A DNA stretch of 64,000 nucleotides from positions 211,035 through 275,034 of the forward strand of contig CAKJYJ010000005.1 of assembly GCA_918262735.1 (NCBI GenBank), written 5' to 3'. Below the pieces are notes generated by a model. The model was not told where the DNA came from. It saw only the letters and a program-made list of their open reading frames with translations, and did no database searches. Numbering within the stretch: the first letter of the stretch is position 1; the number at the start of each line of letters is the position of its first letter. The DNA comes from Clostridiales bacterium (GTDB taxonomy: Bacteria; Bacillota; Clostridia; Christensenellales; UBA1242). Below are positions 1 to 64,000 of the stretch, piece by piece. A program made the translations under genes and the position numbers.

Positions 1-1950
1 ATATATCCTACACGTTTCTGTTGCCTGGAAGGTAAATGTGTCGATTCCCTCTGCATACTTAATTGATCTAATCTCATTTTCACCATCGTAAGCAACATAC
101 CAAGAGATATTATCTTTGTTATATATTTCTTTATGATTTAGGCTAACGGTGTAGTTATTTCCTCTCTTTATTGTGTCTGTGTGAATTTCTATTGTCCTTG
201 CATTTATAACGCCCTTAACTGTTACTGTATCCCTTTTAGTTTCGTTGCCGTTTACCGTGCAATAAACCTCATAATTTCCAACTGCGGTTGGTGGAATGAA
301 TGTGAAAGTGCTTAACACTTCTTGTTTCTGTTCTTCCCCATTAACAAACCATTTTATATCCGCCTTGGTTGGCGATACTGAAACTGAATATTCAACACCT
401 TCTAGCCCATCAACAAGGCTCTCAATCTTTATTGTTTGAGTTTTTTTGTTTGGTGTTGAACAGGTTACTTTTGCCCACTTTGCAGTTAATGACACGTTGC
501 TATTTACTACTCTTGTATCAAAATTCCAAACTATTTCTTGATCATCTTCTAGGTAATACCAATAAACAAATAAATCGCCATTTGTTTTTGTTGGGTTAAG
601 TGGAGCGGTTGCCTTATCTCCGCCAATTATTTTTTGATTTTGAACCGAGGTTCCACCATTTGAGTTAAACGATACCACAAATAAATTTTGCCATTTTGCG
701 TAAATATAAAAATCATTTTCAATTATTGTTTCATTTGTGTATTGTATGTTAAAACCAACATTATACCAACCATCTAATATCAACCTTCCAAAAGCTTCAG
801 TGTAACTGCTTGGGATTGCTAGGTTGCTGTTTAGTTTATTAATGAAACTGTCTCTTGTTTGCCCGTTTAACAACGTGTAACCAAAATCCACATTAACAAC
901 ACAAAAATTTACCCCAAAATAATCTGACAATAAATCTTTTATAACTCGGTGCCCAAGCGCTGTTGGATGTGGATCAACCGCCGTTGCAATTTGCGTTAAA
1001 CTATAAACCGATTCTTCATCTTTTGTTATTCTTTCATTGATTAATACTGAATAATCTCCATCATAATTCTTAAATGCACTATTAACGCCCAAAACACTTC
1101 CCAAACCCTCATTATAACCAACTAAATAAGAATTTGGATAAACTCTCTCGTAGTTTTCATTTAAATATATTAAATCTAGCATCCTTTCGTTTAGGCCCAA
1201 AACCAAATCTTCGTTAGAGTTCGTTCCACCAGATATGTAGGTTTCGGTTATTCTGCCAATACTATTTAGATCGTCTGTTGTGATGAAATATTGGTCACCC
1301 TCACGAATGCCGTTTATGATAACCCCTTCGCTAACATTTTCATCTTGATAATGAAAATATGGGTTGTAAACATCTAAAAATATTACACTTGCATCTGGGT
1401 TCAATTCCTTTAATCTATTTAAAACCATTTCAAAATTTGTTGAAAAGTTGTCTAAACCCTCATCTAGTGCGGCTTCAACAATGCCGGTACTTAGCATGGT
1501 TCCTATATCAACGCCATTTAGTAGGCTGTTTGTTATTGTGTTAGTTGCTTTTTCTAGAATATCATTTGCACCAATACATATTGTTATTACATCTGCAGCC
1601 TTAACCGAATTAATTACCTTGGTGTTATTGTTTAACTTTTTAAATAGGTCTAGAGATGTGTCGCCGGAGTTGGCATATGAAACCCCATTCACATTTGTAT
1701 ACTTTGTGGACAGATATTGATAAAATGCTTTTGCATAACTACTATCAACAAAACCATTTGCATCTTTATTGTTATACCCCGACAGGCCATAGCCTTCGGC
1801 AATGCTATCACCAAGCGAAACATAATTTATGGTTCCCCAACTTGCACTAGCACTCGCATAATGTGTACTATTAAAATTGCTGTTAGAGACAAACAATCCA
1901 CCAACAACAAAAATAAAAATTACAAATAAAATTATGCCTAATTTTTTCAT
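1..1950 (-). CDS. SGNH/GDSL-family hydrolase, secreted, with Listeria-Bacteroides (Flg_new) repeat and Ig-like C-terminal region; C-terminus runs off the window
   Basis: Absent from the ORF track because there is no stop in the window. My minus-strand translation from the ATG at 1948-1950 stays open to position 1. It reads MKKLGIILFVIFIFVVGG (signal anchor), VSLGDSIAEGYG (SGNH block I), DPHPTALGH (block V), then FNSNGGTSVQNQKIIGGDKATAPLNPTKTNGDLFVYWY (Flg_new-type repeat). Confidence 0.75.
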   Translation of the reverse strand, partial: MKKLGIILFVIFIFVVGGLFVSNSNFNSTHYASASASWGTINYVSLGDSIAEGYGLSGYNNKDANGFVDSSYAKAFYQYLSTKYTNVNGVSYANSGDTSLDLFKKLNNNTKVINSVKAADVITICIGANDILEKATNTITNSLLNGVDIGTMLSTGIVEAALDEGLDNFSTNFEMVLNRLKELNPDASVIFLDVYNPYFHYQDENVSEGVIINGIREGDQYFITTDDLNSIGRITETYISGGTNSNEDLVLGLNERMLDLIYLNENYERVYPNSYLVGYNEGLGSVLGVNSAFKNYDGDYSVLINERITKDEESVYSLTQIATAVDPHPTALGHRVIKDLLSDYFGVNFCVVNVDFGYTLLNGQTRDSFINKLNSNLAIPSSYTEAFGRLILDGWYNVGFNIQYTNETIIENDFYIYAKWQNLFVVSFNSNGGTSVQNQKIIGGDKATAPLNPTKTNGDLFVYWYYLEDDQEIVWNFDTRVVNSNVSLTAKWAKVTCSTPNKKTQTIKIESLVDGLEGVEYSVSVSPTKADIKWFVNGEEQKQEVLSTFTFIPPTAVGNYEVYCTVNGNETKRDTVTVKGVINARTIEIHTDTIKRGNNYTVSLNHKEIYNKDNISWYVAYDGENEIRSIKYAEGIDTFTFQATETCRIY

Positions 1951-2177
1951 ACATGTATATTTTACCACATTAAGATATAAAATTCAAAAAAAAATAGCAA
2001 ATTTAAAAAATATTTTTTTATTATATTAATAATTAAAAAATTTTAACAAAAAATAATTAATAATATTGTATTTTTACCCTTGAAAATAAAGGGAATGATA
2101 ACCATTAATTAATCAACCAATTAATAATAATAATTTACATAAAATATTAATTTTTTGTCTCCTTGTCATCGTAATAT

Positions 2178-2206
2178 AAAAAATCCAGAGAACAATCTCT
2201 GGATTT
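2178..2206 (-). terminator. Intrinsic terminator downstream of tRNA-Glu
   Basis: The minus strand reads AATCCAGAGATTGTTCTCTGGATTTTTTAT, a 7-8 bp stem followed by a T-run, immediately 3' of the tRNA. Confidence 0.6.
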
Positions 2207-2211
2207 TGATA

Positions 2212-2286
2212 TGGTACCCTTAAGCGGAATCGAACCGCTGACTTCGCCGTGAGAGGGCGACGTATTAACCTCTTTACCATAAGGGC
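2212..2286 (-). tRNA. tRNA-Glu (anticodon CUC)
   Basis: The reverse complement is GCCCTTATGGTAAAGAGGTTAATACGTCGCCCTCTCACGGCGAAGTCAGCGGTTCGATTCCGCTTAAGGGTACCA. It folds as a cloverleaf: acceptor GCCCTTA/TAAGGGT, anticodon arm TCGCC-CTCTCAC-GGCGA, T arm GCGG-TTCGATT-CCGC, with encoded CCA. It closely resembles canonical bacterial tRNA-Glu. Confidence 0.85.
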
Positions 2287-2305
2287 AATAAATTTTTACG
2301 GGCTT

Positions 2306-2334
2306 AGTATATCATATAAAAAAACAAAAATCAA
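2306..2334 (-). promoter_or_regulatory. Sigma-A-type promoter for tRNA-Glu
   Basis: The minus strand reads TTGATT - 17 nt - TATACT, ending about 20 nt upstream of the mature tRNA 5' end. Confidence 0.5.
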
Positions 2335-2472
2335 TAGTTTTTAACACTTTGTTACACTGAGTATTGTTGCGTTTTATTTGTAATTATAAATATGTGACTC
2401 TTTTTAAACCATGGGTTTTTGTTGTCTTTGTTTCATCGCTTAAAAAAAGATGACCACCAGCCATCTTTTTAT

Positions 2473-2703
2473 TTACTTATTATCTATTGCTACCAGCCCA
2501 CAAAGAACATCAAAATATGAAAATGTTTCCCTTTCTTTTTGATTTGTCATAAAGGTAAACACGCTTGGATAAATATTCTCAATAAATCCTTGCAGTTTAT
2601 CAATCTTTTTTCTACCCCTGTTTACACTTAAATTTATTTCGTTGCCCTTCAAATCGGCTATTCTTGCCTTTATTTCAAATAACGCATTTGCGTTTGCCCT
2701 CAT
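2473..2703 (-). CDS. veg: Veg family protein (biofilm formation stimulator Veg)
   Basis: 76-aa ORF. NRGRKKIDKLQGFIENIYPSVFTF matches the conserved core of Bacillus Veg (NGGRRK...ETYPSVF). A hairpin with a T-run follows the stop. Confidence 0.85.
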   Translation of the reverse strand: MRANANALFEIKARIADLKGNEINLSVNRGRKKIDKLQGFIENIYPSVFTFMTNQKERETFSYFDVLCGLVAIDNK

Positions 2704-2773
2704 AAATAAACCTCCGCATCACACGTATAATTATTGACAGGCAACACGCAACCTAAACATATGCAATTATTAA

Positions 2774-3295
2774 TTATTCATCTTCATCTTCATCATCTAA
2801 ACTTTCGTCGTAATCATCTTCATCATCATCGCCGTCATCATTAAACTCGTCATCATCGTCAAACTCATCATCTTTTTCGTCGTCTAAATCATCTGGCATA
2901 CTTTCCAAATCGTCGTCTATATCTAAATCTTCTGAGTCATCTTCATCTAAGCCCAAATCGTCAACTGCTGTTAAATCACCAATGTCATCATCTCTTCCGT
3001 CGTCTATATCTTCATCTTCATCATCTCTTGTAAGATATGCGCTCCAATCGTCATTGTCTGGATCGTAATCTGGATCGCTTGTTCTTTCTGCAAGGCAACT
3101 TGCACACATCACCTCATCTGGTTGAATGTAATTTGTTCTACAAATTGGGCAAAGTTCTAAATCTAACTCGTCTAATTCATCACCGCCACCAACTTGCATT
3201 TCTTGTTTGCAAACGCTACAAAATTTTTCGTTTTTATCTATATAGTTTAATTCGCATCTTGGACATCTAATATAAGTCACCTTTTTCATATTCAC
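2774..3295 (-). CDS. Double zinc-ribbon protein with an extreme poly-acidic C-terminal tail
   Basis: CPRC..CSVC and CPIC..CASC pairs occupy the first ~70 aa. About 100 residues that are almost entirely D/E follow. Confidence 0.6.
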   Translation of the reverse strand: MNMKKVTYIRCPRCELNYIDKNEKFCSVCKQEMQVGGGDELDELDLELCPICRTNYIQPDEVMCASCLAERTSDPDYDPDNDDWSAYLTRDDEDEDIDDGRDDDIGDLTAVDDLGLDEDDSEDLDIDDDLESMPDDLDDEKDDEFDDDDEFNDDGDDDEDDYDESLDDEDEDE

Positions 3296-3375
3296 CTCTA
3301 ATTGTTATAAAAACACCCATAGTATACATATGAGAGAACTTATTGTCTAGTGATTTTTAATATTTTTCCGAAATT

Positions 3376-4638
3376 TTACACAATTTTAATATTCAAATCA
3401 ATATTGAGTTGTACATCATCTAAAAAATCCTCCGACAACACTCCAGTTTGTAAGTATTCCATATATTCCCTATTGTTTAACAAATAAAAAATTTCATTAA
3501 TGTTCATAATGTCTAATTTATTGCTTTTTGAATAGTTTAGTGCATTCCCTACCAGTTTTCTTATTTCCCTTCCAATATCACTTTTTACTCCATTTTTAAC
3601 CAAGTTTTGATTTTTTGAAACAACACCACTTTCTCTGTTTATTATTTCATCAATATCAATCGTTAGATTTATTTTTGTGCAAAGCATTGGAACTCCGTGT
3701 AAGAAAAACGACTCAAATTTTACAGACTTTGAAAGAACCTCAAAACAAATTGCATCAACATTATCAACGCTAGCTGTTTCAACAATCAATTTTTGTGGAA
3801 TATATGAAGAATCTAGCCAATAGGTTGCAAATGAAATATCCTTCGGCAGAATCTCCTGAATAACCCCATTTTTGAACACGGCAATCCTCCCAATATTTGA
3901 TATATATTTTTTTGAATCACCGTCCAAAGCATTGCCACCATTTTCTGTATTATTTCCGCCCGTGTTAACACTCAACGAATCATTTGATATGCTAATACCC
4001 TGCAAGTAGTCGTTGGTTAAAGATATACTATTCAACCTAGAAATACCGCTAACACTAAAATAACCCTTGTAAAAAGAATCAACGTTTGAATCAAGGGTGG
4101 TTGTGCTAGATTCTTCTAAATGACAAATTATATCGCTAAGTTTTATTCCTGTTTTGTTTTTTAATTCAATGGCAACATTAAAAACATCATGAACCTCATC
4201 TTCGCAAACAATGAGTTGCACACTATCTCTAACCTTATTGGTTCGAATTATCCCGTCAATCGCAAGTGCAAGATTTTTTTGGGATATTTTATAGCCAACC
4301 ATTATGTATCTTATATGCCCTAGTTTTAATGTTTTGCCAAAAATAACATTCATATTTGAAAGAGCATCAATAAAAGAAATGCCCGTTGATGTTAATAATT
4401 TATTATTTTCGCTCAAACTGTCATCAATTGATGGAATTGTTATCATTGCATCTAAAATATAATTGCCATCTTCGTTTATATCAACGCCCATAGCAACAAC
4501 AATTCCTGACCTAAAAGAAAGCGACCTAAGGTTAATTGCTGTTGGTAAAAGTGTTACACATATTAAACCAAACACCAAAAGCATAGGTTCCCTGTATATT
4601 CGTTTGAAAAATGTTTTAATGTCGTGCATTTTTTCCAC
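3376..4638 (-). CDS. Ger(x)C-type spore germination protein (third subunit of the germinant receptor)
   Basis: 420-aa ORF with an N-terminal hydrophobic anchor. It overlaps the end of the GerB-type permease gene by 23 nt, and its size and position fit the C subunit of a gerA-type operon. The assignment rests mostly on operon context. Confidence 0.65.
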   Translation of the reverse strand: MEKMHDIKTFFKRIYREPMLLVFGLICVTLLPTAINLRSLSFRSGIVVAMGVDINEDGNYILDAMITIPSIDDSLSENNKLLTSTGISFIDALSNMNVIFGKTLKLGHIRYIMVGYKISQKNLALAIDGIIRTNKVRDSVQLIVCEDEVHDVFNVAIELKNKTGIKLSDIICHLEESSTTTLDSNVDSFYKGYFSVSGISRLNSISLTNDYLQGISISNDSLSVNTGGNNTENGGNALDGDSKKYISNIGRIAVFKNGVIQEILPKDISFATYWLDSSYIPQKLIVETASVDNVDAICFEVLSKSVKFESFFLHGVPMLCTKINLTIDIDEIINRESGVVSKNQNLVKNGVKSDIGREIRKLVGNALNYSKSNKLDIMNINEIFYLLNNREYMEYLQTGVLSEDFLDDVQLNIDLNIKIV

Positions 4639-5713
4639 CTCTTGTTATTGTTAAAACACAAAAAAGTGCTGGTATTATCAACATAACAAAACCACCAAAC
4701 CAAGAAAGCCACATTCTTGCATAAACAACATATTCTAAGTAATCGTCTAAGAATAAAAATTCAGTGAATATTAAAACCATTATGACAGATATTAGGGTTA
4801 TTGTTTTATTATTATAATTAAATATTTTTTCAACACAGTCTCTTGCCGAGTATATAAAAATTCCACCCTGAATAATTAGGCATATAATAAAAATTAAAAT
4901 GGCAAAAATATCCATATGCCAACCACTTGAGGTTCCAATTGCATATTGCACAATGTCATATATTAAGTTGTTGTGAAAAACTGATGTTTGTTGGTAGAGA
5001 GAATAATAAACTAAATATGTTATAACCAACAAAAAAGATATTGTTACATATGGAAAAATAAATCTTTTTATTTGTCTTTTATCAACCTGTATTTTATCAA
5101 TAAAAATAAGCATCGCCAGCATATCACCATTCCAAAAAGATAGTTCAGTTATTGACCTAAAAAGTCCACTAAATGTGCCATGCGCCAAAGTTCCAATTCC
5201 CCAAAGTTTAACCGGAACAAAGGAAAACATAATTGAAACAATAAGCCCCACCACAACATATGGGAAAAAGAATTCTGCCGTTCTTCCAATACTGCGAAGC
5301 CCAGAAAATGCCAAGGCGCAACATACCGGAATAAAACATATAAGAAAGTTAAAGCGTGTGAATTCCTCATCAACAACATCTCTAATAAATCCATATCCAT
5401 CGCTCATAATTGAAAGTAGCTTAAATATAAAAAAAACAAAGAATATAAAATATATCGCCTTGGTTAAAAGTGTGCCAATTCCATTAGATAAAATTTCATA
5501 TATACCTAAATTTTTGTATTTATTTTTAAGCCAAAATAAAAGTATAATAAAAAGCACATTTATCACAACAATAACAGAAATAGACACCACGCCACCAACA
5601 TTATTACATTCATATAATAGTGCGGGAAGACTCGTAAATTTTAATGTGAGCAACAAAATACTTGCAATTATTCCAAATTGATGGCAGTTTATTGTTTCTT
5701 TGTTCATTTTCAT
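4616..5713 (-). CDS. Spore germination permease, GerAB/GerKB-type (B subunit)
   Basis: 365-aa polytopic membrane protein with about 10 hydrophobic helices. It is translationally coupled to the A subunit by a 4-nt overlap. Confidence 0.8.
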   Translation of the reverse strand: MKMNKETINCHQFGIIASILLLTLKFTSLPALLYECNNVGGVVSISVIVVINVLFIILLFWLKNKYKNLGIYEILSNGIGTLLTKAIYFIFFVFFIFKLLSIMSDGYGFIRDVVDEEFTRFNFLICFIPVCCALAFSGLRSIGRTAEFFFPYVVVGLIVSIMFSFVPVKLWGIGTLAHGTFSGLFRSITELSFWNGDMLAMLIFIDKIQVDKRQIKRFIFPYVTISFLLVITYLVYYSLYQQTSVFHNNLIYDIVQYAIGTSSGWHMDIFAILIFIICLIIQGGIFIYSARDCVEKIFNYNNKTITLISVIMVLIFTEFLFLDDYLEYVVYARMWLSWFGGFVMLIIPALFCVLTITRGGKNARH

Positions 5714-7161
5714 TTTCTCCCACCGAGTCTAACACTATTATTCTGTTTAATTGACTTTGGTCTATTTCTCATTTCAATAAGTGGCTTTTTGAACATTGCA
5801 TCTTTAATATCTGCCACAATTTTAGGAGCATACGGAGCAAGGTATGGTGTGTCATAATAGTTTAGAGAGTTGACATAATTAACAATATATATCACACCAC
5901 AAGTTATTCCCACAAGCCCTACGGTTGCCCCAAGAACAACAAAAATTGTTCTTAAAACCGTTAGTGTTGATGCCTGTGCCGGAACCGTGTATATTGCCAT
6001 GATGCTAACCGCAACAATTATTACTCCTGGTGGGGAAATGAGTCCAGCTTTTACTCCAGTGTCGCCAAGCACCAACGCCCCGACGATTGATGTGGCAAGC
6101 CCAAGATATTGTGGTAATCTTAAACTCACCTCGTATAACACCTGAAAAAGCAATAGAATGAATACTATTTCTAGAAATGGTGTAAATGGTAAATTTTTAG
6201 TTGAATTTGCAATGGTTATTATATAGTTTATTGGAAGGACTTTATAACTGTATAACCTTATGCTGAGATATGTTCCCGGAATTACTGTTGCAATTAAAAG
6301 CCCAATCGTTCTTATTATTCTAATAAGGTTAACGTATATGTAATTTGTGTAGTAATCATTACTGCTTTGAAAATCTTCAAAAACCATATATGGAAGTGTG
6401 AGAACTATTGGCGAACCATCAACCAAAATCGCCACCCTACCTTCTAGCATTTTTGCAACAACAATATCGGGCTTTTCTTGAAACCCCACCTGTTCAAATA
6501 GTGAGTAGGGCTTGTGTTTTAAAAAATCGGAAATATAGTAAGAATCAATCACTCCGTCTATATCAATTCTTTTTATTTTCTTTATTATTTCATTAACAAC
6601 TTTTTTGCTGGCTATGTTTTTCAAATAAATAATATTTATTTTTGTTTTGGTTTCCCTACCAACAACCAATTCTTCTATTCTTAGGTTTTTTGTTGGTAAT
6701 CTTTTTCTAATTAAACACATATTGCTTTTAATGCCCTCAACAAATCCCTCTCGTGGACCATGGATGTTGGGTGAGGTCGGCGGTTCCGTTGGGGTTCTCC
6801 CCGGATATTTTTCCAGGTCTATGCAAAGTGCTTGATTATCGTATATCAGCACCGTTTTATTGTCTAAAATGTCATCAATATATTTATTGAGATTTGTATG
6901 CTCCATTTCTGGACATAATAGTATTTTGTTTTTTAATGTTTCAAAATTAAAGTGTTCATTTTGTTTTGAAATTGGTTCAATAATCTGTTTCGCAATTTCG
7001 TTTCTATCCGCCATACTTTTAAGAAATAATAATGTAATCTCTCCTCCCGGAACCACAATTTTTCTTATCGCAAAATCTGGGTTTTCTCCCAACGCCTTTT
7101 TTGCATTCTGTATGTATAAATATTTATCTTCGCCTGTATCAACATTCAACAAAAAAGACAT
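5710..7161 (-). CDS. Spore germination protein, GerAA/KA-type (A subunit)
   Basis: 483 aa. IHGPREGFVEGIKSNMCLIRKRL matches the conserved GPREGF..N..LIRRR block of GerA-family A subunits. The C-terminal region is multi-TM. Confidence 0.85.
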   Translation of the reverse strand: MSFLLNVDTGEDKYLYIQNAKKALGENPDFAIRKIVVPGGEITLLFLKSMADRNEIAKQIIEPISKQNEHFNFETLKNKILLCPEMEHTNLNKYIDDILDNKTVLIYDNQALCIDLEKYPGRTPTEPPTSPNIHGPREGFVEGIKSNMCLIRKRLPTKNLRIEELVVGRETKTKINIIYLKNIASKKVVNEIIKKIKRIDIDGVIDSYYISDFLKHKPYSLFEQVGFQEKPDIVVAKMLEGRVAILVDGSPIVLTLPYMVFEDFQSSNDYYTNYIYVNLIRIIRTIGLLIATVIPGTYLSIRLYSYKVLPINYIITIANSTKNLPFTPFLEIVFILLLFQVLYEVSLRLPQYLGLATSIVGALVLGDTGVKAGLISPPGVIIVAVSIMAIYTVPAQASTLTVLRTIFVVLGATVGLVGITCGVIYIVNYVNSLNYYDTPYLAPYAPKIVADIKDAMFKKPLIEMRNRPKSIKQNNSVRLGGRK

Positions 7162-7206
7162 GCCACCCTCCTTGTTGGTAGTATGTCTTTTATTTGTTTT
7201 TTATAT

Positions 7207-8622
7207 TCAATTAATTATTGTTGCGCTTGCCTGTCCAGAATTTGTGCCATATGTACTATTTGTTAATGTTGTTATCATAACGCTAACAACACCGTCATTA
7301 TTAATAAACCCAGAAAGGTCAATTTCATAATTGGCAAAATTACCATCATACTCTGTTACGACATCCGTTGAAAGTACGGTAAATTCCTGACTTGGAACGC
7401 TTGTGCCATAGCCAACAACAATTTTAAAATCCCCATCAAAATACTTTCCGTCTTCCAATCCAAATGAAAGGGTTTTTGTTTGTTTGTCATACTCGGCATT
7501 CTGAACCATTTTTTGTTCAAGATAACACTTTATAGTCTTGCAATCGTCATATGTGTATATACTGCTTAAATAATATGAATTTCTCGCTGGCACAGCAACA
7601 ACAGAAATTATGTATGCTCCTGGACCAAATGTGTATATATCACTGAGTTGAAAAGTGTTAATTCCAGATCTTGCATCAACTTCAAAGAATAGTATTTCGT
7701 CATTCTCTAAATTTACTCCATAATTTATCCTATATTTTGATGCGTTTGGAACGGCATTCCATGTTATTTTATCGTTTGTTATATCTGAATTTGTTGTGTA
7801 AACATTTTTATTTGTTTGATCCTGGTCTAAACCATTAACAAAAAGCCTTGGAGCCTCTAGTGCAACATAATTCATTACGGTTTCAACTTCAGAAAAATCA
7901 CTTGTTGCTCTTGGACCTTTTCCGTACGCCCTTACTTTAACACCATATATTCCAGCCTGATTAAGATATGTGTTTAATTCAATATAGCCATTTGTGGAAT
8001 CAATCTTTGTTTCTTTTCCGTTACTGTCTGAAATAACGTATTCGTATTTTGTTGCGTTTGGTATGCTGTCAACATTTAAAGCCGTGCCATTATATAGTTG
8101 ATTTACGTGAAGCACCGGAGCATCTAGTTTCATGTTATTAATTCTGTCATTTCTCACATTAATAACCACAAAGGCGGTTAAAAGTCCGGCAATTATTACT
8201 GCAGCAATCACAATAAAAATGATTAACTTTTTGTGTGCTTTTTCTTGTTTTTTGTCCTCTTCTTCAATTTCTTTTCTTACCTTATTTATATCAACATTTT
8301 GTGGGTTTCTATGCACCTGACCATTTCTTCTTGCCATTTGTGGAGTTCGGCCTGTTGGACGACGCTCGCCAACTTTTCTTACCCCCGGTTTACCATTTTG
8401 TGACCTGTTTTGTGGCCTGTTACCTTGTGGTGGCACATTTCTTGCCCCAGTTGCTCGAACCTCCCCAGTTACCCTTTGTTCTCTGGCGTTTTCAACAACG
8501 CCACTTTGAACATTTTGTGACGGTGAAACTGCGGTATCATTAACATTATTGGAATTAGGTGAAGGTGGCTCTTGACGTTTTGGCAAAATTGGACGTTCCC
8601 TTTTTTCTAAATTGTCTGGCAT
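7207..8622 (-). CDS. Hypothetical single-pass membrane protein (basic Arg/Pro/Gln-rich N-terminus, extracellular beta-rich repeats)
   Basis: 471-aa ORF with a TM helix (LIIFIVIAAVIIAGLLTAFVVI) at about residue 145. About three FN3/Ig-like-looking modules follow. It lies immediately upstream of the ger operon on the same strand. Confidence 0.55.
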   Translation of the reverse strand: MPDNLEKRERPILPKRQEPPSPNSNNVNDTAVSPSQNVQSGVVENAREQRVTGEVRATGARNVPPQGNRPQNRSQNGKPGVRKVGERRPTGRTPQMARRNGQVHRNPQNVDINKVRKEIEEEDKKQEKAHKKLIIFIVIAAVIIAGLLTAFVVINVRNDRINNMKLDAPVLHVNQLYNGTALNVDSIPNATKYEYVISDSNGKETKIDSTNGYIELNTYLNQAGIYGVKVRAYGKGPRATSDFSEVETVMNYVALEAPRLFVNGLDQDQTNKNVYTTNSDITNDKITWNAVPNASKYRINYGVNLENDEILFFEVDARSGINTFQLSDIYTFGPGAYIISVVAVPARNSYYLSSIYTYDDCKTIKCYLEQKMVQNAEYDKQTKTLSFGLEDGKYFDGDFKIVVGYGTSVPSQEFTVLSTDVVTEYDGNFANYEIDLSGFINNDGVVSVMITTLTNSTYGTNSGQASATIIN

Positions 8623-8813
8623 TTTCTCCTCCGTTTTTATAGAAGATAGTAATTATATTATACACTAATATTAATAAACCTTGCGTTTTTTGTCAAATTT
8701 ATAATATACAATTTATTCGTTTTTTTATTTTTTTTATAAAATTGCATTAAAAACTTAATAAAAATCCACCCCATTTTGAGGTGGAATAACAAATTACATT
8801 TTCTGTAACATAT

Positions 8814-9014
8814 TTATTTCTTTTGTTCATTCAATTTTTCTACTAAATAATCAACCTCAACGCCATGAACCATTGCTGCCTCTTCAAGAGTTTCTGCAAG
8901 TGCACAAGGACAGGTAAAACAATGCATACCAAAACCCAATAAAACATCTTTAAGGTTTTCGTCAATACTAAGCACATCACTAATTGTCATTTCTTTTGTT
9001 ATTTTTTTATCCAT
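8814..9014 (-). CDS. DUF1858 / hybrid-cluster-protein-associated redox disulfide domain protein
   Basis: MDKKITKEMTISDVL...GMHCFTCPCALAETLEEAAMVHGV is the typical family signature. I chose the ATG at 9014 because AAGGAGA lies upstream of it. The longer tracked ORF (to 9059) would overlap the upstream gene. Confidence 0.7.
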   Translation of the reverse strand: MDKKITKEMTISDVLSIDENLKDVLLGFGMHCFTCPCALAETLEEAAMVHGVEVDYLVEKLNEQKK

Positions 9015-9028
9015 ATTATTTCTCCTTT

Positions 9029-10066
9029 TTAATCTAGGTGTTCTCCACATATAATACAATGGTCTGCACCTTCATCATTTTCGGTGCCACAATTAAGACA
9101 CCTTTTTGTTTTTTTTGCGGTTGTATTATACAACGAATCTAAACTAAGGTCAACAAAATTTTTTTGTGGCTTTGCTTCATGTATGTCCTGCGGCTTTTCG
9201 CCTTTGGTTATTTTGAAATTACCAAACGGAACATAGTCATAATCTTCATTTTGTTCATCTTGATCTTGATTTTTAACTTTTTGTTCTTCGCTTTGATTAT
9301 CATTGGTCTCAAGGCTTAATTCTTTGTCTTGATTTTCTTGCCCAAGTCTTTCTTCCGCCACACTATTTTGGCTTGCAATTACCCTATCACTTTCTGCCTG
9401 ATATTTTTTTGGAAGATTGTATTTTGTTATTTTAACATCAACTAATTCAAGCCCTGCAACAGTAAATAATTTGGTTATTTTTGCCCTTATACACTCAGTA
9501 ATTTTAGGACTGTTTGACACAACGTCTGAAATAATAAAATTTTGTTTTTCAAGCTCATTAACAACTATTTCATCAATCCAAGACCCAATGATACCTTCAG
9601 CCTCGCCAGTTTTAATGTAGTCAAACTCGTTAAGAAGTGACTGCATTAGCTCCCTTGCATTATTAACCTTAAATGTGTATGTCCCTTGAATGCCGACCGA
9701 AAAAAATCCGTAAGCCTTTGTTCCCATTTCAACCTTTCTGTAACTCTTAAAATCGCATTTTCTTAAAGAGCAGTCAACAACATACAGATTAGCATTAAAT
9801 TTATCATATCGCTTTCCATCGACAATTTTATCAATATGAAATTTTCTACACATCTCTGGAAGGTTGGAGTATGAAAAATAGTGTTCGCCACTTTCAAAAA
9901 TATCAGTTACTTTCCCTTTTTTACCAATCAAAAAAGAAAAGCCCTCAGGAACAATTAATTTTGCATTAATCTTAATCGTATCCTTTGACAGTTTTGTTAC
10001 GAGATATTTTATCTCTTCCGAACTAATTTTAATATCGTACTTGTTTTTATTACCAAATAATCCCAT
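9029..10066 (-). CDS. YdjI-like SPFH (Band_7_1) domain protein with C-terminal zinc ribbon
   Basis: 345 aa. GTYTFKVNN resembles GTFTFKVQD of B. subtilis YdjI. An acidic/Gln-rich linker is followed by CLNCGTENDEGADHCIICG. Confidence 0.6.
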   Translation of the reverse strand: MGLFGNKNKYDIKISSEEIKYLVTKLSKDTIKINAKLIVPEGFSFLIGKKGKVTDIFESGEHYFSYSNLPEMCRKFHIDKIVDGKRYDKFNANLYVVDCSLRKCDFKSYRKVEMGTKAYGFFSVGIQGTYTFKVNNARELMQSLLNEFDYIKTGEAEGIIGSWIDEIVVNELEKQNFIISDVVSNSPKITECIRAKITKLFTVAGLELVDVKITKYNLPKKYQAESDRVIASQNSVAEERLGQENQDKELSLETNDNQSEEQKVKNQDQDEQNEDYDYVPFGNFKITKGEKPQDIHEAKPQKNFVDLSLDSLYNTTAKKTKRCLNCGTENDEGADHCIICGEHLD

Positions 10067-10205
10067 GTCTTAATATTATCACAAATGTTTTATATTTGCA
10101 ATTACATCAATAAGGTTTGCAAAAAAAATAACAAGAAAAATTTGGAAATATGTTATTAAAAAGAGAGCAAAATCGCCCTCTTGTTCTTTGTTATTATTAT
10201 AGTTT

Positions 10206-10814
10206 TTATTCATCACTGGTTGGCACCATAAAATAGCCCTGCTCGTAACTACAAAGTGGACAAACTTTTGGCGCTTCTTTTTGTTCAATTTCGGTTCCGC
10301 AATATGAACACTTCCATTTGTTTATTTGTTTCATTCTATACAGGGTGTTTGATTTCATTTTTGCAAAGTATTCACCCAGCATTAAGTGGTGACAGTTCTC
10401 AACCTGAACAACGTGATGAAATGCCTTTGCAATATCTTTGAACCCTTCCTTTAGTGCGGTTTCTTCAAACTCTTTATATAGCGTGTCGCTTTCATATTTT
10501 TCCGTATCGCTTGTTAATTTTAATCCTTCTGGTAAAACATAACTTGTGAATGGTAGCCCAGCACAAACGTCAATGTTTTGCGTTCCACATGCGGCACACT
10601 CGCAATCATTTTTTCCATTACAGAGAATAAAATTATAAAACACTGCCGCATGTGCCATTTCATTTTTTGCAATCATCTTTAATTGATTAGAAATGAAACC
10701 ATATCCTTTTGCTTTTGCATCTTTTGCCATAAATTGATATCTTGCGCCATCGGTGCATTCAGTAACAAATGCCCTTGCTAAATTTTCTTTTGTTTTACTA
10801 TTTTCAAAATTCAT
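10206..10814 (-). CDS. rbr: Rubrerythrin
   Basis: Ferritin-like diiron helices (E..NEMAH, E..E, VENCHH) plus a C-terminal rubredoxin-like CSYC...CPLC. A Cys-rich insertion lies between helices 2 and 3. Confidence 0.85.
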   Translation of the reverse strand: MNFENSKTKENLARAFVTECTDGARYQFMAKDAKAKGYGFISNQLKMIAKNEMAHAAVFYNFILCNGKNDCECAACGTQNIDVCAGLPFTSYVLPEGLKLTSDTEKYESDTLYKEFEETALKEGFKDIAKAFHHVVQVENCHHLMLGEYFAKMKSNTLYRMKQINKWKCSYCGTEIEQKEAPKVCPLCSYEQGYFMVPTSDE

Positions 10815-10914
10815 AACAACTCCTTCGACTCTGTTATTATGAACAAAATTGGTAATTTTTACACAAAAACGACCATTTTTTGCTAAATTTTATATATTTT
10901 TTGGTCATTTTTTA

Positions 10915-11628
10915 TTATTTTTTTGCAATAATTGTGTGTGCTGCGGTTAAAACATACACAGCCTTTGCCCCTGATTTTTTGAGAACTTTAGCACACTCTG
11001 ACACGGTTGCTCCAGTTGTAAAAACATCATCAATAACAAGTACAGACTTGTCTTTAACCAGTTTTTTATTAACAACCCGGAATGCATCTTTTAGGTTTTT
11101 TTGACGCTCAATAAAATTTAGTTCCGTTTGTGTTCCTGTTTCCTTAACCCTTTCCAAAACATCCAAAACTGGTATATTAACAATCTTTGAAAAACTATCT
11201 GCAAGCAATGATGATTGATTATATCCTCTTTCTTTCATTCGTTTTGTGCATAGTGGAACTGGAGTAACAAAGTTAATGGATATTTTTGAATTACAAAATG
11301 TGTCAGCCATAAACCTTGAAAGTGGCTCTGCTAAATACTTTGCATTATTATACTTTAAATTTTGAATGTGTTTTGCAATTGCATCAGTGTATATGAATGG
11401 CGATATTGCCTTGTCATATAGCTGTGTTTTACCTTTACATCTTTTGCAATAATCCCCATCACTTATTAAAATGTCAGAACAATGCTGACATAGTCTACCA
11501 GTTAAAAATGGAAGTGAGCTCTTACACCCTTCACAAACACCATACGGATTGTTAAAAATGTCCCTACCACAACATATACAGGTGTAGTTTGGAGGAAATA
11601 TAAAATCTATTATTCTTTTTATGAACAT
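10915..11628 (-). CDS. comFC: ComF family protein (ComFC-type phosphoribosyltransferase)
   Basis: N-terminal double zinc ribbon (CICCG..CEGC; CQHC..CKRC) plus the PRTase motif VLVIDDVFTTGATV. Confidence 0.8.
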   Translation of the reverse strand: MFIKRIIDFIFPPNYTCICCGRDIFNNPYGVCEGCKSSLPFLTGRLCQHCSDILISDGDYCKRCKGKTQLYDKAISPFIYTDAIAKHIQNLKYNNAKYLAEPLSRFMADTFCNSKISINFVTPVPLCTKRMKERGYNQSSLLADSFSKIVNIPVLDVLERVKETGTQTELNFIERQKNLKDAFRVVNKKLVKDKSVLVIDDVFTTGATVSECAKVLKKSGAKAVYVLTAAHTIIAKK

Positions 11629-11690
11629 ATAACTATATTATCATAATTTTTTAAAAAATAAAATACAATTATTATTAGAGGTGAATTTTT

Positions 11691-11951
11691 ATGGAAAATA
11701 GTAAATCTTGCATAGTTTTAACCGATAGAACCAATTTGAGAATATCCGGAGTTTTGGGCGTTAATAACTTAACAGAAACAGATGTCTGCGTTATTGTTGG
11801 AAACGACTTACTTTTAATTCATGGAGAAAACCTAAAGGCAGAAAAATTGTCGGTTGAAACCGGCGAACTGATTATAAACGGAATAATAGCCAGCATAAAG
11901 TTTGAAAATAAAAAAGAAAAGCAAAGCTTGCTGAAAAGGATATTTAAGTAA
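11691..11951 (+). CDS. yabP: Sporulation protein YabP
   Basis: 86 aa. LRISGVLGVNNLTETDVCV...IHGENLKAEKLSVETGELIINGII fits the YabP/YqfC family. It is followed by yabQ-like and divIC-like genes, as in Bacillus. Confidence 0.8.
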   Translation: MENSKSCIVLTDRTNLRISGVLGVNNLTETDVCVIVGNDLLLIHGENLKAEKLSVETGELIINGIIASIKFENKKEKQSLLKRIFK

Positions 11952-11954
11952 GCA

Positions 11955-12326
11955 ATGCTTTATGAAACCTTAAATCAACCCGCTCTTTTATTGTTATTTA
12001 TTGGCACGGGTATTGCTGGTGGAATTGTTTTTGATGTTGGAAACTATGTTAAATTTCTCTTATCATATAAAAATATTTCAAACATAATAATTGATTTCTT
12101 GGAAACGTCCCTCTGTCTTTTTATGCTGTTTTTTGTTAACTTAAAATATAATTATGGGCAACTGCGACTATTTCCATTATTAATATTTTTGATTGTTTTT
12201 TCTTTGGAGCGCATAACTATTGGCAAGATGCTTGCAAAATTTTACACAACGTGTTACAATTTAATTAGAAAAGCAATTAAAAGGTTACACAGAGGAAAAA
12301 ATAATGAAAATAACAAAAACGGTTAA
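11955..12326 (+). CDS. yabQ: Spore cortex biosynthesis protein YabQ-like membrane protein
   Basis: 123 aa with 3-4 TM helices, immediately after yabP. The assignment rests on conserved gene order. Confidence 0.6.
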   Translation: MLYETLNQPALLLLFIGTGIAGGIVFDVGNYVKFLLSYKNISNIIIDFLETSLCLFMLFFVNLKYNYGQLRLFPLLIFLIVFSLERITIGKMLAKFYTTCYNLIRKAIKRLHRGKNNENNKNG

Positions 12327-12615
12327 GTTTTATGTAATTTTGCTAGCTATTGTTCCTGTTGTTCTGTTTTTAACGGCGGTCACGCAAACATTTATATTAA
12401 AATCAAAAAAGAATACATTAAATAACGCAAACAGCCAATTGGAACAAAATAATGCGGAATACGAAAAACAACAAGAAATATATAATTATCTTAATTCTGA
12501 CGAATATTTAGAGGATTATTACAAGCATTATGGCTATGGCACAGATGAGGGTGGTAACACACAATACTATGGCAATAATGAAGACGATATAAATATTATT
12601 GTTACCCAACCATAA
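12304..12615 (+). CDS. Septum formation initiator (DivIC/FtsB-like) protein
   Basis: 103 aa with an N-terminal TM helix followed by a coiled-coil-like segment. Its position after yabP-yabQ matches divIC in Bacillus. Confidence 0.5.
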   Translation: MKITKTVKFYVILLAIVPVVLFLTAVTQTFILKSKKNTLNNANSQLEQNNAEYEKQQEIYNYLNSDEYLEDYYKHYGYGTDEGGNTQYYGNNEDDINIIVTQP

Positions 12616-12709
12616 TTTTATTTATGTTTAATAAAAAACGACCATTAAATTTTTGTTTTAATGGTCTTTTTTTTAATGTAAGAAGAGCAAAAGTAAAACG
12701 ATTATTATT

Positions 12710-13858
12710 TTATTTTTCATTTGCAAGTGATGAATTCTTATATTCGTCGTCCTCGGTTACTTCCTTAATAACATTAACAAACTTTGGAACTTCTATTTTT
12801 TGGTCTTCATCTTTTAACTCAATTTCCATTATGGCTTTATCTTTCCAGAATGGGTATACATCTATTTCAAAATATTGATTTTTATAAACAAACCTGTATC
12901 TTGTTTTTCTTATCTGTTTTTTTGATGTGTCGGCTTGCATTAAATAGTTTAAGTACTCATCTTTTGAAATACGCTTTTCAACCTCAATTCTTTTAAGCCC
13001 TGTTATTTTCTTCTTCGAAGTTTTGGTGTATGTGTATTCTCCATTAATTCCACTTTGCCTTACCCTAACCTCCTCATCACCATCACTTAAAAGATATGTT
13101 TGAATAATGTCAATTTTTTTGCAATATGGACTACTCTCCAATATTTTTAAGTCTGGGTATTTAATTAAATATTTTCTTTCAATCTCATAAGGCTTTGGTT
13201 CGCCCAAAAATGAAGCAATCTCACCAATTAACTTTTTCATTTTTGTATCAAAATCAGATGAGTTATCAATTATTCTTAAATGAGGATGCCCCGTCCATGC
13301 GGACATTGTTTTTCTGTCTAGTTCAATTGCCTGTTCCGGCGTTTCTGTTCTTGCTTTGTTGTTTGTAAGAGTGTAAAACTCCTCTGCACCATCTGCCGCC
13401 GTGACAAGGTGAAAAACTGCATCATAACTGTTTAGTATTTCCATTTCCTTTAATGATTTTTTTTGAAGGATTTTTTCAAAATCCTCTTTTGAAACATATG
13501 CCTTGCTATCCAACATTCCTCTATCACAAACAATTAAAATCTTATTTGCTTTATTAACTTTTGCTGCTTTTTCAAACGCTTTTTCTTTGTTTAATTGAAC
13601 ATCTAGCAAAACGTCTTGATAGTCAAGCCCTGAATTGCATCTCCATGGAGCAACTCCATTTGATATTAATTCGGTTGAAGTTTCTGGAACAAACATAACC
13701 GCGTACCCCATTTGAGTAAAAGTTTCGTTAATCCTGCTCATTGCGGTTGTTTTACCCGCACAAGGGCCGCCGGTTATTACAATTTTTGTTATTTCTTTTG
13801 GACTAGCCATCTCTACAACCTTGCCCGCGCTTTCTAAAACCTCATTATAATTTTTCAT
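12710..13858 (-). CDS. P-loop NTPase (AAA_28/NadR-like) fused to a CYTH (triphosphate tunnel metalloenzyme) domain
   Basis: Walker A ITGGPCAGKTT near the N-terminus. The C-terminal half starts with the CYTH signature YEIERKYLI (ExExK) and continues with alternating charged beta strands. Confidence 0.75.
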   Translation of the reverse strand: MKNYNEVLESAGKVVEMASPKEITKIVITGGPCAGKTTAMSRINETFTQMGYAVMFVPETSTELISNGVAPWRCNSGLDYQDVLLDVQLNKEKAFEKAAKVNKANKILIVCDRGMLDSKAYVSKEDFEKILQKKSLKEMEILNSYDAVFHLVTAADGAEEFYTLTNNKARTETPEQAIELDRKTMSAWTGHPHLRIIDNSSDFDTKMKKLIGEIASFLGEPKPYEIERKYLIKYPDLKILESSPYCKKIDIIQTYLLSDGDEEVRVRQSGINGEYTYTKTSKKKITGLKRIEVEKRISKDEYLNYLMQADTSKKQIRKTRYRFVYKNQYFEIDVYPFWKDKAIMEIELKDEDQKIEVPKFVNVIKEVTEDDEYKNSSLANEK

Positions 13859-14022
13859 TTTACTCTCCTTTTCCCTTCTTAAAAATATAAAAATGCCGCA
13901 CTGGGCGACATTTTTTATAGTATATGGGTGTGTGAATAATTATTATTAATAATAGATATTTTAATTGATTTCATCATACACACCCCCAAAACATAATACA
14001 AACTTAATAATTTAATTAAAGA

Positions 14023-14391
14023 TTACTTTAATTCTGCTGTTGCGCCAGCTTCTTTAAGTTTAGCTTCCATTTCTTTAGCTTGGTCAGCTGGAACGTTTTC
14101 TTTAATTGTTGAAGGAGCACCATCAACAAGTGCTTTTGCTTCTGAAAGGCCAAGACCTGTGATTTCTCTAACGGCTTTAATAACTGCAATTTTGTTTGCT
14201 CCAACATCTTTTAATGCAACTGTGAATTCAGTTTTTTCTTCTGCTGCTGCAGGGCCACCTGCAACTGCTGGACCAGCAACAACTGCTGCTGCAGCGCTAA
14301 CACCAAATTCTTCTTCTAATAATTTAACTAATTCATTAATTTCAACAACTGTTTTTGTTTTAATTTCTTCAACGATTTCTTTTAATTCCAT
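14023..14391 (-). CDS. rplL: 50S ribosomal protein L7/L12
   Basis: 122 aa with an Ala/Gly/Pro hinge and [27 protein letters not shown]. Confidence 0.95.
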
Positions 14392-14422
14392 TTTATTATT
14401 TCTCCTTTTTATTTTAATTTAA

Positions 14423-14914
14423 TTATGCACCCTTTTTGTCTGCAACTGCTTTAAGCGCAATGGCAACACTGCGAACAGGGCTTTGCAATAAGTATAGAAG
14501 TTTTGATACAAGAACTTCTTTTGATGGTATTTTTGAAAGTTGCTCAACCATTTTTGCATCAATTCTATTACCATTTAACATTCCGCATTTAATCTGTATT
14601 GTTTTTGAGTCTTCAGCCATTTTGCATAAGATTCTTGGAGCGGCAACTTCATCTTTCATTCCAAAGGCAACTGCCGTTGTTCCTTCAAGAACATCTTCAT
14701 ATCCCTTATGGCCAAGTTCTTCTAATGCTTTTAAAACTAATCTGTTTTTGTAAACTTTGTATTCAACGCCAGCTTCTCTAAAATCTCTACGCATTTTAGT
14801 GTCTTGCTCAACGGTGAGGCCACGATAGTCAACAAATGTTACAGAAATGGCAGAATTGAATTTTTCTTTTATTTCTTCAACGATAACCTTTTTTGCATCT
14901 AAATTAGAACTCAC
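14423..14914 (-). CDS. rplJ: 50S ribosomal protein L10
   Basis: 163 aa directly upstream of rplL, with a typical L10 sequence (FVDYRGLTVEQDTKMRRDFREAGVEYKVYKN). Confidence 0.95.
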   Translation of the reverse strand: MSSNLDAKKVIVEEIKEKFNSAISVTFVDYRGLTVEQDTKMRRDFREAGVEYKVYKNRLVLKALEELGHKGYEDVLEGTTAVAFGMKDEVAAPRILCKMAEDSKTIQIKCGMLNGNRIDAKMVEQLSKIPSKEVLVSKLLYLLQSPVRSVAIALKAVADKKGA

Positions 14915-15075
14915 GTTTTTACCTCCTTGTTTAAGTTTGTATTTAAAAAACTAAAAAACCCCTCTTAAACCGAGAAAGTAAAAGAAAGGTTTGAAAACGC
15001 CAAACTTAAACTTAACCTCGGCAAGCACAAACTGTTTACGGGAACCCCCACTTGCTGTCTTTGGAAAAGGACTTA
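14915..15075 (-). promoter_or_regulatory. Possible ribosomal protein L10 leader (autoregulatory 5' UTR)
   Basis: About 160 nt of structured untranslated leader upstream of rplJ, including GGCAAGCACAAACTG...CTTGC pairings and a C/G-rich stem before a T-run. The assignment rests on position only. Confidence 0.35.
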
Positions 15076-15187
15076 TTAATTTTTACTGCGTGATTATAAC
15101 ACACCCGCATATATATGTCAACCACTTTTTATTATTATTTAACATTTTTTTAATATTTATCATAAATATAACAAAGTGAGGTCTAAA

Positions 15188-15709
15188 ATGGATAATAACG
15201 AAACAAAAGTATCAAAAGACGAAACGGAAATTGAAAATCGTACAGCCCTGCAAACACCAACCCAAAACCAGTGCCAAATGTGCAATCACTCAACAATTAA
15301 GGCTCTTAAACACCTAATTTCCGGAATAAATGGAGAAGTAACATTAATTGCCCAACTTGCATTTCAATATTTTTTAACAAATGGCAATAATAACACTCTA
15401 TCAAACACCATAAACAAAACACTAAAAAACAAATACTCTGTGTTAAACGAGTTTTCAGCACTGGTTATAGATTTTGGTGGCGTTCCAAAATTTACCAATG
15501 GACAAGGAATGTATTGGGGAGCAAGAAGTGTTGATTATCAATTATCTCCTGACCGTTTTGTGCAAAATAACATTCGCCTGCTTGAGCGACAAATTAGGGA
15601 ATATAACAAAGCAATAAACTATGTAAACAATGAACAAATAACAATCTTTTTAACTACGCAAATTTCTAATAATAAGGAATTGATTGAGGAGTTGAAAAAC
15701 ATACAATAA
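15188..15709 (+). CDS. Hypothetical protein (possibly a ferritin-like four-helix bundle)
   Basis: The ATG at 15188 is preceded by AGTGAGG; the tracked ORF begins at a GTG at 15176. The sequence is predicted helical, and I do not recognise a confident family signature. Confidence 0.45.
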   Translation: MDNNETKVSKDETEIENRTALQTPTQNQCQMCNHSTIKALKHLISGINGEVTLIAQLAFQYFLTNGNNNTLSNTINKTLKNKYSVLNEFSALVIDFGGVPKFTNGQGMYWGARSVDYQLSPDRFVQNNIRLLERQIREYNKAINYVNNEQITIFLTTQISNNKELIEELKNIQ

Positions 15710-15784
15710 CTACAAAATATACTATTGTTTATAAAATAATAATCGCAGATGTCTTAAATGCTTCTGCGATTATTTATTAACTAA

Positions 15785-18457
15785 TTACCCTAAATTTACT
15801 GCTGTTTGATATTCTTCTAAACTAACTCCCCAATATACCATGCAACCCTCAAGGTTTGAAGAATTCCCATACCAATAGGTGTGCCATCCTGAAGGCTTTT
15901 CTTCTGGTTCCACATATAATACTATTTCATTGCGACAACCATAGAATGGGCTCTCCATATAGTCAGGTGCAGTAATATTTATTACGCTACTTGGAATATA
16001 TACACTATGCAAACATTCACACCGTATAAATGACCTTCTTTTAATTGTTTGAACTGTGTTTGGTACAATTAAATTAACAACCTCTTCCTCGCCAACATAA
16101 AAATGTTTAGCATTTGATATTGGGTTTGAATAACATGTATAATAACTGGCCTCAACTAGAAAATTAAACTTAAACCAATCTTCCAGTTGCATTACTGATA
16201 ATGCTTCTATCTTTGAGCCCATAAATGCATTGGATGCAAAATCAACGGTACCCATACCCGCACTAAAGATTAATTTATTTATACGTGAACTACCAAACGC
16301 ACCAAAGCCAATTCTAGTTATAGAGTTCGGTATAACAAGTTCATCTATTGATATACAATTACTAAAGGCACTTTCCGGAATGGTTGTAATTGAGTTCGGA
16401 ATTGTAATATCCGCCAAATCCGTGCATCCCCAAAATGCCCCAGTTTTTATGCTTGTTATAAAACTAGGAATTTCAATACTAAGAATTCGAGATTGTGCAA
16501 ATCCATCCTCTGCGATTTTTGTAACAGAATTTCCACCCATTTCACTTGGAATTGTTATTTGTTTTAATGTTCTGCCATAAGTTGTTAAACTTAATTCGTT
16601 ATTATTTACTGAAAATATTTCTGGAATTTCCCAGAGTGTTGGTAGATTATCAACATATCTCCACTTGGTCTCTGATTCTAAGGCGGGTTCGGTTTCGCTA
16701 TAGCAAGCAACATACCATCTTGTGTTTGTTCCTGTAATATTTTGCCATTGGTCGCTCGTTCCTTTGTAGTAAATCATTGAATAATTATTAAAAACGTTTG
16801 CTCCGATTTCGGTTATGCTTGTTGGTAAAACAATATAATCTATTTTTGTTAGTCCCCAAAATGCATTGCTTGAAATTATTGTTGTTGAATCCGGAATAAT
16901 TAATTGTTTTATTTCTTTTTCATTTTCAAACAAACTCCAACTACCTTTAAAAATTTGGGAACTATATTCTGAATTAAATGATATATTTAGCCAATCTTGA
17001 ATTGATGGCGTTATTACTTTGCGGAATAAACATTCACTAAAAGCATATTTTTCTATTGTTTTTATATTACTTGGAATAAAAATTTCCTTAAGAGATTCAC
17101 AATAAGAAAAGGTATAAGATTTAATCGTTTCCATACCTGTTGACAAACTAACATTTGAAAGTGCAAAACAATTACCAAATGCACTAGCACCCAAATATGT
17201 TACACTATTAGGTAATAAAACTTCTGTTAATTTTTCACAGCCACTAAATGCATAATCCATAATTGATTCAACGCCAAGTGGAATTTCAATGTTTTTTAAC
17301 CCGACAGCATGCTTAAACGCGCACCCAATATTAACACCTTTACTAGTGATGGAAATAATTGCCCTTTCAATATTGTTAACGTGGGCAAATAAACCATTAT
17401 TTGCGCCAGAGATGGCAGTAACTGCACAAGGTATTAATAATTCATTAATACTTTCAATGCCAGAAAATGTGTTTTCACTAACATTTGTTATACTGTCTGG
17501 CAAAGCTAGCGTTGGAAAACTACATCCCGAAAATACATTGTCTCCCAGAGTTTTTAGTGAGCTTGGAAGTTCAATTGATTGTAGCCTTGAACAATCCTTA
17601 AAAACTTTATTGCCCATCTTGGTCACGCTGGTTGGAATTGTTACATTTGTTAAATTTGTACAACCCTCAAAAACGCTCGCTTTTAATTCTGTCACCGTGC
17701 TAGAAATGACAACCGAAGTTATTGTTGTTTTATTTTTAAAGGCATTTTGCCCGATGGTTGTGATTATATACATTTGATTATTATGAACAACCATGCTTGG
17801 TAAAACTAAGGTTGTTTGTGTGTTGCCATCCTTTATTCCTTTAATGATTGCAGTGTTTTTTGAATCATTAAATGTGTATGTGTAGCCAGTGTCTTCTTCA
17901 CATTCAACACTGCCGTCTTTTATGTCGTCGTCCGTTATCGCGGCTTTCAGTTCAATATGATAATTGTACCTTATGTTTGTTGTAACATCTTGGTCTCGCT
18001 TGAATGTTACTGTAAACAGTGTTGTGTCGTTGTTTGATTGTAACATGATTACTCTTCCAGAGTTATATAATTCTCCATTATTCTTGATTGTTTTCGACAC
18101 ATTATTTATTGCTTGCCCATCATCTTTAAAAATAACATAAAGTGAATCTGTATTCTTATTTTCAACATTAATCAATATTGTTATTTCATCTTCTTCCCCA
18201 AATTCCAATTCAACCTGCCATGACGATAAATCCTCGCCCGTTGGAACTGCACCATCACCATATGTTAAATCGCTAAGGGTAATGTCGTTTGCATTGCCAA
18301 TTACTGACCCGGTTATTTTGGCATATACACCATCATATGTTTTAAAATATATTCCATTTTTTGTTCCACCCCTTGGAAAGAATAAAAACATACCTGCTCC
18401 AATAAGCACAACCAAAACTATGAATGCTATTAAACCAACTCTAAATTTCATAAACAT
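15785..18457 (-). CDS. BspA-type leucine-rich-repeat (LRR_5) cell-surface protein
   Basis: 890 aa with an N-terminal membrane anchor and many degenerate repeats of the form IP.SVT.IG..AF..C..L..V. Confidence 0.8.
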   Translation of the reverse strand: MFMKFRVGLIAFIVLVVLIGAGMFLFFPRGGTKNGIYFKTYDGVYAKITGSVIGNANDITLSDLTYGDGAVPTGEDLSSWQVELEFGEEDEITILINVENKNTDSLYVIFKDDGQAINNVSKTIKNNGELYNSGRVIMLQSNNDTTLFTVTFKRDQDVTTNIRYNYHIELKAAITDDDIKDGSVECEEDTGYTYTFNDSKNTAIIKGIKDGNTQTTLVLPSMVVHNNQMYIITTIGQNAFKNKTTITSVVISSTVTELKASVFEGCTNLTNVTIPTSVTKMGNKVFKDCSRLQSIELPSSLKTLGDNVFSGCSFPTLALPDSITNVSENTFSGIESINELLIPCAVTAISGANNGLFAHVNNIERAIISITSKGVNIGCAFKHAVGLKNIEIPLGVESIMDYAFSGCEKLTEVLLPNSVTYLGASAFGNCFALSNVSLSTGMETIKSYTFSYCESLKEIFIPSNIKTIEKYAFSECLFRKVITPSIQDWLNISFNSEYSSQIFKGSWSLFENEKEIKQLIIPDSTTIISSNAFWGLTKIDYIVLPTSITEIGANVFNNYSMIYYKGTSDQWQNITGTNTRWYVACYSETEPALESETKWRYVDNLPTLWEIPEIFSVNNNELSLTTYGRTLKQITIPSEMGGNSVTKIAEDGFAQSRILSIEIPSFITSIKTGAFWGCTDLADITIPNSITTIPESAFSNCISIDELVIPNSITRIGFGAFGSSRINKLIFSAGMGTVDFASNAFMGSKIEALSVMQLEDWFKFNFLVEASYYTCYSNPISNAKHFYVGEEEVVNLIVPNTVQTIKRRSFIRCECLHSVYIPSSVINITAPDYMESPFYGCRNEIVLYVEPEEKPSGWHTYWYGNSSNLEGCMVYWGVSLEEYQTAVNLG

Positions 18458-18622
18458 CCCCCTGTTTTATTGTTTTTTTATACTACTCTCATTATACCTT
18501 TATATTTGGGTTCTTGTAAAGCAATTTTAATTGCTTTCAAAAAATATGGTGGTGCGTTATGCACCACCATATCGTGTTTTAAATTGGCAAAAATAATAAT
18601 AATTTTCGTTAATAATACCCGT

Positions 18623-19903
18623 TTATCTTATGAATGGATCAATAAAAACGTAACAATTGTAACCATCAACTTCGGAATCGGTTTTCTCAAAATGAACACC
18701 TTCAGAATCTCCAATGATTGCATCATCACACACTTCTGTCAAAACGTAGAATACTTCAAAATTATAAATTAAATCATTTTCTATTAATTCGGCACTATTG
18801 ATTAACACATTTGTATAACCTGTATTTATACAATTATACAAAAGTTTTTTAACCGTTGAAGGAATAACAAGTTCCTCTAAGTTGTTACAATTATTGAATG
18901 CTTCCTCACCAATGTTTTCTAACCCCTCTGGAAGAGTTATTTCTTTTAATGAGCTATCACAAAATGCACCGTTACCAATTGTAACCAACCCATCTGGAAC
19001 AACAATACCTGTTAATGAGGCACCACCAAATGCCCAACTATCAATAATTATGCAATCTTCGTTCACTATTGCAACAAGTTCTTCACCATCACCGAGTGCC
19101 ACTCCAGGATAGTATGTGCCACCTGCACCTGCCAACATCATGTATGGATTGCCAGGATTGCCAAGATAGTACAAGTCATTTTCTTCATCGTAAGTAAAGA
19201 ACTGTCTAGCAAAAATATTTTGCATTTCAGGGTATTCAAGACCATCGTCACCAGTCCCATCAGGGTATTCTTTATCAAAATAATCAGCAAACAAATCCCA
19301 AATACTATCGCAAATGTCAATTGCTTCCGTTCTGTTGTTTGGAATAATTGCTTCAAGGTTCTCTAAATAATATACTTCTTCAACCCAAGATTCATCATCC
19401 CCTGGAGTTTCTTGGTAATAATACCAACCAGAAAGCCCTCTAAAATACTCAACGGTTGATGGAATTGTGATGGTTTTAATTCCTGTGGCAAGTTCATTAA
19501 CTCCAGTGTAATTAAAGTCATCAACATTGTCTATTGTGAATAATAAGTTTTCAACCGCAACAACCCTATATGTTTCCTCTCCATCGGTTACATATGCTGG
19601 TATAACAAGGTTTTCAACCTCTTCGGTTACGGCATAAACACGGGCTTGGTTGTAGTCTGTGATATACTCTTCATCCCAACCGGCTTCTTCCATTCTTTCT
19701 GGTGTCCATAAATCAAACAAAAGTCCCGTCTCATCAATTGGAACTGGGGTCGTGTCATCATCATATGAAACTTCTGGCACAACTGGGCCAGGGCCTGGTC
19801 CTGGTCCTGGTGCTGGCGTGTTTCCACCGCCACAGCCAACAAGCCCAAAGCCCGCCACTGCAAGAACAAGTGTTAACAAAATCCCAAAGATTTTCTTTTT
19901 CAT
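18623..19903 (-). CDS. Lipoprotein with BspA-type LRR region
   Basis: Signal peptide with lipobox LVGC, then a (PG)n linker, then LRR_5-like repeats (ITLPEGLENIGEEAFNNCNNLEELVIPSTV). Confidence 0.75.
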   Translation of the reverse strand: MKKKIFGILLTLVLAVAGFGLVGCGGGNTPAPGPGPGPGPVVPEVSYDDDTTPVPIDETGLLFDLWTPERMEEAGWDEEYITDYNQARVYAVTEEVENLVIPAYVTDGEETYRVVAVENLLFTIDNVDDFNYTGVNELATGIKTITIPSTVEYFRGLSGWYYYQETPGDDESWVEEVYYLENLEAIIPNNRTEAIDICDSIWDLFADYFDKEYPDGTGDDGLEYPEMQNIFARQFFTYDEENDLYYLGNPGNPYMMLAGAGGTYYPGVALGDGEELVAIVNEDCIIIDSWAFGGASLTGIVVPDGLVTIGNGAFCDSSLKEITLPEGLENIGEEAFNNCNNLEELVIPSTVKKLLYNCINTGYTNVLINSAELIENDLIYNFEVFYVLTEVCDDAIIGDSEGVHFEKTDSEVDGYNCYVFIDPFIR

Positions 19904-20240
19904 AATTTTTCTCCTTTTATTTTTTCATTAAAAACTAAAAATATTAACTAACAAAATATCTGTGTCGACTTTTACTTTTGCTGGATATATTTTTCGCATA
20001 TCGTTCTATAATATGTAAAATTCGCTCTCACACAATATGCTTTTCGTGAGTATTATAGCATAGGTGTTGTGATTTTATCAAATATTTTATAAATATTTAG
20101 TGTGTATTTTGTCATGTTTTATAGCCCATTATTTGTTGTTTCGGCCTGGCAAGTATTATAAAACATGGAAAACTCAGGTTTAATAAAATACACACTGCCT
20201 AGCAATTTGCAATGTGTATATATTTTTTATTTATGTGTGA

Positions 20241-22661
20241 CTAGTGGGTTAGCACATACTCTTCGTAGTTAATTCTGTAATATGTTTCAATAAATTTTTG
20301 TTTCGTTAAAAACCTATCAAGATTTGTTTTGAATTTAACAAGTTTACTATTTGTTTCTAGTGTGTCATCTATTGCTGTATACTCATCAAGCGTTACTGTG
20401 AAAAACTTTTCGTCAAACATTCCAACCATTGTTGAAACAAATAAGCTATTTTCAATTTCGTCACTAAACACAGAATACCCTTGTGTTAAATTCTTATTAT
20501 ATTCAAATCCGTATAAATCACAAATTGTTGGAACAATATCGTATGTGTTGCAGAAGGTGTCAACCTCTCCGCCCCCTAAATTTTTATTGTATATTGCAAA
20601 TGGAACTCTATAATTTTCTTTATCGTTGGCAAATTTGTTGGTACCTTTTACCAAATAGCATAAATTTGAATAATAAGCGTTATGGTCAGCAAATATCACA
20701 ATGCTTGTGTTATCTGAAAGCGGTTTTGTTGTGTCGCCATTGGTATAATGTGTTGCAAGGTATGAACGAATAACATGTATCGCGTTATCAACAGCCATTG
20801 CCTTTGCTTTGTAATCTCTTAGAATGTTGTATTCATGTGTTCCAATGTTTGGAGTGGCAAAGTTCAAATTGTTTGTTCTAACATATTGGCAGTAATCATT
20901 ATAATTCTCATCAAATCTTTCATAATAACCATGTTCATCTAACCTATTATTATGATTTTCGTATGGCCCGTGAGTTGTTACAGTTGTGAAATAACTAAAG
21001 AATTGTTGGTTGGTTGGCATCATTTCTGATGCATACGCCTCAACAAAATCGCCATCATCCCAGAAATCCCCAAAATATTTTGGCTTGTCTTCAATTGAAC
21101 AATTTTCCATTGTGAAAACATTTGTGAATCCCATTTCTTTATTTAACGTGTCTCTATCATACATCTTGCCTGTGTAATCATGGAAAAAGTTCACACTTCC
21201 ATAGCCGTTATCCTTAAATAAATTTGGTAGGCTATGACTTGCACTTAAACCAACATTGTCTTTAATTGTTGTGAAGGAATAGTCATTCACAACGCTTCCA
21301 AGAATTGATATTTCTTCGCTAATGTTGGTTTTATTTCTGCTGTAATAGTTGTTAAATTTTATTGCGTCGGTGTTAACAAATTGATATAAATCCGGAGTGT
21401 TGTATGGGTCTATTGCAAACCATTCAATGCTCTCCATCATAATCATAATTAAGTTTTGGCCTGCAAGAGCCCCGGACACATTTTCTCCATTAAACATTGA
21501 ATTTTGGTATGCAAAACCTTTTGCATCTTCGTCCTCAATATACTCCTTTAGTTCTCTTAACGCCTTTTTCCCTATCTCTTTTTGGTAGTTAAAGAAAATG
21601 TTACAATTATTTAAGTAAAAGCACCAGAATCCATATTTTTTAAGTGACGCCATTTTTGCACTCATTGTTGTGTATAGGTAGTCACCATCTTCCATAATAT
21701 ATTCTGCATTTGCATTCGCAAAGTATATATTTTGTGAAACTTTTAATGAACCAAAACCAATCATTTCAACACTTAAAAGTAATGTTATTAAAGCAACAAT
21801 GGCACGCTTGTCTTTTCTTAACCTAAACCTTGGCATAAACTTACTGCCCAGTGCAATACAAACAACATAAACAACAACTAAAGAAACATTCATTATTAGT
21901 GCAGTTAAATCTAGTTGGTTTAATTCAAATGCGTCCATTGTTTCAAAGCCGAGTGTGAAAATCATGTCAACAGTTATAATGTCATACATCATATTATATA
22001 AGCTTGCATTGGCAATGTTCATTATCATTTGAACACCAAGAAAAATGCTTGCTACGGAAATTTTTAATGGCTCTGTTGGAATTATAAATATTATTCCAGC
22101 AACCATAATTATCATTGCAAGTTCTATTCCAAAGTTTACCGGAATGGCTCCAAGACCCAACCTTAAAAAATTTGCAATTTCAAACAAAATTGAGAAAATT
22201 ATAAACAAAAACCCGTAAATATACGTATTTTTGAACGATTTTTCGCGTTTTTTCTTTATTTTTTTGTTATTTTGTTCTTCTTGAGGCACATAATCATAAC
22301 GAATTGCATCAACATTATCTTCAATTAAAACAGCATCTTCAGCCTTTGTGCTTGGTTGATTTTCTGCATTATCAAAAGCGTTTTTTTGTGGCTCTTGGTC
22401 CTCATTTTCGTCAGCCTGTGATGAAGTGTTGGCTATGTTGTTTTGACTATCCGTTTGTTGTTTGTCGGTTATAATATCTTTAGTTTCATCAACAGCCTTT
22501 TCCTCATGAGACCTTTTAATTCTTTCTAAAATTTCGCTTCTTCTTCTTGAAAATTCGTCCATACTTTTCTTAAATTCTTCAAAATTATTAGCTTCTGTTT
22601 GTTTGTTCGTCTTTCCGTTTGTGCTTTCATTTTGATTGTTTAACGTCTCATTATTATCCAT
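20241..22661 (-). CDS. LTA synthase (sulfatase) family protein with a long low-complexity N-terminal extension
   Basis: 806 aa. About 150 N/Q/E/D-rich residues precede about 5 TM helices and an extracellular sulfatase-like domain (LIMIMMESIEWF..., ...VIFADHN). Confidence 0.75.
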   Translation of the reverse strand: MDNNETLNNQNESTNGKTNKQTEANNFEEFKKSMDEFSRRRSEILERIKRSHEEKAVDETKDIITDKQQTDSQNNIANTSSQADENEDQEPQKNAFDNAENQPSTKAEDAVLIEDNVDAIRYDYVPQEEQNNKKIKKKREKSFKNTYIYGFLFIIFSILFEIANFLRLGLGAIPVNFGIELAMIIMVAGIIFIIPTEPLKISVASIFLGVQMIMNIANASLYNMMYDIITVDMIFTLGFETMDAFELNQLDLTALIMNVSLVVVYVVCIALGSKFMPRFRLRKDKRAIVALITLLLSVEMIGFGSLKVSQNIYFANANAEYIMEDGDYLYTTMSAKMASLKKYGFWCFYLNNCNIFFNYQKEIGKKALRELKEYIEDEDAKGFAYQNSMFNGENVSGALAGQNLIMIMMESIEWFAIDPYNTPDLYQFVNTDAIKFNNYYSRNKTNISEEISILGSVVNDYSFTTIKDNVGLSASHSLPNLFKDNGYGSVNFFHDYTGKMYDRDTLNKEMGFTNVFTMENCSIEDKPKYFGDFWDDGDFVEAYASEMMPTNQQFFSYFTTVTTHGPYENHNNRLDEHGYYERFDENYNDYCQYVRTNNLNFATPNIGTHEYNILRDYKAKAMAVDNAIHVIRSYLATHYTNGDTTKPLSDNTSIVIFADHNAYYSNLCYLVKGTNKFANDKENYRVPFAIYNKNLGGGEVDTFCNTYDIVPTICDLYGFEYNKNLTQGYSVFSDEIENSLFVSTMVGMFDEKFFTVTLDEYTAIDDTLETNSKLVKFKTNLDRFLTKQKFIETYYRINYEEYVLTH

Positions 22662-22665
22662 AATT

Positions 22666-23562
22666 TTATCCTTTCACAAAAATTTGTATATGTTGTTTTA
22701 GAACTTCAAAATTAAAACCGCCAGTAATGCCCTTTTCGCCGTCAATATTAACAACCTCATCATCCGGAATGGTAACTTGAAATTTATTTAGTTTTAGCAC
22801 ATGGCATGCTTTGCTTTTATTTAATGAATTAATACCAAATAAAAAAGCCTTCGCAATTTTGAATAATACCCCAATAGACACGCCTCTTTTCTTTCGTTCC
22901 TTAAATAGTATTAAATTAACAAAGCCGTCAGAGCAGTTTGCCATTTTGTTTATTTTGAAACCACCAACGTACCGACTATTAACAATTAGCCCAAGAACAA
23001 TGTTATCGGTTATGTTTATATTATCACTATTTATTGAAATTTCAAAACGTTTGGCGCCACCCAATTCTTTAATTCCTTCAACAAAGTATGCAACTTTGCC
23101 AAATTTGTTTTTTTTGTTCTGTTTTGTTAAATAACTTGCACCCGTACACATACCAAACGCACAAACATATATTCCATATTTTTCATTAACTTTGAAAATA
23201 TCATGTGATATACACTTTCCGTTTGTGATTATTTTTACAGCTTTTTTAACATTCTTTGGTATTTTTAATGAATGTGCTAAATCGTTGGTGGTTCCTGTTG
23301 GAATATAGCCAATTTGTGGTCTATTTTCTTTTGTTGCAATTGCATTAATTACCTCATTTAAAGTTCCATCGCCACCAGCAACAACCAAAACGTCATATTT
23401 TCCACAAGCATCTGCCGAAAAGTCAGATGCATCACCAGCCTTGCCGGTTGGTTTAACAACAACATTATCAAAATGCTTTTTTAATTCACTTTCAATGTAT
23501 ATTGCATTTTTCTGTCCTTTCTTTTTTCCACTTGTTGGATTATATATAAATAAGCAATTCAT
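22666..23562 (-). CDS. Diacylglycerol/lipid kinase (DagK/YegS family)
   Basis: MNCLFIYNPTSGKKKG... and VVAGGDGTLNEVINA are typical of the family. I chose the start at 23562; the tracked ORF extends to 23658 with a non-homologous N-terminus. Confidence 0.8.
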   Translation of the reverse strand: MNCLFIYNPTSGKKKGQKNAIYIESELKKHFDNVVVKPTGKAGDASDFSADACGKYDVLVVAGGDGTLNEVINAIATKENRPQIGYIPTGTTNDLAHSLKIPKNVKKAVKIITNGKCISHDIFKVNEKYGIYVCAFGMCTGASYLTKQNKKNKFGKVAYFVEGIKELGGAKRFEISINSDNINITDNIVLGLIVNSRYVGGFKINKMANCSDGFVNLILFKERKKRGVSIGVLFKIAKAFLFGINSLNKSKACHVLKLNKFQVTIPDDEVVNIDGEKGITGGFNFEVLKQHIQIFVKG

Positions 23563-23723
23563 GTTTATTATTCTATCATTATTCGTTAAATATGTAAAGG
23601 AAATACAATAAAACGTCAATATTCTTATATGTTGACAATTTGCTCGTAATAAAGACAATTTTTAATATTCATAATTAAAAAAGATGCTCAAAATATGAAC
23701 ATCTTATTAGGTTTGTATATTCT

Positions 23724-24659
23724 TTATATGGCCTCAATTTCTTTGTTTGCTTTTTGATTCTTAATTTTGCCATAAATGGCCACAATACATATAACAACCA
23801 TTGCACCTGTCAAACTAAAAACATACCAAATCCACCTGTTTGCCGTTGTTGTCCAATATTCTATTTTAACAATAGAATCACCATTTTCGTCTAAGTTATC
23901 AAAAGGTATTTTCCATGTGTGGTAATAATATCCGTCATTTTTTTCAATGCTATCTGCATTGCTTTTAAGCCTTGCTGTTGGAACAACATATGTGTATTCA
24001 AAATTATTTGAACATTCTGCAAAATTTAATGTGTTTCTTAAATTATTCCAGCGAATTGTTCCAATCTCGTTTTTCATTCTTTCTTCAATTTTGTTAATTA
24101 ATTGTTTGCCAAGCGTTAATGATGACTCAACCATTTTATCTAACAGTGGGTCTTTTTGAATCCTGTTTGTTTTTGTTAAAATGTTGTTTTCGTTTATCAC
24201 AACTTTATTTTCACTTAACTCTGGGGTTAAATTTTTGAATGACTTGTAACATGAACTGTTGCTAAAGTTTAATTGATAAACAATATAGTCATCTATTCCT
24301 CTTAAAATATTATCATCCAAAAGGTTACTTTCAAATGATATGCCATTTTTTAATTCTTCTTTTTCGCTTTGGGTGTAGTTATTGTTTTCATCAACATTTT
24401 GCTTATATTCTGAGATTAAATCACTAAAGTATTCGTCATAGTCATTTTTCACATGCCTAAGAATAGTTGAAATTTTTTCAGGAGGGTTTATATAATTTTC
24501 CTGCGCCCAATTTAATATTTCGGCTTTAGGAAAAGGAACGTAGTATGATTCAACAACCGAGCCATCTGCGTTTTGCATAAGTTCAACCCCGCCCAAATTT
24601 GAACAGCCTGAAAATATAAAACACACGCATAATATTAGTAATAAAAAGATTTTTTTCAT
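23724..24659 (-). CDS. Hypothetical lipoprotein with a C-terminal TM helix
   Basis: Signal peptide with lipobox FSGC and a C-terminal hydrophobic helix (WIWYVFSLTGAMVVICIVAIY). Confidence 0.55.
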   Translation of the reverse strand: MKKIFLLLILCVCFIFSGCSNLGGVELMQNADGSVVESYYVPFPKAEILNWAQENYINPPEKISTILRHVKNDYDEYFSDLISEYKQNVDENNNYTQSEKEELKNGISFESNLLDDNILRGIDDYIVYQLNFSNSSCYKSFKNLTPELSENKVVINENNILTKTNRIQKDPLLDKMVESSLTLGKQLINKIEERMKNEIGTIRWNNLRNTLNFAECSNNFEYTYVVPTARLKSNADSIEKNDGYYYHTWKIPFDNLDENGDSIVKIEYWTTTANRWIWYVFSLTGAMVVICIVAIYGKIKNQKANKEIEAI

Positions 24660-24715
24660 CTAAATATTTATATTCCTTATTCTTAATATTAATGTAATTA
24701 TTTTCTAATCGTTAA

Positions 24716-26107
24716 TTAATAATCACAGTTGTTTGGCGTTCTTGGGAATAAAATAACATCTCTAATGTTGTCAACGCCTGTTAAATACATAATTAACCTT
24801 TCAAACCCCATTCCAAATCCAGAATGGATGCATGAACCAAATTTTCTTAGGTTCAAGAACCAGTCAATAGAATTTTTATCAACGCCCATTTCATCACAAC
24901 GTTTTATTATTTTATTGTAGTCCTCTTCTCTTTGACTTCCGCCCATAAGTTCGCCAGAGCCTGGAACTTCTAGGTCAACCGCCGCAACAGTTTTTCCGTC
25001 TGGATTTAACTTCATATAGTATGCTTTAATGTCTTTTGGCCAATTTTTAATAAACACTGGGCCACCAAAATACTCTGTTATATATTTTTCATGTTCTTTT
25101 GCAATGTCGCCACCATATTCTGGTTCAAATTCCCACTTCACATCTGCCTTTTTAAGAATATCAATAACGTCTTTATGGTCAATTCTAACAAATTTACTTT
25201 CAAGCAATTTGGTTAGTTTTTCAATTAACCCATTTTGAACAAACTTATCAAAGAATTCCATTTCAAAAGGACAGTTGTCTAAAACATATTTAACAACATA
25301 CTTTAGCATATCCTCTTCAATGTCCATAACGCCATCTAAATCACAAAATGCAATTTCCGGCTCAATCATCCAAAATTCATTTGCATGCGTTTTGGTGTTT
25401 GAATTCTCGGTTCTAAACGTTGGGCCAAATGTGTAAATTTTACCAAAGGCAAGTGCCAGTGCCTCACCATGAAGTTGACCACTTCCAGTAATAAATGCCT
25501 GTTTGCCAAATAAATCTTTGCTCATATCAACCTTTCCGTCTTTGGTTTTTGGAAGGTCATTAAAATTTAGGGTTGTTACCTTAAACATTTGATCTGAACC
25601 CTCGCAGTCGGCAGTTGTTATTAGTGGTGTGTTAACATAAACATACCCGTTTTTTTGGAAATATTCATGAATTCCCATTGCCGCAACGCTTCTAACCCTA
25701 AACACAGCATTAAACAGGTTGGTTCTTGGTCTTAAATAAGCAATTTCTCTTAAAAATTCAACACTTGCCCTTTTCTTTTGAATTGGGTATGTTTCATCTG
25801 TTGCTTGAAAAATTTCAACCGATTTTGCCTTAATTTCAAATGGTTGTTTATTCTCTGGTGTTAAAACAAATTCACCAACAACATAAACAGTGCTTCCCAC
25901 ATTTAGTTTAACAACGTCGGCATAATTCTTTAATTTATCTGCTTCTAAAACAACCTGAACGCCCTTAAAACATGTTCCGTCGTTTAATTCCATAAAACCA
26001 AAAGACTTGCTGTCACGGGTGGTTCTTACCCAACCTTTAACCTCAATCTCCTGCCCGTTTTTTAACTCTTTTGATGTGTATAATTCTTTTACGCTTACTT
26101 CCTTCAT
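24716..26107 (-). CDS. asnS: Asparagine--tRNA ligase
   Basis: 463 aa with an N-terminal OB fold and class IIb motifs (FRTENSNTKTHANEFWMIEPE, GGSQREE, GFGMGFERL). The ATG at 26107 is preceded by GAGAGGAA. Confidence 0.9.
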   Translation of the reverse strand: MKEVSVKELYTSKELKNGQEIEVKGWVRTTRDSKSFGFMELNDGTCFKGVQVVLEADKLKNYADVVKLNVGSTVYVVGEFVLTPENKQPFEIKAKSVEIFQATDETYPIQKKRASVEFLREIAYLRPRTNLFNAVFRVRSVAAMGIHEYFQKNGYVYVNTPLITTADCEGSDQMFKVTTLNFNDLPKTKDGKVDMSKDLFGKQAFITGSGQLHGEALALAFGKIYTFGPTFRTENSNTKTHANEFWMIEPEIAFCDLDGVMDIEEDMLKYVVKYVLDNCPFEMEFFDKFVQNGLIEKLTKLLESKFVRIDHKDVIDILKKADVKWEFEPEYGGDIAKEHEKYITEYFGGPVFIKNWPKDIKAYYMKLNPDGKTVAAVDLEVPGSGELMGGSQREEDYNKIIKRCDEMGVDKNSIDWFLNLRKFGSCIHSGFGMGFERLIMYLTGVDNIRDVILFPRTPNNCDY

Positions 26108-26223
26108 AATTCCTCTCACTCTTTTAATTGTAACATAATGATAACAAAATGTAAAAACATATTTTTCATTTTTTGAAATTTCTCGCAGTAGAATACAGTA
26201 TACGGGTTTGTAAGGAATAAATA

Positions 26224-27180
26224 ATGGTTATTGTTATTATTTTTTTATCATCTTTTTGTCTTATCGTTTATGGCGGAAATAAGTTTGTTGATTCGTCAAT
26301 GGTCATTGCAAAAAAATTAAAAATCCCATCTCCTATTATTGGGGCAACATTAGTAACTATTGGAACAACAATGCCCGAACTTTTAGTTACCATTATTTCC
26401 AGCGGAGCAAACGCCAATGGAATTGCAATTGGAAATGCGGTTGGGTCAATTATTATTAATACCTGCATAATTGGTGGGGTTTTAATTGCTTTTACCCGTG
26501 TTAAAATTAATAGGTCATCGGAGTTATTGCTTAAACTTCTATTGTTATGCATTGTGGTTTTAAGTGTTATAAGCATTAATTCAAAAATAAACTATTTTGA
26601 AGCTTTGATTCTTTTATCTCTATTTTTCGTTTTTATTGTTATAAACCGCAAACAATCAAAGGCGAGTTACACCGATTACAACATAACAGGTAACAATTCG
26701 CTTTTTCAAGCCATTGTGATGTTTATTCTTTCTTCGCTTATGCTAACGTTTGGCGCTTATTATTTGGTTGATTGTGCCAAATTTTTTGCACGCTGGGCTA
26801 ATGTGAGTGAAACAATTATTGGCTTAACTGTGGTGAGTTTGGGAACCTCTTTGCCAGAACTTGTTACTTCTATTCTTGCAATAAAAAAGAAAGAACCGTC
26901 TCTTGGGCTTGGTAACGTTGTTGGGTCAAATATTATAAATAGCACATTGCTGGTTGGAATAACCGGAATTAATTGCACTAGTGCTGGTGTTGCGCTTTCT
27001 GCCACCACATCAAACCTCGCAATTCCTTTCGCGCTAATTTCAACAATTGTATTCTCTGCCCCTGCTCTTTTGAAAAAACACACCAAAAGGGTGTATGGTA
27101 TTTTACTTATGTTAATCTTTGCCACCTACTTTATTCTTCTTAATCTATCTACTTTTAACATTATTAAAATTATACAATAA
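26224..27180 (+). CDS. Calcium/sodium antiporter (CaCA / YrbG family)
   Basis: Two alpha-repeat motifs: GATLVTIGTTMPELLVTIIS and GLTVVSLGTSLPELVTSILA. Confidence 0.8.
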   Translation: MVIVIIFLSSFCLIVYGGNKFVDSSMVIAKKLKIPSPIIGATLVTIGTTMPELLVTIISSGANANGIAIGNAVGSIIINTCIIGGVLIAFTRVKINRSSELLLKLLLLCIVVLSVISINSKINYFEALILLSLFFVFIVINRKQSKASYTDYNITGNNSLFQAIVMFILSSLMLTFGAYYLVDCAKFFARWANVSETIIGLTVVSLGTSLPELVTSILAIKKKEPSLGLGNVVGSNIINSTLLVGITGINCTSAGVALSATTSNLAIPFALISTIVFSAPALLKKHTKRVYGILLMLIFATYFILLNLSTFNIIKIIQ

Positions 27181-27272
27181 ACGACAAAACAATTTTTCAT
27201 TTTTATTTTGCTTATGTTGATATTTATTGTATACTTATCACAGCAAAGTAAATTTAGCAAAGGAGATTAATT

Positions 27273-27710
27273 ATGAAAGATTACTATTGGTTGATTGTTA
27301 TTGGCGTTTTGGCTATTGCATACATATTTTTAATTATGAGACAAAAAAGACAAGAAAAACGAAACCTTGACGCATTGAGTTCGTTTAAGGTTGGCGATAG
27401 GGTTATTACCCACATTGGCATATACGGAAGAATTAAAAGAATATATAACACCTCATATGGCAAAACATGCGTTTTGGAAATTGGAACAAATAATAAAGTT
27501 GATATAGAACTTGATATGCGCTATATTGCAGGTCTTGATGAAAAGGTTGCAACTCCTGATGAACCACTAACCGAAACAACTAGACCAGAGGAACCAAAGC
27601 ACGAAGAACCAAAAGAAGTTGAAACAGATAAAAAAGAACAACCAGAAAACAAAACAAAAAAACAAACATCAACAAAAAATAAGTCAAAAAACAAAAGTAA
27701 CAAGGGTTAA
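27273..27710 (+). CDS. yajC: Preprotein translocase subunit YajC with a Lys/Glu/Pro-rich C-terminal tail
   Basis: N-terminal TM helix and the FKVGDRVITHIGIYGRIKRI core. A ~60-aa charged extension follows. Confidence 0.75.
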   Translation: MKDYYWLIVIGVLAIAYIFLIMRQKRQEKRNLDALSSFKVGDRVITHIGIYGRIKRIYNTSYGKTCVLEIGTNNKVDIELDMRYIAGLDEKVATPDEPLTETTRPEEPKHEEPKEVETDKKEQPENKTKKQTSTKNKSKNKSNKG

Positions 27711-27727
27711 TCCTTGTTGTTTTTTTG
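27699..27727 (+). terminator. Intrinsic terminator of yajC
   Basis: AACAAGG-GTTAAT-CCTTGTT followed by a T-run. The stem overlaps the stop codon. Confidence 0.6.
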
Positions 27728-28042
27728 TTACTTTTCAACAATAAAACAGCCTTAACCATAAAAGATTTTTTACTCTTATTAACAATTCCTTATCTAAAAC
27801 GATTAAATTTGCGCCCATTGGGTTTGGTTGTTATATGTTTCAAACATGCCCAAATTCCCCTTATTTTTAGCCAGAATGGCGCATTTTTACCCACTTGTTT
27901 GGGCGTTTTTTGTTGATTTTTGTATTTTTTTTAGAAAAATTTGCAAAATCGCTTGGAAAATAAAGAGATTTGGGGTATAATGAGGGTGTTTTAAGGGAAT
28001 AATCCCTAAAGCAAAATCTTTAATATTAAAAGGGGATATTTA

Positions 28043-28318
28043 ATGAACAAGACTGAATTTATTAGAGCAATCTCTGACAAGGCAGGAATCACAATGAAAG
28101 ATATTGACCTTGTTTACGATGCAACTTTAGAAGTTGTTACAGAGGCTTTACTTGCTGGTGAAAAAATCCAACTTGTTGGTGTTGGTGCATTTGAACTTAA
28201 AAAAGTTGATGCAAAAACCGGTATCAACCCAAGAACTGGCGCAACTGTTAAAATTCCAGCTTGCAAAAAACCAGTTTTCAAATTTGGTGATGCTTACAAA
28301 GCAAAATTCAACAAGTAA
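28043..28318 (+). CDS. hup: DNA-binding protein HU
   Basis: 91 aa: MNKTEFIRAISDKAGITMKD...GINPRTGATVKIPACKKPVFKFG. Confidence 0.92.
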   Translation: MNKTEFIRAISDKAGITMKDIDLVYDATLEVVTEALLAGEKIQLVGVGAFELKKVDAKTGINPRTGATVKIPACKKPVFKFGDAYKAKFNK

Positions 28319-28353
28319 GATAATTCACGACTTGCTCGTGATTACTTACCCAC

Positions 28354-28384
28354 AAAAAATACGCCACTTGGCGTATTTTTTTTA
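28354..28384. terminator. Bidirectional intrinsic terminator (hup on +, LRR gene on -)
   Basis: AAAAAATACGCC-ACTT-GGCGTATTTTTTTT, lying between convergent genes. Confidence 0.65.
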
Positions 28385-28422
28385 TGCAATCATATTAAAC
28401 AATTCCATCAAAACAACACTTC

Positions 28423-31400
28423 CTACGCACTTCGCTTCCAGTATTTATCACGATAGGTTGACTTTAAATATGTTGCATTGGTTGAAGGATCGGTTAATGT
28501 AACGTCTGTTCCGCTAGTTGCATTTTTAGAACTTGACACAAACCAACCATTAGGATTTTCAAATGTAACACTGGTTAGACTGCTGCAACCATCGAATATA
28601 TTTCGCCAAATACTGGTTACACTCTCTGGTATAGTTACATTAGTTAGACTGTTGCAACCCTCGAATACAGCATCACCTATGCTGGTTACGCTATTTGGTA
28701 TGGTTATACTGGTTAGACTGCGGCAATATTGGAATGCATCAGAAGCTATGCTGGTTACGCTATTTGGTATGGTTATACTGGTTAGATTGTTGCAATATTG
28801 GAATGTCCAATAACCTATACTGGTTACTCCCCCACCCAAGATTACACTTGTCAGATTATCACATCTAGAGAATACAGCATCACCTATGCTGGTTACACTA
28901 TCTGGTATGGTTATGCTGGTTAGACTACTGCAACGAGAGAATGCATGATCACCTATGCTAGTTACACTATTTGGTATGGTCACGCCAGTTAGGCTGCGGC
29001 AATCATAGAATGCGGAAGAACCTATGCTGGTTACACTATTTGGTATGATTATACTGGTTAACCTGTAACAACCATAGAATGCAGAAGAACCTATGCTGGT
29101 TACACCATTTGGTATGGTTATACTACCAGTAAGACTACTGCAGTTATAAAATGCAGAAGAACTTATGCTGGTCACACCACTTGGTATAGTTATACTTGTT
29201 AGACTGCTGCAACCATAGAATGCAGAAGAACCTATGCTGGTCACACCACTTGGTATGGTTATACTTGTTAGACTGCTGCAACCATTGAATGCAGAATCAC
29301 ATATGTTGGTCACACTGTTTGGTATGGTTACACTTGTTAGACCACTGCAACCAGAGAATGTATTGTTCTTAATTTCTGTGATTCCTTCTGGTATTGCCAA
29401 TTCGGTTACCTCATTATTCCCAATATATAAATGGTGAGCATAGTATAATGGATTTGAATACACATCTACAAATGATATATTTAACCATGAGTCTATATTT
29501 TCTATTATTACACTTGTTAGGCTACTACATTTATAAAATGCATCACCTATACTGGTTACAGTGTTGGGTATAGTTATACTGGTTAAACTACTGCAATTAT
29601 AGAATGAATATCTACATATATTTGTTGTATTTTCATTTAGTGTTACCGAGGTTGTTGTTTTATCTGTAACATACAATGCATGATAGTTGTTTGCACTTTC
29701 TTTATAGTACACAACCCCTTCTATTTCTTCAATTTTATCAGTACTAAATTCTTCATCACTTATAACTAAATGTGCATAAGATGCAATGTTTCCATTATCG
29801 GAATACCCTACGGTTATATTTAATTGTGATAGGTTGTTTACTATATATAAATTATCGCAACCCCGGAATGCTTCATTGCCTATACTGGTTACACCATTAG
29901 AAATTGTTACACTGGTTAAACTGCTGCAATTATAGAATGTATAGTTCTTAATTTGTGTGATACCCTCTGGTATTATTAACTCAGTTACTTCATTATTACC
30001 AATATATAAATGATGAGCATAATACAACGGATTTGAAGAACTGTAAGTAAATGATATATTTAGCCATGATTCTATATTTTCTATTGTCACACCATTTAGA
30101 CTGCTGCAATTAGAGAATGCATAAAAACCTATGCTGGTTACACTATTTGGTATGGCTATGCTGGTTAGACTACTGCAATTTTTGAATGCAGAATCACGAA
30201 TGCTGGTTACACTATTGGGTATAGTTATGCTAGTTAGACTGCTGCAATTACAGAATGCACCATCACCTATGCTGGTTACACTATTGGGTATGGTTATACT
30301 TGTTAGATTGCTGCAATTATAAAATGCCCAAGAACCAATACTTATTAAACTATCTGGTATGATTAAACTGGTCAGATCGCTACAGTTATAAAATGCCCCA
30401 TTTGAAAAGTTTGACGTAGAGTATATGCCTGTTACACGATATATTTTATTGTTATAACTTACCCTGGCCGGAATAACAAGCTCGCCTGTTGGTTTGTTTG
30501 ATGAATTTGCTTTAACTTCAGCGGTTTTTGCTGATTCGTTATATGTGAATGTTAAGGTTTGATATTCACTTTCATTCATAACCTTAACGTATTCTATTGT
30601 AACATTGCTGGCTACTGTTATGTTATTACTAGTTGTTTCAGTTCCATTTATTACATAAACTGGTGTAATTCCATCAGTTGGAGCGGTGGTTGGTGACAAT
30701 GTTAGTATATCACCATAATAAATTGTTGCTCCTGATGTGAGTTGAATATTATTTCTGGTTACCGTTACCTCTTCTTGGAATGTTATTGTGTATTCCTCTG
30801 GTGTTATACCGCTTACCAATATGCTCACATTGTCGGTTACTGATGATATTGTATAAACACCATTTTCATTGGTAACTGTATCATTACCCTCATTTGTTAC
30901 TATCGGTGTTCCTGTGTAACCATATTCTAATTCAACAATAAATGAAATTGAATCTCCATATCTAACAGAAGCAATATCAAAGAATTGGTTGTTTGTGTTT
31001 TTAATGGTATATCCCGTTTGTTGTGATGGAACTGTTACTGTGTATGTTATTCTCTTTACACCTGTTATTGTTATGTTCACATCACTAGTAACATTTGAAA
31101 TTGTGTACACATCATTATCTGCCGTTATTGTTTGTCTGTTGTTCTTTACAACTGGTGTTCCCGTATAACCAGTTTTTAGTTCAACCTTAAAAGAAATTGA
31201 ATCGCCATATTCAACAACCATAGTTGTAAATGTTTCATTGTTTATGTCATTAATGGTGTATCCAGTTTGTGTTGTTGGCATTGTAATATTAAAAGTTAAT
31301 TTTTCATATATCGCTATATATTCGTCGTTCACATTACCTTCATTTAATGTGATTTCATATTTTTCCTCATCTGAAACAATCTCGTCATTTACTTCCCAAC

Positions 31401-31617
31401 CTATAAAACGATAGCCTTCCTTTTGAATTGCCTCAATAATAATTGTGTCTCCTAGCCTGCAGTTGTTTTTGCTCTCATATTCAATCTGCTCAACATTGGA
31501 TGTTATTTCAACTGTGTATGTTTTTGGTCCATTTCCCAGTCCAAAAACTAGCCCGGCACCAATGCCAAGCACCAAAATAACTCCTGCAACTAAAAACCAT
31601 ATTCTTTTCATAAACAA
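28423..31617 (-). CDS. Large BspA-type LRR surface protein with N-terminal Listeria-Bacteroides-type repeats
   Basis: 1064 aa with an N-terminal anchor and GYRFIGW / GYTGTP beta-rich repeat modules. More than 20 near-identical repeats follow, of the form SLTSITIPNSVTSIG..AF..CS. Confidence 0.85.
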   Translation of the reverse strand: MFMKRIWFLVAGVILVLGIGAGLVFGLGNGPKTYTVEITSNVEQIEYESKNNCRLGDTIIIEAIQKEGYRFIGWEVNDEIVSDEEKYEITLNEGNVNDEYIAIYEKLTFNITMPTTQTGYTINDINNETFTTMVVEYGDSISFKVELKTGYTGTPVVKNNRQTITADNDVYTISNVTSDVNITITGVKRITYTVTVPSQQTGYTIKNTNNQFFDIASVRYGDSISFIVELEYGYTGTPIVTNEGNDTVTNENGVYTISSVTDNVSILVSGITPEEYTITFQEEVTVTRNNIQLTSGATIYYGDILTLSPTTAPTDGITPVYVINGTETTSNNITVASNVTIEYVKVMNESEYQTLTFTYNESAKTAEVKANSSNKPTGELVIPARVSYNNKIYRVTGIYSTSNFSNGAFYNCSDLTSLIIPDSLISIGSWAFYNCSNLTSITIPNSVTSIGDGAFCNCSSLTSITIPNSVTSIRDSAFKNCSSLTSIAIPNSVTSIGFYAFSNCSSLNGVTIENIESWLNISFTYSSSNPLYYAHHLYIGNNEVTELIIPEGITQIKNYTFYNCSSLTSVTISNGVTSIGNEAFRGCDNLYIVNNLSQLNITVGYSDNGNIASYAHLVISDEEFSTDKIEEIEGVVYYKESANNYHALYVTDKTTTSVTLNENTTNICRYSFYNCSSLTSITIPNTVTSIGDAFYKCSSLTSVIIENIDSWLNISFVDVYSNPLYYAHHLYIGNNEVTELAIPEGITEIKNNTFSGCSGLTSVTIPNSVTNICDSAFNGCSSLTSITIPSGVTSIGSSAFYGCSSLTSITIPSGVTSISSSAFYNCSSLTGSITIPNGVTSIGSSAFYGCYRLTSIIIPNSVTSIGSSAFYDCRSLTGVTIPNSVTSIGDHAFSRCSSLTSITIPDSVTSIGDAVFSRCDNLTSVILGGGVTSIGYWTFQYCNNLTSITIPNSVTSIASDAFQYCRSLTSITIPNSVTSIGDAVFEGCNSLTNVTIPESVTSIWRNIFDGCSSLTSVTFENPNGWFVSSSKNATSGTDVTLTDPSTNATYLKSTYRDKYWKRSA
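28480..30360 (-). repeat. Tandem ~69-nt coding repeats (LRR units) inside the 1064-aa gene
   Basis: Variants of tatgctggttacactatttggtatggttatactggttagactgctgcaa recur roughly every 69 nt. An interruption occurs around 29,400-29,900. Confidence 0.75.
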
Positions 31618-31758
31618 CTCCTTTGTTAAAAAACACTCTACTACTTTTTATTATACAAAATTATTTGATTTTAATCAAATAAAGGTTGCATTTTTTTATA
31701 TCGATTCACACAATGTAAAAAGAAACCATAAACAAATTGATTTCTTTTTATCTAATAT

Positions 31759-32151
31759 TTAATTATGCTTTTTTAATGAAAATATATGAGGTAACAACTC
31801 GCAAAGTGTTTCTTTTATAAATTCTCCTTTGTTATTTGCCATAATAACCTCAATATTTGGGGCAAATTCTGAAAGCACTTGCCTGCAGACGCCACAAGGA
31901 TAGGTGTATTCATCTCCATCACTAACAATTGCTATTTTCTTAAAACTTCTATTGCCAAAACTAATGGCATTAAAAACCGCCGTCCTTTCAGCACAGTTTG
32001 TTGAACCATAGGCAGCATTTTCTATATTACAGCCCAAATACACCTCACCATTTTCACAAAGAAGCGCTGCCCCAACATGAAAATTTGAATATGGAGCATA
32101 TGCTCTTTTTTTTGCTTCCATTGCCAAATTTACCAATTCTTTATCTTCCAT
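31759..32151 (-). CDS. cdd: Cytidine deaminase
   Basis: 130 aa with the zinc motifs CAERTAVFNAI and PCGVCRQVLSEF. Confidence 0.9.
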   Translation of the reverse strand: MEDKELVNLAMEAKKRAYAPYSNFHVGAALLCENGEVYLGCNIENAAYGSTNCAERTAVFNAISFGNRSFKKIAIVSDGDEYTYPCGVCRQVLSEFAPNIEVIMANNKGEFIKETLCELLPHIFSLKKHN

Positions 32152-32238
32152 ATATACTCCTTTTGCTTTATACTACCAAATTATTTTAATTAAATCAAAT
32201 TAAATATGTAATTTACCATAGGGCAACATCAAGTATCA

Positions 32239-32400
32239 TCATAAGAATAAACCCCAAACAAAACCGGAAAGAATGTCCCCTAGTTTTTGGTTTAGTTTAT
32301 CTTTCATTAAAAAGACCACTGAACTTCCGAGCATTGTTCCTAAAAACGGAATAATAAACCCTACAAAAACCTTTATATTGACCTCTTTGGCAAAAATATT
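32239..32400 (-). pseudogene. Remnant of a ZIP-family (ZupT-like) metal transporter gene, N-terminal ~50 codons only
   Basis: The minus-strand frame reads ..KVFVGFIIPFLGTMLGSSVVFLMKDKLNQKLGDILSGFVWGLFL*. This resembles the N-terminus of ZupT-type proteins (..PFLGT.LGA..VF..K......L.GFA.GVM). There is no start codon, and the frame truncates after the second helix. Confidence 0.4.
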
Positions 32401-32723
32401 TCACACTTACTTGTAATTTTACCAACTAGATGGTTTATTGTCAAATAAACACACACCTCTCTATTAAAAAATATTCAGCCATAACACCATAATAGAATTG
32501 ATTTGCTCTCATTATGTGGTTTTTATATATTTTTAATTGAAAAAAAACAACACATAATATTTATGACATTAAAAATCTTAAAACTATTTGAAAAATATTT
32601 TTTTTGTGATACACTATATTGGTTAGTTTGGTGCGAGCAAGAATATTGTTGTGTTTTTGATTAATAATATTCAATGAAATATTGTTGCACCAACACATTG
32701 TTGTAAGTAAAGGGGTTTTAATA

Positions 32724-34673
32724 ATGGCATCAACATATGAAGCAAAAGACATCGTTGTTCTTGAGGGGCTAGACGCAGTTAGGCTTAGACCTGGAATGTA
32801 TATTGGAACAACAGGGCAAAAGGGTTTACATCATCTTTTATGGGAAATCGTTGACAACTCCATTGACGAAATTGCAAATGGTTTTGGCGACAAAATAACC
32901 ATTTCCCTTAATGAAGACGGAAGCGCAACAGTAACCGACAATGGTAGAGGTATTCCTGTTGATATTCATCCAACACTTAAAGTTTCCGCCGTCCAAGTTG
33001 TTTTTACCGAACTTCACGCCGGTGGTAAATTTAACAATTCAAATTATTCATACTCTGGCGGTCTTCATGGGGTTGGTGCATCAGTTGCAAATGCTCTTTC
33101 TGAATGGCTTAATGTTACCGTTTGTAAAAATAAGAAAAAATATTATATGGAATTTGAGTCATATGCTGGCCCAGATGGAAAAATAAAAAGTGGTGTTCCA
33201 AAGGCTCCACTAAAAGAAATTGGCGACACAAACGAGAGAGGAACTTCGGTAACATTTCTCCCTGATAAAAGAGTTTTTGGAGAACTTACATTCGACTTTA
33301 ATATTATTGCAAACAGAGTTAATGAACTCGCATTTTTAAATAAGAATATAACAATTGAACTTAATGATAAAAGATACGGAAAATCACAAATTTTCCACTA
33401 TGACGGCGGAATAAAAGACTTTTTATTATATTTAGATAAGGGTAAAAATCGCCTATTTAGTGAACCAATTTATTTTAGTGCAGAAACCGATATTGTTAAG
33501 GCTGAATGCGCACTTGAATATACCGATGGCTACACTGAAAACTGTTTTAGTTTTGTTAATAATATTCCAACAACAGAGGGTGGAACTCACGAAATTGGTT
33601 TTAAAACCGCTCTAACCAAAGTGCTTAACGATTATGCAAGGGCTCATGGATACCTAAAAGATAAGGATGCAAATTTAATTGGCGATGATTACCGCGAAGG
33701 TCTTTCGGTTATTATTGCAATTAAAATGAAAAGCGTTCAGTTTGAGGGGCAAACAAAAACAAAACTTGGCAATCCAGAAGCAAAAACCGAAGTTGAAAAC
33801 ATAACAACAAAAGAATTAACAAAATTCTTAAATGATAAAATGAATGAAAAAGTTGCCGATGTTATTATTAATAAGGCAAAAGGTGCAGCAAAAACGAGAG
33901 AGGCTGCAAAACACGCCAAAGAAATAACTAGAGCAAAAAATAGTGCGGGAAGTTTTAACCTTGTTGGTAAACTTGCCTCTTGCACAAACCGCAAATGCGA
34001 ACAGAGTGAACTGTTTATTGTTGAGGGTGATTCGGCTGGCGGTTCTGCCAAGATGGGTAGAGATAGAAAATCACAGGCAATTTTGCCACTTCGTGGAAAA
34101 CCATTAAATGCTGAAAAAAAGCGTATTGACCAAGTTTTGGCAAATGAAGAAATACAAACCATTATCTCCGCACTTGAAACTGGCATACAAGAAGATTTTG
34201 ATTTGGATTCGCTTCGTTATGGAAAAGTAATAATTCTTTCCGATGCCGACCAAGATGGTATGCATATTAGGTCAATTCTTTTAACATTCTTCTATAGATA
34301 TATGCGTGGGTTAATAACAAATGGACACGTTTTCGTTGGTCTTCCCCCACTGTATAAAGTGTTTAGAAAGAATTATGAAGAATATGTTTATTCTGATAAA
34401 GAACTCCCAGAAGCAATAGAAAGATGCGGAAAGGGTTACGAAATTCAAAGATATAAAGGTCTTGGGGAAATGAACCCAGAACAGCTTTGGGAAACAACAA
34501 TGGACCCAGACAAACGAACCCTTGTTCAAGTTACCATTGAGGATGCTGCACAGGCAGAAAAAATGGTTACAGTTTGGATGGGTGATAATATTGACGCAAG
34601 AAAAGAATACATAGCCGAACATGCAAACTTTGATAGAGGTGATAAGTTTGCTGATGAATATTCAACTGTGTGA
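32724..34673 (+). CDS. parE: DNA topoisomerase IV subunit B (type IIA topoisomerase ATPase subunit)
   Basis: VLEGLDAVRLRPGMYIG, LHHLLWEIVDNSIDE, the EGDSAGG Toprim and PLRGK motifs. The ATG at 32724 follows AAAGGGG. I call it parE rather than gyrB because the partner A subunit is ParC-like and the C-terminal tail lacks the usual gyrB ..NLDI end. Confidence 0.8.
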   Translation: MASTYEAKDIVVLEGLDAVRLRPGMYIGTTGQKGLHHLLWEIVDNSIDEIANGFGDKITISLNEDGSATVTDNGRGIPVDIHPTLKVSAVQVVFTELHAGGKFNNSNYSYSGGLHGVGASVANALSEWLNVTVCKNKKKYYMEFESYAGPDGKIKSGVPKAPLKEIGDTNERGTSVTFLPDKRVFGELTFDFNIIANRVNELAFLNKNITIELNDKRYGKSQIFHYDGGIKDFLLYLDKGKNRLFSEPIYFSAETDIVKAECALEYTDGYTENCFSFVNNIPTTEGGTHEIGFKTALTKVLNDYARAHGYLKDKDANLIGDDYREGLSVIIAIKMKSVQFEGQTKTKLGNPEAKTEVENITTKELTKFLNDKMNEKVADVIINKAKGAAKTREAAKHAKEITRAKNSAGSFNLVGKLASCTNRKCEQSELFIVEGDSAGGSAKMGRDRKSQAILPLRGKPLNAEKKRIDQVLANEEIQTIISALETGIQEDFDLDSLRYGKVIILSDADQDGMHIRSILLTFFYRYMRGLITNGHVFVGLPPLYKVFRKNYEEYVYSDKELPEAIERCGKGYEIQRYKGLGEMNPEQLWETTMDPDKRTLVQVTIEDAAQAEKMVTVWMGDNIDARKEYIAEHANFDRGDKFADEYSTV

Positions 34674-34813
34674 ATATAAAACCAAATAGAGGCGATGTGT
34701 TGGGGTCCCCGAAAACAGCAGAACTTTGTTCGAAGTTTTTGGGGAGAGGAAGAACCTTGCGTAAAGCAAAGTTTTACAGAGTAAAACGAAGCCAAAAACA
34801 AGCGTTCTGACGA
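34674..34813 (+). other. 140-nt structured insert between the two copies of the parE 3' end
   Basis: Two long imperfect hairpins by eye. The first is CCCCGAAAAC..(GAAC-TTT-GTTC)..GTTTTTGGGG. The second is AGAACCTTG..(GTTTTAC-AGA-GTAAAAC)..CAAGCGTTCT. Confidence 0.3.
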
Positions 34814-34873
34814 GCCGAACATGCAAATTTTGATAGGGGCGATAAGTTTGCTGATGAGTATTCTAATTTGTAG
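34814..34873 (+). repeat. Orphan duplicate of the last 19 codons plus stop of parE
   Basis: 51/60 nt identical to 34614-34673, exactly 200 nt upstream. It would encode AEHANFDRGDKFADEYSNL*, against AEHANFDRGDKFADEYSTV* in the intact gene. Confidence 0.85.
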
Positions 34874-35253
34874 TAACAACAGATTTGTAAGGCAACTCAT
34901 TTGTTTAATTTATGAGTAATTGTGTGATTATGGACGATAAAAATAACGAAGAGGAAGAAAACGTTGTTATTCCGGGGCAAATGTGCTACGACGAGTTAGA
35001 GCCCATCACTTCCCCAGAAGAAACAATCATTCCAAATGAATTAAGTGGGCAAATAAAAATTGAGGATTTGCCGGGTTTTAACAAGAAAAATGTTGGCCCC
35101 AAAAAAGAACCGCAAATTTCAAAAAACTCAGAAACAAATAATAATTCAGAAACAAGAATAAGTTTTAACCTAAATGATAAGAAAAAAGAAGTTAAAACCG
35201 AAACAATATATAAAGAAAACAATATAAAAGAAGAAAAAAATAAGGAGTATCAA

Positions 35254-37686
35254 GTGGCAGAAAAGGAAACAGTTTCGCAAGGTGGAACACCAACAAGAGA
35301 AAGCATATTATATAAGTCATTAGAAGATGTTTTGCATGAATCAATGATTCCATACACCGAACATGTTGTTATGGATAGGGCTCTACCTAGGGTTGAAGAT
35401 GGTTTGAAACCTGTTCAAAGAAGAATTTTATATGCAATGTATGATATGGGCTTAATGCCAGATAAACCATTCAGAAAGTCCGCAACAGTTGTTGGTGAAT
35501 GTTTGGGTAAATATCACCCACACGGTGATACGTCCGTTTATGATGCAGCCGTTCGTATGGCACAAGATTTTTCTTTAAGAGAAGTATTAATTGATGGTCA
35601 TGGTAACTTTGGTTCAATTGATGGTGATGGCGCCGCTGCGTATCGTTATACCGAAATGAAGTTAAAACCCCTTGCCCTTGAACTTTTAAGAGATATTGAA
35701 AAAAACACGGTTCATTGGAGCTTAAATTTTGATGATAGCCGAAAAGAACCAGACACTCTTCCTGGCAGGTTCCCTAACCTGCTTGTTAATGGCGCATACG
35801 GAATTGCCGTTGGGGTTGCAACAAATATTCCTCCTCACAACCTTGGTGAAGTTATTGATGCAGTTGTTGCATATATTGATAAACCATCAATAAACTGCAA
35901 AGGACTTATGAAATACATTAAAGGTCCGGACTTCCCTACTGGAGGAAATATCATTGCAACCGATGAGCTCGAAAAGGCATATGAAACCGGTAAGGGAAAA
36001 ATAACAATAAGGTCAACAATAGATATTGAAAGCGCTGGCGACAAACAATATTTGGTTATTAAAGATGTTCCTTATCAGGTAAATAAAGCGCAACTTCTTC
36101 AAAAAATTGCAGAACTTAAAGAAACAAATAAAGAACGATTATCCGCAATTCAAGAAATTCGTGATGAGTCCGACAGAAATGGTATTCGGGCTGTAATTAG
36201 GCTCAAAAAAGAAGCTAACGCAAAATCAATAATGGACTTTTTATATAAGTCAACCAACCTTCAAACAACTTTTGGTATTAATATGGTTGCAATTGCTGGC
36301 GGAAAACCAAAACAGATGAGCCTGGTTGAAATTATTTCATACTATGTTGAATATCAAAGGCAAGTTGTTTATAGAAGAACAAAATTTGACCTGGATGTTT
36401 GTAAAGATCGTGCCCATATTTTAGAAGGTCTACTTATTGCTATTCAAAACATTGATGAAGTTATAAGAATTATTAAAAAGTCTGAAAGCGTTGCCGTTGC
36501 TAAAACAAAATTGAAAGAAAGATTTTTACTATCTGAAAAACAAGCAGTTGCAATTTTAGAAATGAGGCTTTCTAGACTTGTTAATTTGGAAGTAAATAAA
36601 ATTAAAGAAGAACTTGCTGAGTTAAAACAACGTATTGAAGAATTAACAGAAATATATATGTCTAAAGCAAAACAATATGAGGTTGTTAAAAAAGAAATAT
36701 TAGACATTAAAAAAGAATATAAAACAGCAAGACTTACAAAACTATTAGACCCTAACACAATGGCTGTTGAAGAAGTTGAAGAAGAAGTTATTGTTAAGGA
36801 TTATTATTTAGGAATAACCGCTGCAGAAACCGTTAAGGCAATTCCTGTTAAAAATTACAATCTTTCTGTTAGAGAGGTGGGAGAAAATGCTTCTCTTGGA
36901 GAAATTCATACGGGTCTTCTTAAAATTCAATCAATTGATAGGGTTTTAATATTTACCGACCTTGGAAATGTTTATAAAACAACCGTTTCTCAAATTCCAG
37001 AAGCAAGATGGAAGGAGCGAGGAACAGATTTATATAAACTAGACAAAAACCTAGTTCACGGAGAAAAGCCAATTAAAATTGTTGGGTTAAACCGAGAAGC
37101 ATTTGAACTTGAATCAATCAATATAACAATGATAACCGAGTCTGGCTTAATTAAAAAAACGAAACTTGCCGAATACAACATTGCAAAAAGCGTGTTTGCC
37201 GGAATTAAATTAAAAGAAAAAGATAAGGTTGTTGCCGTGTTTGAAAGTGATGAAAGATATTCAATTGCAATTGCAACAAAGCAAGGTATGGTTCTAAATA
37301 TCGCTGACGATATTGAAACTACCGGCAGAACAACATCTGGTATTAAGGCTATTGCCCTTGATGATAATGACAAAGTAATCTCTGCAATGCAAGTTAAAAA
37401 GAATGGAACTTTTACAATATTAACCAATAAAGGCTATGTTAAAAATGTTTCCGTTGGAGAATATGATATTTCTTCAAGAAATAGAAAGGGTCTTAGAATA
37501 ACCGGCAAAGACACCGGGCACCTATCATTTATTTCTTTTGGTATTGTTCCTCCAAACATTGCCGTTTACCAAGAAGGCAGGGTCGTTTTAATTAAGTCTA
37601 AATATATTCCATACGAAAATAGAATTGGAAAAGGAAAACAAATGTTAAAAGATGAATTCAAAACAGCATTTGAACCACTTGAATAA
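35254..37686 (+). CDS. parC: DNA topoisomerase IV subunit A
   Basis: [36 protein letters not shown] and [11 protein letters not shown]. No GyrA box is present; [15 protein letters not shown] sits where QRRGGKG would be. [10 protein letters not shown] resembles B. subtilis ParC LPDIRWKDLG. The GTG at 35254 is preceded by AAGGAG with 6-nt spacing, but the frame is open upstream to the ATG at 34912 (tracked ORF 924 aa). Confidence 0.85.
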
Positions 37687-37814
37687 TTAAATATTAATTA
37701 ATTTCATTATTCGACAAATAAAGGGAAAGAACGAGTTTTTTCCTTTTATTTTTTTATTGAAAATTATATTATTTTATTATATTATTTATTTCGTAAACAT
37801 TAGGAGAATTAATT

Positions 37815-38183
37815 ATGCAAAAACAAGGTATAGATGCATTAAAAAGAATGGCACAAATGGCGAAGAACAGACTTAGAAACAAAGTCAACGAAATGGATAA
37901 TAAAAATGTTAAAGGTAGAGGTAATTTCAGAATTTTGTATGGCTGTAATATTGATATTAAAAGTAAGATTATTATTCAAGATGATATTAAACTCTATGAA
38001 AAAGTTAAAGCAATGTTAGATGAAAATTTGGATATAATTAATCCCATTTCAAGACTTATTGATTACAAAGTTTATAACAAACTTGATGAGCGATTAAAAG
38101 AAAGATATATCTTTGAACTTGTTGATAAATACAAAAAATATAGAGAAAAATACGAACAGGAAAAATTAAAAGAAATTGTTTAG
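37815..38183 (+). CDS. Hypothetical small Lys-rich protein
   Basis: 122-aa ORF preceded by AGGAGAA and followed by a hairpin with a T-run. I recognise no family. Confidence 0.5.
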   Translation: MQKQGIDALKRMAQMAKNRLRNKVNEMDNKNVKGRGNFRILYGCNIDIKSKIIIQDDIKLYEKVKAMLDENLDIINPISRLIDYKVYNKLDERLKERYIFELVDKYKKYREKYEQEKLKEIV

Positions 38184-38373
38184 AATACTTAAATCTTGGT
38201 GCTTGCCAAGATTTTTATTTTTCGATTATAAGATATGTTTCCTTATATATCACCTATACTTTTTTATGTTTTACAAGACGAGTTTACCCCGTTCACATTT
38301 TCTACAACAAAAAATTTATGATATATTTTGAATTTTTGGCCAAATGGTTTATAATACAAACAAGGAGTTAAAA

Positions 38374-39384
38374 ATGGAAACCGCATTAGTAACCGGAGCA
38401 AATGGATTTATTGGGTCACATCTTGCAACCAGCCTTGTTGACAGAGGCTTTATGGTTTATGCCATTCATAGAAGAAAAACATCAAAAAACCCGACCTACA
38501 ACAAATATGTTGAGGATGGCAGAATAAAGGTTTTTCTTGGTGATGTGTCCAATTTCGACACTTCTGCTCTCCCACCAGTTGACTATATATATCACATTGC
38601 CGGCAGGGTTAGCGTTTGGGGAAAGTTGGAAGATTTTAGAAAAATTAATCTAGGTGGAACAAAAAATTTTTTAGAATATGCTAAAAGGTGTAGTGTTAAA
38701 TGCTTCACATATTTGTCTTCAGTTGCGGTTTATGGTTTTTATGGGTATAGGAACATAGCCGAAGATGGCGAAAAAAAGCCATTCAAAAATCCATATAGTT
38801 TAAGTAAGCTTGAAACCGAAACTTATGTTAGGGAATACTGCACACAAAACAACATTCCTTTTGTTATTATTCGCCCCGGAAATGTTTATGGCGAATATGA
38901 CTACACTTCTAGCCACGAAATATACACTAGGGTAAAACGAGAGAAAATGCTAATTAGCGCCGGTGGCAAATATGAAAGTTGTTTTGTTTATGCTGGTAAT
39001 TTGGTTGAAGCAATTGTTCACACATCACAAACCCCTGATGCCAGATGCACCGATTACAATGTTGCTGACAACAACGACACGTTAAAAACATATTTAACCG
39101 ATGTTGCAAATGCTTTTGGGGTTAAACCAAAATTTAAAAATTTTCCTGGACCAATTGCTAGGTTAACAGCATGTTTGGTTGAGGGCTTTTATAAAATATT
39201 TTTTATTAAAAAGGCACCACTTATCACAAGATTTTCCGTTTATCAAAATTGTGCAGATTATAGTTTTAGTATAGATAAATTATTAAAAACCGGATACGCT
39301 CCAAAGTTTACAAAAAAACAAGGAATTGAAAACACTGTGAATTGGATTAGGGGGTTAGATAATGAAAATAAAACAAACAATTAA
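38374..39384 (+). CDS. NAD-dependent epimerase/dehydratase (extended SDR family)
   Basis: METALVTGANGFIGSHL Rossmann motif and a YSLSK catalytic Yxx(x)K region. The ATG at 38374 follows AAGGAG. Confidence 0.8.
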   Translation: METALVTGANGFIGSHLATSLVDRGFMVYAIHRRKTSKNPTYNKYVEDGRIKVFLGDVSNFDTSALPPVDYIYHIAGRVSVWGKLEDFRKINLGGTKNFLEYAKRCSVKCFTYLSSVAVYGFYGYRNIAEDGEKKPFKNPYSLSKLETETYVREYCTQNNIPFVIIRPGNVYGEYDYTSSHEIYTRVKREKMLISAGGKYESCFVYAGNLVEAIVHTSQTPDARCTDYNVADNNDTLKTYLTDVANAFGVKPKFKNFPGPIARLTACLVEGFYKIFFIKKAPLITRFSVYQNCADYSFSIDKLLKTGYAPKFTKKQGIENTVNWIRGLDNENKTNN

Positions 39385-40096
39385 TACTGAATTTTCAGAA
39401 TTAAACAATAACTCGGACAAAACATTTAATTTGGGTTTATTATTTGCAACAATTGTTCTTTTTGTGTATTGTTATTTTGGTTCTTTTAGCTTTTTTGAAA
39501 AAACTTTCACTGGCATACAAAATGTGGCTTATTGGAAAATTATTTATCATAATTGCATGAGTTTTGTCCTTTTCTTTGGACTGGGTGTTTTATTCACAAA
39601 ATTGATTATTAAGGAAAGACTCACTAACTTTGGGCTTGGATTACAAAATAAAAAAGCATTTTTATTCATCTGTTTAATAGCCCTTCCTATTGCTGTAATT
39701 TGTGGGCTAACAACACTTTTAGACCCAGACATGTGCGCAACATATCCACTTGTTGATTTTCACACTTATGGTGAGTGGTATATGGTGCTTGGATACTTTG
39801 TTTCCTACCTTCTATACTACATTGGTTGGGAATATTTGTTTAGAGGCATACTTCTATTTTCTTCAACAAAAAAATGTGGTGCCATGGGGGCAATACTCTT
39901 AACAACCCTTGTTTCCGCATTAATTCACACAAGTATTGGTGCATTTGGAAAACCAATGATAGAAACGCTATCTGCTATTCCTGCGGGTTTAATATTTGGA
40001 TATATTGCTCACAAAACAAAAAGTATATATCCAACCCTATTTATTCATTTTATGATTGGCATTTCAACCGACCTGTTTATATTCTTAATTCATTAG
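39362..40096 (+). CDS. CPBP family intramembrane glutamic endopeptidase (CAAX protease-like)
   Basis: Polytopic membrane protein with IGWEYLFRG (EExxxR-type), SALIHT and FIHFMIG motifs. It overlaps the epimerase gene by 23 nt. Confidence 0.75.
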   Translation: MKIKQTINTEFSELNNNSDKTFNLGLLFATIVLFVYCYFGSFSFFEKTFTGIQNVAYWKIIYHNCMSFVLFFGLGVLFTKLIIKERLTNFGLGLQNKKAFLFICLIALPIAVICGLTTLLDPDMCATYPLVDFHTYGEWYMVLGYFVSYLLYYIGWEYLFRGILLFSSTKKCGAMGAILLTTLVSALIHTSIGAFGKPMIETLSAIPAGLIFGYIAHKTKSIYPTLFIHFMIGISTDLFIFLIH

Positions 40097-40103
40097 AGGT
40101 TTT

Positions 40104-40565
40104 ATGACAAACATTTTAATTGTGTCTGATAGCCACGGCAGAAAAAACTTTTTGGAAGATTTAATAAATTCAAAGAACTACGATTACATATTCTATCTTG
40201 GCGATGGCGCAGATAGAGATATTGGAACAAACATTTACGACCCAAGGTTTATTTATGTTAAAGGAAATTGTGACAACTATTACTCTGACTTTCCTTTAAC
40301 CCAAACATTAAACATTGAGGGGTTAAAAATATTAATCACCCATGGTCATGAACAAAAGGTGAAATATGGTATTGAATATATGTTGAATTTTGCAAAATCT
40401 AAAGGCTACAAACTGGTATGCTTTGGGCATACACATAAACAGGTTTTTATGGAAAAAGATGGCATAGTATTCATCAACCCTGGAGCACTAAAAAATGGTG
40501 ATTATGCAGAACTGATGTTAGATAATAAAACAATTGATTGTAAATTATTAAATATGTTAAACTAA
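40104..40565 (+). CDS. YfcE/MJ0936-family metallophosphoesterase
   Basis: The motifs ILIVSDSHG, GDG, ITHGH and FGHTH occur in canonical order. Confidence 0.8.
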   Translation: MTNILIVSDSHGRKNFLEDLINSKNYDYIFYLGDGADRDIGTNIYDPRFIYVKGNCDNYYSDFPLTQTLNIEGLKILITHGHEQKVKYGIEYMLNFAKSKGYKLVCFGHTHKQVFMEKDGIVFINPGALKNGDYAELMLDNKTIDCKLLNMLN

Positions 40566-40657
40566 ACAAGAAAACAATCGCTTCGCTCTTCTTATTCTTG
40601 CGTGCCTAAACAAAAAAACGCATCACCAAATGCGTTTTTTATTTGTTAAATTGTTTT

Positions 40658-42175
40658 TTATTGCTTAACTATTTCATCATCAATGGTAACCGCTGGCTTT
40701 TTATTGTGGTTCTTCGCATCCTTGTTTGCCAACTCTTCCATTTGTTTTACAAACTCTTCCTGAATTACTGCTTGATACCTCTCGGTTGCTTTATCTGGAA
40801 GTTGTGTTGATTCAAAAATTGGGGTGTTATAATTCAATAAGTCGTCTGCGTGACTAAAATTACCTAACATTTGTTCTATCTCAATTAAACGATACATTTT
40901 TCTCTTATCAAACATTCCTTCAACAGCAACCGAAACGTTAGCTTGTTTATAAATTGAAGTAACATGTTCGTTAAATTCTTCATATGTCATATTCTTTATA
41001 TAGTTCATTGCTGCTTTATAATCAATAAATGGAATATTGTTCATATAGTCACTAAAATTTGAACGTGCAGAACATGTTCTAAACTTTTGAAGTTTTGCAT
41101 TCTCCCTGTCGGTTATTGCTTTTTTAACTGTATAAAATGCGTCTTCAGGAATTCCATTAATCCCAAAGTCATAGATTAAATCACACAATGTCCTTATTGT
41201 TTTTCTCATATTCGCGGCATTGGTGGTTGCTGAAAAATTCTTAAACTTTCCATTTCCACAATCACAATTTTCTAAATCATATTCATAAACGAGATTATTT
41301 TTAACTCTTAGAGCGTCATATAAAAATCCACCAATATCGTTCATTAAATACTCTTCAACAATATCGTATGCAAATTCTTTGTCTGGATTTTCAGCGTAAT
41401 CATCACGTTCTCTTAAAAGAAGATTTATTTTAACATTATATGATGGGGTGCATGGAAAAACACACATCTTGTTTTCCCTAACAAATTCACGAGGTTCACT
41501 TGGCTCAATAATGTATTTTGAACTCTTTGCTCTAGGTAACCTGCTAAACACTTTTTCCTCAAATATTTTTATAATATCCTCAGCTGGCTTGTTAGATGTT
41601 ACAGATATAACAAGGTTATCTGTGTTAAAGTATCTTCTTTTATACTCTGCCAAAATTTCTGGGGTTATTAGACTTAAAGATTTTGGTGTTCCCAATATAT
41701 CGGCAGAACTCATACTATTTCCGCCCTCTCTTAATGTTGAGATGAGTAACTCTAGGGCTGAAATATCATCATCTTCGTCTTTATACATATTTATTTCTTG
41801 CTTAACAATTTCTTTTTCAAGTTTAATCTGTTCTGGTGTGTACTTTCTTGTTATAACCGAGTTCATAAGGTTATCTAGTGCTGGCTCAAGATTGTTTTCT
41901 GTTGCACTAAAATCTAACGAAATAAAGTTTTTGCCCGTGAATGCATTTTGATTAAGCGAATATTTTAGTACATTATTTAATGTTCTTGTTGTTCCTGCTG
42001 GCTTGTGATCTCTAAACAAAAGATGCTCAAGTAAATGGCTTAAACCCTTATATTTTCCATCAAGTTGTGCCCCTGAACGAAAGCTTAAAATAACTGAGCT
42101 TCCATTAAAAGCTGTATGTTTTTGATAAATTAATGTTGCTCCGTTATCTAGTTTATATACCTCTTGCTTTGCCAT
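40658..42175 (-). CDS. M16-family (pitrilysin/insulinase-like) zinc peptidase
   Basis: The HxxEH motif (LSHLLEHLLF) lies near the N-terminus of a ~505-aa protein. The ATG at 42175 is preceded by GGAGG; the tracked ORF extends to 42268. Confidence 0.75.
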   Translation of the reverse strand: MAKQEVYKLDNGATLIYQKHTAFNGSSVILSFRSGAQLDGKYKGLSHLLEHLLFRDHKPAGTTRTLNNVLKYSLNQNAFTGKNFISLDFSATENNLEPALDNLMNSVITRKYTPEQIKLEKEIVKQEINMYKDEDDDISALELLISTLREGGNSMSSADILGTPKSLSLITPEILAEYKRRYFNTDNLVISVTSNKPAEDIIKIFEEKVFSRLPRAKSSKYIIEPSEPREFVRENKMCVFPCTPSYNVKINLLLRERDDYAENPDKEFAYDIVEEYLMNDIGGFLYDALRVKNNLVYEYDLENCDCGNGKFKNFSATTNAANMRKTIRTLCDLIYDFGINGIPEDAFYTVKKAITDRENAKLQKFRTCSARSNFSDYMNNIPFIDYKAAMNYIKNMTYEEFNEHVTSIYKQANVSVAVEGMFDKRKMYRLIEIEQMLGNFSHADDLLNYNTPIFESTQLPDKATERYQAVIQEEFVKQMEELANKDAKNHNKKPAVTIDDEIVKQ

Positions 42176-42356
42176 AGTTCCTCCACCGTGTAATTTATTA
42201 TAACATACACTATTTAATATTTCAATATGTTTTTTCTTATCATTTTTGTCATTCAAAAAATGACCCACCCATGCAAAATGGTAAATTTTTAATAAATAAT
42301 GTACATTTTTTTAATTATGGTGTATAATTAAAGAAAAAATTTATTAATAACATTTT

Positions 42357-42396
42357 GCGCCCATAGTGAAATGGATATCACACGAGTCTTCGGAAC
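42357..42396 (+). pseudogene. tRNA-Arg(UCG)-like 5' half (fragment 1), ending at the anticodon loop
   Basis: GCGCCCATAGTGAAATGGATATCAC matches the intact tRNA at 42647 in 24/25 nt. Similarity is lost right after GTCTTCGGAAC, and no T arm or acceptor 3' strand follows. A TGTATAAT extended -10 lies about 30 nt upstream. Confidence 0.7.
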
Positions 42397-42561
42397 GTCG
42401 TCGCAATTATCAGTTTTTCTGCATTATTTGCTCCGCAAAATGCAATGTCGCCTTCAATTGCTCCTCTCCCCATTCGGTTCTTCAAACCTCTGGGGACCCC
42501 AAATCAACTCACCAATGGTTCCTCTTGCTTAAATATGTTTTTTTAATTTTTATATTTTTTT

Positions 42562-42630
42562 GCGCTCATGGTGTAACGGATAGCACAATGGTCTTCGGAA
42601 CAGATTTCGTGGGTTCGATTATCCCATTAA
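42562..42630 (+). pseudogene. tRNA-Arg(UCG)-like fragment 2: good 5' half, degenerate 3' part without an acceptor strand
   Basis: GCGCTCA TG GTGT AACGGATA GCAC A ATGGT CTTCGGA, followed by ACAGATTTCGTGGGTTCGATTATCCCATT. That following stretch cannot pair with the 5' half. Confidence 0.7.
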
Positions 42631-42646
42631 AAAAATAATCACATTT

Positions 42647-42721
42647 GCGCCCATAGTGAAGTGGATATCACAATAGTCTTCGGAACTATTATGCCGAGTT
42701 CGAGTCTTGGTGGGCGCACCA
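42647..42721 (+). tRNA. tRNA-Arg (anticodon UCG), intact
   Basis: GCGCCCA TA GTGA AGTGGATA TCAC A ATAGT CTTCGGA ACTAT TATG CCGAG TTCGAGT CTTGG TGGGCGC A CCA. All four stems pair. Two hairpin terminators follow. Confidence 0.85.
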
Positions 42722-42969
42722 AAAAAGCCCGATTTTACGGGCATTTCAGCGATTTTTATTAGTCGCTGATTTTTTATTGTCAAACAAAAAAATCGAACTC
42801 CCAAATAAAGACAATACTCATTTAGGGGTTCGATTTTAATACTTAAAAAGTATACATATTTTTGCTCAAAAAGTGCTAATTTCTACGAATTTTCTACGAA
42901 TTTATAGCGAATTTTTGCAAACAACTTTGTTTTTGATGTATTTTATCGTATCGTATCATATAGTGCTTT

Positions 42970-44319
42970 TTACATTTCAAAATCTCTTTGTCTGCGTTTT
43001 CTTCGTTCTTCTTGCTTTTGTTTTTCTTCAAGTATTTGCTCTTGTTCCTTTCTTTTTTCAGCAAGTTTTCGTTCAAGTTCAGCAATTTCGTCATCAAGAT
43101 TTTCTTCTTTAATCATTTCTGGCTCTTCAATTTCTTCTTCGTTTTCTTCTGTTGGTTGTTCTATTGTTTTTGTAAGAGCGTTGCTAATTGCATTTGCACT
43201 TTCATATTTTGCCGTGTAGTCCAAATGTGAATAGACATCGGCTGTTGTGTTAAAGTTTGAATGGCCTAACCATTCCTGAATATTTTTCATTGGGACTTTA
43301 CTTGCAACAAGCAAACTAGCACAAGAATGTCTTAAATCGTGAAACCTAATGTGTTTTAAGTGGTTTCTTTGTAATATTTTTCTAAACCTGTTTGTAACAA
43401 GATTTGGGTCATAAATATCACCAATATCATCAACAAACACATAATCAACATATTTGTAGTTATAACTTTTTCCAAACACTTCTTTGTTATGTTCAATCTC
43501 TTGCTTTCTTTCAAGTAGCATTTGTTCTATTTCTGGGAGCAAAGGTAATGTTCTATTACTTGCTTGTGTTTTCAAAGTGTCGGACAAATAATAAACTCCA
43601 TTTACATTTAAGACCTTGTGTTTAATTGTTATCATTTTATTTTCAAAATCTATTGCGTCCCATTTTAAGCCAATTAGTTCACTTCGCCTAAATCCATAAA
43701 AAGCGGCAACACGAACTATTAGTTTCAGAGATGTTTTGTCCGTAACCTTAAATAGTTCTTCTAATTCGTCTTTGTTATAAAAGTTCATTCTTGTTTTTTC
43801 TCTTTTTATATGTGGCATAAACTCGTATGGATTTTTTGCAATTAAATCATCTCGGTATGCCTTGCGAAGTGCTGGCGAAAGCAGAGTAGCGTGATGTTTG
43901 ACTGTAATGTTTTTATTCCCTCTTTCTTTTCTGAGATAGTCATAGAAATCCAAAATGTGATGATAAGTTACATCTTTGAGTTTTAATTTGTCACCAAAGA
44001 ATTTTTTTATAACTCTCACTTGATTACTGTATGAGTAAAAAACTGCCGGCGAAAGTTCATCTTTCTTGCTTTCCACATATTGCTCAATATAATCCACAAA
44101 TAAAATATCATTTTTAACTTGTGGCTCGGGTGTCTGTTCATAAACTTCTTCTGGATTAAATTTGTCTAATTGTTCTTTGAGAAATTTTTGTGCTTCCTTT
44201 TTATTACCTCTCTCTTTAAGTCCTGTTGTAATCCATTTTTGCTTATATTTGCCATAATTATCTTTGTAGTTTATGACAGCATAATATATGCCATTTTTTA
44301 CTTTCAAACTTCCTGTCAT
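42970..44319 (-). CDS. Tyrosine-type site-specific integrase with a charged C-terminal tail
   Basis: 449 aa with an N-terminal arm-binding-like domain, a SAM-like core-binding domain and the catalytic residues in order: FRRSEL (Arg I), HDLRHS (His-x-x-Arg), GHSNFNTTADVYSHL (His/Tyr). It lies adjacent to the tRNA. Confidence 0.9.
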   Translation of the reverse strand: MTGSLKVKNGIYYAVINYKDNYGKYKQKWITTGLKERGNKKEAQKFLKEQLDKFNPEEVYEQTPEPQVKNDILFVDYIEQYVESKKDELSPAVFYSYSNQVRVIKKFFGDKLKLKDVTYHHILDFYDYLRKERGNKNITVKHHATLLSPALRKAYRDDLIAKNPYEFMPHIKREKTRMNFYNKDELEELFKVTDKTSLKLIVRVAAFYGFRRSELIGLKWDAIDFENKMITIKHKVLNVNGVYYLSDTLKTQASNRTLPLLPEIEQMLLERKQEIEHNKEVFGKSYNYKYVDYVFVDDIGDIYDPNLVTNRFRKILQRNHLKHIRFHDLRHSCASLLVASKVPMKNIQEWLGHSNFNTTADVYSHLDYTAKYESANAISNALTKTIEQPTEENEEEIEEPEMIKEENLDDEIAELERKLAEKRKEQEQILEEKQKQEERRKRRQRDFEM

Positions 44320-44525
44320 AGTTGTTCACCTCCAATTAAATATGCGATGACATTGTATTTTGGGATTTTATAGTCTTTGCCAATTTTGACTGATTTGATT
44401 GTTCCATCTCGCAAAAGTTCATAGGTCTTTGTTCGTTTGATTCCGAGCATTTGGCCTAATTGTTCAACTCCAACGCAATCTGGGAAATCTTTAAACATAA
44501 TTTCATTTAGTTCTTTAATGCCCAT
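44316..44525 (-). CDS. Excisionase-family helix-turn-helix protein
   Basis: VEQLGQMLGIKRTKTYELLRDGTIKSVKIGKDYKIPKYNV is a typical HTH_17/Xis pattern. It overlaps the integrase start by 4 nt. The ATG at 44525 follows GAGGTG. Confidence 0.7.
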   Translation of the reverse strand: MGIKELNEIMFKDFPDCVGVEQLGQMLGIKRTKTYELLRDGTIKSVKIGKDYKIPKYNVIAYLIGGEQL

Positions 44526-44533
44526 ATTGCACC

Positions 44534-45220
44534 TCACATTTCCATATCTGACTTTCGGCTTTGATTTGCAATATCAAGCAAGTCATCAAGGTTGGTTAAA
44601 AATCTTTTATTTCGTTTAAGGTCAATATTGGCATAAATATTTTGTATTCTCTTAAATTTCAAATCAAATCTAGTCCAAGCACGGTAATAATCGTAATCGT
44701 GAGCTTTTTGACATATAAATTTGTCAAGACAGCAAGCAAGTCCAGAAAGTAAGATTTGTGGCAAATTATTATCTCTTCCAACATATCTCAAATTTCTGCT
44801 TAGAGTATTGTAATTTAATCTTGTTCCATTGTCTTTAAGAGCAATATATTCTTGATAATTGAAATTATAGTTTTCTTTCAAAATGCTGTTTTTAAGTTGT
44901 TTTTTTTTAAGTTCTAAAAGTAGTTTTTTAATGCTTGGGAGTAGTGGAAATTCTCTCATTAAATTTGTTTTTCTTTCACAATCCCAACCATAATAAAATT
45001 TTGAATTTCGTCCTTGTTTGATAGGATAAATTTTTATTGTGTTATTCTCAAAATCTATATCTTCCCATTTGATATTTACAAGTTCCATTCTTGATATTTC
45101 ATAGGCCATAATCAGTTTGAAATAACACTCGTATTTGTTTCCTTTGATAGCTTTCAAAAATGCTTTCGTTTGTTTTAAGTCAAAGGTATTTTCGTCATTG
45201 ATTTCATTTAGATAAATCAT
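44534..45220 (-). CDS. Tyrosine-recombinase-like protein lacking most catalytic residues
   Basis: It aligns by eye to the catalytic domain of the neighbouring integrase. ISRMELVNIKWEDIDFENNTIKI matches FRRSELIGLKWDAIDFENKMITI, and FPLLPSIKKLL matches LPLLPEIEQML. However, HDLRHS is replaced by LSGLAC, and no VYSH-type Tyr context is present. The ATG at 45220 follows GAGGAAGGAA. Confidence 0.6.
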   Translation of the reverse strand: MIYLNEINDENTFDLKQTKAFLKAIKGNKYECYFKLIMAYEISRMELVNIKWEDIDFENNTIKIYPIKQGRNSKFYYGWDCERKTNLMREFPLLPSIKKLLLELKKKQLKNSILKENYNFNYQEYIALKDNGTRLNYNTLSRNLRYVGRDNNLPQILLSGLACCLDKFICQKAHDYDYYRAWTRFDLKFKRIQNIYANIDLKRNKRFLTNLDDLLDIANQSRKSDMEM

Positions 45221-45264
45221 AGTATTCCTTCCTCGTTTTAAGATTTTATCTAAACACATTTAAC

Positions 45265-45300
45265 CATAGTTCTTTAACGCATTGAGCGAAAGACTTTCGG
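45265..45300 (-). repeat. 36-nt conserved leader motif, copy 1 (contains the palindrome CGAAAG-A-CTTTCG)
   Basis: catagttctttaacgcattgagcgaaagactttcgg matches 47177-47212 in 34/36 nt. It lies just upstream of the degenerate-integrase gene. Confidence 0.8.
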
Positions 45301-45518
45301 TTTTAACGCCTTTTGTGACGGATTGATTTCTATCAATCAAATAGCAAACCTTGTTTGCAAATCGGCAGTCTGGGTATCCCAGCAAGCCGATAGACAGACG
45401 AGAAAACTGCAAATTTAGGGGCGTTTCTCAAAAAGTGTTGATTTTTCAATGCTTTTTAGAGAAAAAACCACTTGCTGTTTCTCGCTTATCCTGTTTTCTA
45501 TAATCTCTTTCTAAATAC

Positions 45519-46715
45519 CTACATTTCTGCTTCAATATATCCTTCTTCCACAAGAGTTTTATATCTCACTTCATCAAGCTTTTTTAGGTAGTCATCAAAT
45601 GCTTTCATCGTTTCTTTATCAAACTCAACAGACGCTTTCAAACATTCATTAAGTTGCCTAAATAGACTTTTCTTTTGAGCATATTTTTGGCTTTTGTAAC
45701 TTGCATTAAGTTTTAATCTTCTAATGTCCATTGCCTTAATTCTAACCGCATAATGTAACACTTCATTTCCAAGTCGGCGATATATATCTTTCATATATTT
45801 TCGCTCAAATGTAAATGGTTGTTTGCAGTGATTTCTTTTGCAGTAATTTGCAAACAATTCATCTTTGTATTTGGCTTGCTCAATGAACTCGTTGTATGCA
45901 GATGTTGCCACACTTGACTTGTTTATTAAGTAAGTTGTTATGTCGTCAATTTCGGCTCTGAAAGGTGCAATGTCATTGCTTGAATAATAACATTTTTCAA
46001 TGTCATAAATCTTGCTTCCAAGACTTAACAACTTGTTGTTTATCACAAATCCAGATTTTGCTCTTAATTCGTCCACAATTGCTTGTTTGAGTGTTTGTCT
46101 ATTCTTTATCTCAATTGCTTTGAAATCGGTCGCAGAAAGCTCCAAATTGGCTCTAAATTCTTGCATTGCCACATTGGATAATTTGCCAATAGAAAATTGC
46201 TTGCATTTTTTGTTTGGTCTAATTCTTAAAGCTTTCTTTTCAAAAAAGCACAAATGAATATGTCTATTGTCCGTGTTCTCGTGCAGTCCTGCAAACCATT
46301 CTATGTTTTCGGGATTTAGTCCACATCTCTTAAAAAACTTTGGTAATTCGGTTTTCATAAGTTCGTATGCTTGCTCATAGCAGTTAACCCAAGTTTTACC
46401 AAACACTTCTTCAAAGGATATAACACAATCCCAAATGATTGATTTTGTCTTTCGCAGTTTATTTCTTAATTCCTTTTTGTAGTCATCTGAAATAAGTCCA
46501 TCTTGATTGAATATTCCACGAGATTTTTCTCTTGATTGCATATATGCCACATAGTCCAAACTCTTGAATTCGTTTATTCCTGAAATTATGTAGTTCATAT
46601 AATCTTTTGCTTTGTTAGAAGAATAATATTTTCGTTTTTGTTGCATTGCCTTGCTTTTGTAATTGGGAGAATAATACTTTACAAAGAAATTAACTTTCGG
46701 TGTCGCCATAAACAA
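45519..46715 (-). CDS. Relaxase / mobilization nuclease (MobA/VirD2-type histidine triad)
   Basis: 398 aa. GLHENTDNRHIHLCF matches the HxDxxxxHxH motif III of MOB relaxases (compare RP4 TraI HTDTDNLHIH). Tyr-rich N-terminus. Confidence 0.7.
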   Translation of the reverse strand: MFMATPKVNFFVKYYSPNYKSKAMQQKRKYYSSNKAKDYMNYIISGINEFKSLDYVAYMQSREKSRGIFNQDGLISDDYKKELRNKLRKTKSIIWDCVISFEEVFGKTWVNCYEQAYELMKTELPKFFKRCGLNPENIEWFAGLHENTDNRHIHLCFFEKKALRIRPNKKCKQFSIGKLSNVAMQEFRANLELSATDFKAIEIKNRQTLKQAIVDELRAKSGFVINNKLLSLGSKIYDIEKCYYSSNDIAPFRAEIDDITTYLINKSSVATSAYNEFIEQAKYKDELFANYCKRNHCKQPFTFERKYMKDIYRRLGNEVLHYAVRIKAMDIRRLKLNASYKSQKYAQKKSLFRQLNECLKASVEFDKETMKAFDDYLKKLDEVRYKTLVEEGYIEAEM

Positions 46716-47133
46716 GTGTCCTCATTTTTTGGTGTAAGTCATAGTGTGAGAATAGTCCATCTAAAATATCTGCATTGTTCACTTCAACATTGCCATTGCT
46801 GTTATACACAACATTAGCAATAAAATTGCAAAGATATTCAATGACCAAGTGGTTTATTTCAAACTCTTTTTCATACACACCAATCAATCCTTCCAATCGT
46901 TCCAATTTCTTTGTGTGGTTTTTTAACACTTCGGTTATCTCACTCAAATTTTTAGAATGGTCAACTTCGGTGTCTCCCAACATCTTTTTTGCACCAATCA
47001 CAAGACAAGCTCTTTGAAAGTCTGTTTTGTTATCAAAGCCAGATTTACATCTTGAATATACTTTATCTAACAAATCTTTGTCTTCCTGATTGTAAATTCG
47101 TAAAGTGAATTGGTCTTTTAATTGTTTTGTCAT
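46690..47133 (-). CDS. Putative relaxosome accessory protein (ribbon-helix-helix-like N-terminus)
   Basis: 147 aa, overlapping the relaxase start by 26 nt. The N-terminal QFTLRIYNQEDKDLLDKV looks like a strand-helix RHH motif. The assignment is contextual. Confidence 0.45.
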   Translation of the reverse strand: MTKQLKDQFTLRIYNQEDKDLLDKVYSRCKSGFDNKTDFQRACLVIGAKKMLGDTEVDHSKNLSEITEVLKNHTKKLERLEGLIGVYEKEFEINHLVIEYLCNFIANVVYNSNGNVEVNNADILDGLFSHYDLHQKMRTLVYGDTES

Positions 47134-47176
47134 AGTTCCTCCATATATAATTCATCTTTACTAAATTTGGTCTTGT

Positions 47177-47212
47177 CATAGTTCTTTTACGCATCGAGCG
47201 AAAGACTTTCGG
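47177..47212 (-). repeat. 36-nt conserved leader motif, copy 2 (candidate oriT/operator)
   Basis: catagttcttttacgcatcgagcgaaagactttcgg, about 45 nt upstream of the accessory/relaxase operon. Confidence 0.8.
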
Positions 47213-47376
47213 CACTATCGCTTCCAAACAAACGAAATGGTTGTATTGCCATTTACAATATTTTCATCACCTCCTTTTAAGTTTTTATTTTCTTCCGACA
47301 TCTTTTTACATTTCGCACCTCCTTATAACTTGATTTTATAACTACCGCGTGGACAACGTCTGTCCATGCGGAAATT

Positions 47377-47640
47377 ATTTTCAAAAAAATTTTAACAATG
47401 TCGTTCGGAAACACCTTTGCCGGTCGGTTAAACTTTTTTTGATTTTTCAAAAGTATTTTACAATTGTCGCATTATCACAGGTTGATAACACGAGAAAAGT
47501 TTTTTAACTTTTTCAAAGAGATTTTAGCAGTGCATATTGCCATACATCTTAGCAATACTAAAAACATTTTATATTTGTCGGTGGTTCAACGGTTGAACCA
47601 TCGGTCAAACTTTTTTAACTTTTTCAAAAAAAATTTTATA
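47377..47640. repeat. Iteron-like array: 3.5 copies of a ~30-nt A/T-tract module, each preceded by a different palindrome
   Basis: The module aaac-tttttt-(g/a)a(t/c)-ttttcaaa-(a/g)(a/g)(t/a)-atttta occurs at about 47430-47460, 47497-47526 and 47608-47638, with a partial copy at 47379-47395. Palindromes TTATCACAGGTTGATAA (47471-47487) and GGTTCAACGGTTGAACC (47583-47599) precede units 2 and 3; unit 1 has only a weaker one. TGTCG delimiters sit at 47398, 47465 and 47576. Confidence 0.7.
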
Positions 47641-48125
47641 AAATAAATTGTTTCAATGTTTGATACAATTTAGATATTTTTCTAACAAGAAAAAAGCAAG
47701 TAATAACTACTTGCTTAATCGCCCCATCAAATAGGGGAAAACCAATATAATATATAATATCTAACAAGAAAAAATATAATATACATTTATATATAATATA
47801 TAGGGGAATGCACTTCGGCTTAGAGAACAAACACACTCATTTTTGTTTTGTTAGATAACTATAATACTTTTCAATCTTGTCTTGTTAGAAAGCCGCCCTC
47901 ATTTATATAGTAAAATCGTATAGCACCGAATTTGCCAAAACCCTTGTATTTTCGGGGGGAAAGAGAGAACCACAAAATAAAAAAATCTAAAAAAAATTTA
48001 TGTCCCTCTACTAATATAAGGACACCTAGTTGCAATTTGTCCGTGTGTTTTTGCCACTTTTTGAAAACTTTTTTGTAAAATCTTGTCTTTTTGTGTTGAA
48101 ATCCGTTTTTCTCCATTTCAAAACA

Positions 48126-48156
48126 TAAAAAATGACCTAGCGAGTAGCTAAGTCAT
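48126..48156 (-). terminator. Intrinsic terminator of the giant surface-protein gene
   Basis: The minus strand reads ATGACTTAGCTACTCGCTAGGTCATTTTTTAT, about 20 nt after the stop at 48175. Confidence 0.65.
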
Positions 48157-48174
48157 TTTGTTTTTTTTATTGTG

Positions 48175-51100
48175 TTAATCTTTCTTTCCAGTTAAGTTTT
48201 TGAATTTGTAATCAATAGCTTCAATTACTTTGTTTGCATCTTCTTCTGTCTTGACCTTAATAACACTACTTGCTGTTTCTTTTGCACCTGTGCCAGTAAC
48301 TTCTTTGAAGTCCTTATCATTTGCAAAGAACTCTGCGAATATTTCGCCTTTTTTGAGTTTGAAACGAACAATCTTTTCTTTCTTATAAGAAACTGTGTAA
48401 TAATCTTGTGCCTCGCTTGTCTTAACATTTTCAAGTGTCATTGCGTGTGCTTTAATTTTATCATAGAGTTTTCTATCTTCTTTTGAAAGGAGTGCATATT
48501 GCTCGTTTAATGTTTTCTTTTCACTAAATACAACAGCTTCTTTTTCAGCTTCTGTATTTGCAACTGCTATCACATTTTTCTTTCTAAATACAAACCAGTA
48601 AACACAGAATGCACCGCCAGCAAGAGCAAGAACTCCAACAATTATTCCAATTATTGCACCAATTCCAAGACCACCATTTGATGGATTTTCTGGATTGCTA
48701 GGATCTTCTGGGTTTACAACAGGTGGTTGTTCAGGTGATTCGTAAGCAATTACATAGGTTGAGAAGTGTGTTGTTTCAAATGATACTTTACCATCTGTAT
48801 AAGTGGCATTCATATCTTCTTTGTCATCGCCATTTACATAGTAAACTTTAACTTCATTGCCTTCTGGAATTTGAATATCAATAGGAACAACAACTTTTGC
48901 TTTACCATTTGCAAATGTCACTCCATTAAGTGAAAGAACAAGTACCATTTGAGCATTTGGAATGTTATATCCAGCAAGATTTTCTGTTGATGTCGTTACT
49001 TTGAATTTTACATCATGACCTGCAATATCTTTAACAGCATCTTTATCAAATATAATAGTTGCCTTATCGGTTTCAAATGTTACAGAGCCATCATTTTCGC
49101 TTGCAAGGTCAAATATGTATCTTACATCTTTGCCTTCATCGTCTGTTAAATCTTCAAGTCCTTCTGTAACCTTATAATCTTTATCATCGCCATTGATTGA
49201 AGGCTCTGGAGTATAGTTTTCAATATGAACATGTCCACACACTGAACATTCTTTCCATTTCTTTCCAACTTGGTCTGCATAGGTTACATAATGCCAATCG
49301 CCATAGGTATGTTCAGCTTTGTCAAGTTCTTCTGTGCAACCATCAAAAGCATTGCAAATATGCCAATGATGTGTATCATTGCTTTCCCAAGCAGTGCCAA
49401 CATAAGCATGTTCATGTTTTTCAATTACATGACCGTCTTTAATTTTTGTATCACATTCTGTACAATATAAATCGCCTGAATATCCATTTGCATCTACAGT
49501 TACAGCAACAGCATCTCTAAGTTCTGTGTGAGCATGGTTGTTAGGATCTAATGCAAGTCTCAATTGATTTGCAGTTTTTTCATGAGCTAATGTATATTCA
49601 TCAACTGTTTTCAAAATATAGTGGGCATCAACAACTATCTTCAAAGTTGCATTAGTTCCATATGCTGTACTATGTTCTTGGATGTAAGCCCAATCCCATA
49701 AATATAAACCAGGATTTAATTGATCTTCATATTTGTAATTATTATCAAGGTCATATTCAGCTTCAAGTATTGCGAGCAAATCATCTGTTAGAGCATATTC
49801 GCAATCTTCTTCTTCAATATCATGAATAAATCTAAGACCAATAGTATCTAATGTTTTAATGTAAGCGTAAATATCTACATCGAATAATTTACCACAATGT
49901 GAGCACATATAATGTGCTGAATGTCCATGAGTTGAACAAGTTGATTCTGTTGCACCAACATAAACAAGTTCATGGTCAGCATAATTGTATAATGTTTCTT
50001 CTACCGTACCACAAATAGTGCAAGTTCTTGTCATCCTACCTTGATGATTACATGTTGACAAATCTTCTACATAATTCCATTGATGTTCACATGGAATTTC
50101 GTATTCACAATCATCACATTTTCCATATCCGTGTTCATCATTATGATGGAAACCAATAGAACTTTCATCTATCGCACCACATACCGCACAAACATAGCAG
50201 TGAACATGCTTACCATCGATTGTTCTTGGAACATAATCTGACCAACTGTGTAAATATCTAACATCATCAATTGTTATTTCTTCGTAATAACTATCAACTC
50301 CAATGCCATGACGAGTAAACCATTTACCACAATCTTCACATTCATAATGTCTGTCAATTGAATATTCGCCGTGAGAACAATCTCCTTCAACTTCTTCAAC
50401 CAATCTTAAACGATGAGTTTGTTCTATTGTAAGATTGCCTGGATTAACTACTTCCACATATTTTTTAGCACCACAATCTTCACAAATATATTCTTCATAA
50501 TTGTATCCAATACACCAATGTGCAGTATCAGTAGGTTCTGAGCCCCAGTTATGATCTGTATCCGTTGTTCCACAACTTGGATAGAATGTTATGTCTAATC
50601 CAATGCTTGTTCCGTTGAGACCAACAAGAAATTTCTCTACAAGTGGCTCTTTGCTAAATGCATTTGTTACTGTTTGATCAAAGAAGTTTGGAAAACCAAA
50701 TGTCAAATCATCTGCAAAGCGATAACCTTCTTCTGGATATACATAAACTCTGATTGTCTTAGGTGTTTTTGCCTCCAAAACAATTTCTGTCAATCTTTGA
50801 TCTAAACTTGGATCTGGATTTGTTAAGAATTTAACATTGTCTGCCTCTAGTCCAAAGTTATTTGTTCCAATATTTAATTTATTGTTACCTTGAACTGCAA
50901 TTTCAAGTGGATTTAATACTATTGATGCCTGTGTGTGAGCATAAAGAGTTATACCATTTTGCATAGGAATAATCTTTTGTCCTGGATAAAATCTTGTATT
51001 TGCAGGGTAGGTTACATTTTCAATTTCGCTTGTATAATCTTGATGGATTGTATAATAGTCAATATGTAATCCTTCAAGGAGTTCACTTGGAATATTTACA

Positions 51101-53805
51101 TCTCCAAGAATAGAATAGTAAGGATTTGTGTCGTAATCATAGTTTATTTCATCTTCGTAAGTATTGTCATTGATAACATAATTAACTTGTTTATATTGTA
51201 TTGGACTAAATACAGGAATGGCTGTTACAATTGCCCTTTCTCTAAATGTATCGCCCAAAGCATAAGTATTATTTCCGATTTTCCAACCAGTTTGAACATA
51301 TCCTGGTTTTGAATAAGTCTTGCCTTTTAACACAAGACCTTCTGTGTAATCATAGTATGATGTATAATCTATTGCAGATTGAGCAGTCTCTCTATAATTT
51401 ACAGTTCTAAGTTTTTCAGCAAAATAGAATTTTACAGTAACATTTTCATTTGGCATCACAAACATGTCGTGTATATCTTCAATGTGTTCGCCACTTGCTT
51501 TTTCTAAATCAACTCTTAACAATCTTCCATAAATGCCTGGTGTAGCTTGAATACAAACAATATCGCCTGCATTAAAAGATGTTTTTGTAGTACCGTTTGT
51601 ATCAGTAAGTTTCGTTTTGCCAATTATTTGACTATCCGAATAATAATTAGAAAGGTTATAGCTAGTTCTTTGTGCTGCTTTTGTAGTATCAATCCCAGTA
51701 AAATGAATTTCTCTTGATATTTGAGAAACAATTTCATCATCTAATATAATTTGAGCACATTCTCTAACTGAATAATATCCTTGAGTGTCAACTAAAATAC
51801 TATAAATTCCATTTTCATCTTTTAACACTTCTTCATATTTATTAGATCCTGGCTTCTTTACAAATAATTGTTGACCAGGTTGTACATGCTGATCGTTATC
51901 TGCAACAAGTCCTCTAAACTTTGTGTTAAATTTGAATGTTTGTGTTGAACCAACATTTACATTTCCCAAATTCCCATTTGCTGGATATTCTTCTGGTGTA
52001 ATATCTTGGAAATAAATCATTTCAGATGCTGCTTTAACTTCCAAAGATAACTGATTTGATTTCGTAGAAATAAATTTATCTCCACATTTTTCTATAATAG
52101 TGAGGTCTACTTTGTAATTTCCAACATCCCATTTCTCTTGGGGATTCTTAACCAAGTAATTTATTGGCTTTTCTGCATTTGGATCATAAGCGAATGTTTT
52201 GTATTTATAAGGAGTAAGATTATTGCCAACAACTTTACTTATAGTAAATGTCACTGTTACACTGTAATCATCTTGATTAAATCCTTCACCAACATATGCT
52301 TTACCAAAATCTGATGAATAAAATTTGATTTGTTCACTCATACACAATTCATGCATATTGTCTAATTTAACAATAAAATTCTCATATTGATAAATTGATT
52401 TGTTGGCATTCGATGACATAAAGTGAGATATACCCTCACTAAGTGTTCTTGTTTGTTTTGGAGTGTAATTATAATAACCTTCAAAAGTATCACCATAATC
52501 ACTTCCGCCAAAGTTTTCTACTTTAGTCAAAGTAGCAGTTATTTTATCTGCATCTTGAGTTTCGCTCTCTGCAGCTACACCAAAAGAAGACAAATTCAAA
52601 AAATTACCGAGGTTTGTGTTATTATAATATTGATAATCTTTTGAAGTTAAAACAGCTTGCAGTGTCATATTCTCTGGTTTCAATATATGAATGGTTCCAT
52701 TTTCATCTAAAAATGATGCATTTTTTTCAATTTTAGAATAGAAATATCCTCCGTGGATTCTAACTCTTGATGGTAGAATGTTCAAATTATATTCTACAGC
52801 TTCTTCCATTTTTACAAGCATTGGATTTAATTGCATAATACCTAATGCTGGAGCAAATCCATAACCATAGAACTCCCCACCTTCAATATTTAAGTAACCA
52901 TTATTGTAAGCAACACCGCCTGTTTGCCCTTTAGTGGCAAAATTACCAGTATAACCCAAATTGTTTATTCCATGACCAATAAGTTTACCACCAGTAATAT
53001 TTGCTGTTCCACCATCAACCAATACAGCACAACCTGAATTATATACAGTTACCGTTCTACGAGAAGTGTGATCTGGGTGATAACTATATTCTTGCAATAA
53101 TTGATCAATTTGATCTCTTTCTCCAGAGTCATGAACATCGCTACTATAAACTTGTTTAGATCTGCCAGCAATAAGTGTTCCACCATGAACATTAAGAACA
53201 CCATTTTCACCAACCCAAACGACATCTCTATGTACATTAGATAGAGATTTTGTCATATCGCTGAACATGCAGTCGTAATGAATTTCACCCTTATTATCAG
53301 GAGCATCAACTATTGTTAGTTCTGCATCTTTTACTTCAATTAAACATCTAATATAAAATGACCAATAAGCAGATCCCAAAACTGAATTCTCTTGGTATCC
53401 CACATATTCATGTTCATTCTTAGCACTGTTCCATCTTATTGCAGACTTATCTGATACATAAATAGAGTGTCCATTCAAGTGTAATATTTTGTTGTCTTTT
53501 ACGGAAATTTTATTTATCGCTCTATAGCTACCAGTCGTTTCTCTTTCAGATTCATATTCAAAATCTTGTGTAACAACAATAAATTTATTTCCATTTGAAG
53601 TTAAGGCGTTCCTAAACTGTTCAAAATTTGAAACTTCAACCCTTGACATATCTTGTGATTGATAATTTATCACATTGTTAGAATAGGCATAAACACTCTC
53701 GGTTTTTCTTAAACCACCAATACCAAATCCAAGTGCAAGTCCAAGCACCATAACGAATGCAAGTATTCCACTCAAAAACAAATTTCTTGATTTAGATTTC
53801 ATCAT
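48175..53805 (-). CDS. Giant (1876 aa) type-I membrane surface protein: beta-helix-like region, Ig/Flg_new-like modules, Cys/His-rich repeat array, C-terminal TM helix and ~135-aa cytoplasmic tail
   Basis: N-terminal signal anchor, followed by GG-containing beta-helix-like repeats (GGTLIAGRS, GGTANITGGKLIGHG, LNIEGGEFYGYG). KPGYVQTGWKIGNNTYALGDTF is Flg_new-like. Residues ~1075-1560 hold more than 10 H..W/H...C..CG units. HFSTYVIAY is followed by a Pro-rich stalk and the TM helix GIGAIIGIIVGVLALAGGAFCVYWFVF. Confidence 0.85.
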   Translation of the reverse strand: MMKSKSRNLFLSGILAFVMVLGLALGFGIGGLRKTESVYAYSNNVINYQSQDMSRVEVSNFEQFRNALTSNGNKFIVVTQDFEYESERETTGSYRAINKISVKDNKILHLNGHSIYVSDKSAIRWNSAKNEHEYVGYQENSVLGSAYWSFYIRCLIEVKDAELTIVDAPDNKGEIHYDCMFSDMTKSLSNVHRDVVWVGENGVLNVHGGTLIAGRSKQVYSSDVHDSGERDQIDQLLQEYSYHPDHTSRRTVTVYNSGCAVLVDGGTANITGGKLIGHGINNLGYTGNFATKGQTGGVAYNNGYLNIEGGEFYGYGFAPALGIMQLNPMLVKMEEAVEYNLNILPSRVRIHGGYFYSKIEKNASFLDENGTIHILKPENMTLQAVLTSKDYQYYNNTNLGNFLNLSSFGVAAESETQDADKITATLTKVENFGGSDYGDTFEGYYNYTPKQTRTLSEGISHFMSSNANKSIYQYENFIVKLDNMHELCMSEQIKFYSSDFGKAYVGEGFNQDDYSVTVTFTISKVVGNNLTPYKYKTFAYDPNAEKPINYLVKNPQEKWDVGNYKVDLTIIEKCGDKFISTKSNQLSLEVKAASEMIYFQDITPEEYPANGNLGNVNVGSTQTFKFNTKFRGLVADNDQHVQPGQQLFVKKPGSNKYEEVLKDENGIYSILVDTQGYYSVRECAQIILDDEIVSQISREIHFTGIDTTKAAQRTSYNLSNYYSDSQIIGKTKLTDTNGTTKTSFNAGDIVCIQATPGIYGRLLRVDLEKASGEHIEDIHDMFVMPNENVTVKFYFAEKLRTVNYRETAQSAIDYTSYYDYTEGLVLKGKTYSKPGYVQTGWKIGNNTYALGDTFRERAIVTAIPVFSPIQYKQVNYVINDNTYEDEINYDYDTNPYYSILGDVNIPSELLEGLHIDYYTIHQDYTSEIENVTYPANTRFYPGQKIIPMQNGITLYAHTQASIVLNPLEIAVQGNNKLNIGTNNFGLEADNVKFLTNPDPSLDQRLTEIVLEAKTPKTIRVYVYPEEGYRFADDLTFGFPNFFDQTVTNAFSKEPLVEKFLVGLNGTSIGLDITFYPSCGTTDTDHNWGSEPTDTAHWCIGYNYEEYICEDCGAKKYVEVVNPGNLTIEQTHRLRLVEEVEGDCSHGEYSIDRHYECEDCGKWFTRHGIGVDSYYEEITIDDVRYLHSWSDYVPRTIDGKHVHCYVCAVCGAIDESSIGFHHNDEHGYGKCDDCEYEIPCEHQWNYVEDLSTCNHQGRMTRTCTICGTVEETLYNYADHELVYVGATESTCSTHGHSAHYMCSHCGKLFDVDIYAYIKTLDTIGLRFIHDIEEEDCEYALTDDLLAILEAEYDLDNNYKYEDQLNPGLYLWDWAYIQEHSTAYGTNATLKIVVDAHYILKTVDEYTLAHEKTANQLRLALDPNNHAHTELRDAVAVTVDANGYSGDLYCTECDTKIKDGHVIEKHEHAYVGTAWESNDTHHWHICNAFDGCTEELDKAEHTYGDWHYVTYADQVGKKWKECSVCGHVHIENYTPEPSINGDDKDYKVTEGLEDLTDDEGKDVRYIFDLASENDGSVTFETDKATIIFDKDAVKDIAGHDVKFKVTTSTENLAGYNIPNAQMVLVLSLNGVTFANGKAKVVVPIDIQIPEGNEVKVYYVNGDDKEDMNATYTDGKVSFETTHFSTYVIAYESPEQPPVVNPEDPSNPENPSNGGLGIGAIIGIIVGVLALAGGAFCVYWFVFRKKNVIAVANTEAEKEAVVFSEKKTLNEQYALLSKEDRKLYDKIKAHAMTLENVKTSEAQDYYTVSYKKEKIVRFKLKKGEIFAEFFANDKDFKEVTGTGAKETASSVIKVKTEEDANKVIEAIDYKFKNLTGKKD

Positions 53806-53891
53806 AAATCCTCCAACAAAAATTAACTTGTATAATCAATACAACATAAGTATAACATAAAAAGTTTTATTTTGTATCAAAATATAAAACT

Positions 53892-54410
53892 TTAATTGAA
53901 AAAATTATAAATTATTTTTTTCTTCTGATTTGCATATTTGTAGGCAAGTGCTGTGCCAGACTTTGGTTGATATGCAAACAAATCTCTTCTTGACCATTTT
54001 CTTTGTGGTGGGGTGTAGTTTTCATCATAGTAGAACAAACAAAAATCGCTATCATCAATCATTGCTTGATTTCTTACAACGTGAGATATTTTTCCAGCCC
54101 CCTTACATCTTTCTGGGAAATAGGTTTCCTCATAGAACCCAAGCAAGTATTTTTTGTAGTTTTCATCAATAAGCTCATACTGTGAACGAATATAAACTCT
54201 TTTTAAGTCTGTATATTTTTCTTTGAGTTTTGATACTATATCATAGCAGAAATCGTCAAACTGACTTCTGCTACCAAATAAAAACACTTTCACATTTTCA
54301 TTTACAATCAAATTCTCAATGTAATCATAAAGTCTCTGTTTAAGTTCAATAGTTATCTCGATTTTTCTATGTCCAATAAAACAACAATTTTTTACACTAT
54401 GTTTTTGCAT
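53892..54410 (-). CDS. SLOG-superfamily (DUF1273/YpsA-like) protein
   Basis: N-terminal NCCFIGHRKI and FLFGSRSQFDDFC resemble the DUF1273 pattern (..TGHR.. / G.G.D). The ATG at 54410 was chosen; the tracked ORF starts at 54428. Confidence 0.55.
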   Translation of the reverse strand: MQKHSVKNCCFIGHRKIEITIELKQRLYDYIENLIVNENVKVFLFGSRSQFDDFCYDIVSKLKEKYTDLKRVYIRSQYELIDENYKKYLLGFYEETYFPERCKGAGKISHVVRNQAMIDDSDFCLFYYDENYTPPQRKWSRRDLFAYQPKSGTALAYKYANQKKKIIYNFFN

Positions 54411-54462
54411 AGTTATATAATAGCACACTTTTTATAAAAATACTATGTTTTTGCATAGTTAT
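54396..54462. promoter_or_regulatory. Two identical 21-nt operator-like sites in the SLOG/XRE divergent intergenic region
   Basis: actatgtttttgcatagttat occurs at 54396-54416 and 54442-54462. Each contains the inverted repeat ACTATG-N6-CATAGT. Copy 1 covers the SLOG start codon. Confidence 0.7.
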
Positions 54463-54506
54463 TAAAAAACATAGCCAAATTAAAATATAAGTAAAGGAAT
54501 TTGGAT

Positions 54507-54749
54507 ATGAAAGTTAGTAAAGCAGTTGTTGAAAGATTAAGGGAAATAACAAACAATAAAAATTTATCACTCTATAAATTACAAAAGGATTCTGGTATGC
54601 CAGAGGGAACTTTTTTATCTTTAATCTATGGAGATAGAAAGGGTGTAAATCTGACAACATTATTGCAACTCATTCAAACATTGCAGATTTCTGCAAAAGA
54701 ATTTTTTGATAGTCCATTGTTTGATGAGAGCAATTTAGATATTGATTAA
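54507..54749 (+). CDS. XRE-family (Cro/CI-type) helix-turn-helix regulator
   Basis: NKNLSLYKLQKDSGMPEGTFLSLIYGDRKGVNLTTLLQLIQTLQISAKEFF is a typical HTH_3 pattern. The gene is divergent from the SLOG gene. Confidence 0.7.
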   Translation: MKVSKAVVERLREITNNKNLSLYKLQKDSGMPEGTFLSLIYGDRKGVNLTTLLQLIQTLQISAKEFFDSPLFDESNLDID

Positions 54750-54975
54750 ATCAAAAAATTTTACACTGTCACGAATTTTTGCATGAAAAATGCAAAGTTT
54801 TTGCAAATGTGCTGTTTTTGGCTTTCAATTTATTGTTAAGTGTTGTATAATATCATTTGTAAAAATAAAATTGCCTAAATGCTTGTAAAATCAAGCAATT
54901 CGGCACTTTTATATACGATAAAATATGATAAATATTTGTGCAAAAATGGTTAAAAACGACAGTTTCCTGCCACCC

Positions 54976-55019
54976 CTTCGGAACCATCAGTGAGGGTTCG
55001 AATCCTTCTGGGCGCACCA
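54976..55019 (+). pseudogene. Orphan 3' half of tRNA-Arg(UCG) (attR side)
   Basis: CTTCGGA ACCAT CAGT GAGGG TTCGAAT CCTTC TGGGCGC ACCA. No 5' half lies upstream. ACCAT and TGGGCGC pair with ATGGT and GCGCTCA of fragment 2 at 42562. Confidence 0.75.
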
Positions 55020-55249
55020 AACAAAATAAATCCAAACCAGTATTGGCGAGGATTTTTTTGTTTGTACTTTTCACTCTTATCTTTTCATTCTTCACTTTTC
55101 ACCATCTCGGATTTATTTTGAACGAAAGAATAAAAATGAAAAAATAAAAACAGTTGTGATTTGAATAAGTACAAAAAGCAAAAGACAATAAAATTGTGTT
55201 CCGCCGCACCATGAGTGATTGTTAAAGCGTAAAGTAACAAGGCAAATTA

Positions 55250-55263
55250 TTCTGGGCGCACCA
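55250..55263 (+). repeat. Second copy of the tRNA-Arg 3' end (TTCTGGGCGCACCA), followed by a second copy of the same terminator
   Basis: Identical to 55006-55019. The downstream hairpins at 55020-55059 and 55264-55303 are clearly homologous. Confidence 0.75.
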
Positions 55264-55425
55264 GATAAAACAAATCCATGCCAAAATTGGTGAGGATTTT
55301 TTTATGCATTAACCTTTTGTTTCTCAGCAGCTATCAAAAATCAATTAATTTTACACAAAATTAAGCAAAAAAAAATTGTTTTTAATAAAAAACCCAACCA
55401 AATTTCACTTTGATTGAGTATTTTT

Positions 55426-57159
55426 TTATTGCCTTATTTTAATATGTAGCTCTCTTAATTGTTTTTCATCAGCCTCAATTGGTCCACCCATTAAAACATC
55501 TTGGGCTTTGCTGTTCATTGGGAATGGAACAATATCTCTAATGTTCGTTATTCCAAGCATTAACATTAAAAGCCTTTCAAATCCCGGAGCCACCCCGGCG
55601 TGTGGTGGAACACCATATTGAAATGCAGTGTACAGCGCCCCAAATCTTTTAATAATCTCATCTTCTTTGTAGCCCACAACATCAAATAGTTTTAACATCA
55701 TTTCCCTATCTGTGTTTCTAACAGCACCAGAAGCAACCTCATAGCCGTTAGCAACCAAATCATATTGATAAGCTTCTATTTGTAGTGGATCAATATCGGT
55801 TAGTTCATTAACAGAAACTTTTGGTTTGTTAAATGGGTTATGACAAAACTCAATTTTTCCATCATCTGACAGCTCAAACATTGGAAAATCAACAATCCAG
55901 CAAAACTCGGTTCTAGTTTTGTCTATTAGTCCAAGTTTTTCTCCAACCTCACTTCTTAAAAGCCCTGCAAGTTTATAGCATTTTTTAGGGCTGGCATCTG
56001 CAATAATAAAAATATCATCACCAATTTTTGCTTTTGTTTTTTCTTTCAAGTCTTCACATTCTTTGGGGGTTATAAATTTAACAATTGGTCCTTTTAGACT
56101 TCCGTCCTCTTGAACTCTAACCCAAGCAAGTCCCTCTGCACCCTCACAGAGCATTAAATCTTGTAGTTTTTCAAAGAATGTTCTTGATTGGCTGCTTGCA
56201 TCTATAGAAAATCCCTCAACTGTTCTATCTTTGAATGCGTTGAATGTGGTTGCACCAAAAACGTCTTCAAGCCCAACCATTTCTATTGGGTTTCTAAGGT
56301 CGGGTTTATCCGAGCCATATTTTACCATTGCTTCCTTATATGGGATTTTTTTGAAAGGTCCTTTGTTAAATGGAAATTTACTATATTTTGTAAAAAGTTT
56401 TTCAATTAAGATTTCAACAGTTTTTTGAACATCTTCTTGTGTGGCAAAACTCATTTCCATATCTATTTGATAAAAATCACCTGCAAGTCTATCTGCCCTT
56501 GGGTCTTCATCTCTAAAGCAAGGTGCTATTTGAAAGTATTTGTCAACCCCACCACACATTAATAGTTGTTTGAATTGTTGTGGAGCCTGTGGCAAGGCGT
56601 AAAATTTCCCTTTATGCAATCTACTTGGCACCAAATAATCTCTTGCCCCTTCAGGACTTGGACCGGTTAATATTGGTGTGTTTACTTCTGTGAAACCCAG
56701 CTCCCTCATTATAACTCGTGTGTCAAAAGCAACATCCGCCCTTAATTTTAACATTTGTTGCATAGCCTCATTTCTTAAATCAAGATAACGATATTTTAAT
56801 CTTAATTCTTCGCTAGCCTTTAAGCTATCTTCAATGTCAAAAGGCAAAATATGTTTCGATTCTGACAAAACTTTCATTTCTTCAATATCAAGTTCAACCA
56901 TTCCCGATTTTATAGCTGGGTTAATTGTGTCCTCATCTCTTAAAATAACTTTTCCTTTAACCGTTATAACGCTCTCGCGCGAAAGAGTGCTAAGCAAACT
57001 ATCGTCATGAGTTTTTAGTTGAACAATTCCACTTTTATCTCTAATGTCAATAAAAACAATACCGCCGTGGTCACGAACCGTTTTTACCCAACCGGCAAGT
57101 TCAATTTTTTCGCCAATTAGTTTTTCGTCGACATCGCCTAACATTACGGTTCTATACAT
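55426..57159 (-). CDS. aspS: Aspartate--tRNA ligase (bacterial type; possibly non-discriminating)
   Basis: 577 aa with FRDEDPRADR, QIDMEMSF and GFERLLM class IIb motifs. It is the last gene of the gatCAB operon. Confidence 0.9.
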   Translation of the reverse strand: MYRTVMLGDVDEKLIGEKIELAGWVKTVRDHGGIVFIDIRDKSGIVQLKTHDDSLLSTLSRESVITVKGKVILRDEDTINPAIKSGMVELDIEEMKVLSESKHILPFDIEDSLKASEELRLKYRYLDLRNEAMQQMLKLRADVAFDTRVIMRELGFTEVNTPILTGPSPEGARDYLVPSRLHKGKFYALPQAPQQFKQLLMCGGVDKYFQIAPCFRDEDPRADRLAGDFYQIDMEMSFATQEDVQKTVEILIEKLFTKYSKFPFNKGPFKKIPYKEAMVKYGSDKPDLRNPIEMVGLEDVFGATTFNAFKDRTVEGFSIDASSQSRTFFEKLQDLMLCEGAEGLAWVRVQEDGSLKGPIVKFITPKECEDLKEKTKAKIGDDIFIIADASPKKCYKLAGLLRSEVGEKLGLIDKTRTEFCWIVDFPMFELSDDGKIEFCHNPFNKPKVSVNELTDIDPLQIEAYQYDLVANGYEVASGAVRNTDREMMLKLFDVVGYKEDEIIKRFGALYTAFQYGVPPHAGVAPGFERLLMLMLGITNIRDIVPFPMNSKAQDVLMGGPIEADEKQLRELHIKIRQ

Positions 57160-57171
57160 AATTTTTCTCCT

Positions 57172-58584
57172 TTATTCTATTTTTTCCTTTAATTTTTCCA
57201 TAACAAGTTGTGCACTTGCCTTTCCTCGAGTTTCTTTCATTACTTGACCAACCAAAAAATTCAAAATTTTTGGATCTTGTTCTCGTTTATATTGTTCCAC
57301 AACTTGTGCTTTTTCTTCTAAAACTTTATTCAATACTTCCACAACAAAGTCGTCTGACAAATCTGCCAAAAGACCTTGTTTTTTTGCCTCTTCTTCTGCA
57401 CTTAAATTTGTTCCCCACACAAAAGATAGTAAATCTTTTGCCGAGTTTCTTTGTATTTTTCTTTCATCAACAGCTTTAATAAGCCAAACTATATTCTCTT
57501 TAGAAATGTCAAGTTTTGCTCCACCTTTGATGCGGGCAAGAATTTCGGTTATAAACCAGTTCGCAACTGTCTTTGGCTGGAAATATAGTTTAACGCATTC
57601 GTTGTATAAATCTGTTATTTCTTTTTCTGCCAAAATTATGTCTGCATCATTTTCGCTAAGGTTATACTCATTCACATATTTTTCCTTTAGCTCACCAGGC
57701 ATAATTGGAAGTGTTGATTTTATTCTTTCAATATCTTCGTTGGATATTTTAACTGCAAGTAGGTCTGGATCTGGGAAATACCTGTAATCTTCAGCATTTT
57801 CTTTTGTTCTTAGAGTGTAACTTTCACCCTTTTCAAAATCCCATTTTCTTGTTTCTTGCTCAACCTCCCCGCCGTCGTCTAATATTTCTTTTTGCCTTGC
57901 AATTTCATATTCAATTGCCTTATGGATTGACTTAAATCCCATTATGTTTTTCATTTCAACCTTTGTACCAAATTCTTTGCTTCCCTTTGGCTTTAATGAA
58001 ATGTTAACGTCAGCCCTCATTTGACCTTTTTCTAATTCACAGTCAGACACCCCAGCATATATATAAATCTGCCTCAACTTTGTTAAAAATTCAATTGCTT
58101 CGTCTGCGGTTTCTATATGTGGCTCTTTTAATGCATCTGTAACCAACTCAATAAGAGGAACACCACCACGATTATAGTCAATAAATGTTTGATTACCTTC
58201 GTGAATAAGTTTACCTGCATCTTCTTCCAAATGAATTCGATTTATTGGAATATCTTTTTCACCAACCCTAAGGTGCCCATTTATGCAAATTGGTTTTTCA
58301 AGCTGGCTTATTTGATACGCTTTGGCAAGGTCTGGGTAAAAATAATTTTTACGCTCAAAAATGGCGGTGTTGTTTATTTCAAAACCCAAAGCAAGACCCG
58401 CTTTAATTGTTTGCTCAACCGCATACTTATTTAGAATTGGCAGAGCCCCTGGAAGACCAACACAAACTGGACAACAGTTACTGTTTGGAACTTTACTATA
58501 TTCATTTTTACACGAACAAAAACATTTTGTTTGTGTTTTAAGTTCGGCGTGAACTTCAAGCCCAATTACCACATCGTATACCAT
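57172..58584 (-). CDS. gatB: Asp/Glu-tRNA amidotransferase subunit B
   Basis: 470 aa: VIGLEVHAELKTQTKCFCSC, NRGGVPLIELVT, and a C-terminal YqeY-like domain. Confidence 0.92.
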   Translation of the reverse strand: MVYDVVIGLEVHAELKTQTKCFCSCKNEYSKVPNSNCCPVCVGLPGALPILNKYAVEQTIKAGLALGFEINNTAIFERKNYFYPDLAKAYQISQLEKPICINGHLRVGEKDIPINRIHLEEDAGKLIHEGNQTFIDYNRGGVPLIELVTDALKEPHIETADEAIEFLTKLRQIYIYAGVSDCELEKGQMRADVNISLKPKGSKEFGTKVEMKNIMGFKSIHKAIEYEIARQKEILDDGGEVEQETRKWDFEKGESYTLRTKENAEDYRYFPDPDLLAVKISNEDIERIKSTLPIMPGELKEKYVNEYNLSENDADIILAEKEITDLYNECVKLYFQPKTVANWFITEILARIKGGAKLDISKENIVWLIKAVDERKIQRNSAKDLLSFVWGTNLSAEEEAKKQGLLADLSDDFVVEVLNKVLEEKAQVVEQYKREQDPKILNFLVGQVMKETRGKASAQLVMEKLKEKIE

Positions 58585-58587
58585 ATA

Positions 58588-60024
58588 TTAGTCCTCCTTT
58601 TTTACTATTTTTTCTATTGTTTTTGCAAAACTATAAATTGTTTTTTCATTAAATTTTTTACTCATTATTTGAATTCCTAATGGCAAGCCCTCTTTGCCTT
58701 TACCATATGGAATTGACAAAGATGGAATCCCAACAATGTTTGCGGTTACTGTGAATATGTCTTCTTTGTATGTTTCAACAGGGTCGTTTGGTTTGCTTCC
58801 AATTTTATATGCTTCTCCCAGTGTTGTTGGCATAATAATTATGTCGCACTCGTCAAACGCCTTTTCATACTCTTCAATTAAAAGCCCTTGAACCGCTTTT
58901 GCTTTTTTGTAATATGCATCATAGTAGCCCGAAGATAAAACATAGTTCCCTAGCATAATTCTTCGTTTAACTTCTTTTCCAAATCCTTTGCTTCGGCTCT
59001 TTTTGTATATTTCTTGCAAATTTTTTGCATTATTATCTCTGCTGGTATATTTCACACCATCAAACTTTGCCAGGTTGCTGGCAGCTTCCGCAGGGGCAAG
59101 GATGTAATAGGTGGCGAGCCCTAACCCAACATCTTTAATAGAAATATCCTTAGTTTTTATATTATTATCTTTTATGACTTTAATAAAATTGTGAAAGTTG
59201 ACTTCACATGGAAGTCCTTTAACCATTTCAATTATTTCTTTTGGAACACCAATCGTTATGTTTGTGCTATCTTTATCAATTTCAGATAGGTAATCATCAA
59301 CCTTTGTTTTTGAAGATGTTTCGTCGTTATTGTCACCACCGGCAATAACCTCAAGCATTAATGCATTATCTTCTAGTGTTTTTGAAAAAATACCAACTTG
59401 GTCTAATGAGCTTGCAAATGCAACAACGCCATAACGAGATATTCTGCCATAACTTGGTTTTAATCCATAAATCCCACAAAAACTGGCCGGTTGCCTAACA
59501 CTCCCACCGGTTTCGGTGCCAAGTGCAATTGGACACATGTCCAGTGCCACCGCACAAGCGCTTCCGCCGGAAGATCCACCAGCAACCCTTTCAAAATCAA
59601 TAGGGTTATGTGCTACGCCAAACGCTGAATTCTCGGTTGAACTTCCCATTGCAAATTCGTCCATATTTGCCCTTGCAATTATTATGGCTCCCTCATCTAA
59701 CATCCTTTTAACAACTGTTGAATTGTATTGTGCAATATAGTCTTTCATAAATTTTGAACCACAACTGCAAATTTTTCCCGAATATAAAATATTATCTTTA
59801 ATAATTATTGGAACACCTGCCAGTTTGCCATTAAAACCATCTTTTATTTTTATATCCATTGCTTTAGCATTTTCAACAGCGTCATCAAAGACTTCCAAAA
59901 CTGCATTGTATTTTTTGTTTTCTAAAATTTTGGAAATAAAAACCCTTGTTACTTCTTCACAAGTAACCTCTCCAGATTTAATATGTTTTTTTATTTCTAA
60001 TGCTGATAATTTTGTAATATCCAT
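58588..60024 (-). CDS. gatA: Asp/Glu-tRNA amidotransferase subunit A
   Basis: 478 aa with the amidase signature GGSSGGSACAVA and GTETGGSVRQPASFCG. Confidence 0.92.
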   Translation of the reverse strand: MDITKLSALEIKKHIKSGEVTCEEVTRVFISKILENKKYNAVLEVFDDAVENAKAMDIKIKDGFNGKLAGVPIIIKDNILYSGKICSCGSKFMKDYIAQYNSTVVKRMLDEGAIIIARANMDEFAMGSSTENSAFGVAHNPIDFERVAGGSSGGSACAVALDMCPIALGTETGGSVRQPASFCGIYGLKPSYGRISRYGVVAFASSLDQVGIFSKTLEDNALMLEVIAGGDNNDETSSKTKVDDYLSEIDKDSTNITIGVPKEIIEMVKGLPCEVNFHNFIKVIKDNNIKTKDISIKDVGLGLATYYILAPAEAASNLAKFDGVKYTSRDNNAKNLQEIYKKSRSKGFGKEVKRRIMLGNYVLSSGYYDAYYKKAKAVQGLLIEEYEKAFDECDIIIMPTTLGEAYKIGSKPNDPVETYKEDIFTVTANIVGIPSLSIPYGKGKEGLPLGIQIMSKKFNEKTIYSFAKTIEKIVKKED

Positions 60025-60027
60025 AAC

Positions 60028-60303
60028 TTACTCCACAATTCTTGGCACAACAAAGTACCCCTTTTTCTTGTCTGGTGCATTTTCTAATAAGATTTCAGAA
60101 GAATAACCGCTCTTTGGATTATCTTCTCTCAGTTCGTTCATATCAATCATATTTAGTTTTCTTTCGCCATCTATATTTGCATTTTTTATTATATCTGCAA
60201 GTTCGATTAGTTTTTCAAATTCAAAATCAAAAGACTCTAGTTCCTCATCGGTAAATTCTAGTTTTGAAAGTTCTGCTAAATGCTTAATTTCTTTTTTATC
60301 CAT
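60028..60303 (-). CDS. gatC: Asp/Glu-tRNA amidotransferase subunit C
   Basis: 91 aa from the ATG at 60303, which follows GAGGAG. It has HLAELSKLEFTDEELE and the ending ...YFVVPRIVE. Confidence 0.85.
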   Translation of the reverse strand: MDKKEIKHLAELSKLEFTDEELESFDFEFEKLIELADIIKNANIDGERKLNMIDMNELREDNPKSGYSSEILLENAPDKKKGYFVVPRIVE

Positions 60304-60397
60304 TTTTAATCTCCTCAATATCTGTTAAATAGTGTATTATGTTTACTTTTAACTTTTATATAAAACAAAATATAAAAATACTCTTATGATGCTTTAT

Positions 60398-60429
60398 TAA
60401 AAAAAATCACAGGTTTGTGAACCTGTGAT
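60398..60429 (-). terminator. Intrinsic terminator in the gatC leader (attenuator)
   Basis: The minus strand reads ATCACAGGTT-CACA-AACCTGTGAT followed by T8, about 95 nt upstream of gatC and about 30 nt downstream of the leader ORF. Confidence 0.7.
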
Positions 60430-60461
60430 TGTGATTTTTAATTCCAAGCACGACAAAAGGC

Positions 60462-60521
60462 TCACATACTAATGTGATTAAGATTGTTATTATTATTATT
60501 GTTGATAATAAAAGCAATCAT
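60462..60521 (-). CDS. Candidate leader peptide MIAFIINNNNNNNLNHISM (8 Asn codons of 19)
   Basis: AAGGAGG, a 6-nt spacer, then ATG ATT GCT TTT ATT ATC AAC AAT AAT AAT AAT AAC AAT CTT AAT CAC ATT AGT ATG TGA, read directly from the minus strand. Confidence 0.55.
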   Translation of the reverse strand: MIAFIINNNNNNNLNHISM

Positions 60522-60542
60522 CTTTTGCCTCCTTGCTTATTT

Positions 60543-60571
60543 ATGGTAGCACAATCATTTGCAAAAGTCAA
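60543..60571 (-). promoter_or_regulatory. Promoter-like element for the gatC leader
   Basis: The minus strand reads TTGACT - 17 nt - TACCAT, with TG at the extended -10 position, about 20 nt upstream of the leader RBS. Confidence 0.4.
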
Positions 60572-60708
60572 CGGTTTATACAAAATCATGGTTTATATAT
60601 TTGTTTTTCTTTTTTTACCCATTATAACTAATATGAGATTTGAATAATTTGCCATTTGATTGACTTAAATTATTACAAAGTTGTATAATATCGCTCGGGG
60701 GATTTTTA

Positions 60709-61755
60709 ATGAAAAAGAATGTTGCAATAATTGGCTATGGCGGACAGGGCGCCTGGCATGCCAACCAAATAATTAAAAGTGACGTAGTTGCTCTTTCGGG
60801 GGTTTATGATATTAAACCCGAGCGAATTGAACTGGCTAGAAGCAGAGGAATTTTTACATATCCTTCGGCTGAAGAACTTTTGTCGGACAAAAACGTTGAT
60901 ATCGTTGTTATAACAACTCCAAACGACTCTCACAAAGAACTATCAATAAAAGCTCTAAATGCCGGCAAAAATGTGATATGTGAAAAACCAGTTATGTTAA
61001 ACACGTCGGATTTAGCTGAAGTTATTAAAGTTTCCAACCAAACGGGTAAGCTTTTCACCGCACACCAAAACAGAAGATATGATGTTGATTTCCTTGCAAT
61101 TAAACAATTAATTCAAGAGGGAAAACTTGGCGATGTTGTAAGCGTGGAATCACGAGTTCATGGTTCAAGAGGCATACCTTCCGACTGGAGAGGAAAAAAA
61201 GAGTATGGTGGTGGTATGCTCTACGACTGGGGTGTCCATTTAATTGACCAAATAACTCAGCTCTTACCAAACGAAGAATTAAAAAAAGTGTTCTGCACCG
61301 CCCAACACACCACCAACTTTGAAGTGGATGATGGCTTTAAGTTAACGCTAATATACAAATCTGGCATCACCGCATTTGTTGAAGTTGGAACATTAAACTA
61401 TATTGCAATGCCTAGATTTTATCTTCAATGCAAACGCGGTTCGGCAAAAATAAACGATTGGAAACAAAATGCGGAAGTGGCTTATTGTAAATATTGGAAT
61501 GAAAAAGAAGTTTTGCCTGTTCAAACCGCAGCGGGTATAACAAAAACCATGGCACCAAGAGATGAAATAACGCTAGACACATATAACCTAGATATCCCAG
61601 TTTCTGACGTGCATGACTTTTATAGAAATTTTGTATTGGCAATAGACGGAAAGGAAAAACAATACGTTACACACGAACAATCAATGTTTGTTTTGAAAAT
61701 TATAGAAAAAGCATTTGAGTCTATTGAAAAATGTCAGGCCGTGGATTTTGACTAG
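60709..61755 (+). CDS. Gfo/Idh/MocA-family NAD(P)-dependent oxidoreductase
   Basis: VAIIGYGGQGAWHA Rossmann motif and the conserved ICEKPV motif. 348 aa. Confidence 0.8.
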   Translation: MKKNVAIIGYGGQGAWHANQIIKSDVVALSGVYDIKPERIELARSRGIFTYPSAEELLSDKNVDIVVITTPNDSHKELSIKALNAGKNVICEKPVMLNTSDLAEVIKVSNQTGKLFTAHQNRRYDVDFLAIKQLIQEGKLGDVVSVESRVHGSRGIPSDWRGKKEYGGGMLYDWGVHLIDQITQLLPNEELKKVFCTAQHTTNFEVDDGFKLTLIYKSGITAFVEVGTLNYIAMPRFYLQCKRGSAKINDWKQNAEVAYCKYWNEKEVLPVQTAAGITKTMAPRDEITLDTYNLDIPVSDVHDFYRNFVLAIDGKEKQYVTHEQSMFVLKIIEKAFESIEKCQAVDFD

Positions 61756-61831
61756 ATTTTTTGGTTAAAAACACGGTGTTAAAAAAATGACACTCTAATA
61801 AAAATATGAAACCTGTTAATGAAACCCAAAA

Positions 61832-61868
61832 AATCCACACTAAATCCAGTGTGGATTTATTTTTTTTA
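61832..61868. terminator. Bidirectional terminator between the oxidoreductase and gpx genes
   Basis: AATCCACACT-AAATCC-AGTGTGGATT, flanked by A- and T-runs. Confidence 0.65.
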
Positions 61869-61902
61869 ACTTCAATACTTCTCTTTTTTTCACTTATAAA
61901 AA

Positions 61903-62382
61903 TTATTTTAAGAGTTCTTCTTTAACCCTATTTGCAAAACCTTCTGGCTTATCGGTGGGTGCAAAACGAGCAACAACTTCACCCTTGCGGTTAATTAAAA
62001 ACTTTGTAAAATTCCATTTAATAGATTGTGGCTTACCCTTTTCATTTTGGGTGATTAGCCATTTGTAAAGAGGATCGGCATTGCCGCCTTTAACCTCAAT
62101 TTTCTTAAATCTTGTGAATTTTGTGTTGAATTTTAATGTACAAAAGGTATTAATCTCTTCATCTGTGCCCGGTGCCTGGCGGAAAAATTGATTGCAAGGA
62201 AAATCCAAAATTTCAAATCCTTGATCTTTTAGTTCTTCGTACATCTTTTCAAGTGCATCATATTGTGGAGTGAATCCGCACTTTGTTGCGGTGTTCACAA
62301 CAAGCAAAACTTTGCCCTCAAATTTTCTTAAACTAACCTCTTCACCATTTTGTGCTAAAACATTAAAGTCATAAATATTCAT
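61903..62382 (-). CDS. gpx: Glutathione peroxidase (Cys-type)
   Basis: 159 aa with VNTATKCGFTPQY, FPCNQF and WNFTKFL signature motifs. The active-site codon is TGC (Cys), not TGA. Confidence 0.9.
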   Translation of the reverse strand: MNIYDFNVLAQNGEEVSLRKFEGKVLLVVNTATKCGFTPQYDALEKMYEELKDQGFEILDFPCNQFFRQAPGTDEEINTFCTLKFNTKFTRFKKIEVKGGNADPLYKWLITQNEKGKPQSIKWNFTKFLINRKGEVVARFAPTDKPEGFANRVKEELLK

Positions 62383-62580
62383 ATCTTTTTACCTTCTTAA
62401 TTTAAGTGTAGCACAAAAATTTTTATTTTGTATCACTAATACACAAAATTTTTATTTTTTCACTTTTAGTTTTTCGTTCAAAACAAATCCGAAATAGTGA
62501 AAAGTGAAAAACTAAAAATTAAGAGTAAAAAGTACCAAATAAAAAAATCCTCACCAACTCCGGTTCGGATTTGTTTTGTT

Positions 62581-62601
62581 TGGTGCGAGAGAAGGGACTT
62601 G
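62581..62601 (-). repeat. Duplicate of the last 21 nt of tRNA-Leu (acceptor 3' strand plus half T arm), followed by a terminator
   Basis: tggtgcgagagaagggacttg is identical to 62730-62750. The adjacent hairpin at 62541-62580 is homologous to those at 55020-55059 and 55264-55303. Confidence 0.8.
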
Positions 62602-62729
62602 CTCCGGTGAACGCTGTTCACCTATCACGCCTGGTGCGGCAAAACGCAATTCTATTGCCTTTTGCTTTTCGCACACGTTCAAGTCCCTAGTTAATTAAAA
62701 AAATTCTTATCCTACGATAAGAATTCTAT

Positions 62730-62811
62730 TGGTGCGAGAGAAGGGACTTGAACCCATACTCTTTCGAACTTGCCCCTTAAACAAGCGCGTCTGCCATTCC
62801 GCCACTCTCGC
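62730..62811 (-). tRNA. tRNA-Leu, class II; anticodon read by eye as AAG
   Basis: The reverse complement is GCGAGAG TG GCGGAATGGCAGACGC G CTTGT TTAAGGG GCAAG TTCGAAAGAGT ATGGG TTCAAGT CCCTT CTCTCGC A CCA. Alignment to the Bacillus tRNA-Leu(UAG) arm CTAGA-CTTAGGA-TCTAG places AAG at positions 34-36 and G at 37. The T stem has one U-U mismatch. Confidence 0.75.
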
Positions 62812-63005
62812 ATACAATTAAATATATTTTGCCCACTAGGTTTATAGTTTACGGGGCAAGTAAACTTGTTTCTCAAAACTGCATTCAAGTTTTGCAATTC
62901 CAAAATATAATTTGTTCTTGCATTTTCTTGAAACGGGGCTTACGCCCTGCGACGCCCGTTGCTCACTAAAATTGAAACCACTGGTTCAATTTATTAACGT
63001 GGCAA

Positions 63006-63100
63006 CCCTTAAACAAGCGCGTCTGCCATTCCGCCACTCTCGCATACAATTAAATATATTTTGCCCACTAGGTTTATAGTTTACGGGGCAAGTAAACTTG
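63006..63100 (-). repeat. 95-nt duplicate of the tRNA-Leu 5' half (from the anticodon loop) plus its upstream promoter region
   Basis: Identical to 62774-62868, at an offset of 232 nt. Identity starts exactly at the anticodon loop (plus strand cccttaa). Confidence 0.85.
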
Positions 63101-63303
63101 CTTCTTGAAAATACGTTTATCATTATATTAGCATTTTTGTTAATTGTCAACTGGTTTATACTATATTTTTTCAAGATACTAGCCAGATATGTTAATAATA
63201 ATTCTATTTTTTATACCCCAAAATATTTATTTCAATTTTTACAAATAATTAATATTGACAATTGCCAACCACTCTGCTAAAATATCGCAATCGGAGAATA
63301 AAT

Positions 63304-63825
63304 ATGAAATTTGTAAAGATTGAAAATTTTTGGTGGCAATGGGATGACGCAACCCCACAAGAGAGTGCTTGTTTATATAATGCGTTTGGCGGAAAAATGT
63401 CAAATTGTGACATTAGAAATTGCAAGGTTGCAGATGCAGAAGACTTTAACAAACTCGACTGGACTGGAACAAGTATACTAAACAATAGCAGATATGGATG
63501 GCTAGATAGAGATGGAAAATTCTATGGTTGTGACTATAGACACCACGAACTACAAGCAAAATTTGTCCACAATTCATCTAGAGCTGAACTTGAAAGACGA
63601 GGCTGGGTCATTATTGTTAAAATGCCATACCAAGAAACGGGAAAGCTTTTAGCACTTTACCACACAGGAAACGATGCTATTATTCCAACCGGTGCACAAT
63701 TGGAATATTTGTCTAGAAGAAATGATGTTGATTGTAGCCTTGTTATTCGTGTGTTTGATTATGGTAATAAAGAAAAATCAAGACTATATGAGCAAAGCTT
63801 AAAAGATAAGGAAATTGAAAGATAA
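63304..63825 (+). CDS. Hypothetical protein
   Basis: 173 aa from the ATG at 63304, which follows GGAGAA. It is Trp/Cys-rich, and I recognise no family. Confidence 0.5.
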   Translation: MKFVKIENFWWQWDDATPQESACLYNAFGGKMSNCDIRNCKVADAEDFNKLDWTGTSILNNSRYGWLDRDGKFYGCDYRHHELQAKFVHNSSRAELERRGWVIIVKMPYQETGKLLALYHTGNDAIIPTGAQLEYLSRRNDVDCSLVIRVFDYGNKEKSRLYEQSLKDKEIER

Positions 63826-64000
63826 TAATCGCTTTTAATTAATTATTTTTGCGTGATAAAAAACAAGCCAATTTATTATGGCTTGCTTTTTTAATTCCTT
63901 TATTACAAATCTCGTGTTTCTTCTTTTTGTTTTAAGTTTAAATAATTTGTGGTTGGTAATATTTTTGTTTTAACAAAGTATTGGTCTCTAAAATCTTTTG

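Follow-up and report, generated by a model that had tools for sequence, protein, structure and literature searches.

A structured element of a phage-borne family between two copies of the parE 3' end in a Clostridiales genome

Small intergenic repeats, such as REP/BIME, ERIC/IRU, the Neisseria Correia/NEMIS and pneumococcal BOX/RUP repeats and MITE-like elements, are co-transcribed with their neighbours and can influence the mRNA processing or translation of these neighbours. Polymorphic-toxin loci (cdiA-CT/cdiI and rhs tips) carry arrays of displaced 'orphan' 3' ends, while non-LTR retroelements and SINEs have a precise 3' end, a variable or truncated 5' end and a target duplication of variable length. 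The e14 and phage 21 prophages in icd of E. coli, both integrative elements, restore the 3' end of the gene into which they insert. ICESt1/ICESt3 and the CIMEs derived from them reside in the 3' end of fda, and both CIMEs and their accretion have been described (PMC5704250, PMC7563491).

The locus considered here is the parE-parC junction of a Clostridiales bacterium, situated in a window of 64,000 nucleotides (the whole stretch of DNA that was analysed). Its features, supported in part by comparison with the equivalent locus of a sister lineage (L083) and of L081, the nearest relative without the repeated unit, are as follows:

32724..34673, + strand: parE (topoisomerase IV subunit B), 649 aa from ATG 32724; ORF list, L083 alignment and Pfam domains of homologues
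34614..34673, + strand: copy 1, the translated parE tail, last 19 codons and TGA (AEHANFDRGDKFADEYSTV and stop); repeat search, translation and L083 comparison
34670..34810, + strand: 46-codon ORF spanning linker and element, its GTG overlapping the TGA of parE as GTGTGA
34674..34700, + strand: 27-nt linker from the parE stop to the element; not conserved in the family and different between units
34701..34813, + strand: structured element, full-length family member (model R1); cmsearch and family covariation
34814..34876, + strand: copy 2, the displaced resident parE tail (AEHANFDRGDKFADEYSNL, then TAG TAA); repeat search, translation and ancestral context
34877..34929, + strand: ancestral parE-parC intergenic region, homologous to that of unit-free relatives; L081 and L083 alignments
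34930..37686, + strand: parC (topoisomerase IV subunit A), with the conserved start MDDKN at 34930; ORF list and alignments

Alignment to the 649-aa gene call of L083, with which the window ParE shares 97.5% amino acid identity, indicates that ATG 32724 is probably the true start of parE, rather than the TTG at 32682 where the table-11 ORF begins. Similarly, the long parC frame opens at ATG 34912, 38 nt downstream of the copy 2 TAG that ends at 34873, but alignment to L083 and L081 makes ATG 34930 the more likely start. Exact-protein look-ups recovered no record for the window ParE or ParC, and homology searches also missed the ParE and ParC of L083, which do exist, pointing to patchy database coverage of this clade.

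The initial annotation had drawn attention to a 60-nt duplicate of the parE 3' end, and both direct reading and a repeat search agree that 34614-34673 and 34814-34873 are identical at 51 of 60 positions (the repeat search delimits 34613-34671 against 34813-34871, 52/59, at a spacing of exactly 200). This similarity is far above chance (blastn E=1.8e-14), constitutes the sole such pair at this locus and has a longest exact identity of 17-18 nt. The nine differences fall at positions 15, 24, 27, 45, 51, 53, 55, 59 and 60 of the 60-nt frames, and the translations, AEHANFDRGDKFADEYSTV with one stop for copy 1 and AEHANFDRGDKFADEYSNL with two for copy 2, confirm that the five in codons 1-17 are all synonymous (AAC/AAT, AGA/AGG, GGT/GGC, GAA/GAG, TCA/TCT). 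A comparison of five tails, two from the window and three from L083, showed that 7/7 variable sites in codons 1-17 are synonymous third-position changes, upholding the proposal that the two copies come from different functional parE alleles. Copy 1 differs from the L083 tails at 1-3 of 51 nt, and shares with L083 tail B both the YSTV ending and the linker that follows it. Copy 2, which is not translated as part of parE, carries four changes of its own, every one of them synonymous; its distance from the L083 tails, 5-6 of 51 positions, is about the host background rate.

The sequence downstream of copy 2, AAGGCAACT, is homologous to the L081 intergenic sequence AAGGTAACT, and the tails of relatives also end in ..YSN.., in agreement with the earlier suggestion that copy 2 lies at the ancestral parE-parC junction. 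Alignment of this junction across relatives likewise places copy 2 in the ancestral context, and the insertion is lineage-specific: none of 76 relatives with a parE-parC junction has a displaced tail, and the unit is missing from more than 80 relatives, one with a ParE at 91% identity included, although no empty-site allele of the same species was found. The closest of them (L081, with the 91% ParE, L084 and L086) have plain intergenic regions of 20-88 nt. In L083 the order is tail A, unit 1, tail B, unit 2 and tail C. The parE array is present in only two independent genomes, and L083 and L082, an assembly with the same architecture, may be the same strain.

Between the two tails the initial annotation had described a structured 140-nt insert with two long hairpins. 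Folding confirms the hairpins, but with a z-score of about -1.7 whichever strand is folded the single sequence is uninformative, and the fold becomes convincing only through comparative data. The structured part spans 113 nt (34701-34813), whereas the 27-nt linker at 34674-34700 is non-conserved, reading NIKPNRGD in some units and NIKLDKGD in others. Covariance model R1, derived from a viral-only alignment (A7) of 41 phage sequences without any window sequence, matches 34701-34813 over positions 1-108 of 108 (cmsearch with filters off, 51.9 bits, E=6.5e-12). It also recovers the two L083 elements (50.8 and 47.9 bits) and, in 84 parE-relative loci (756 kb), gives a single hit, in L042, which is itself a plausible member. 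The window element opens with UGGGGUCCCC, followed by helix P1 (about 34706-34745), whose tip is 18 nt longer than the consensus and whose strands CCCCGAAAAC/GUUUUUGGGG align to the model helix, the block UGGGGAGAGGA at 34740-34750, the long-range helix P2 (GAAC../..GUUC; about 34751-34763 with 34795-34809), the apical hairpin P3 (GUUUUAC-AGA-GUAAAAC, 34771-34787) and the 3' motif CUGACGA at 34807-34813. The blocks GGGUCCCC, UGGGGAGAGGA and the 3' GACGA are present in order and P1, P2 and P3 are all formable. The GC content of the spacer (42%, against 33% for the window) is a foreign composition.

No Rfam 15 family matched in 34660-34880 at E<=10, and a scan of the whole window at gathering thresholds returned only an L10 leader and three tRNAs. 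The spacer had no blastn match in the phage and plasmid collections, and neither the parE-type core nor the clade-specific tail peptide was recovered from IMG/VR or the JGI metagenomes by exact or degenerate patterns. Several other identities for the spacer were considered and rejected. An echo of ATAGAGGCGAT in its 5' part, as of an older decayed tail, is not significant (reached in 47-179 of 1000 shuffles), and derivation from the parC 5' region of a donor finds no blastn or tblastx similarity in the loci of 81 relatives. A MITE is contradicted by the lack of inverted repeats at the unit boundaries and by duplications that are either absent or 44 to ~130 nt long. A diversity-generating retroelement does not fit the tail differences (C/T, A/G, T/C, A/G, A/T), which are not confined to adenines, nor the neighbouring genes (parC, an epimerase and others). 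An IS200/IS605 element or TnpB omega-RNA is at odds with the long duplications, the absence of an Rfam match and the absence of any such gene beside the window or viral copies, and the defining features of integron attC sites and IS91-type elements were not found.

Comparison of the viral members yields a consensus of the sense-strand helices P1, long-range P2 and apical P3 with framing single-stranded blocks UGGGGUCCCC, UGGGGAGAGGA and GAsGACGA. As many as 20 of its 26 base pairs show compensatory changes; 94.5% of the cells are paired, against 75.4% in shuffles and 42-53% with the partners slid, and double-change cells number 221 against 65 expected (0/500 shuffles). The helices contain 88 G·U and 9 A·C pairs, which indicates that it is the sense strand that folds. 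The identification as an RNA element rests on this strand-specific covariation together with co-orientation. The invariance of the motif blocks is partly by construction, as the viral set was gathered by exact match to three of them, and the divergent L042 copy shows that they can vary. The pattern retrieved 70 IMG/VR stretches and the model gave 104 hits, up to 5 per contig, so that >100 copies lie in the small slice of IMG/VR covered by exact-pattern retrieval. These further copies and the strong covariation clearly run against the refuting condition named with the initial annotation, a spacer with no other copies and no conserved structure.

Phage copies occupy tight intercistronic gaps in many diverse gene pairs, co-oriented with the operon: in 56 of 75 viral copies an ORF on the same strand begins within 20 nt downstream, and in 34/75 there is a stop on that strand within 15 nt upstream. 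Their purine-rich 3' end lies directly before the next start codon, and the gap equivalent to the linker is 0-33 nt long and non-conserved. The flanks of the 75 copies are structural or replication genes with no adjoining recombinase; a search of the viral copies against Rfam gave nothing at E<=1, and the searchable literature holds no match for the family. This ~108-nt element is abundant in uncultured phages of gut Clostridia, occurs also on Subdoligranulum and Christensenellales replicons and is absent from Rfam 15. In phage mRNAs it probably acts as a portable intercistronic module, whose stable scaffold would offer a ribosome-binding region (GAGGACGA) to the cistron that follows. A strongly covarying structure of this size, missing from Rfam and the searchable literature and recurring at operon junctions of many phage gene pairs, makes the family a good candidate for a new class of gut-phage RNA with a role in regulation or processing.

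The window copy lies on the same strand between parE and parC, but its 3' end adjoins the relic tail, with the parC start 116 nt further on, and its score is below that of phage copies (52 against 67-115 bits). A copy with this lower score and no start codon behind its 3' end may have begun to decay or have lost its function. It is most likely carried along at this locus as a passenger, and tolerated since neither parE nor parC is disrupted.

A flanking duplication is lacking in 69 of 77 copies, so that duplication is the exception and its connection with the way in which the element inserts is uncertain. In all duplication cases the downstream duplicate begins 0-1 nt after GACGA; at parE the first base of copy 2 lies directly 3' of the element. 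In the phage contig L126 the portal gene is followed by 4.6 repeats of a 220-nt unit with five portal tails, which vary at 6 synonymous and 2 nonsynonymous sites and have about 3 times more variation per nt than the elements. At L100, 5'-truncated copies adjoin a full copy. A related arrangement is found within the window itself, around a tRNA-Arg gene:

42355..42397, + strand: copy a, a 5' half of tRNA-Arg(TCG) that has been displaced; the counterpart of parE copy 2
42395..42501, - strand: second element copy in the window, full length (cmsearch 34.7 bits, E=2e-7)
42559..42721, + strand: truncated pseudo-tRNA-Arg (copy b, about 42559-42625) and intact tRNA-Arg (42647-42721), across the second element copy

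The second element sits between stacked tRNA-Arg 5' halves, and its 3' GACGAC adjoins the reverse complement of a tRNA-Arg 5' half. The 5' strand of the anticodon stem is ACGAG in copy a and AATAG in the intact gene (partner CTATT), a difference that assigns the displaced half to a different functional allele, as at parE. Over the 64 kb the composite motif occurs only at 34701-34813 and 42395-42501 (0 in 100 shuffles). The tRNA-Leu spacer at 62886-63005 was tried as a third member and rejected, having neither a model hit nor a convincing alignment.

The segment 34701-34813 is a complete element of the phage family, and the above observations make it likely that it landed in the end of parE and that parE is intact only thanks to the accompanying copy of its last 19 codons. 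A unit of parE tail, short linker and element would have inserted at the first base of these codons; the upstream tail, copy 1, would have come with the element and kept parE intact, while the resident tail, copy 2, would have been pushed downstream to become an untranslated relic beside the ancestral intergenic region. The earlier idea that the insertion carried its own surrogate 3' end is supported by these data, but its corollary, later loss of most of the element, is not, given the match over the entire family model and the iteration of the 200-nt unit in the sister lineage. Nor does the insert look like a remnant, since a ~108-nt module with no adjoining recombinase is the usual form of the family.

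Between the window and L083, 36% of parE 4-fold sites differ, as against 3 differences in the 108-nt element core (P~4e-17 if neutral, 2e-6 under coding-only constraint). That the element is so much more conserved between hosts than host synonymous sites argues that the unit is much younger than the divergence of the hosts and moved between lineages, although nucleotide-level selection instead of recent transfer could account for the near-identity. Transfer would most likely have come about by homologous exchange across parE-parC, the right-hand crossover falling within the first 14 nt of the tail. A tail-element-tail arrangement, when established, would allow unequal recombination between tails or elements of diverged alleles to expand, contract and reshuffle the array, which has two units in L083 and four to five in phage L126. 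That the relic tails differ mostly at synonymous sites would be explained by each having recently belonged to a functional allele. The founding event would have made a long target duplication of variable length, precise at the 3' GACGA and imprecise on the 5' side; among the mechanisms considered, template-switch or copy-choice insertion from the 3' end of the element is tentatively favoured, at less than even odds.

Such junctions recall insertion by non-LTR elements and SINEs, in that the 3' GACGA junction is precise in every duplication case, the 5' linker is variable (0-57 nt), 5'-truncated copies lie beside a full copy in L100 and target duplications range from 44 to ~130 nt. Unlike in those systems, no reverse transcriptase is linked to any examined locus, a poly(A)-like tail is absent and target duplications are missing from the majority of copies, so that the likeness is a resemblance of pattern only. 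A more far-reaching reading, which is unlikely, takes the element for a new class of mobile but non-autonomous RNA module in phages and the Clostridia that they infect. Besides being a structured intercistronic RNA, it would spread by template switching or reverse transcription, starting from its transcript or 3' end. Insertions of such a module would be exact at the 3' junction and ragged on the 5' side, with long target duplications; it could enter essential genes and tRNAs non-lethally by regenerating the disrupted part, and would amount to a SINE-like element of bacteria and phages that also serves as a cassette for translation initiation.

The family also resembles small intergenic repeats in being about 100-150 nt long, non-coding, multi-copy and strongly structured, and in lying in operon gaps oriented with transcription. 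However, it has no terminal inverted repeats or short fixed target duplication, is found mainly in phage genomes, folds as a three-helix junction with conserved single-stranded purine blocks instead of a simple palindrome, and is associated with long gene-segment duplications foreign to those families. With cdiA-CT/rhs arrays the parE locus shares a main gene followed by units that each open with homology to the 3' region of the gene, newer units being beside the gene body and older ones displaced and decaying (unit 2 of L083 has lost the start of the 46-codon ORF and gained a frameshift); yet the parE tails encode the same peptide and no toxin variants, there is no immunity gene and the unit is only 200 nt. 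In its length of ~100 nt, its multi-helix junction and its several copies per phage genome the element is comparable to the intergenic self-cleaving ribozymes of phages (hammerhead, twister, pistol, hatchet), and the CUGACGA of the window copy recalls the hammerhead CUGANGA box. It nevertheless matches no Rfam ribozyme model (including hammerhead I/II/III, twister, pistol, hatchet, HEARO and IS605-orfB motifs), and the order of its conserved blocks around the junction does not fit a hammerhead; a reading of CUGACGA...GAAC as one was rejected for this wrong order, a missing stem II and the lack of a model match.

The outcome at parE, though not necessarily the mechanism, is analogous to that of integrative elements restoring the 3' end of a gene, as originally pointed out. 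As with these elements, the insertion is within the 3' end of a housekeeping gene, a diverged but coding-equivalent end is supplied, the resident end becomes a downstream relic and the units can be stacked in tandem. These same parallels might imply a remnant or miniature CIME-like element, with the 140 nt as attachment-arm residue perhaps moved by a recombinase in trans: the 60-nt tails flank the insert as direct repeats from the end of the target gene, the crossover is placed at the left edge of the identity block, within its first 14 nt, the stacked L083 units resemble tandem accretion, two tyrosine-integrase genes lie 8 kb away beside the tRNA-Arg at the second element copy, and GGGGTCCCC is a near-palindrome that could bind a dimer. 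We consider this improbable, given that the insert is a complete family member and no fragment, has no coding capacity for a recombinase and, at ~140 nt in all, no recognisable att arms. Moreover, 69/77 copies have no flanking repeat at all, the copies lie between ordinary phage structural genes with no adjoining recombinase, no free parE tail was found on any phage, plasmid or IMG/VR contig searched, and the duplicated segments vary widely (44, 60-68 and ~130 nt) and can, at tRNA-Arg, be the 5' part of a gene. The excess of G·U over A·C pairs further indicates that what is selected is a fold of the single-stranded sense sequence rather than duplex arms for protein binding. An assembly artefact, in which the assembler would have strung together the parE ends of two strain variants, is hardly credible: the window does resemble metagenome-assembled sequence and a 100-N scaffold gap inside the L082 array attests to the difficulty that assemblers have here, but the longest exact identity is below usual assembly k-mers, the 140 nt between the copies are unique with an independent family identity, and the architecture recurs in independent assemblies (L082, L083) and on phage contigs (L126, L136).

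Two further readings place the selected function at the parE locus itself. The 46-codon ORF might encode a basic 46-aa peptide coupled to parE (GTGA/ATGA), the 200-nt unit being a micro-gene cassette that needs the tail copy since the ORF start overlaps the parE stop. The ORF is predicted by a gene caller (P0121), is intact with the overlapping start in the first-position units of both genomes, has decayed in the displaced unit 2 of L083, and 5/6 isolated single-base differences among the three copies fall on third codon positions (p~0.05). Even so, this is quite improbable, as the peptide is an orphan, with only the L082/L083 orthologue recovered among 5.8 billion clusters and 1.84 billion representatives, has no Pfam, PHROG or PDB match, and no homologue was found elsewhere on which protein-level selection could be seen. 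Codons 12-46 (34 codons) show zero synonymous differences between hosts, while parE differs synonymously at 32% of codons, which argues for nucleotide-level conservation or recency and not protein selection. What is conserved corresponds exactly to an RNA family that, in phages, sits between stop and start codons and whose members at other loci largely lack any open frame; the sole hypervariable triplet, codon 37 (AGA/GAT/AAT = R/D/N), is the P3 loop. The ORF, whose UGA stop lies inside the 3' motif of the family and whose frame runs on into copy 2, is probably incidental. Alternatively, the unit could be a vertically inherited cis-regulatory RNA of parE-parC (an attenuator, processing site or translational coupler for parC) born of local duplication, with the tail copies kept through alternative pairings or gene-conversion uniformity. 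The extreme conservation of the core between two hosts would suit this, as would the potential of spacer GCGAUGU to pair with the ACAUGC that opens either tail. In addition, parC is probably co-transcribed, as no terminator is predicted. Yet this too is very unlikely: the unit is absent from all other relatives, that with ParE at 91% included, the element occurs in dozens of unrelated gene contexts and beside a tRNA, and the exclusively synonymous private changes of copy 2 are unexpected for an in-place duplicate, whether it drifts or is under selection for RNA pairing. Substitutions in L083 (GUGUU to GUAUU) break, without compensation, the stem that closes onto the tail, and the three-sequence consensus fold of the parE copies has 0 compensatory pairs, so that the attenuator version in particular was rejected.

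Under the preferred reading, namely landing of a complete phage-family element with a replacement tail, the parE locus would be a natural example of an essential gene, that of topoisomerase IV, tolerating insertion. The ties of the element to long duplications of neighbouring segments at parE, tRNA-Arg and the phage portal gene, with the junction fixed at the 3' end, point to an unusual insertion or rearrangement mechanism. From arrays of near-identical elements with synonymously differing tails, past recombination between the diverged alleles of uncultured populations could further be read off. Annotation pipelines are liable to miscall such relic tails, as well as the spurious 46-aa ORF. A reading of the parE TGA as sense (code 4) was also considered and rejected, as the long ORFs are intact under table 11 and tryptophan in parE is encoded by TGG; stop usage is TAA 27, TAG 5 and TGA 4.

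Direct reading of window 34400-35100 together with a repeat finder recovered two 60-nt frames at the 3' end of parE, a translated tail (copy 1, 34614-34673) and a displaced tail (copy 2, 34814-34873), which are identical at 51/60 positions. The repeat finder placed them at a start-to-start spacing of exactly 200 nt. Copy 1 closes the long parE ORF in frame (translation AEHANFDRGDKFADEYSTV followed by a stop), the translation of copy 2 is AEHANFDRGDKFADEYSNL followed by two stops, and all five of the five differences in their first 17 codons are synonymous. The initial annotation, which had described this repeat and the concentration of its differences at synonymous sites, was correct in every detail of the observation. 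Based on alignment with relatives, parE probably begins at ATG 32724 rather than at the mechanical TTG at 32682, and parC probably at ATG 34930 rather than 34912. ParC possesses a highly lineage-specific N-terminal extension of ~130 residues (window 34912-35320), whose best outside matches show 46-53% identity; the region upstream of its MDDKN sequence forms a 4-codon mini-ORF (ATGAGTAAGTTTTAA) in L083, a contig of a sister lineage, as against being in frame with parC in the window.

The source of the window is an uncultured lineage of Christensenellales-like Clostridia with a low GC content (33%). A parE-parC junction could be recognised in 76 species-level relatives; there parE and parC nearly always lie end to end (gap of -20 to +20 nt), and none of these relatives (0/76) has a second tail of its own parE downstream. 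The 200-nt unit, comprising the parE tail, a linker and the structured insert, is not present in the closest proteins on record: L081, whose ParE is 91% identical, has a parE-parC intergenic region of 20 nt, and in L084/L085 and L086 this region measures 70-88 nt. Downstream of copy 2 the sequence (AAGGCAACT...) is homologous to the genuine intergenic region of L081 (AAGGTAACT...), and the tails of relatives end in YSN or in YKNI followed by two stops, resembling copy 2; this bears out the earlier proposal that copy 2 lies at the ancestral parE-parC junction. The unit-free junctions, the L081-like flank and the YSN endings together show that copy 2 stands in the ancestral context and that the 200-nt unit is a lineage-specific insertion.

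The spacer between the tails (34674-34813) is traversed by a 46-codon ORF, the peptide of which served as query for an indirect search for the spacer across billions of gene calls. This recovered one cluster (P0121) on two ENA contigs (L082 and L083), both of them parE-parC junctions of one lineage. A 5.8-billion-cluster protein search missed the ParE and ParC of these contigs, though the contig index lists these genes, and hence close relatives of the clade can escape that route. ParE of this lineage is 97.5% identical to that of the window as protein and 87.4% identical as DNA, with 209/650 codons differing synonymously. L083 carries an array in the order tail A, unit 1, tail B, unit 2, tail C and then parC. 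Across the five known tails (two in the window and three in L083, the parE array being known from two genomes only) there are 7 variable sites in codons 1-17, and 7/7 are third-position and synonymous; the chance of 7/7 third positions by position alone is (1/3)^7, about 5e-4. Copy 2 stands apart: it differs from each of the other tails at 5-6/51 positions, matching the host background, and has four private changes that are all synonymous. Copy 1 differs from the L083 tails at 1-3/51 positions and has the YSTV ending and the following linker in common with tail B. Copy 2 hence evolved as a functional tail within the window's own lineage. The 108-nt core of the spacer shows only 3 differences between the window and the L083 host, all in one hairpin loop, as against 36% of parE 4-fold sites between the same two hosts (P about 4e-17 if neutral, and 2e-6 under protein-coding constraint alone), so that the unit of copy 1 and spacer must either be far younger than the divergence of the hosts or be under selection at the nucleotide level, if not both.

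An Rfam search of the parE spacer region returned no family and single-sequence folding of the spacer was unimpressive. A whole-window repeat scan and direct reading revealed a tRNA-Arg locus with the arrangement of partial gene copy, spacer and gene copy, and the two best short blastn matches of the parE spacer both lie in the tRNA-Arg spacer, in collinear order on the other strand. Across the 64 kb, the composite motif GGGGTCCCC-N(10-40)-GGGGAGAGG occurs only at these two spacers (0 in 100 shuffles); a scan of IMG/VR found it in 4 viral stretches and its three-block version in 70, with fewer than 1 expected. The viral alignment defines an element of ~108 nt, reading 5' to 3' as UGGGGUCCCC, helix P1, UGGGGAGAGGA, the long-range helix P2 (5' strand), an internal loop (GGAAUGA..), a U-run and then the apical hairpin P3, ..GAUAUGGAG, the 3' strand of P2 and GAsGACGA. 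A covariance model was built from viral sequences only.

Copies of the element in the window, in a relative and on Subdoligranulum replicons
Window 34701-34813, parE spacer: full-length covariance-model match, 51.9 bits, E=6.5e-12
Window 42395-42501, minus strand, tRNA-Arg spacer: full-length covariance-model match, 34.7 bits, E=2e-7
L042:3-109, very end of a Ca. Coproplasma stercoravium contig: divergent full-length element with block variants GGGCUCCC / GGGAAGAGGA / CGACGAGG
L157 (OY725877.1 28566-28672) and OY725878.1 157090-157204: Subdoligranulum copies, one of them ~1.8 kb from an aadE gene for aminoglycoside resistance

The insert between the parE tails is a complete member of this family. 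The model also matched two copies in L083 and four in the phage contig L126, and the viral loci hold 104 copies, with as many as five on one contig. The loci of parE relatives (756 kb) gave one further match only, the divergent copy that lies ~250 nt before parE in Ca. Coproplasma stercoravium; the family is therefore present on other Christensenellales chromosomes, and its 'invariant' blocks can vary. The two Subdoligranulum variabile replicons are of ~250 kb, labelled as plasmids and essentially unannotated. The element was absent from Rfam when searched with the cleaner viral copies, from ~50,000 deposited phage genomes searched by blastn, and from the papers recovered by a literature search. 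A weak third model match in the window (56039-56125, minus strand, 14.3 bits, E=0.04), inside a 577-aa ORF, is probably either spurious or a heavily decayed copy.

RNAalifold of the viral alignment predicted 26 pairs, 20 of which show compensatory double changes. Paired cells amount to 94.5%, as against 75% when shuffled and 42-53% with partners slid, and double-change cells number 221 versus 65 expected (0/500 shuffles reach 221). The excess of G·U over A·C pairs, 88 to 9, places the fold on the sense strand. Because exact motif blocks were used to gather the viral set, the invariance of the blocks is partly circular; the covariation lies outside them and is not circular.

Downstream of the 3' GACGA motif, 56/75 phage copies have an ORF on the same strand that begins within 20 nt, often overlapping the motif (GACGATGG...); upstream, 34/75 have a same-strand ORF whose stop lies within 15 nt of GGGGUCCCC. 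The flanking phage genes are diverse late and replication genes, such as those for connector, head closure, ClpP-type protease, portal, a chaperone followed by tape measure, gpX followed by gpD, baseplate, HNH, exonuclease and polymerase. This spacing and the diversity of the flanks suggest a portable module that sits between cistrons. The purine-rich 3' end of the element is conserved and resembles a Shine-Dalgarno region for the gene that follows, a role in which it might act.

Most copies (69/77 examined) show no flanking repeat. Flanking duplications accompany parE (window and L083), the tRNA-Arg gene of the window and a portal gene in phage contigs L126/L136. In every such case the downstream duplicate starts 0-1 nt after GACGA, and a linker of 0-57 nt that is not conserved occupies the 5' side. 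Gene-segment duplication is thus a recurrent, minority property of the family. L126 contains a 220-nt unit repeated 4.6 times with five portal-tail copies, in which 6/8 variable sites are synonymous and per-nucleotide variation is about 3x that of the intervening elements, a signature shared with parE. The displaced 5' half of tRNA-Arg has ACGAG versus AATAG of the intact gene (the partner of AATAG being CTATT) in the 5' strand of the anticodon stem, and so it too stems from a different functional allele. In phage contig L100 (5103-5727) a 5'-truncated copy lacking P1 joins the GACGA of a full copy without any gap, and in L113 (1413-1654) a copy truncated 3', in P3, is followed by a full copy; together with L120:5086-5284 these composite and truncated copies suggest that rearrangement at or within the element is frequent.

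Copy 2 is the resident parE tail and copy 1 belongs with the element, and tail-element arrays recur. A related lineage probably passed the unit to that of the window through recombination, the right-hand crossover falling within the tail's first 14 nt. The arrays would grow and shrink as diverged alleles recombine unequally, and this would keep untranslated relic tails coding-like. The founding event might have been an insertion or template switch anchored at the 3' end of the element, giving a long, variable target duplication, and at parE the element would be a tolerated passenger. The arrangement might alternatively reflect a miniature integrative element driven by a recombinase, or the spacer might be a translated micro-gene of 46 aa or a regulatory RNA for parC that arose in place, or the whole might be an artefact of assembly; each of these explains fewer of the observations.

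At a tRNA-Leu(AAG) gene (62730-62811, minus strand), a 112-nt segment made up of its 5' 38 nt and the 74 nt upstream occurs a second time at a distance of 232 nt (62774-62885 versus 63006-63117, 95% identical). This architecture is like that at parE and tRNA-Arg, but the insert is different or unrecognised: the hairpin-rich 120-nt spacer (62886-63005) gives no element-model match and is not a family member. Other direct repeats in the window lie at 47449-47636 (77 nt, 111-nt spacing, 70% identical) and 55001-55303 (59 nt, 244-nt spacing, 83% identical). Directly downstream of tRNA-Arg (42647-42721) are two tyrosine-integrase genes (42970-45259), encoding a 449-aa protein with a SAM-like N-domain and a partial-looking one of 241 aa; this region is probably an integrated island or prophage remnant. 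A gene for a BspA-type leucine-rich-repeat protein (28423-31617, 1064 aa) contains a long internal array of 69-nt (23-codon) repeats, and L086 too has a related gene upstream of parE. The ribosomal protein L10 leader at 14943-15082 (minus strand, Rfam RF00557, 69.7 bits) is an ordinary cis-regulatory element.

Follow-up and report, generated by a model that had tools for sequence, protein, structure and literature searches.

A relaxase-bearing integrative mobilizable element that very probably splits a tRNA-Arg(UCG) gene and brings a complete replacement

Where a tRNA-Arg(UCG) gene lies in two halves about 12.4 kb apart and a complete gene with the same anticodon stands beside the first of them, the question arises which copy belongs to the host and what became of the integration target. 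In the textbook view, elements that integrate into tRNA genes restore their target. The usual tRNA island rebuilds the gene because it carries the 3' part of the tRNA; in the Islander concept, element sequences restore the split gene (PMC4383910), and, in the words of a review of integrative mobilizable elements (IMEs), integration “does not disrupt” its target (PMC5704250). An exception, tRNA-dependent lysogeny, was first described in 2024 and for actinobacteriophages only (PMC10865867). The locus was analyzed within a window of 64 kb (the whole stretch of DNA under study) from a Clostridiales bacterium. It very probably holds a relaxase-bearing IME in the anticodon loop of the host tRNA-Arg(UCG) that leaves its target unrepaired and brings a complete replacement tRNA-Arg(UCG).

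Integration site and empty sites

The element spans positions 42602-54984 (12,383 bp), with its ends marked by a 9-bp core, CTTCGGAAC. A sequence-only reading had proposed that the two halves are one tRNA gene split in the anticodon loop, with the shared loop core as crossover, and the empty-site comparison it called for bore this out. An uninterrupted tRNA-Arg(UCG) was found at the locus in three same-species contigs without the insert (L127, L133, and L137, from three samples), and its sequence corresponded exactly to 42562-42601 plus 54976-55019. The L127 flanks were 98.2% identical to the window, and homology between the two stopped exactly at 42601. The sequences quoted for the two halves were present, and 42562-42592 joined to 54976-55019 gave a 75-mer called tRNA-Arg(tcg) by ARAGORN, in which the anticodon stem pairs perfectly and the acceptor stem includes a single G-U. 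This 75-mer was uninterrupted in L127 (62.2 bits on the Rfam tRNA model), flanked by AspRS and M16-peptidase genes as in the window. The host 5' half (h1; 42562..42592, +), comprising the acceptor 5' strand, D arm, and anticodon-stem 5' strand, and the displaced 3' half (r1; 54976..55019, +) are therefore contiguous in all three empty sites. The attL copy of the core (anticodon loop plus 2 nt) lies at 42593..42601 (+) and the attR copy at 54976..54984 (+).

Four copies of CTTCGGAAC occur in the 64-kb window (42388, 42593, 42678, and 54976), all in a tRNA-like setting, and mismatches border the core on either side in attB, attL, and attR. L140 departs from copies that are otherwise identical at the four bases directly following the core, and exchange may thus occur at a variable point or in a more complex way than at a fixed 9-bp core. 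The crossover had earlier been considered undecidable, with a core at the tRNA 3' end as a possibility; this alternative, TGGGCGCACCAAA, is excluded by L127. The second core reported there, TGGGCGCACCA, does occur at the 3' end of the intact tRNA and at the far end, but in three copies in all (42711, 55009, and 55253), the third belonging to a miniature insertion of 247 bp at the tRNA 3' end (55020..55266, +) that is separate from the IME and flanked by the 14-bp direct repeat TTCTGGGCGCACCA. L127, L133, and L137 are without this insertion, their ACCA running straight into the sequence of window position 55267 onward, and its modules are found again next to tRNA-Leu(aag) at 62449-62729.

The far end holds a putative attP arm (54900..54975, +) containing ACGATAAAATATGATA at 54915-54930, its sole exact match in the window, and L001 and L100 have related ACGATAAAATATGG repeats in front of their orphan 3' halves. 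On the integrase side (42881..42965), two exact tandem copies of TTCTACGAATTT (42881-42903) and one TATCGTATCGTATCATAT (about 42945-42962) are putative arm-type attP sites, an assignment that, as for the promoters, consists of consensus matches no better than shuffled sequence; similar (T/G)NNACGAATTT pairs occupy the same place in L081, L082, L084-L089, L092, and L140-L152. The attP junction of an excised circle was seen in none of the contigs.

A further orphan 5' half of tRNA-Arg(UCG), overlooked earlier, lies outside the present element (h0; 42357..42396, +; repeat family D1) and ends in the core copy at 42388-42396. It is separated from the host tRNA by a 165-nt spacer (42397..42561, +), and both were present in the empty sites L127 and L137 and in the related-species contig L131, with the spacer about 85% conserved between L127 and L131. 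Core-to-tRNA spacers of about 165-170 nt also occur in the living elements L100, L093/L094, and L096. The older half is likely the scar of an earlier element that decayed in place, and the spacer, judging by its length, probably remains from the left end of an earlier element of this long-spacer type.

Left junction and carried tRNA

ARAGORN, which had been suggested as a check, duly identified one intact tRNA-Arg(tcg) in the window at 42647-42721 (+), in addition to calling the reconstituted halves. This complete gene (t2; Rfam 57.7 bits) starts 45 nt inside the left end of the element and is oriented like the split gene. It came with the element, since the empty sites hold h1 and r1 without 42602-42721, and is cargo that arrived with the insert. 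It is identical at 75 of 75 positions in L081 and L152, whose host flanks differ.

Between the core and t2 lies a stub (42602..42646, +) representing a decayed tRNA 3' half, with a T-arm-like TGGG/CCCA hairpin (42610-42626) followed by an A-run and no acceptor 3' strand; it is kept in L081, L089, L150, and L152. The attL hybrid scored 18.9 bits on the Rfam tRNA model, below the gathering score of 29 and matching only model positions 7-64, and ARAGORN called a tRNA at neither attL nor attR. The left junction regenerates no tRNA, and the host gene stays in a dead 5' half and a dead 3' half because the element brings only a stub without the acceptor strand. Assignment to the classical tRNA-restoring islands was rejected, as the target is not regenerated at the junction.

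Behind t2 are two hairpins (42727..42769, +), conserved 3' of the element tRNA in related loci; the second (42746-42769) precedes a T-run and resembles a terminator on the tRNA strand. A consensus scan found no promoter-like site between the core and t2; the sole one on the tRNA strand near the locus was at 42300-42328, upstream of h0, again a match no better than shuffled sequence.

Gene content and related elements

The protein-coding genes described here lie on the minus strand. A 449-aa tyrosine integrase (42970..44319, -; Pfam Phage_integrase 1.6e-26 and Phage_int_SAM_5 2.6e-15; PHROG 1 9.8e-73) shows the motifs FRRSEL, HDLRH, and DVYSH, and its gene adjoins that of an excisionase-family HTH protein of 73 aa from a GTG start (44316..44537, -; ATG at 44525; Pfam HTH_17 2e-8; TIGR01764 “excise” 35.9 bits, cut-off 28.8). 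A conserved integrase-like paralogue, int2 (44534..45259, -; 241 aa), matches Phage_integrase partially (profile positions 5-122 of 172), with the box I arginine present and the HxxR and Tyr motifs absent; versions with 58-74% identity occupy the equivalent position in L081, L083-L088, L090, and L092. The 398-aa MobL/MOBP-type relaxase (45519..46715, -) scored 76.9 bits on Pfam MobL (cut-off 28.5), matched PDB 9qq7 “Relaxase” at 2.7e-7, and reached 81.6 bits on NCBIfam MobP2, under the cut-off of 200. Upstream of and overlapping its gene is a candidate relaxosome accessory protein of 147 aa (46690..47133, -) that had no family match in Pfam, NCBIfam, or PHROGs and whose homologues in L088 and L090 are likewise encoded next to the relaxase. 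Upstream of the mobilization operon, three mutually similar, palindrome-containing repeats of about 40 nt (47380..47640; repeats D2 and D12, inverted repeats I1 and I4) are candidate oriT or operators.

The cargo includes a predicted surface protein of 1,876 aa (48175..53805, -) with an N-terminal signal-like segment and a C-terminal transmembrane segment and tail, a weak pectate-lyase-like adhesive-domain match, and a 69-aa match to the IgA protease 9qa6; no homologue was found in the related loci compared. A SLOG/YpsA-like protein of 178 aa (53892..54428, -; Pfam YpsA 28.0 bits, cut-off 27.7) has weak homologues in L001 and L090, and YpsA-like genes also occur in the P0232 element. Among the 10 ORFs examined in 42970-54428, Pfam, NCBIfam, and PHROGs gave no match to a T4SS, coupling protein, or VirB4, and Pfam and PHROGs revealed no phage structural, packaging, lysis, or immunity genes. 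Pfam and NCBIfam thus upheld the gene set of the sequence-only reading (integrase, excisionase-family HTH, relaxase, and no T4SS) but not its relaxase motif HxDxxxxHxH, the actual HENTDNRHIH having three histidines without being a literal match. With a site-specific integrase, the core at both ends, empty sites in relatives, and its own relaxase (Pfam MobL, PDB 9qq7) without complete T4SS machinery, the element corresponds to an IME.

A second copy in L152, from another sample, differed at 2 of the 1,822 nt running inwards from the core and encoded a 100% identical integrase, yet sits in a different tRNA-Arg gene whose orphan 5' half (GCGTCTGTAGCTCAGCTGG...) and flank are unrelated to those of the window. 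The sister element P0232, with an identical integrase and at least 99.8% identity over 3.4 kb, occupies at least four host contexts, among which three strongly differing 5' halves occur. Such near-identical copies at different sites argue for recent mobility. About 25 related loci shared one layout of orphan 5' half, stub or spacer, intact same-anticodon tRNA, and integrase, at the targets Arg-UCG, Arg-ACG, Ser-CGA, Ser-UGA, and Leu-CAA; the layout also accompanied integrases of 42-50% identity at tRNA-Ser(cga), tRNA-Ser(tga), and tRNA-Leu(caa). In all of these loci, the carried tRNA had the anticodon and orientation of the orphan and lay 30-200 nt from the core, and the integrase/relaxase module was conserved across the family loci. 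A second complete case was L100/L103, where orphan halves rebuild a tRNA-Arg(ACG) around an element of about 4 kb carrying its own tRNA-Arg(ACG). The layout as the defining feature of an element family, t2 as cargo replacing the split gene, and the dead left junction had all been overlooked in the sequence-only reading.

Six pairs of related elements were compared for their breakpoints: the flanks upstream were unrelated save in L085/L086 (66% identical), 5' halves were 69-91% identical, and identity was 87-100% from the first base past the loop. Hybrids of host 5' half and element 3' half would have 1-5 non-pairing acceptor- or anticodon-stem positions in six of nine loci, and the element tRNAs were all fully paired in both stems (one with a single G-U). 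Not every member of the integrase clade (6,927 proteins at E <= 1e-60) has the layout, since L104 and L105 show a single tRNA with no orphan half within the 300-400 nt upstream examined.

Alternative readings, known systems, and proposed mechanism

Classical 3'-end integration would make 42647-42721 the regenerated host gene, TGGGCGCACCA(AA) the core, and the upstream 5' halves unrelated host pseudogenes. It would fit the repetition of TGGGCGCACCA at 42711, 55009, and 55253, the single tRNA of L104, whose homology to L100 begins at the tRNA 3' end, and the general behavior of tRNA islands and IMEs, most of which rebuild their target (PMC4383910; PMC5704250). However, h1 and r1 occur in the empty sites where 42602-42721 is absent, the same stub and tRNA move with the element into other hosts, and the copy at 55253 is accounted for by the independent 247-bp insertion; L127, L133, L137, and L152 refute this reading, which retains next to no probability.

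An insertion that is real but whose tRNA is a dispensable passenger, with other tRNA-Arg species covering the codons and neither functional replacement nor dependence, has a parallel in phage Daredevil, which disrupts a tRNA without a cognate tRNA aboard (PMC10865867). It is nevertheless unlikely, as the matching anticodon in all of the approximately 25 loci and five targets, the constant orientation and short distance from the core, and the full stem pairing of carried tRNAs beside a decayed stub form a pattern that would be difficult to account for if the tRNA were not under selection. Even less probable is a decayed prophage or phage satellite in place of a mobilizable element, or an element now immobile: the best PHROG match of the integrase is a general phage integrase family, no oriT was identified, and no circular form was found, whereas capsid, terminase, portal, tail, lysis, and repressor matches were lacking in PHROGs and Pfam, scans of viral contigs found no close relatives, members of the family retain the MobL relaxase and its neighbor gene together with the integrase module, and the near-identical copies in different hosts indicate recent mobility.

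An IME that splits and replaces its target works like tRNA-dependent lysogeny as described for the actinobacteriophages Fionnbharth, LeBron, Cain, and Gaia (Guerrero-Bustamante and Hatfull, mBio 2024, PMC10865867) and suggested for the Lactobacillus johnsonii prophage Lj965 (PMC10865867). Both have a tyrosine integrase acting on an attB within a tRNA gene, a cognate tRNA on board (here tRNA-Arg(tcg)), and a common core so short (8-17 bp in the phages, 9 bp here) that no functional tRNA is rebuilt at attL or attR; close relatives that rebuild the tRNA may exist in both. The element is no temperate phage, its carrier being a relaxase-bearing IME without phage genes in uncultured gut Christensenellales-like Clostridia. 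Further differences are that its tRNA lies close to the core in the orientation of the split gene, behind the relic of a former 3' half, and that a broad integrase clade keeps the layout at five tRNA targets. The tRNA requirement is experimental in the phages, whereas for the present element host dependence on its tRNA is inferred from sequence, with the conservation of a matching tRNA throughout the family as indirect support.

Classical islands and IMEs share with this element a tyrosine integrase beside attP, an excisionase, integration into a tRNA gene, a displaced 3' fragment at the far end, and a relaxase without T4SS, and differ in that here the junction is dead, a whole extra gene serves instead, and orphan 5' halves pile up upstream rather than 3' fragments downstream. 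Prochlorococcus tycheposons, in the passages searched (bioRxiv 10.1101/2020.12.28.424599), are alike in carrying cargo, in having tyrosine recombinases specific for tRNAs, in integrating serially at one tRNA, and in their scattered partial tRNAs; those passages describe the partial tRNAs as att sites beside a full-length host tRNA and contain no split target with a carried replacement. On the available comparisons, the split-and-replace strategy, so far described for some bacteriophages only, here occurs in a non-phage, relaxase-bearing element.

In the Haemophilus influenzae phage HP1, the attP identity segment covers part of a tRNA operon, and the likeness is that element sequence past the crossover amounts to more than one tRNA. 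HP1 is reported to regenerate all affected genes by its long identity, whereas in the present element the initial 3' half is decayed and the complete tRNA alone works. By analogy, the HP1 attP suggests a possible route to an attP of a 3' half plus a complete next tRNA.

In the proposed mechanism, the integrase would recombine the attP core with the identical anticodon-loop sequence of the host tRNA-Arg(UCG), and the loss of the split gene would be covered by the complete tRNA-Arg(UCG) of the element, presumably read from the promoter of the host tRNA in a transcript starting upstream and trimmed by RNase P, in line with the lone promoter-like site upstream of h0. A match would be needed in the anticodon loop only, with no hybrid tRNA having to fold, which would open tRNA-Arg genes of widely differing bodies to the element. 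Integrase and excisionase together would restore the host gene by excising the element precisely, and the relaxase would allow transfer of the excised circle by a co-resident conjugative system. Should the element decay in place, its tRNA would become the working gene of the host and the orphan 5' half its scar.

How the strategy evolved is suggested by the arrangement, in which the core is followed by a decayed 3' half and then by a complete tRNA; annotation tools expecting an intact tRNA beside a 3' fragment will mis-delimit such islands. Freedom from the host tRNA body, together with use of the host promoter, gives a concrete reason for tRNA genes on mobile elements. A wider reading, plausible yet tentative, is that a large clade of mobilizable elements of gut Clostridia splits tRNA genes and brings its own as a standard mode; the replacement gene would lie directly behind the crossover and so be expressed from the host promoter of the target, widening the host range. 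Host tRNA genes would then be replaced over time, leaving chains of orphan 5' halves, and even the “host” tRNA-Arg(UCG) of this species may be element-derived, the prediction being a turnover of host tRNA genes driven by elements.

Split tRNA-Arg gene and its empty site

The integrative mobilizable element (IME) lies between an M16 peptidase gene on the left (40658-42268, minus strand) and the aspartyl-tRNA synthetase (AspRS) gene on the right (55426-57159, minus strand). ARAGORN called three tRNA genes across the window, among them an intact tRNA-Arg(tcg) at 42647-42721 (+), and made no call at the left junction. The two tRNA halves quoted in the sequence-only reading were both present, at 42562-42601 and 54976-55019, and proved to be one split gene, as joining 42562-42592 to 54976-55019 yielded a 75-nt tRNA-Arg(tcg) by ARAGORN, whose anticodon stem pairs perfectly and whose acceptor stem includes a single G-U pair; this 75-nt sequence occurs uninterrupted in contig L127.

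Exact-sequence look-ups with AspRS, the M16 peptidase (query ORF start too long), integrase, and SLOG proteins gave no match, after which the homologues P0001, P0081, and P0201 were used. The peptidase homologue search recovered a 98% identical protein on the 14.7-kb contig L127, where the M16 peptidase and AspRS genes were merely 625 nt apart and enclosed a single intact tRNA-Arg(tcg) that equaled the predicted join exactly and scored 62.2 bits on the Rfam tRNA model. In the BLAST alignment of L127 to the window, the two flanks were 98.1-98.2% identical, homology stopped at 42601 and restarted at 54976 with the tRNA 3' half, and the insertion was therefore placed at 42602-54984 (12,383 bp, one core copy counted). 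The empty-site check proposed beforehand thus found the unsplit gene in L127 and also in L133 and L137, which came from other samples.

The 9-mer CTTCGGAAC had four copies in 64 kb (42388, 42593, 42678, and 54976), each comprising the anticodon loop plus two bases, and the attachment sites read CACAATGGT-CTTCGGAAC-CATCAGTG for attB, ...ATGGT-CTTCGGAAC-AGATTTCG for attL, and CTGCCACCC-CTTCGGAAC-CATCAGTG for attR. The alternative core TGGGCGCACCAAA, which the sequence-only reading had kept as a second candidate, was excluded because the whole of 42602-42721 including the intact tRNA was missing from the empty sites; recombination took place at the 9-bp anticodon-loop core. No circular form of the element was seen.

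Profiling of genome contigs with AspRS retrieved relatives that all had ≤84% identity and a different synteny. The closest named genome was a Candidatus Onthoplasma MAG (Christensenellales) with 84% AspRS identity, indicating an uncultured gut Clostridia lineage as host. Contig L001 of a Ca. Onthoplasma MAG, also among these relatives, contained an orphan tRNA-Arg 3' half (13889-13932, minus strand) that forms the right junction of a related element; the half was preceded by ACGATAAAATATGG-type repeats and followed by ~45-nt tandem repeats and a masked N run, the observation also covering 13620-13860. Two further insertion/deletion differences separated the window from L127: 356 nt in L127 replaced 40 nt at 40565-40605, and the interval 61754-62514 by the tRNA-Leu locus measured 760 nt against 1,467 nt in L127, with Metallophos and SHOCT genes.

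Gene content of the element

All element genes were on the minus strand, beginning with a tyrosine integrase (42970-44319) whose RHR-Y motif region was readable in translation, an excisionase-family HTH protein assigned by family match (44316-44537), and int2, a 241-aa integrase-like paralogue without the C-terminal catalytic motifs HxxR and Tyr (44534-45259). These were followed by a relaxase of the MobL/MOBP type (45519-46715), in which the motif reads HENTDNRHIH, and a 147-aa relaxase neighbor (46690-47133). The relaxase, int2, excisionase, and integrase module was kept across the element family. In nine or more related elements, int2 was conserved (58-74% identity) at its place between the genes for excisionase and relaxase, and it therefore probably has an accessory function and is not a pseudogene. 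In the intergenic region upstream of the 147-aa/relaxase operon (47380-47640), three related ~40-nt repeats (TTTTGAAAAAGTTAAAAAAGTTTGACCGA...), with a palindrome or near-palindrome after every copy, are candidate oriT or operator sites.

The remaining genes encoded a SLOG/YpsA-like protein (53892-54428) and, as cargo, a predicted 1,876-aa surface protein (48175-53805) that begins with a signal-like segment and has a membrane anchor at its C-terminus. The latter had almost no detectable homology beyond a weak adhesive-domain match and 69 aa resembling IgA protease, and no counterpart among the related elements. Element proteins displayed no phage structural and no T4SS match; with integrase, excisionase, and relaxase recovered as originally proposed, the IME label appears justified by the predicted gene content.

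The carried tRNA, a probable older insertion, and a separate 247-bp insertion

Element sequence after the core comprised a 45-nt stub (42602-42646) with a T-arm-like hairpin TGGG TTCGATTAT CCCA, then an A-tract, and without the acceptor 3' strand. The attL hybrid reached 18.9 bits on the Rfam model versus a gathering score of 29 and covered model positions 7-64 only; the left junction is dead. The complete tRNA-Arg(tcg) directly past the stub (42647-42721) scored 57.7 bits on Rfam, was followed on its 3' side by a terminator-like hairpin and T-run, and lay 45 nt inside the element in the orientation of the split gene. The element splits the host tRNA-Arg gene, leaving both halves dead, and supplies a whole gene of the same anticodon. 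The sequence-only reading was right about the split tRNA and missed both that the intact tRNA is element cargo and that the target is not rebuilt.

The stub would be the relic of an ancestral attP that formerly had a working 3' half, an origin discussed as one evolutionary route for phages, and stubs of different elements may stem from different tRNAs. Comparison of the window with L089 gave 91% identity for the stub, 92% for the downstream region, and just 83% for the carried tRNA, and L082 versus L084 gave 96% for the stub and 68% for the carried tRNA. The tRNA cassette seems, from these identities, to have been exchanged between related elements.

A third 5' half, not listed in the sequence-only reading, was placed at 42357-42396 by the repeat finder (family D1). 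This orphan and its 165-nt spacer were also found in the empty sites and in L131 from a related species (peptidase 71% identical), with the orphan 77%, the spacer ~85%, and the functional tRNA 73/75 identical between L127 (9476-9681, minus strand) and L131. An orphan followed by a long spacer and an intact tRNA is also what begins the long-spacer elements of L100, L093, and L096 at their left ends, and L088 contained two orphans in series. Pairing of the 42357 orphan with a repeat at 55253 as the halves of a nested older element was rejected, since the 55253 repeat is part of a 247-bp insertion that the empty sites lack, whereas they do contain the orphan. It is likely, with moderate confidence, that an earlier element replaced the tRNA gene and then decayed, its tRNA now being the resident gene. 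The orphan in the window and L127 had an element-type D arm (GTGAAATGGATATCAC), and the L131 version was nearly identical to the 5' half of the host tRNA itself.

The gene-less 247-bp insertion (55020-55266) was located at the extreme 3' end of the split tRNA-Arg with 14-bp direct repeats TTCTGGGCGCACCA on either side and was missing from L127, L133, and L137. Both of its modules recurred by tRNA-Leu(aag) (62449-62729), where a ~130-nt insert preceded a 20-bp copy of the tRNA-Leu 3' end (62581-62600) and a segment with 85% identity to 55020-55150. By sequence, a second integrative family that uses tRNA 3' ends seems to be represented here by miniature remnants or by non-autonomous members. Contigs L134 and L135 break off precisely at TGGGCGCACCA, suggesting heterogeneity among strains at that point.

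The closest known system is the tRNA-dependent lysogeny of actinobacteriophages, in which the core is short, the tRNA is not rebuilt, and lysogens are viable only with a phage tRNA of the same isotype; the Lactobacillus johnsonii prophage Lj965 has been suggested as a case outside this group (PMC10865867). The element shares three defining features, namely an integrase acting on a short core inside a tRNA gene, no rebuilt tRNA, and a carried tRNA of the same isotype, and is no phage. It also differs from classical tRNA islands and IMEs, which restore or do not disrupt their target according to reviews (PMC5704250; PMC4383910), whereas here the target is left split. The same integration logic is known from phages, and no description of a split target plus carried tRNA was found for any IME or ICE in the literature searched.

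Movement among tRNA genes and proposed mechanism

Contig L152 encoded an integrase 100% identical to that of the window and had two differences in 1,822 nt from the core inwards, while left of the core it displayed a different tRNA-Arg 5' half (GCGTCTGTAGCTCAGCTGGATAGAGCACGGGT) and an unrelated flank. The element has moved recently between different tRNA-Arg genes. The left-junction core of L152 (1820-1828, minus strand) reads CTTCGAAAC and kept the host A at core position 6; the integrase thus tolerated a mismatch, with the exchange to the right of that position. In L140 (11634-11638), four host-like bases that differ from L141-L149 fell within five bases directly past the core in copies otherwise ≥99.8% identical, and the L140 version CAGGT equals the 3' half of an L105-type tRNA. 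Crossover or repair may at times reach as far as the T-arm identity, and the point of exchange may vary.

Breakpoints were mapped in six pairs of related elements, tRNA halves being located by regex and ARAGORN half-finders. Upstream flanks were unrelated except in L085/L086 (66% identical), the same locus in two related hosts; orphan 5' halves were 69-91% identical, as expected for tRNAs, and identity leapt to 87-100% at the first base past the anticodon loop. Six contigs carried the sister element with integrase P0232, ≥99.8% identical over 3.4 kb, in no fewer than four host contexts and behind three strongly divergent 5' halves. The copy of this element in L149 (6725-8710) adjoins a T4SS coupling protein gene (T4SS-DNA_transf/TraG-D_C) and may have integrated into the tRNA-Arg of a conjugative element.

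Both junctions were contained only in the window and in L100/L103, where orphan 5' and 3' halves ~4 kb apart rebuild a tRNA-Arg(ACG) and enclose an element that brings an intact tRNA-Arg(acg) of its own. For the P0232, L085/L086, L088, and L092 elements, the 10 kb of sequence covered showed no right junction, and a CTTCGGA at L088:7867 was rejected as not tRNA-like. The same layout accompanied integrases 42-50% identical to that of the window at tRNA-Ser(cga) (L093/L094), tRNA-Ser(tga) (L096), and tRNA-Leu(caa) (L095 and L102), and in these distant relatives (L093-L096, L102) the spacers were 30-200 nt and the carried tRNA always had the anticodon and orientation of the orphan. L104 (1314-1390) and L105 (5350-5425) had a single tRNA-Arg by the integrase, with no orphan 5' half found in the 300-400 nt of upstream sequence examined, and the homology of L104 to L100 began at the tRNA 3' end; both may belong to the clade as classical members that restore the tRNA. 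Viral contigs scanned with the integrase gave no relative closer than 26% identity, and those scanned with the core-plus-stub pattern gave no match.

Candidate arm-type sites would be, on the integrase side, a tandem TTCTACGAATTT pair and TATCGTATCGTATCATAT and, ahead of the right core, ACGATAAAATATGATA; these motifs were not enriched over shuffles across the window, and their support comes only from related motifs at the same positions in other loci. Transcription of the carried tRNA probably starts from the host promoter of the target. The sole promoter-like site on the tRNA strand was at 42300-42328, upstream of 42357, with none between the core and the carried tRNA, in a scan that performed no better than on shuffled sequence. 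With a whole gene carried, no hybrid tRNA would need to fold and no matching of tRNA bodies would be required. In six of nine loci, hypothetical host-5'/element-3' hybrids would leave one to five positions of the acceptor and anticodon stems unpaired, and all carried tRNAs were fully paired in these stems (a single G-U in one). Such freedom from body matching fits the spread of these elements over hosts with very different tRNA bodies.

Follow-up and report, generated by a model that had tools for sequence, protein, structure and literature searches.

The window, that is, the whole 64-kb stretch of DNA analysed here, carries on its minus strand the operon gatC-gatA-gatB-aspS (55426 to 60303), whose four genes all have NCBIfam matches above cut-offs. 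They are gatC (60303-60028), gatA (60024-58588), gatB (58584-57172) and, encoded after gatB, aspS (57159-55426), which specifies a bacterial-type AspRS of 577 aa. A terminator-like hairpin is predicted on the same strand 3' of aspS (55419-55392). The ORF at 24716-26107 encodes AsnRS, and the identities that the first-pass annotation gave to this gene and to the four operon genes both hold. The genome is AT-rich, with a GC content of 33%.

The leader that concerns us lies upstream of gatC, and sequence inspection confirmed all of its elements on the minus strand at the positions first assigned to them: the promoter, the AAGGAGG, the 6-nt spacer, the ATG and the 19-codon, Asn-rich ORF are present as described. 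The promoter (60543 to 60571) consists of a -35 element TTGACT (60571-60566), a 17-nt spacer and a TG-extended -10 element, TGcTACCAT (60551-60543), of which the hexamer TACCAT (60548-60543) is also flagged, as TG-extended, by promoter prediction. Transcription is predicted to start near 60536, ~15 nt upstream of the leader ATG. The Shine-Dalgarno (SD) sequence AAGGAGG (60528 to 60534) is separated by 6 nt from the ATG at 60521; adjoining it is GGCAAAAG (60529-60522), which is complementary to CUUUUGUC, located after the leader ORF. The ORF itself (60462 to 60521), which lies 155 nt upstream of gatC, comprises 19 codons and a stop, ATG ATT GCT TTT ATT ATC AAC AAT AAT AAT AAT AAC AAT CTT AAT CAC ATT AGT ATG TGA, and its product reads MIAFIINNNNNNNLNHISM. 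Eight of the 19 codons specify Asn. Seven of these, AAC AAT AAT AAT AAT AAC AAT, are consecutive (60483 to 60503) and form the proposed stall site, and the eighth, Asn15, lies at 60479-60477.

The RNA segments that may pair with one another begin within the ORF. Segment 1, UCACAU (60472 to 60477), covers the third base of Asn15, all of His16 and the start of Ile17; its partner, segment 2 (AUGUGAGCC, 60459 to 60467), overlaps the Met19 and stop codons and pairs with segment 1 through its AUGUGA part. Also within segment 2 is the antiterminator strand UGUGAGCC (60466-60459), which pairs with GGUUCACA (60416 to 60423), a target that takes in the loop of the terminator and the 4 nt at the distal end of its 5' arm. 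Directly after the ORF there is a conserved CCUUUUG block (60454 to 60460), complementary to the SD region and possibly an anti-SD or part of a closing helix. The intrinsic terminator (60399 to 60430) has the 5' arm AAUCACAGGUU (60430-60420), the loop CACA (60419-60416), the 3' arm AACCUGUGAUU (60415-60405) and a T8 run (60406-60399) whose first two T's are paired in the stem. The hairpin, the T8 and the 95-nt spacer to gatC are as first described, and the stem, given earlier as 10 bp, has 11 bp (-13.4 kcal/mol). The leader of 238 nt folds with z = -4.9 relative to shuffled sequences.

That such an ORF arose by chance in AT-rich intergenic DNA, beside an ordinary terminator or insulator, is a reading favored by the low GC content and by the terminator-like hairpins, which are no more frequent over the surrounding 9 kb than in shuffled sequences. 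Against it, the motif (AAY)5-NNN-AAY-CAY-AT occurs once in the window, with 0.00 occurrences expected (100 shuffles), and the leader ORF is the only short ORF with at least four consecutive Asn codons in the six frames of the 64 kb. The gene upstream of the leader is divergently oriented, so the leader hairpin terminates no other gene. A covariance model of the leader (R1, 148 positions) matches only the leaders themselves, at 96-146 bits, with the next best match at 27 bits; by the same model there is no second copy upstream of the window's asnS, which has a plain short 5' UTR. BLAST gave no match to the leader in plasmid sequences. A metagenome collection scanned for (AAY)5-NNN-AAY-CAY-AT yielded at least 120 stretches, with no leader among the matches listed, which are poly-Asn or microsatellite-like and eukaryotic-looking.

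Relatives of the locus were gathered through GatA homologues and their contigs rather than through the pattern scan, and they provided 10 other distinct loci whose GatA is 67-84% identical and whose upstream sequence is available (L201, L202, L203, L001, L205, L214, L207, L208, L002, and L209), or 11 leaders including that of the window. The same leader is found upstream of the same operon in all 10, with both the mini-ORF and the hairpin conserved, and the loci that reach far enough all share the gene order gatC-gatA-gatB-aspS. The genes upstream of the leader differ from locus to locus, and the flanks are not conserved. GatA divergence among these loci is such that neutral intergenic DNA is no longer alignable, and eleven orthologous copies beyond that range leave the chance reading effectively refuted and, in our estimate, exceedingly unlikely; judging from the sequences compared, the Asn-codon leader is not a chance feature. 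The organisms that bear it are all uncultured and known from metagenome assemblies or MAGs alone.

The promoter is seen in 9/10 of the related leaders as TTGAC(T/A) and a TG-extended -10 at equal distance (none is visible there in L214), and an SD-like AAGG/GGAG precedes the leader ORF in all 10. Each of the 11 leaders has 5-10 Asn codons, 90 when summed, of which 65 are AAT and 25 AAC. Variation within the Asn run is confined to the third position (C/T), i.e., to the synonymous choice between AAT and AAC, and the run changes in length by whole codons, to 7, 8, 9, or 10, with the frame from SD and ATG to the stop preserved. The run is interrupted in two leaders, as NNNFNNN in L202 and NNANNN in L207. 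The N-terminal 4-8 residues of the peptide are variable and mostly hydrophobic. The stop codon falls inside segment 2 or 0-1 nt before it, L207 being an exception at 10 nt before, and the CCUUUUG block after the ORF is kept in 11/11 leaders. The distance from the terminator to gatC is anywhere between 17 and 166 nt.

A good SD and a conserved ORF would also suit a small functional peptide, for signalling or in the membrane, with the hairpin as its own terminator or a constitutive partial one and with no sensing involved; leader peptides acting in trans exist, for example peTrpL. Yet the peptides, 15 to 20 aa long, are conserved in neither sequence nor length outside the Asn run and the N-H-I/T that follows it, and the conserved N-H-I codons are explained at the RNA level by pairing with segment 2: the third base of the Asn15 codon, a synonymous position, covaries with the base that it pairs with, and the His codon is CAC in 11/11 leaders, although CAT is favored 17:6 in the operon genes and asnS. 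A functional peptide would furthermore leave the covarying antiterminator without a role, and the element always accompanies gatCAB-aspS. We consider this explanation highly unlikely.

Three helices were evaluated across the 11 leaders. RNAalifold, run unguided, predicts the 1:2 hairpin (YCACAU:AUGNGR) together with the terminator, and U-A versus C-G covariation is present in the 1:2 hairpin at columns 80:103, both of which bear out the UCACAU:AUGUGA pairing first noticed by eye. At -1.5 to -5.5 kcal/mol the 1:2 hairpin is weak, and 7/11 sequences show a mismatch inside it. The terminator ranges across the relatives from -10 to -16.7 kcal/mol, with compensatory change in four of its pairs. Taken jointly, the 1:2 hairpin and terminator are paired in 90.9% of cells, compared to 27-45% for slid controls, and 5 pairs are changed on both sides. 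The antiterminator is formed by UGNGRRCC at the leader stop codon and GGYYCACA, the distal 5' arm plus loop, over 8 bp; 88.6% of its cells are paired, with 3 compensatory pairs. For the 1:2 hairpin with terminator, as for the antiterminator, 0/500 shuffles were as good, a statistic that, with 11 related sequences, overstates independence; the helices had also initially been drawn by eye on these sequences. We also paired every 5' segment with every 3' segment of the 11 leaders (50,000 permutations), and the permutations as good as the cognate arrangement numbered 1/50,000 for the antiterminator, 14/50,000 for the terminator and 302/50,000 for the 1:2 hairpin. The cognate antiterminator duplexes have a mean of -11.15 kcal/mol, versus -7.41 kcal/mol for non-cognate ones.

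The first-pass annotation had placed the 2:3 pairing in a different register, with AUGUGA or GCCUUUUGUCGUG set against CACAAUCACAGG. That register is not the best supported, UGUGAGCC:GGUUCACA being better, with 8 bp and compensatory changes. Pairing between AUGUGA and the UCACA that lies in the proximal 5' arm was rejected as the antiterminator: it has 5 bp, a mean of -3.4 kcal/mol and covariation from a single pair, and is possibly a minor alternative to the distal-arm antiterminator.

A further helix, between the SD region and the block after the ORF (CAAAAGG with CCUUUUG), forms in 10/11 leaders, and the lengths of its A/U runs look matched by eye. We dropped it as a part of the mechanism: the cognate duplexes average -10.7 kcal/mol and the non-cognate ones -9.6 kcal/mol (p ~0.07), and shuffled sequences are often nearly as good. 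A simple attenuator model does not require this complementarity, which speaks for a leader acting after termination or apart from it: mRNA stability might be set by translation of the mini-ORF or by the SD:CCUUUUG pairing, the short terminated transcript might serve as a small RNA, or the leader might report general translation slowdown and not asparagine in particular; attenuator-derived sRNAs exist, for example rnTrpL. Its covariation is not significant, however, and a general slowdown does not fit an enrichment specific to one amino acid in every leader. Because the gatC ribosome-binding site lies 17-166 nt past the terminator in unconserved sequence, direct translational control is unlikely as well. 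In sum, such roles are quite improbable as the explanation of the leader, and they could coexist with attenuation rather than replace it.

The effect of a translating ribosome was modeled by masking the RNA that it would cover. With the ribosome stalled, i.e., with its A-site on the late codons of the Asn run, on Asn15 or on His, the antiterminator forms in the nascent transcript (up to the loop) in 9/11 leaders, and in these it is lost when the A-site has moved on to the stop or to any of the 2-4 codons before it. The exceptions are L207, which retains the antiterminator even at the stop, and L208, which could not be scored. The masked folds thus agree with the proposal, made initially from the layout of the segments, that a ribosome stalled on Asn frees segment 2 and one at the stop masks it. 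If stalling took place on the first Asn codons, segment 1 would stay uncovered. In energy, the antiterminator duplexes (-5.6 to -13.6 kcal/mol) are comparable to the terminators. At equilibrium, a mask placed late in the Asn run does not flip the full-length RNA of most leaders, which still prefers the terminator; when the ribosome is left out, the terminator is preferred in seven leaders, that of the window among them, and so the switch must be kinetic. In the nascent transcript without a ribosome, the antiterminator is predicted in 6/11 sequences, which, together with the weakness of the 1:2 hairpin, makes the untranslated default state uncertain.

The most conserved feature of the leader is an array of 7-10 AAY units with 3-nt periodicity, ~20 nt upstream of segment 2, and this invites comparison with TRAP attenuation at the B. 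subtilis trp leader, where a triplet-periodic repeat likewise stands upstream of mutually exclusive helices. On that analogy, the AAY triplets would be bound by a protein responsive to asparagine that chooses between antiterminator and terminator, a pair that would serve it equally well, and the ORF would be incidental. TRAP sites, however, are (G/U)AG triplets with spacers, and they overlap the antiterminator, whereas the AAY triplets of the window are contiguous, lacking the spacers of TRAP or HutP sites, and clear of the helices. They are also in frame with an SD and ATG in 11/11 leaders, end in a stop codon at segment 2, change in number by whole codons and vary at just the base that distinguishes the synonymous Asn codons. 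Since the repeat overlaps no arm of the alternative helices, a bound protein would have no obvious means of choosing between them, as the footprint of a ribosome would. The flanks of the leader in the recovered loci hold no candidate gene for such a protein, and we think a protein sensor of this kind very unlikely.

We propose instead that the element controls gatC-gatA-gatB-aspS by ribosome-mediated (leader-peptide) transcription attenuation, with Asn-tRNA(Asn) as the signal sensed, a reading to which we would give a probability of roughly 80%. It is the reading put forward in the first-pass annotation, and the comparative and structural tests, all computational, support it. The elements and how far they are conserved, the covariation seen in three helices and the ribosome-masking geometry are direct results of computation; from these we infer that the leader ORF is translated, that ribosomes stall on its Asn codons, that the outcome is decided kinetically, and that operon expression follows asparagine supply. 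In the proposed mechanism, a ribosome would translate the 19-codon leader while RNA polymerase advances toward the terminator ~60 nt downstream. Given ample Asn-tRNA(Asn), the ribosome would pass the Asn codons and reach the last codons or the stop, covering segment 2, which after release would be taken up in pairing with segment 1 (UCACAU) and perhaps with the SD region. With segment 2 covered or paired in this way, nothing would keep the two arms of the terminator apart, and transcription would stop at the U-run before gatC. Under a shortage of Asn-tRNA(Asn), the ribosome would stall in the seven-codon run or on Asn15, with segment 1 covered and segment 2 exposed. As GGUUCACA emerges, the UGUGAGCC of segment 2 would pair with it, the terminator could not nucleate, and polymerase would read through into the operon. 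Readthrough would yield more non-discriminating AspRS and amidotransferase and, with them, more Asn-tRNA(Asn) made from aspartate. The functional fit is close, as the product of the operon, Asn-tRNA(Asn), is the very molecule that the leader codons use up. This physiological logic would change if GatCAB also served Gln-tRNA(Gln), or if asnA or asnB were present.

In some other clostridia the equivalent operon carries a T-box. The window has no T-box match at the Rfam gathering score (RF00230), and 60250-60750 has none at E <= 10, in keeping with the first impression that nothing T-box-like was present. No other Rfam family matches 60250-60750 either, the best being Phe_leader at the noise level (15.7 bits against a gathering score of 55, E = 6.8). 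As a positive control, the same scan detects T-boxes in three loci, L210, L211, and L006, at 124.9, 118.0, and 108.7 bits (gathering score 93). These loci are the nearest outgroup recovered, with GatA 61% identical; their operon is aspS-gatCAB, in which a short archaeal-type AspRS of ~433 aa is encoded before gatC, and the triplet aligned to the T-box specifier is AAC, i.e., Asn. Most of the more distant Clostridia gatCAB loci lack both devices ahead of the operon, the T-box as well as the leader. The T-boxes of the outgroup agree with the statement in the first-pass annotation that the C. acetobutylicum operon is T-box controlled, as does a passage of PMC4206432 that cites Saad et al. (2012, J Biol Chem 287:20382) for T-box control of the ND-AspRS-gatCAB operon in that species.

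The Asn T-box and the window leader share the pathway that they control (AspRS plus GatCAB), an output in the form of a terminator and antiterminator, and the status of tRNA(Asn) as a signal. They differ in that the T-box binds uncharged tRNA directly, with no need of translation, and that the window leader is without T-box elements. Established biochemistry suggests that a T-box would register Asp-tRNA(Asn) as charged, whereas EF-Tu would hand the ribosome only the correctly amidated Asn-tRNA(Asn). The leader and the T-box may therefore respond to different pools.

Leader-peptide attenuation is a textbook mechanism, known for only a few amino acids and chiefly from Proteobacteria and Actinobacteria. 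The window leader resembles trpL, hisL, pheL, leuL, thrL, the ilv leaders, and pheM of pheST (E. coli/Salmonella) in having a short SD-led ORF rich in the relevant codons, in 1:2, 2:3, and 3:4 helices that end in an intrinsic terminator, and in a stop codon sited for the ribosome to cover segment 2. A run of seven identical codons is found in hisL as well. An aminoacyl-tRNA synthetase gene as the target of attenuation, as aspS would be here, has a precedent in pheM-pheST and another in the His leader on a hisS paralogue in Bacilli (PMC2965389). The window leader, which has no sequence similarity to the classical ones, is unlike them in that it codes for asparagine, its target is a tRNA-dependent transamidation operon rather than a biosynthetic pathway, and its antiterminator involves the loop together with the distal part of the 5' arm, not the entire arm. 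Its host also differs, belonging to an uncultured gut clostridial group (Christensenellales-like) in which T-boxes are the usual solution. A full-text literature search found no described Asn leader peptide attenuator.

We lean, by a little, toward a stronger statement: that this is the first asparagine-sensing ribosome-mediated attenuator, that it takes the position held by the Asn T-box in the neighboring lineage, and that it reports on the end product of AspRS and GatCAB, including any backlog of Asp-tRNA(Asn). If the attenuator operates in the proposed way, asparagine would join the amino acids sensed by such leaders, and a tRNA-dependent transamidation operon would join the targets. A peptide leader in loci with GatA 67-84% identical and an Asn T-box in those at 61%, with another gene order, would allow a direct comparison of two sensors on one pathway and would offer a view of how one RNA sensor replaces another. 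The T-box would read charge state, and the ribosome the Asn-tRNA(Asn) that EF-Tu can deliver, so that a backlog of Asp-tRNA(Asn), read as "charged" by the T-box, would be reported by the leader, a difference that bears on the fidelity problem posed by Asp-tRNA(Asn). Finally, the 148-position covariance model could be used to annotate the leader in gut metagenomes and to flag genomes that rely on the indirect asparagine pathway.

The leader and the operon behind it lie on the minus strand, and all elements listed in the first-pass annotation were present when that strand was read over 60100-60800. The promoter has TTGACT as its -35 element (60571-60566), separated by 17 nt from the hexamer of TGc-TACCAT (60548-60543), and a promoter scan classed it as TG-extended. 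The Shine-Dalgarno (SD) sequence AAGGAGG (60534-60528) stands 6 bases before the ATG at 60521 of a 19-codon ORF, MIAFIINNNNNNNLNHISM, which contains an unbroken run of seven Asn codons (60503-60483), has one more at 60479-60477, and ends with TGA at 60464-60462. Starting 31 bases past this stop, an 11-bp terminator hairpin, AAUCACAGGUU-CACA-AACCUGUGAUU (60430-60405, -13.4 kcal/mol), leads into a run of eight T's (60406-60399), and the gatC ATG follows at 60303. The four ORFs after the leader encode GatC, GatA, GatB, and a bacterial-type AspRS, with scores above the NCBIfam cut-offs. Chance in AT-rich DNA does not account for the element, since its core Asn motif occurs once against 0.00 expected from shuffles, its ORF is the only short one in the six frames of the window with at least four consecutive Asn codons, and its fold has a z value of -4.9.

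The search for Asn-run ORFs and terminators before gatC in relatives, proposed in the same annotation, was productive. A GatA scan of species-representative genomes gave only two close relatives, a MAG of Candidatus Onthoplasma, placed by NCBI in the Christensenellales (75% identity), and a MAG labeled "Clostridiales" (69%), with all others below 50%; both have the same leader. A protein search gave about 110 GatA clusters of 63-99% identity from gut-type metagenome assemblies, and contigs were examined for twelve of these. The leader is present in 10/10 other distinct loci in which GatA is 67-84% identical and the upstream region is available, making 11 leaders with that of the window, and the other peptides are MIALIINNNNNNNNLNHTSM (L201), MMIMTNNNNNNNNNLNHTSM (L209), MFFYVNNNNNNNSNHI (L203), MIITIINNNNNNNLNHI (L205), MLNIVLNNNNNNNLNHI (L002), MFAVNNNNNNNFNHI (L001), MFVIINNNNNNNVNHI (L208), MFFVVNNNNNNNNNNHI (L214), MCITLNNNFNNNLNHI (L202), and MLIKYIFSNNANNNCIHM (L207). 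Downstream, gatC-gatA-gatB-aspS follows in all leader loci that reach far enough; the upstream genes are different in each, and the spacer from the U-run to the next start codon is 17-166 nt. The conserved leader blocks indicate selection, because neutral intergenic DNA should not align at such protein distances. At L203, the gene that follows the Asn leader and terminator is dtd (4129-4709; D-aminoacyl-tRNA deacylase, Pfam Tyr_Deacylase), with gatC after it, and from this place it would therefore share regulation with the transamidation operon. Two adjoining ORFs with Pfam Anti-Pycsar_Apyc1 matches, about 3 kb upstream of the L207 leader (787-1472), are unrelated to it.

Three features are evidence that the leader ORF is read as codons. 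Variation inside the Asn runs of the 11 leaders is C/T at third positions (90 Asn codons in all, 65 AAT and 25 AAC), run length changes in steps of whole codons (7, 8, 9, or 10), and the frame from SD through ATG to stop is kept. The N-terminal 4-8 residues are variable.

RNAalifold, run unguided on the alignment of the 11 leaders, found two helices, the terminator and P1, the latter pairing YCACAU (codons Asn15-His-Ile, segment 1) with AUGNGR at or just past the stop (segment 2). P1, proposed earlier as the 1:2 hairpin of an attenuator, is weak (-1.5 to -5.5 kcal/mol); at Asn15 the synonymous third position covaries with the base opposite (U-A pairs in 4 sequences and C-G pairs in 6), which upholds that pairing. 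The His codon is CAC in 11/11 leaders, the CAT:CAC ratio being 17:6 in five genes of the window. This covariation and the invariant His codon show a constraint at the RNA level on top of the coding constraint. For the 2:3 helix, the antiterminator, the pairing of AUGUGA with the proximal terminator 5' arm has to be replaced. A better one, found by eye, joins segment 2 plus three bases, UGUGAGCC (60466-60459), to GGUUCACA (60423-60416), the distal 5' arm and loop of the terminator. Its central pairs change together (GAGCC/GGUUC, GAACC/GGUUC, GGACC/GGUCC, GGGCC/GGCCC, and GCACC/GGUGC), with U-A becoming A-U in L002 and C-G in L214. In covariation counts for helices drawn on these same 11 mutually related sequences, P1 and the terminator had 90.9% of cells paired and 5 pairs changed on both sides (slid controls, 27-45% paired), and the antiterminator had 88.6% paired and 3 compensatory pairs; 0/500 shuffles equaled either result. 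When each 5' segment was paired against each 3' segment, mean cognate and non-cognate energies were -11.15 and -7.41 kcal/mol for the antiterminator (1/50,000 permutations as good), -14.00 and -11.21 for the terminator (14/50,000), -4.42 and -3.42 for P1 (302/50,000), and -3.36 and -2.53 for the earlier 5-bp register (1,222/50,000).

We then placed a 28-nt ribosome mask at every codon in turn and folded each of the leaders. In 9/11 leaders the antiterminator forms in the nascent RNA (to the loop) with the A-site on late codons of the Asn run, Asn15, or His, and it is gone once the A-site is at the final two to four codons or the stop, positions at which the mask covers segment 2. In L207 it persists even with the ribosome at the stop codon; L208 could not be scored, its alignment columns being shifted. 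A ribosome held at the Asn codons would thus hide segment 1 and leave segment 2 free, so that the antiterminator would form before the 3' arm is made, whereas a ribosome finishing the leader would hide segment 2 and let the terminator form, which is trp-type logic. The choice would have to be kinetic, as in classical attenuators, because the full-length RNA at equilibrium gives the terminator in most leaders with the ribosome stalled late in the Asn run. Two points weaken the model, namely the low stability of P1 and the antiterminator that the masking folds predict in 6 leaders without any ribosome. The leader has every sequence-level hallmark of a leader-peptide attenuator, and conservation, helices, and masking bear out the attenuator logic first proposed, with the register corrected. 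Our confidence in this computationally predicted mechanism is about 0.8; the leaders would form a family of asparagine-specific attenuators of gatCAB-aspS in an uncultured clostridial lineage of the gut.

The block CCUUUUG directly past the ORF (60454-60460, minus strand) is kept in 11/11 leaders, and in 10/11 its complement lies in the SD region (CAAAAGG or GGCAAAAG; 60522-60529, minus strand). The A/U run lengths of the two match by eye (3, 4, or 5), and their covariation across the 11 leaders is not significant (p about 0.07). With one round of translation completed, the block might act to close the leader; alternatively, it might be part of a pause signal, be an anti-SD, or only supply the CC of the antiterminator.

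A scan of the leader region reached no Rfam threshold, and at E <= 10 it gave only noise (Phe_leader, 15.7 bits; gathering score, 55), so that a T-box, in agreement with the earlier impression of nothing T-box-like, and the known Rfam leader families were rejected as its identity. The same scan detected T-boxes of 109-125 bits at L210 (2951-3206), L211 (2602-2876), and, at an equivalent distance, L006 of Clostridium polyendosporum (3971-4311; GatA 46% identical). At L210 and L211 (GatA 61% identical) the T-box precedes a short archaeal-type aspS of about 433 aa and then gatCAB, and AAC (Asn) is the triplet that aligns with the specifier; regulatory device and gene order thus both differ from the leader-peptide lineage. 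This arrangement agrees with the T-box control of the Clostridium acetobutylicum ND-AspRS-gatCAB operon, which the annotation had mentioned and which is published (Saad et al. 2012, as cited in PMC4206432). L212 (GatA 63%) has neither leader nor T-box upstream; its upstream-gene terminator and a promoter (600-1070) lead directly to a gatC whose called product is just 62 aa long. Other, more distant Clostridia loci mostly lack both devices before the operon as well. Published precedents (PMC2965389) include exchanges of T-boxes for leader peptides or the reverse and, in Bacilli, a hisS paralogue with a His leader; full-text search found no description of an Asn-codon leader peptide.

On the minus strand, the window also contains a match to the Rfam family L10_leader, the leader of ribosomal protein L10, at 14943-15082 (69.7 bits; gathering score, 44). 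The lineage therefore has one or more further regulators of a known leader type. A strong palindromic hairpin at 61831-61858, AAATCCACACT...AGTGTGGATTT, with T-runs on both strands, sits between convergent genes for a 348-aa oxidoreductase (60709-61755, plus) and a glutathione-peroxidase-like protein (61903-62382, minus) and looks like a bidirectional terminator. The window has tRNA-Glu(CUC), tRNA-Arg(UCG), and tRNA-Leu(AAG) genes (2212-2286, 42647-42721, and 62730-62811) and no tRNA-Asn gene.

A covariance model of the leader matched leaders only (96-146 bits) in 530 kb of sequence, with nothing else above 27 bits, the region before asnS included. The ORF at 24716-26107 is AsnRS, as first called, and its 5' UTR (26108-26230, minus strand) is short and unstructured and lacks a leader ORF, a terminator, and a T-box. 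An Asn-responsive leader appears, in this genome, to be on the indirect route only. A T-box registers only the 3' end of the tRNA as free or not. Because EF-Tu, by established biochemistry, does not bring Asp-tRNA(Asn) to the ribosome, we infer that the leader would sense the finished product of the pathway.
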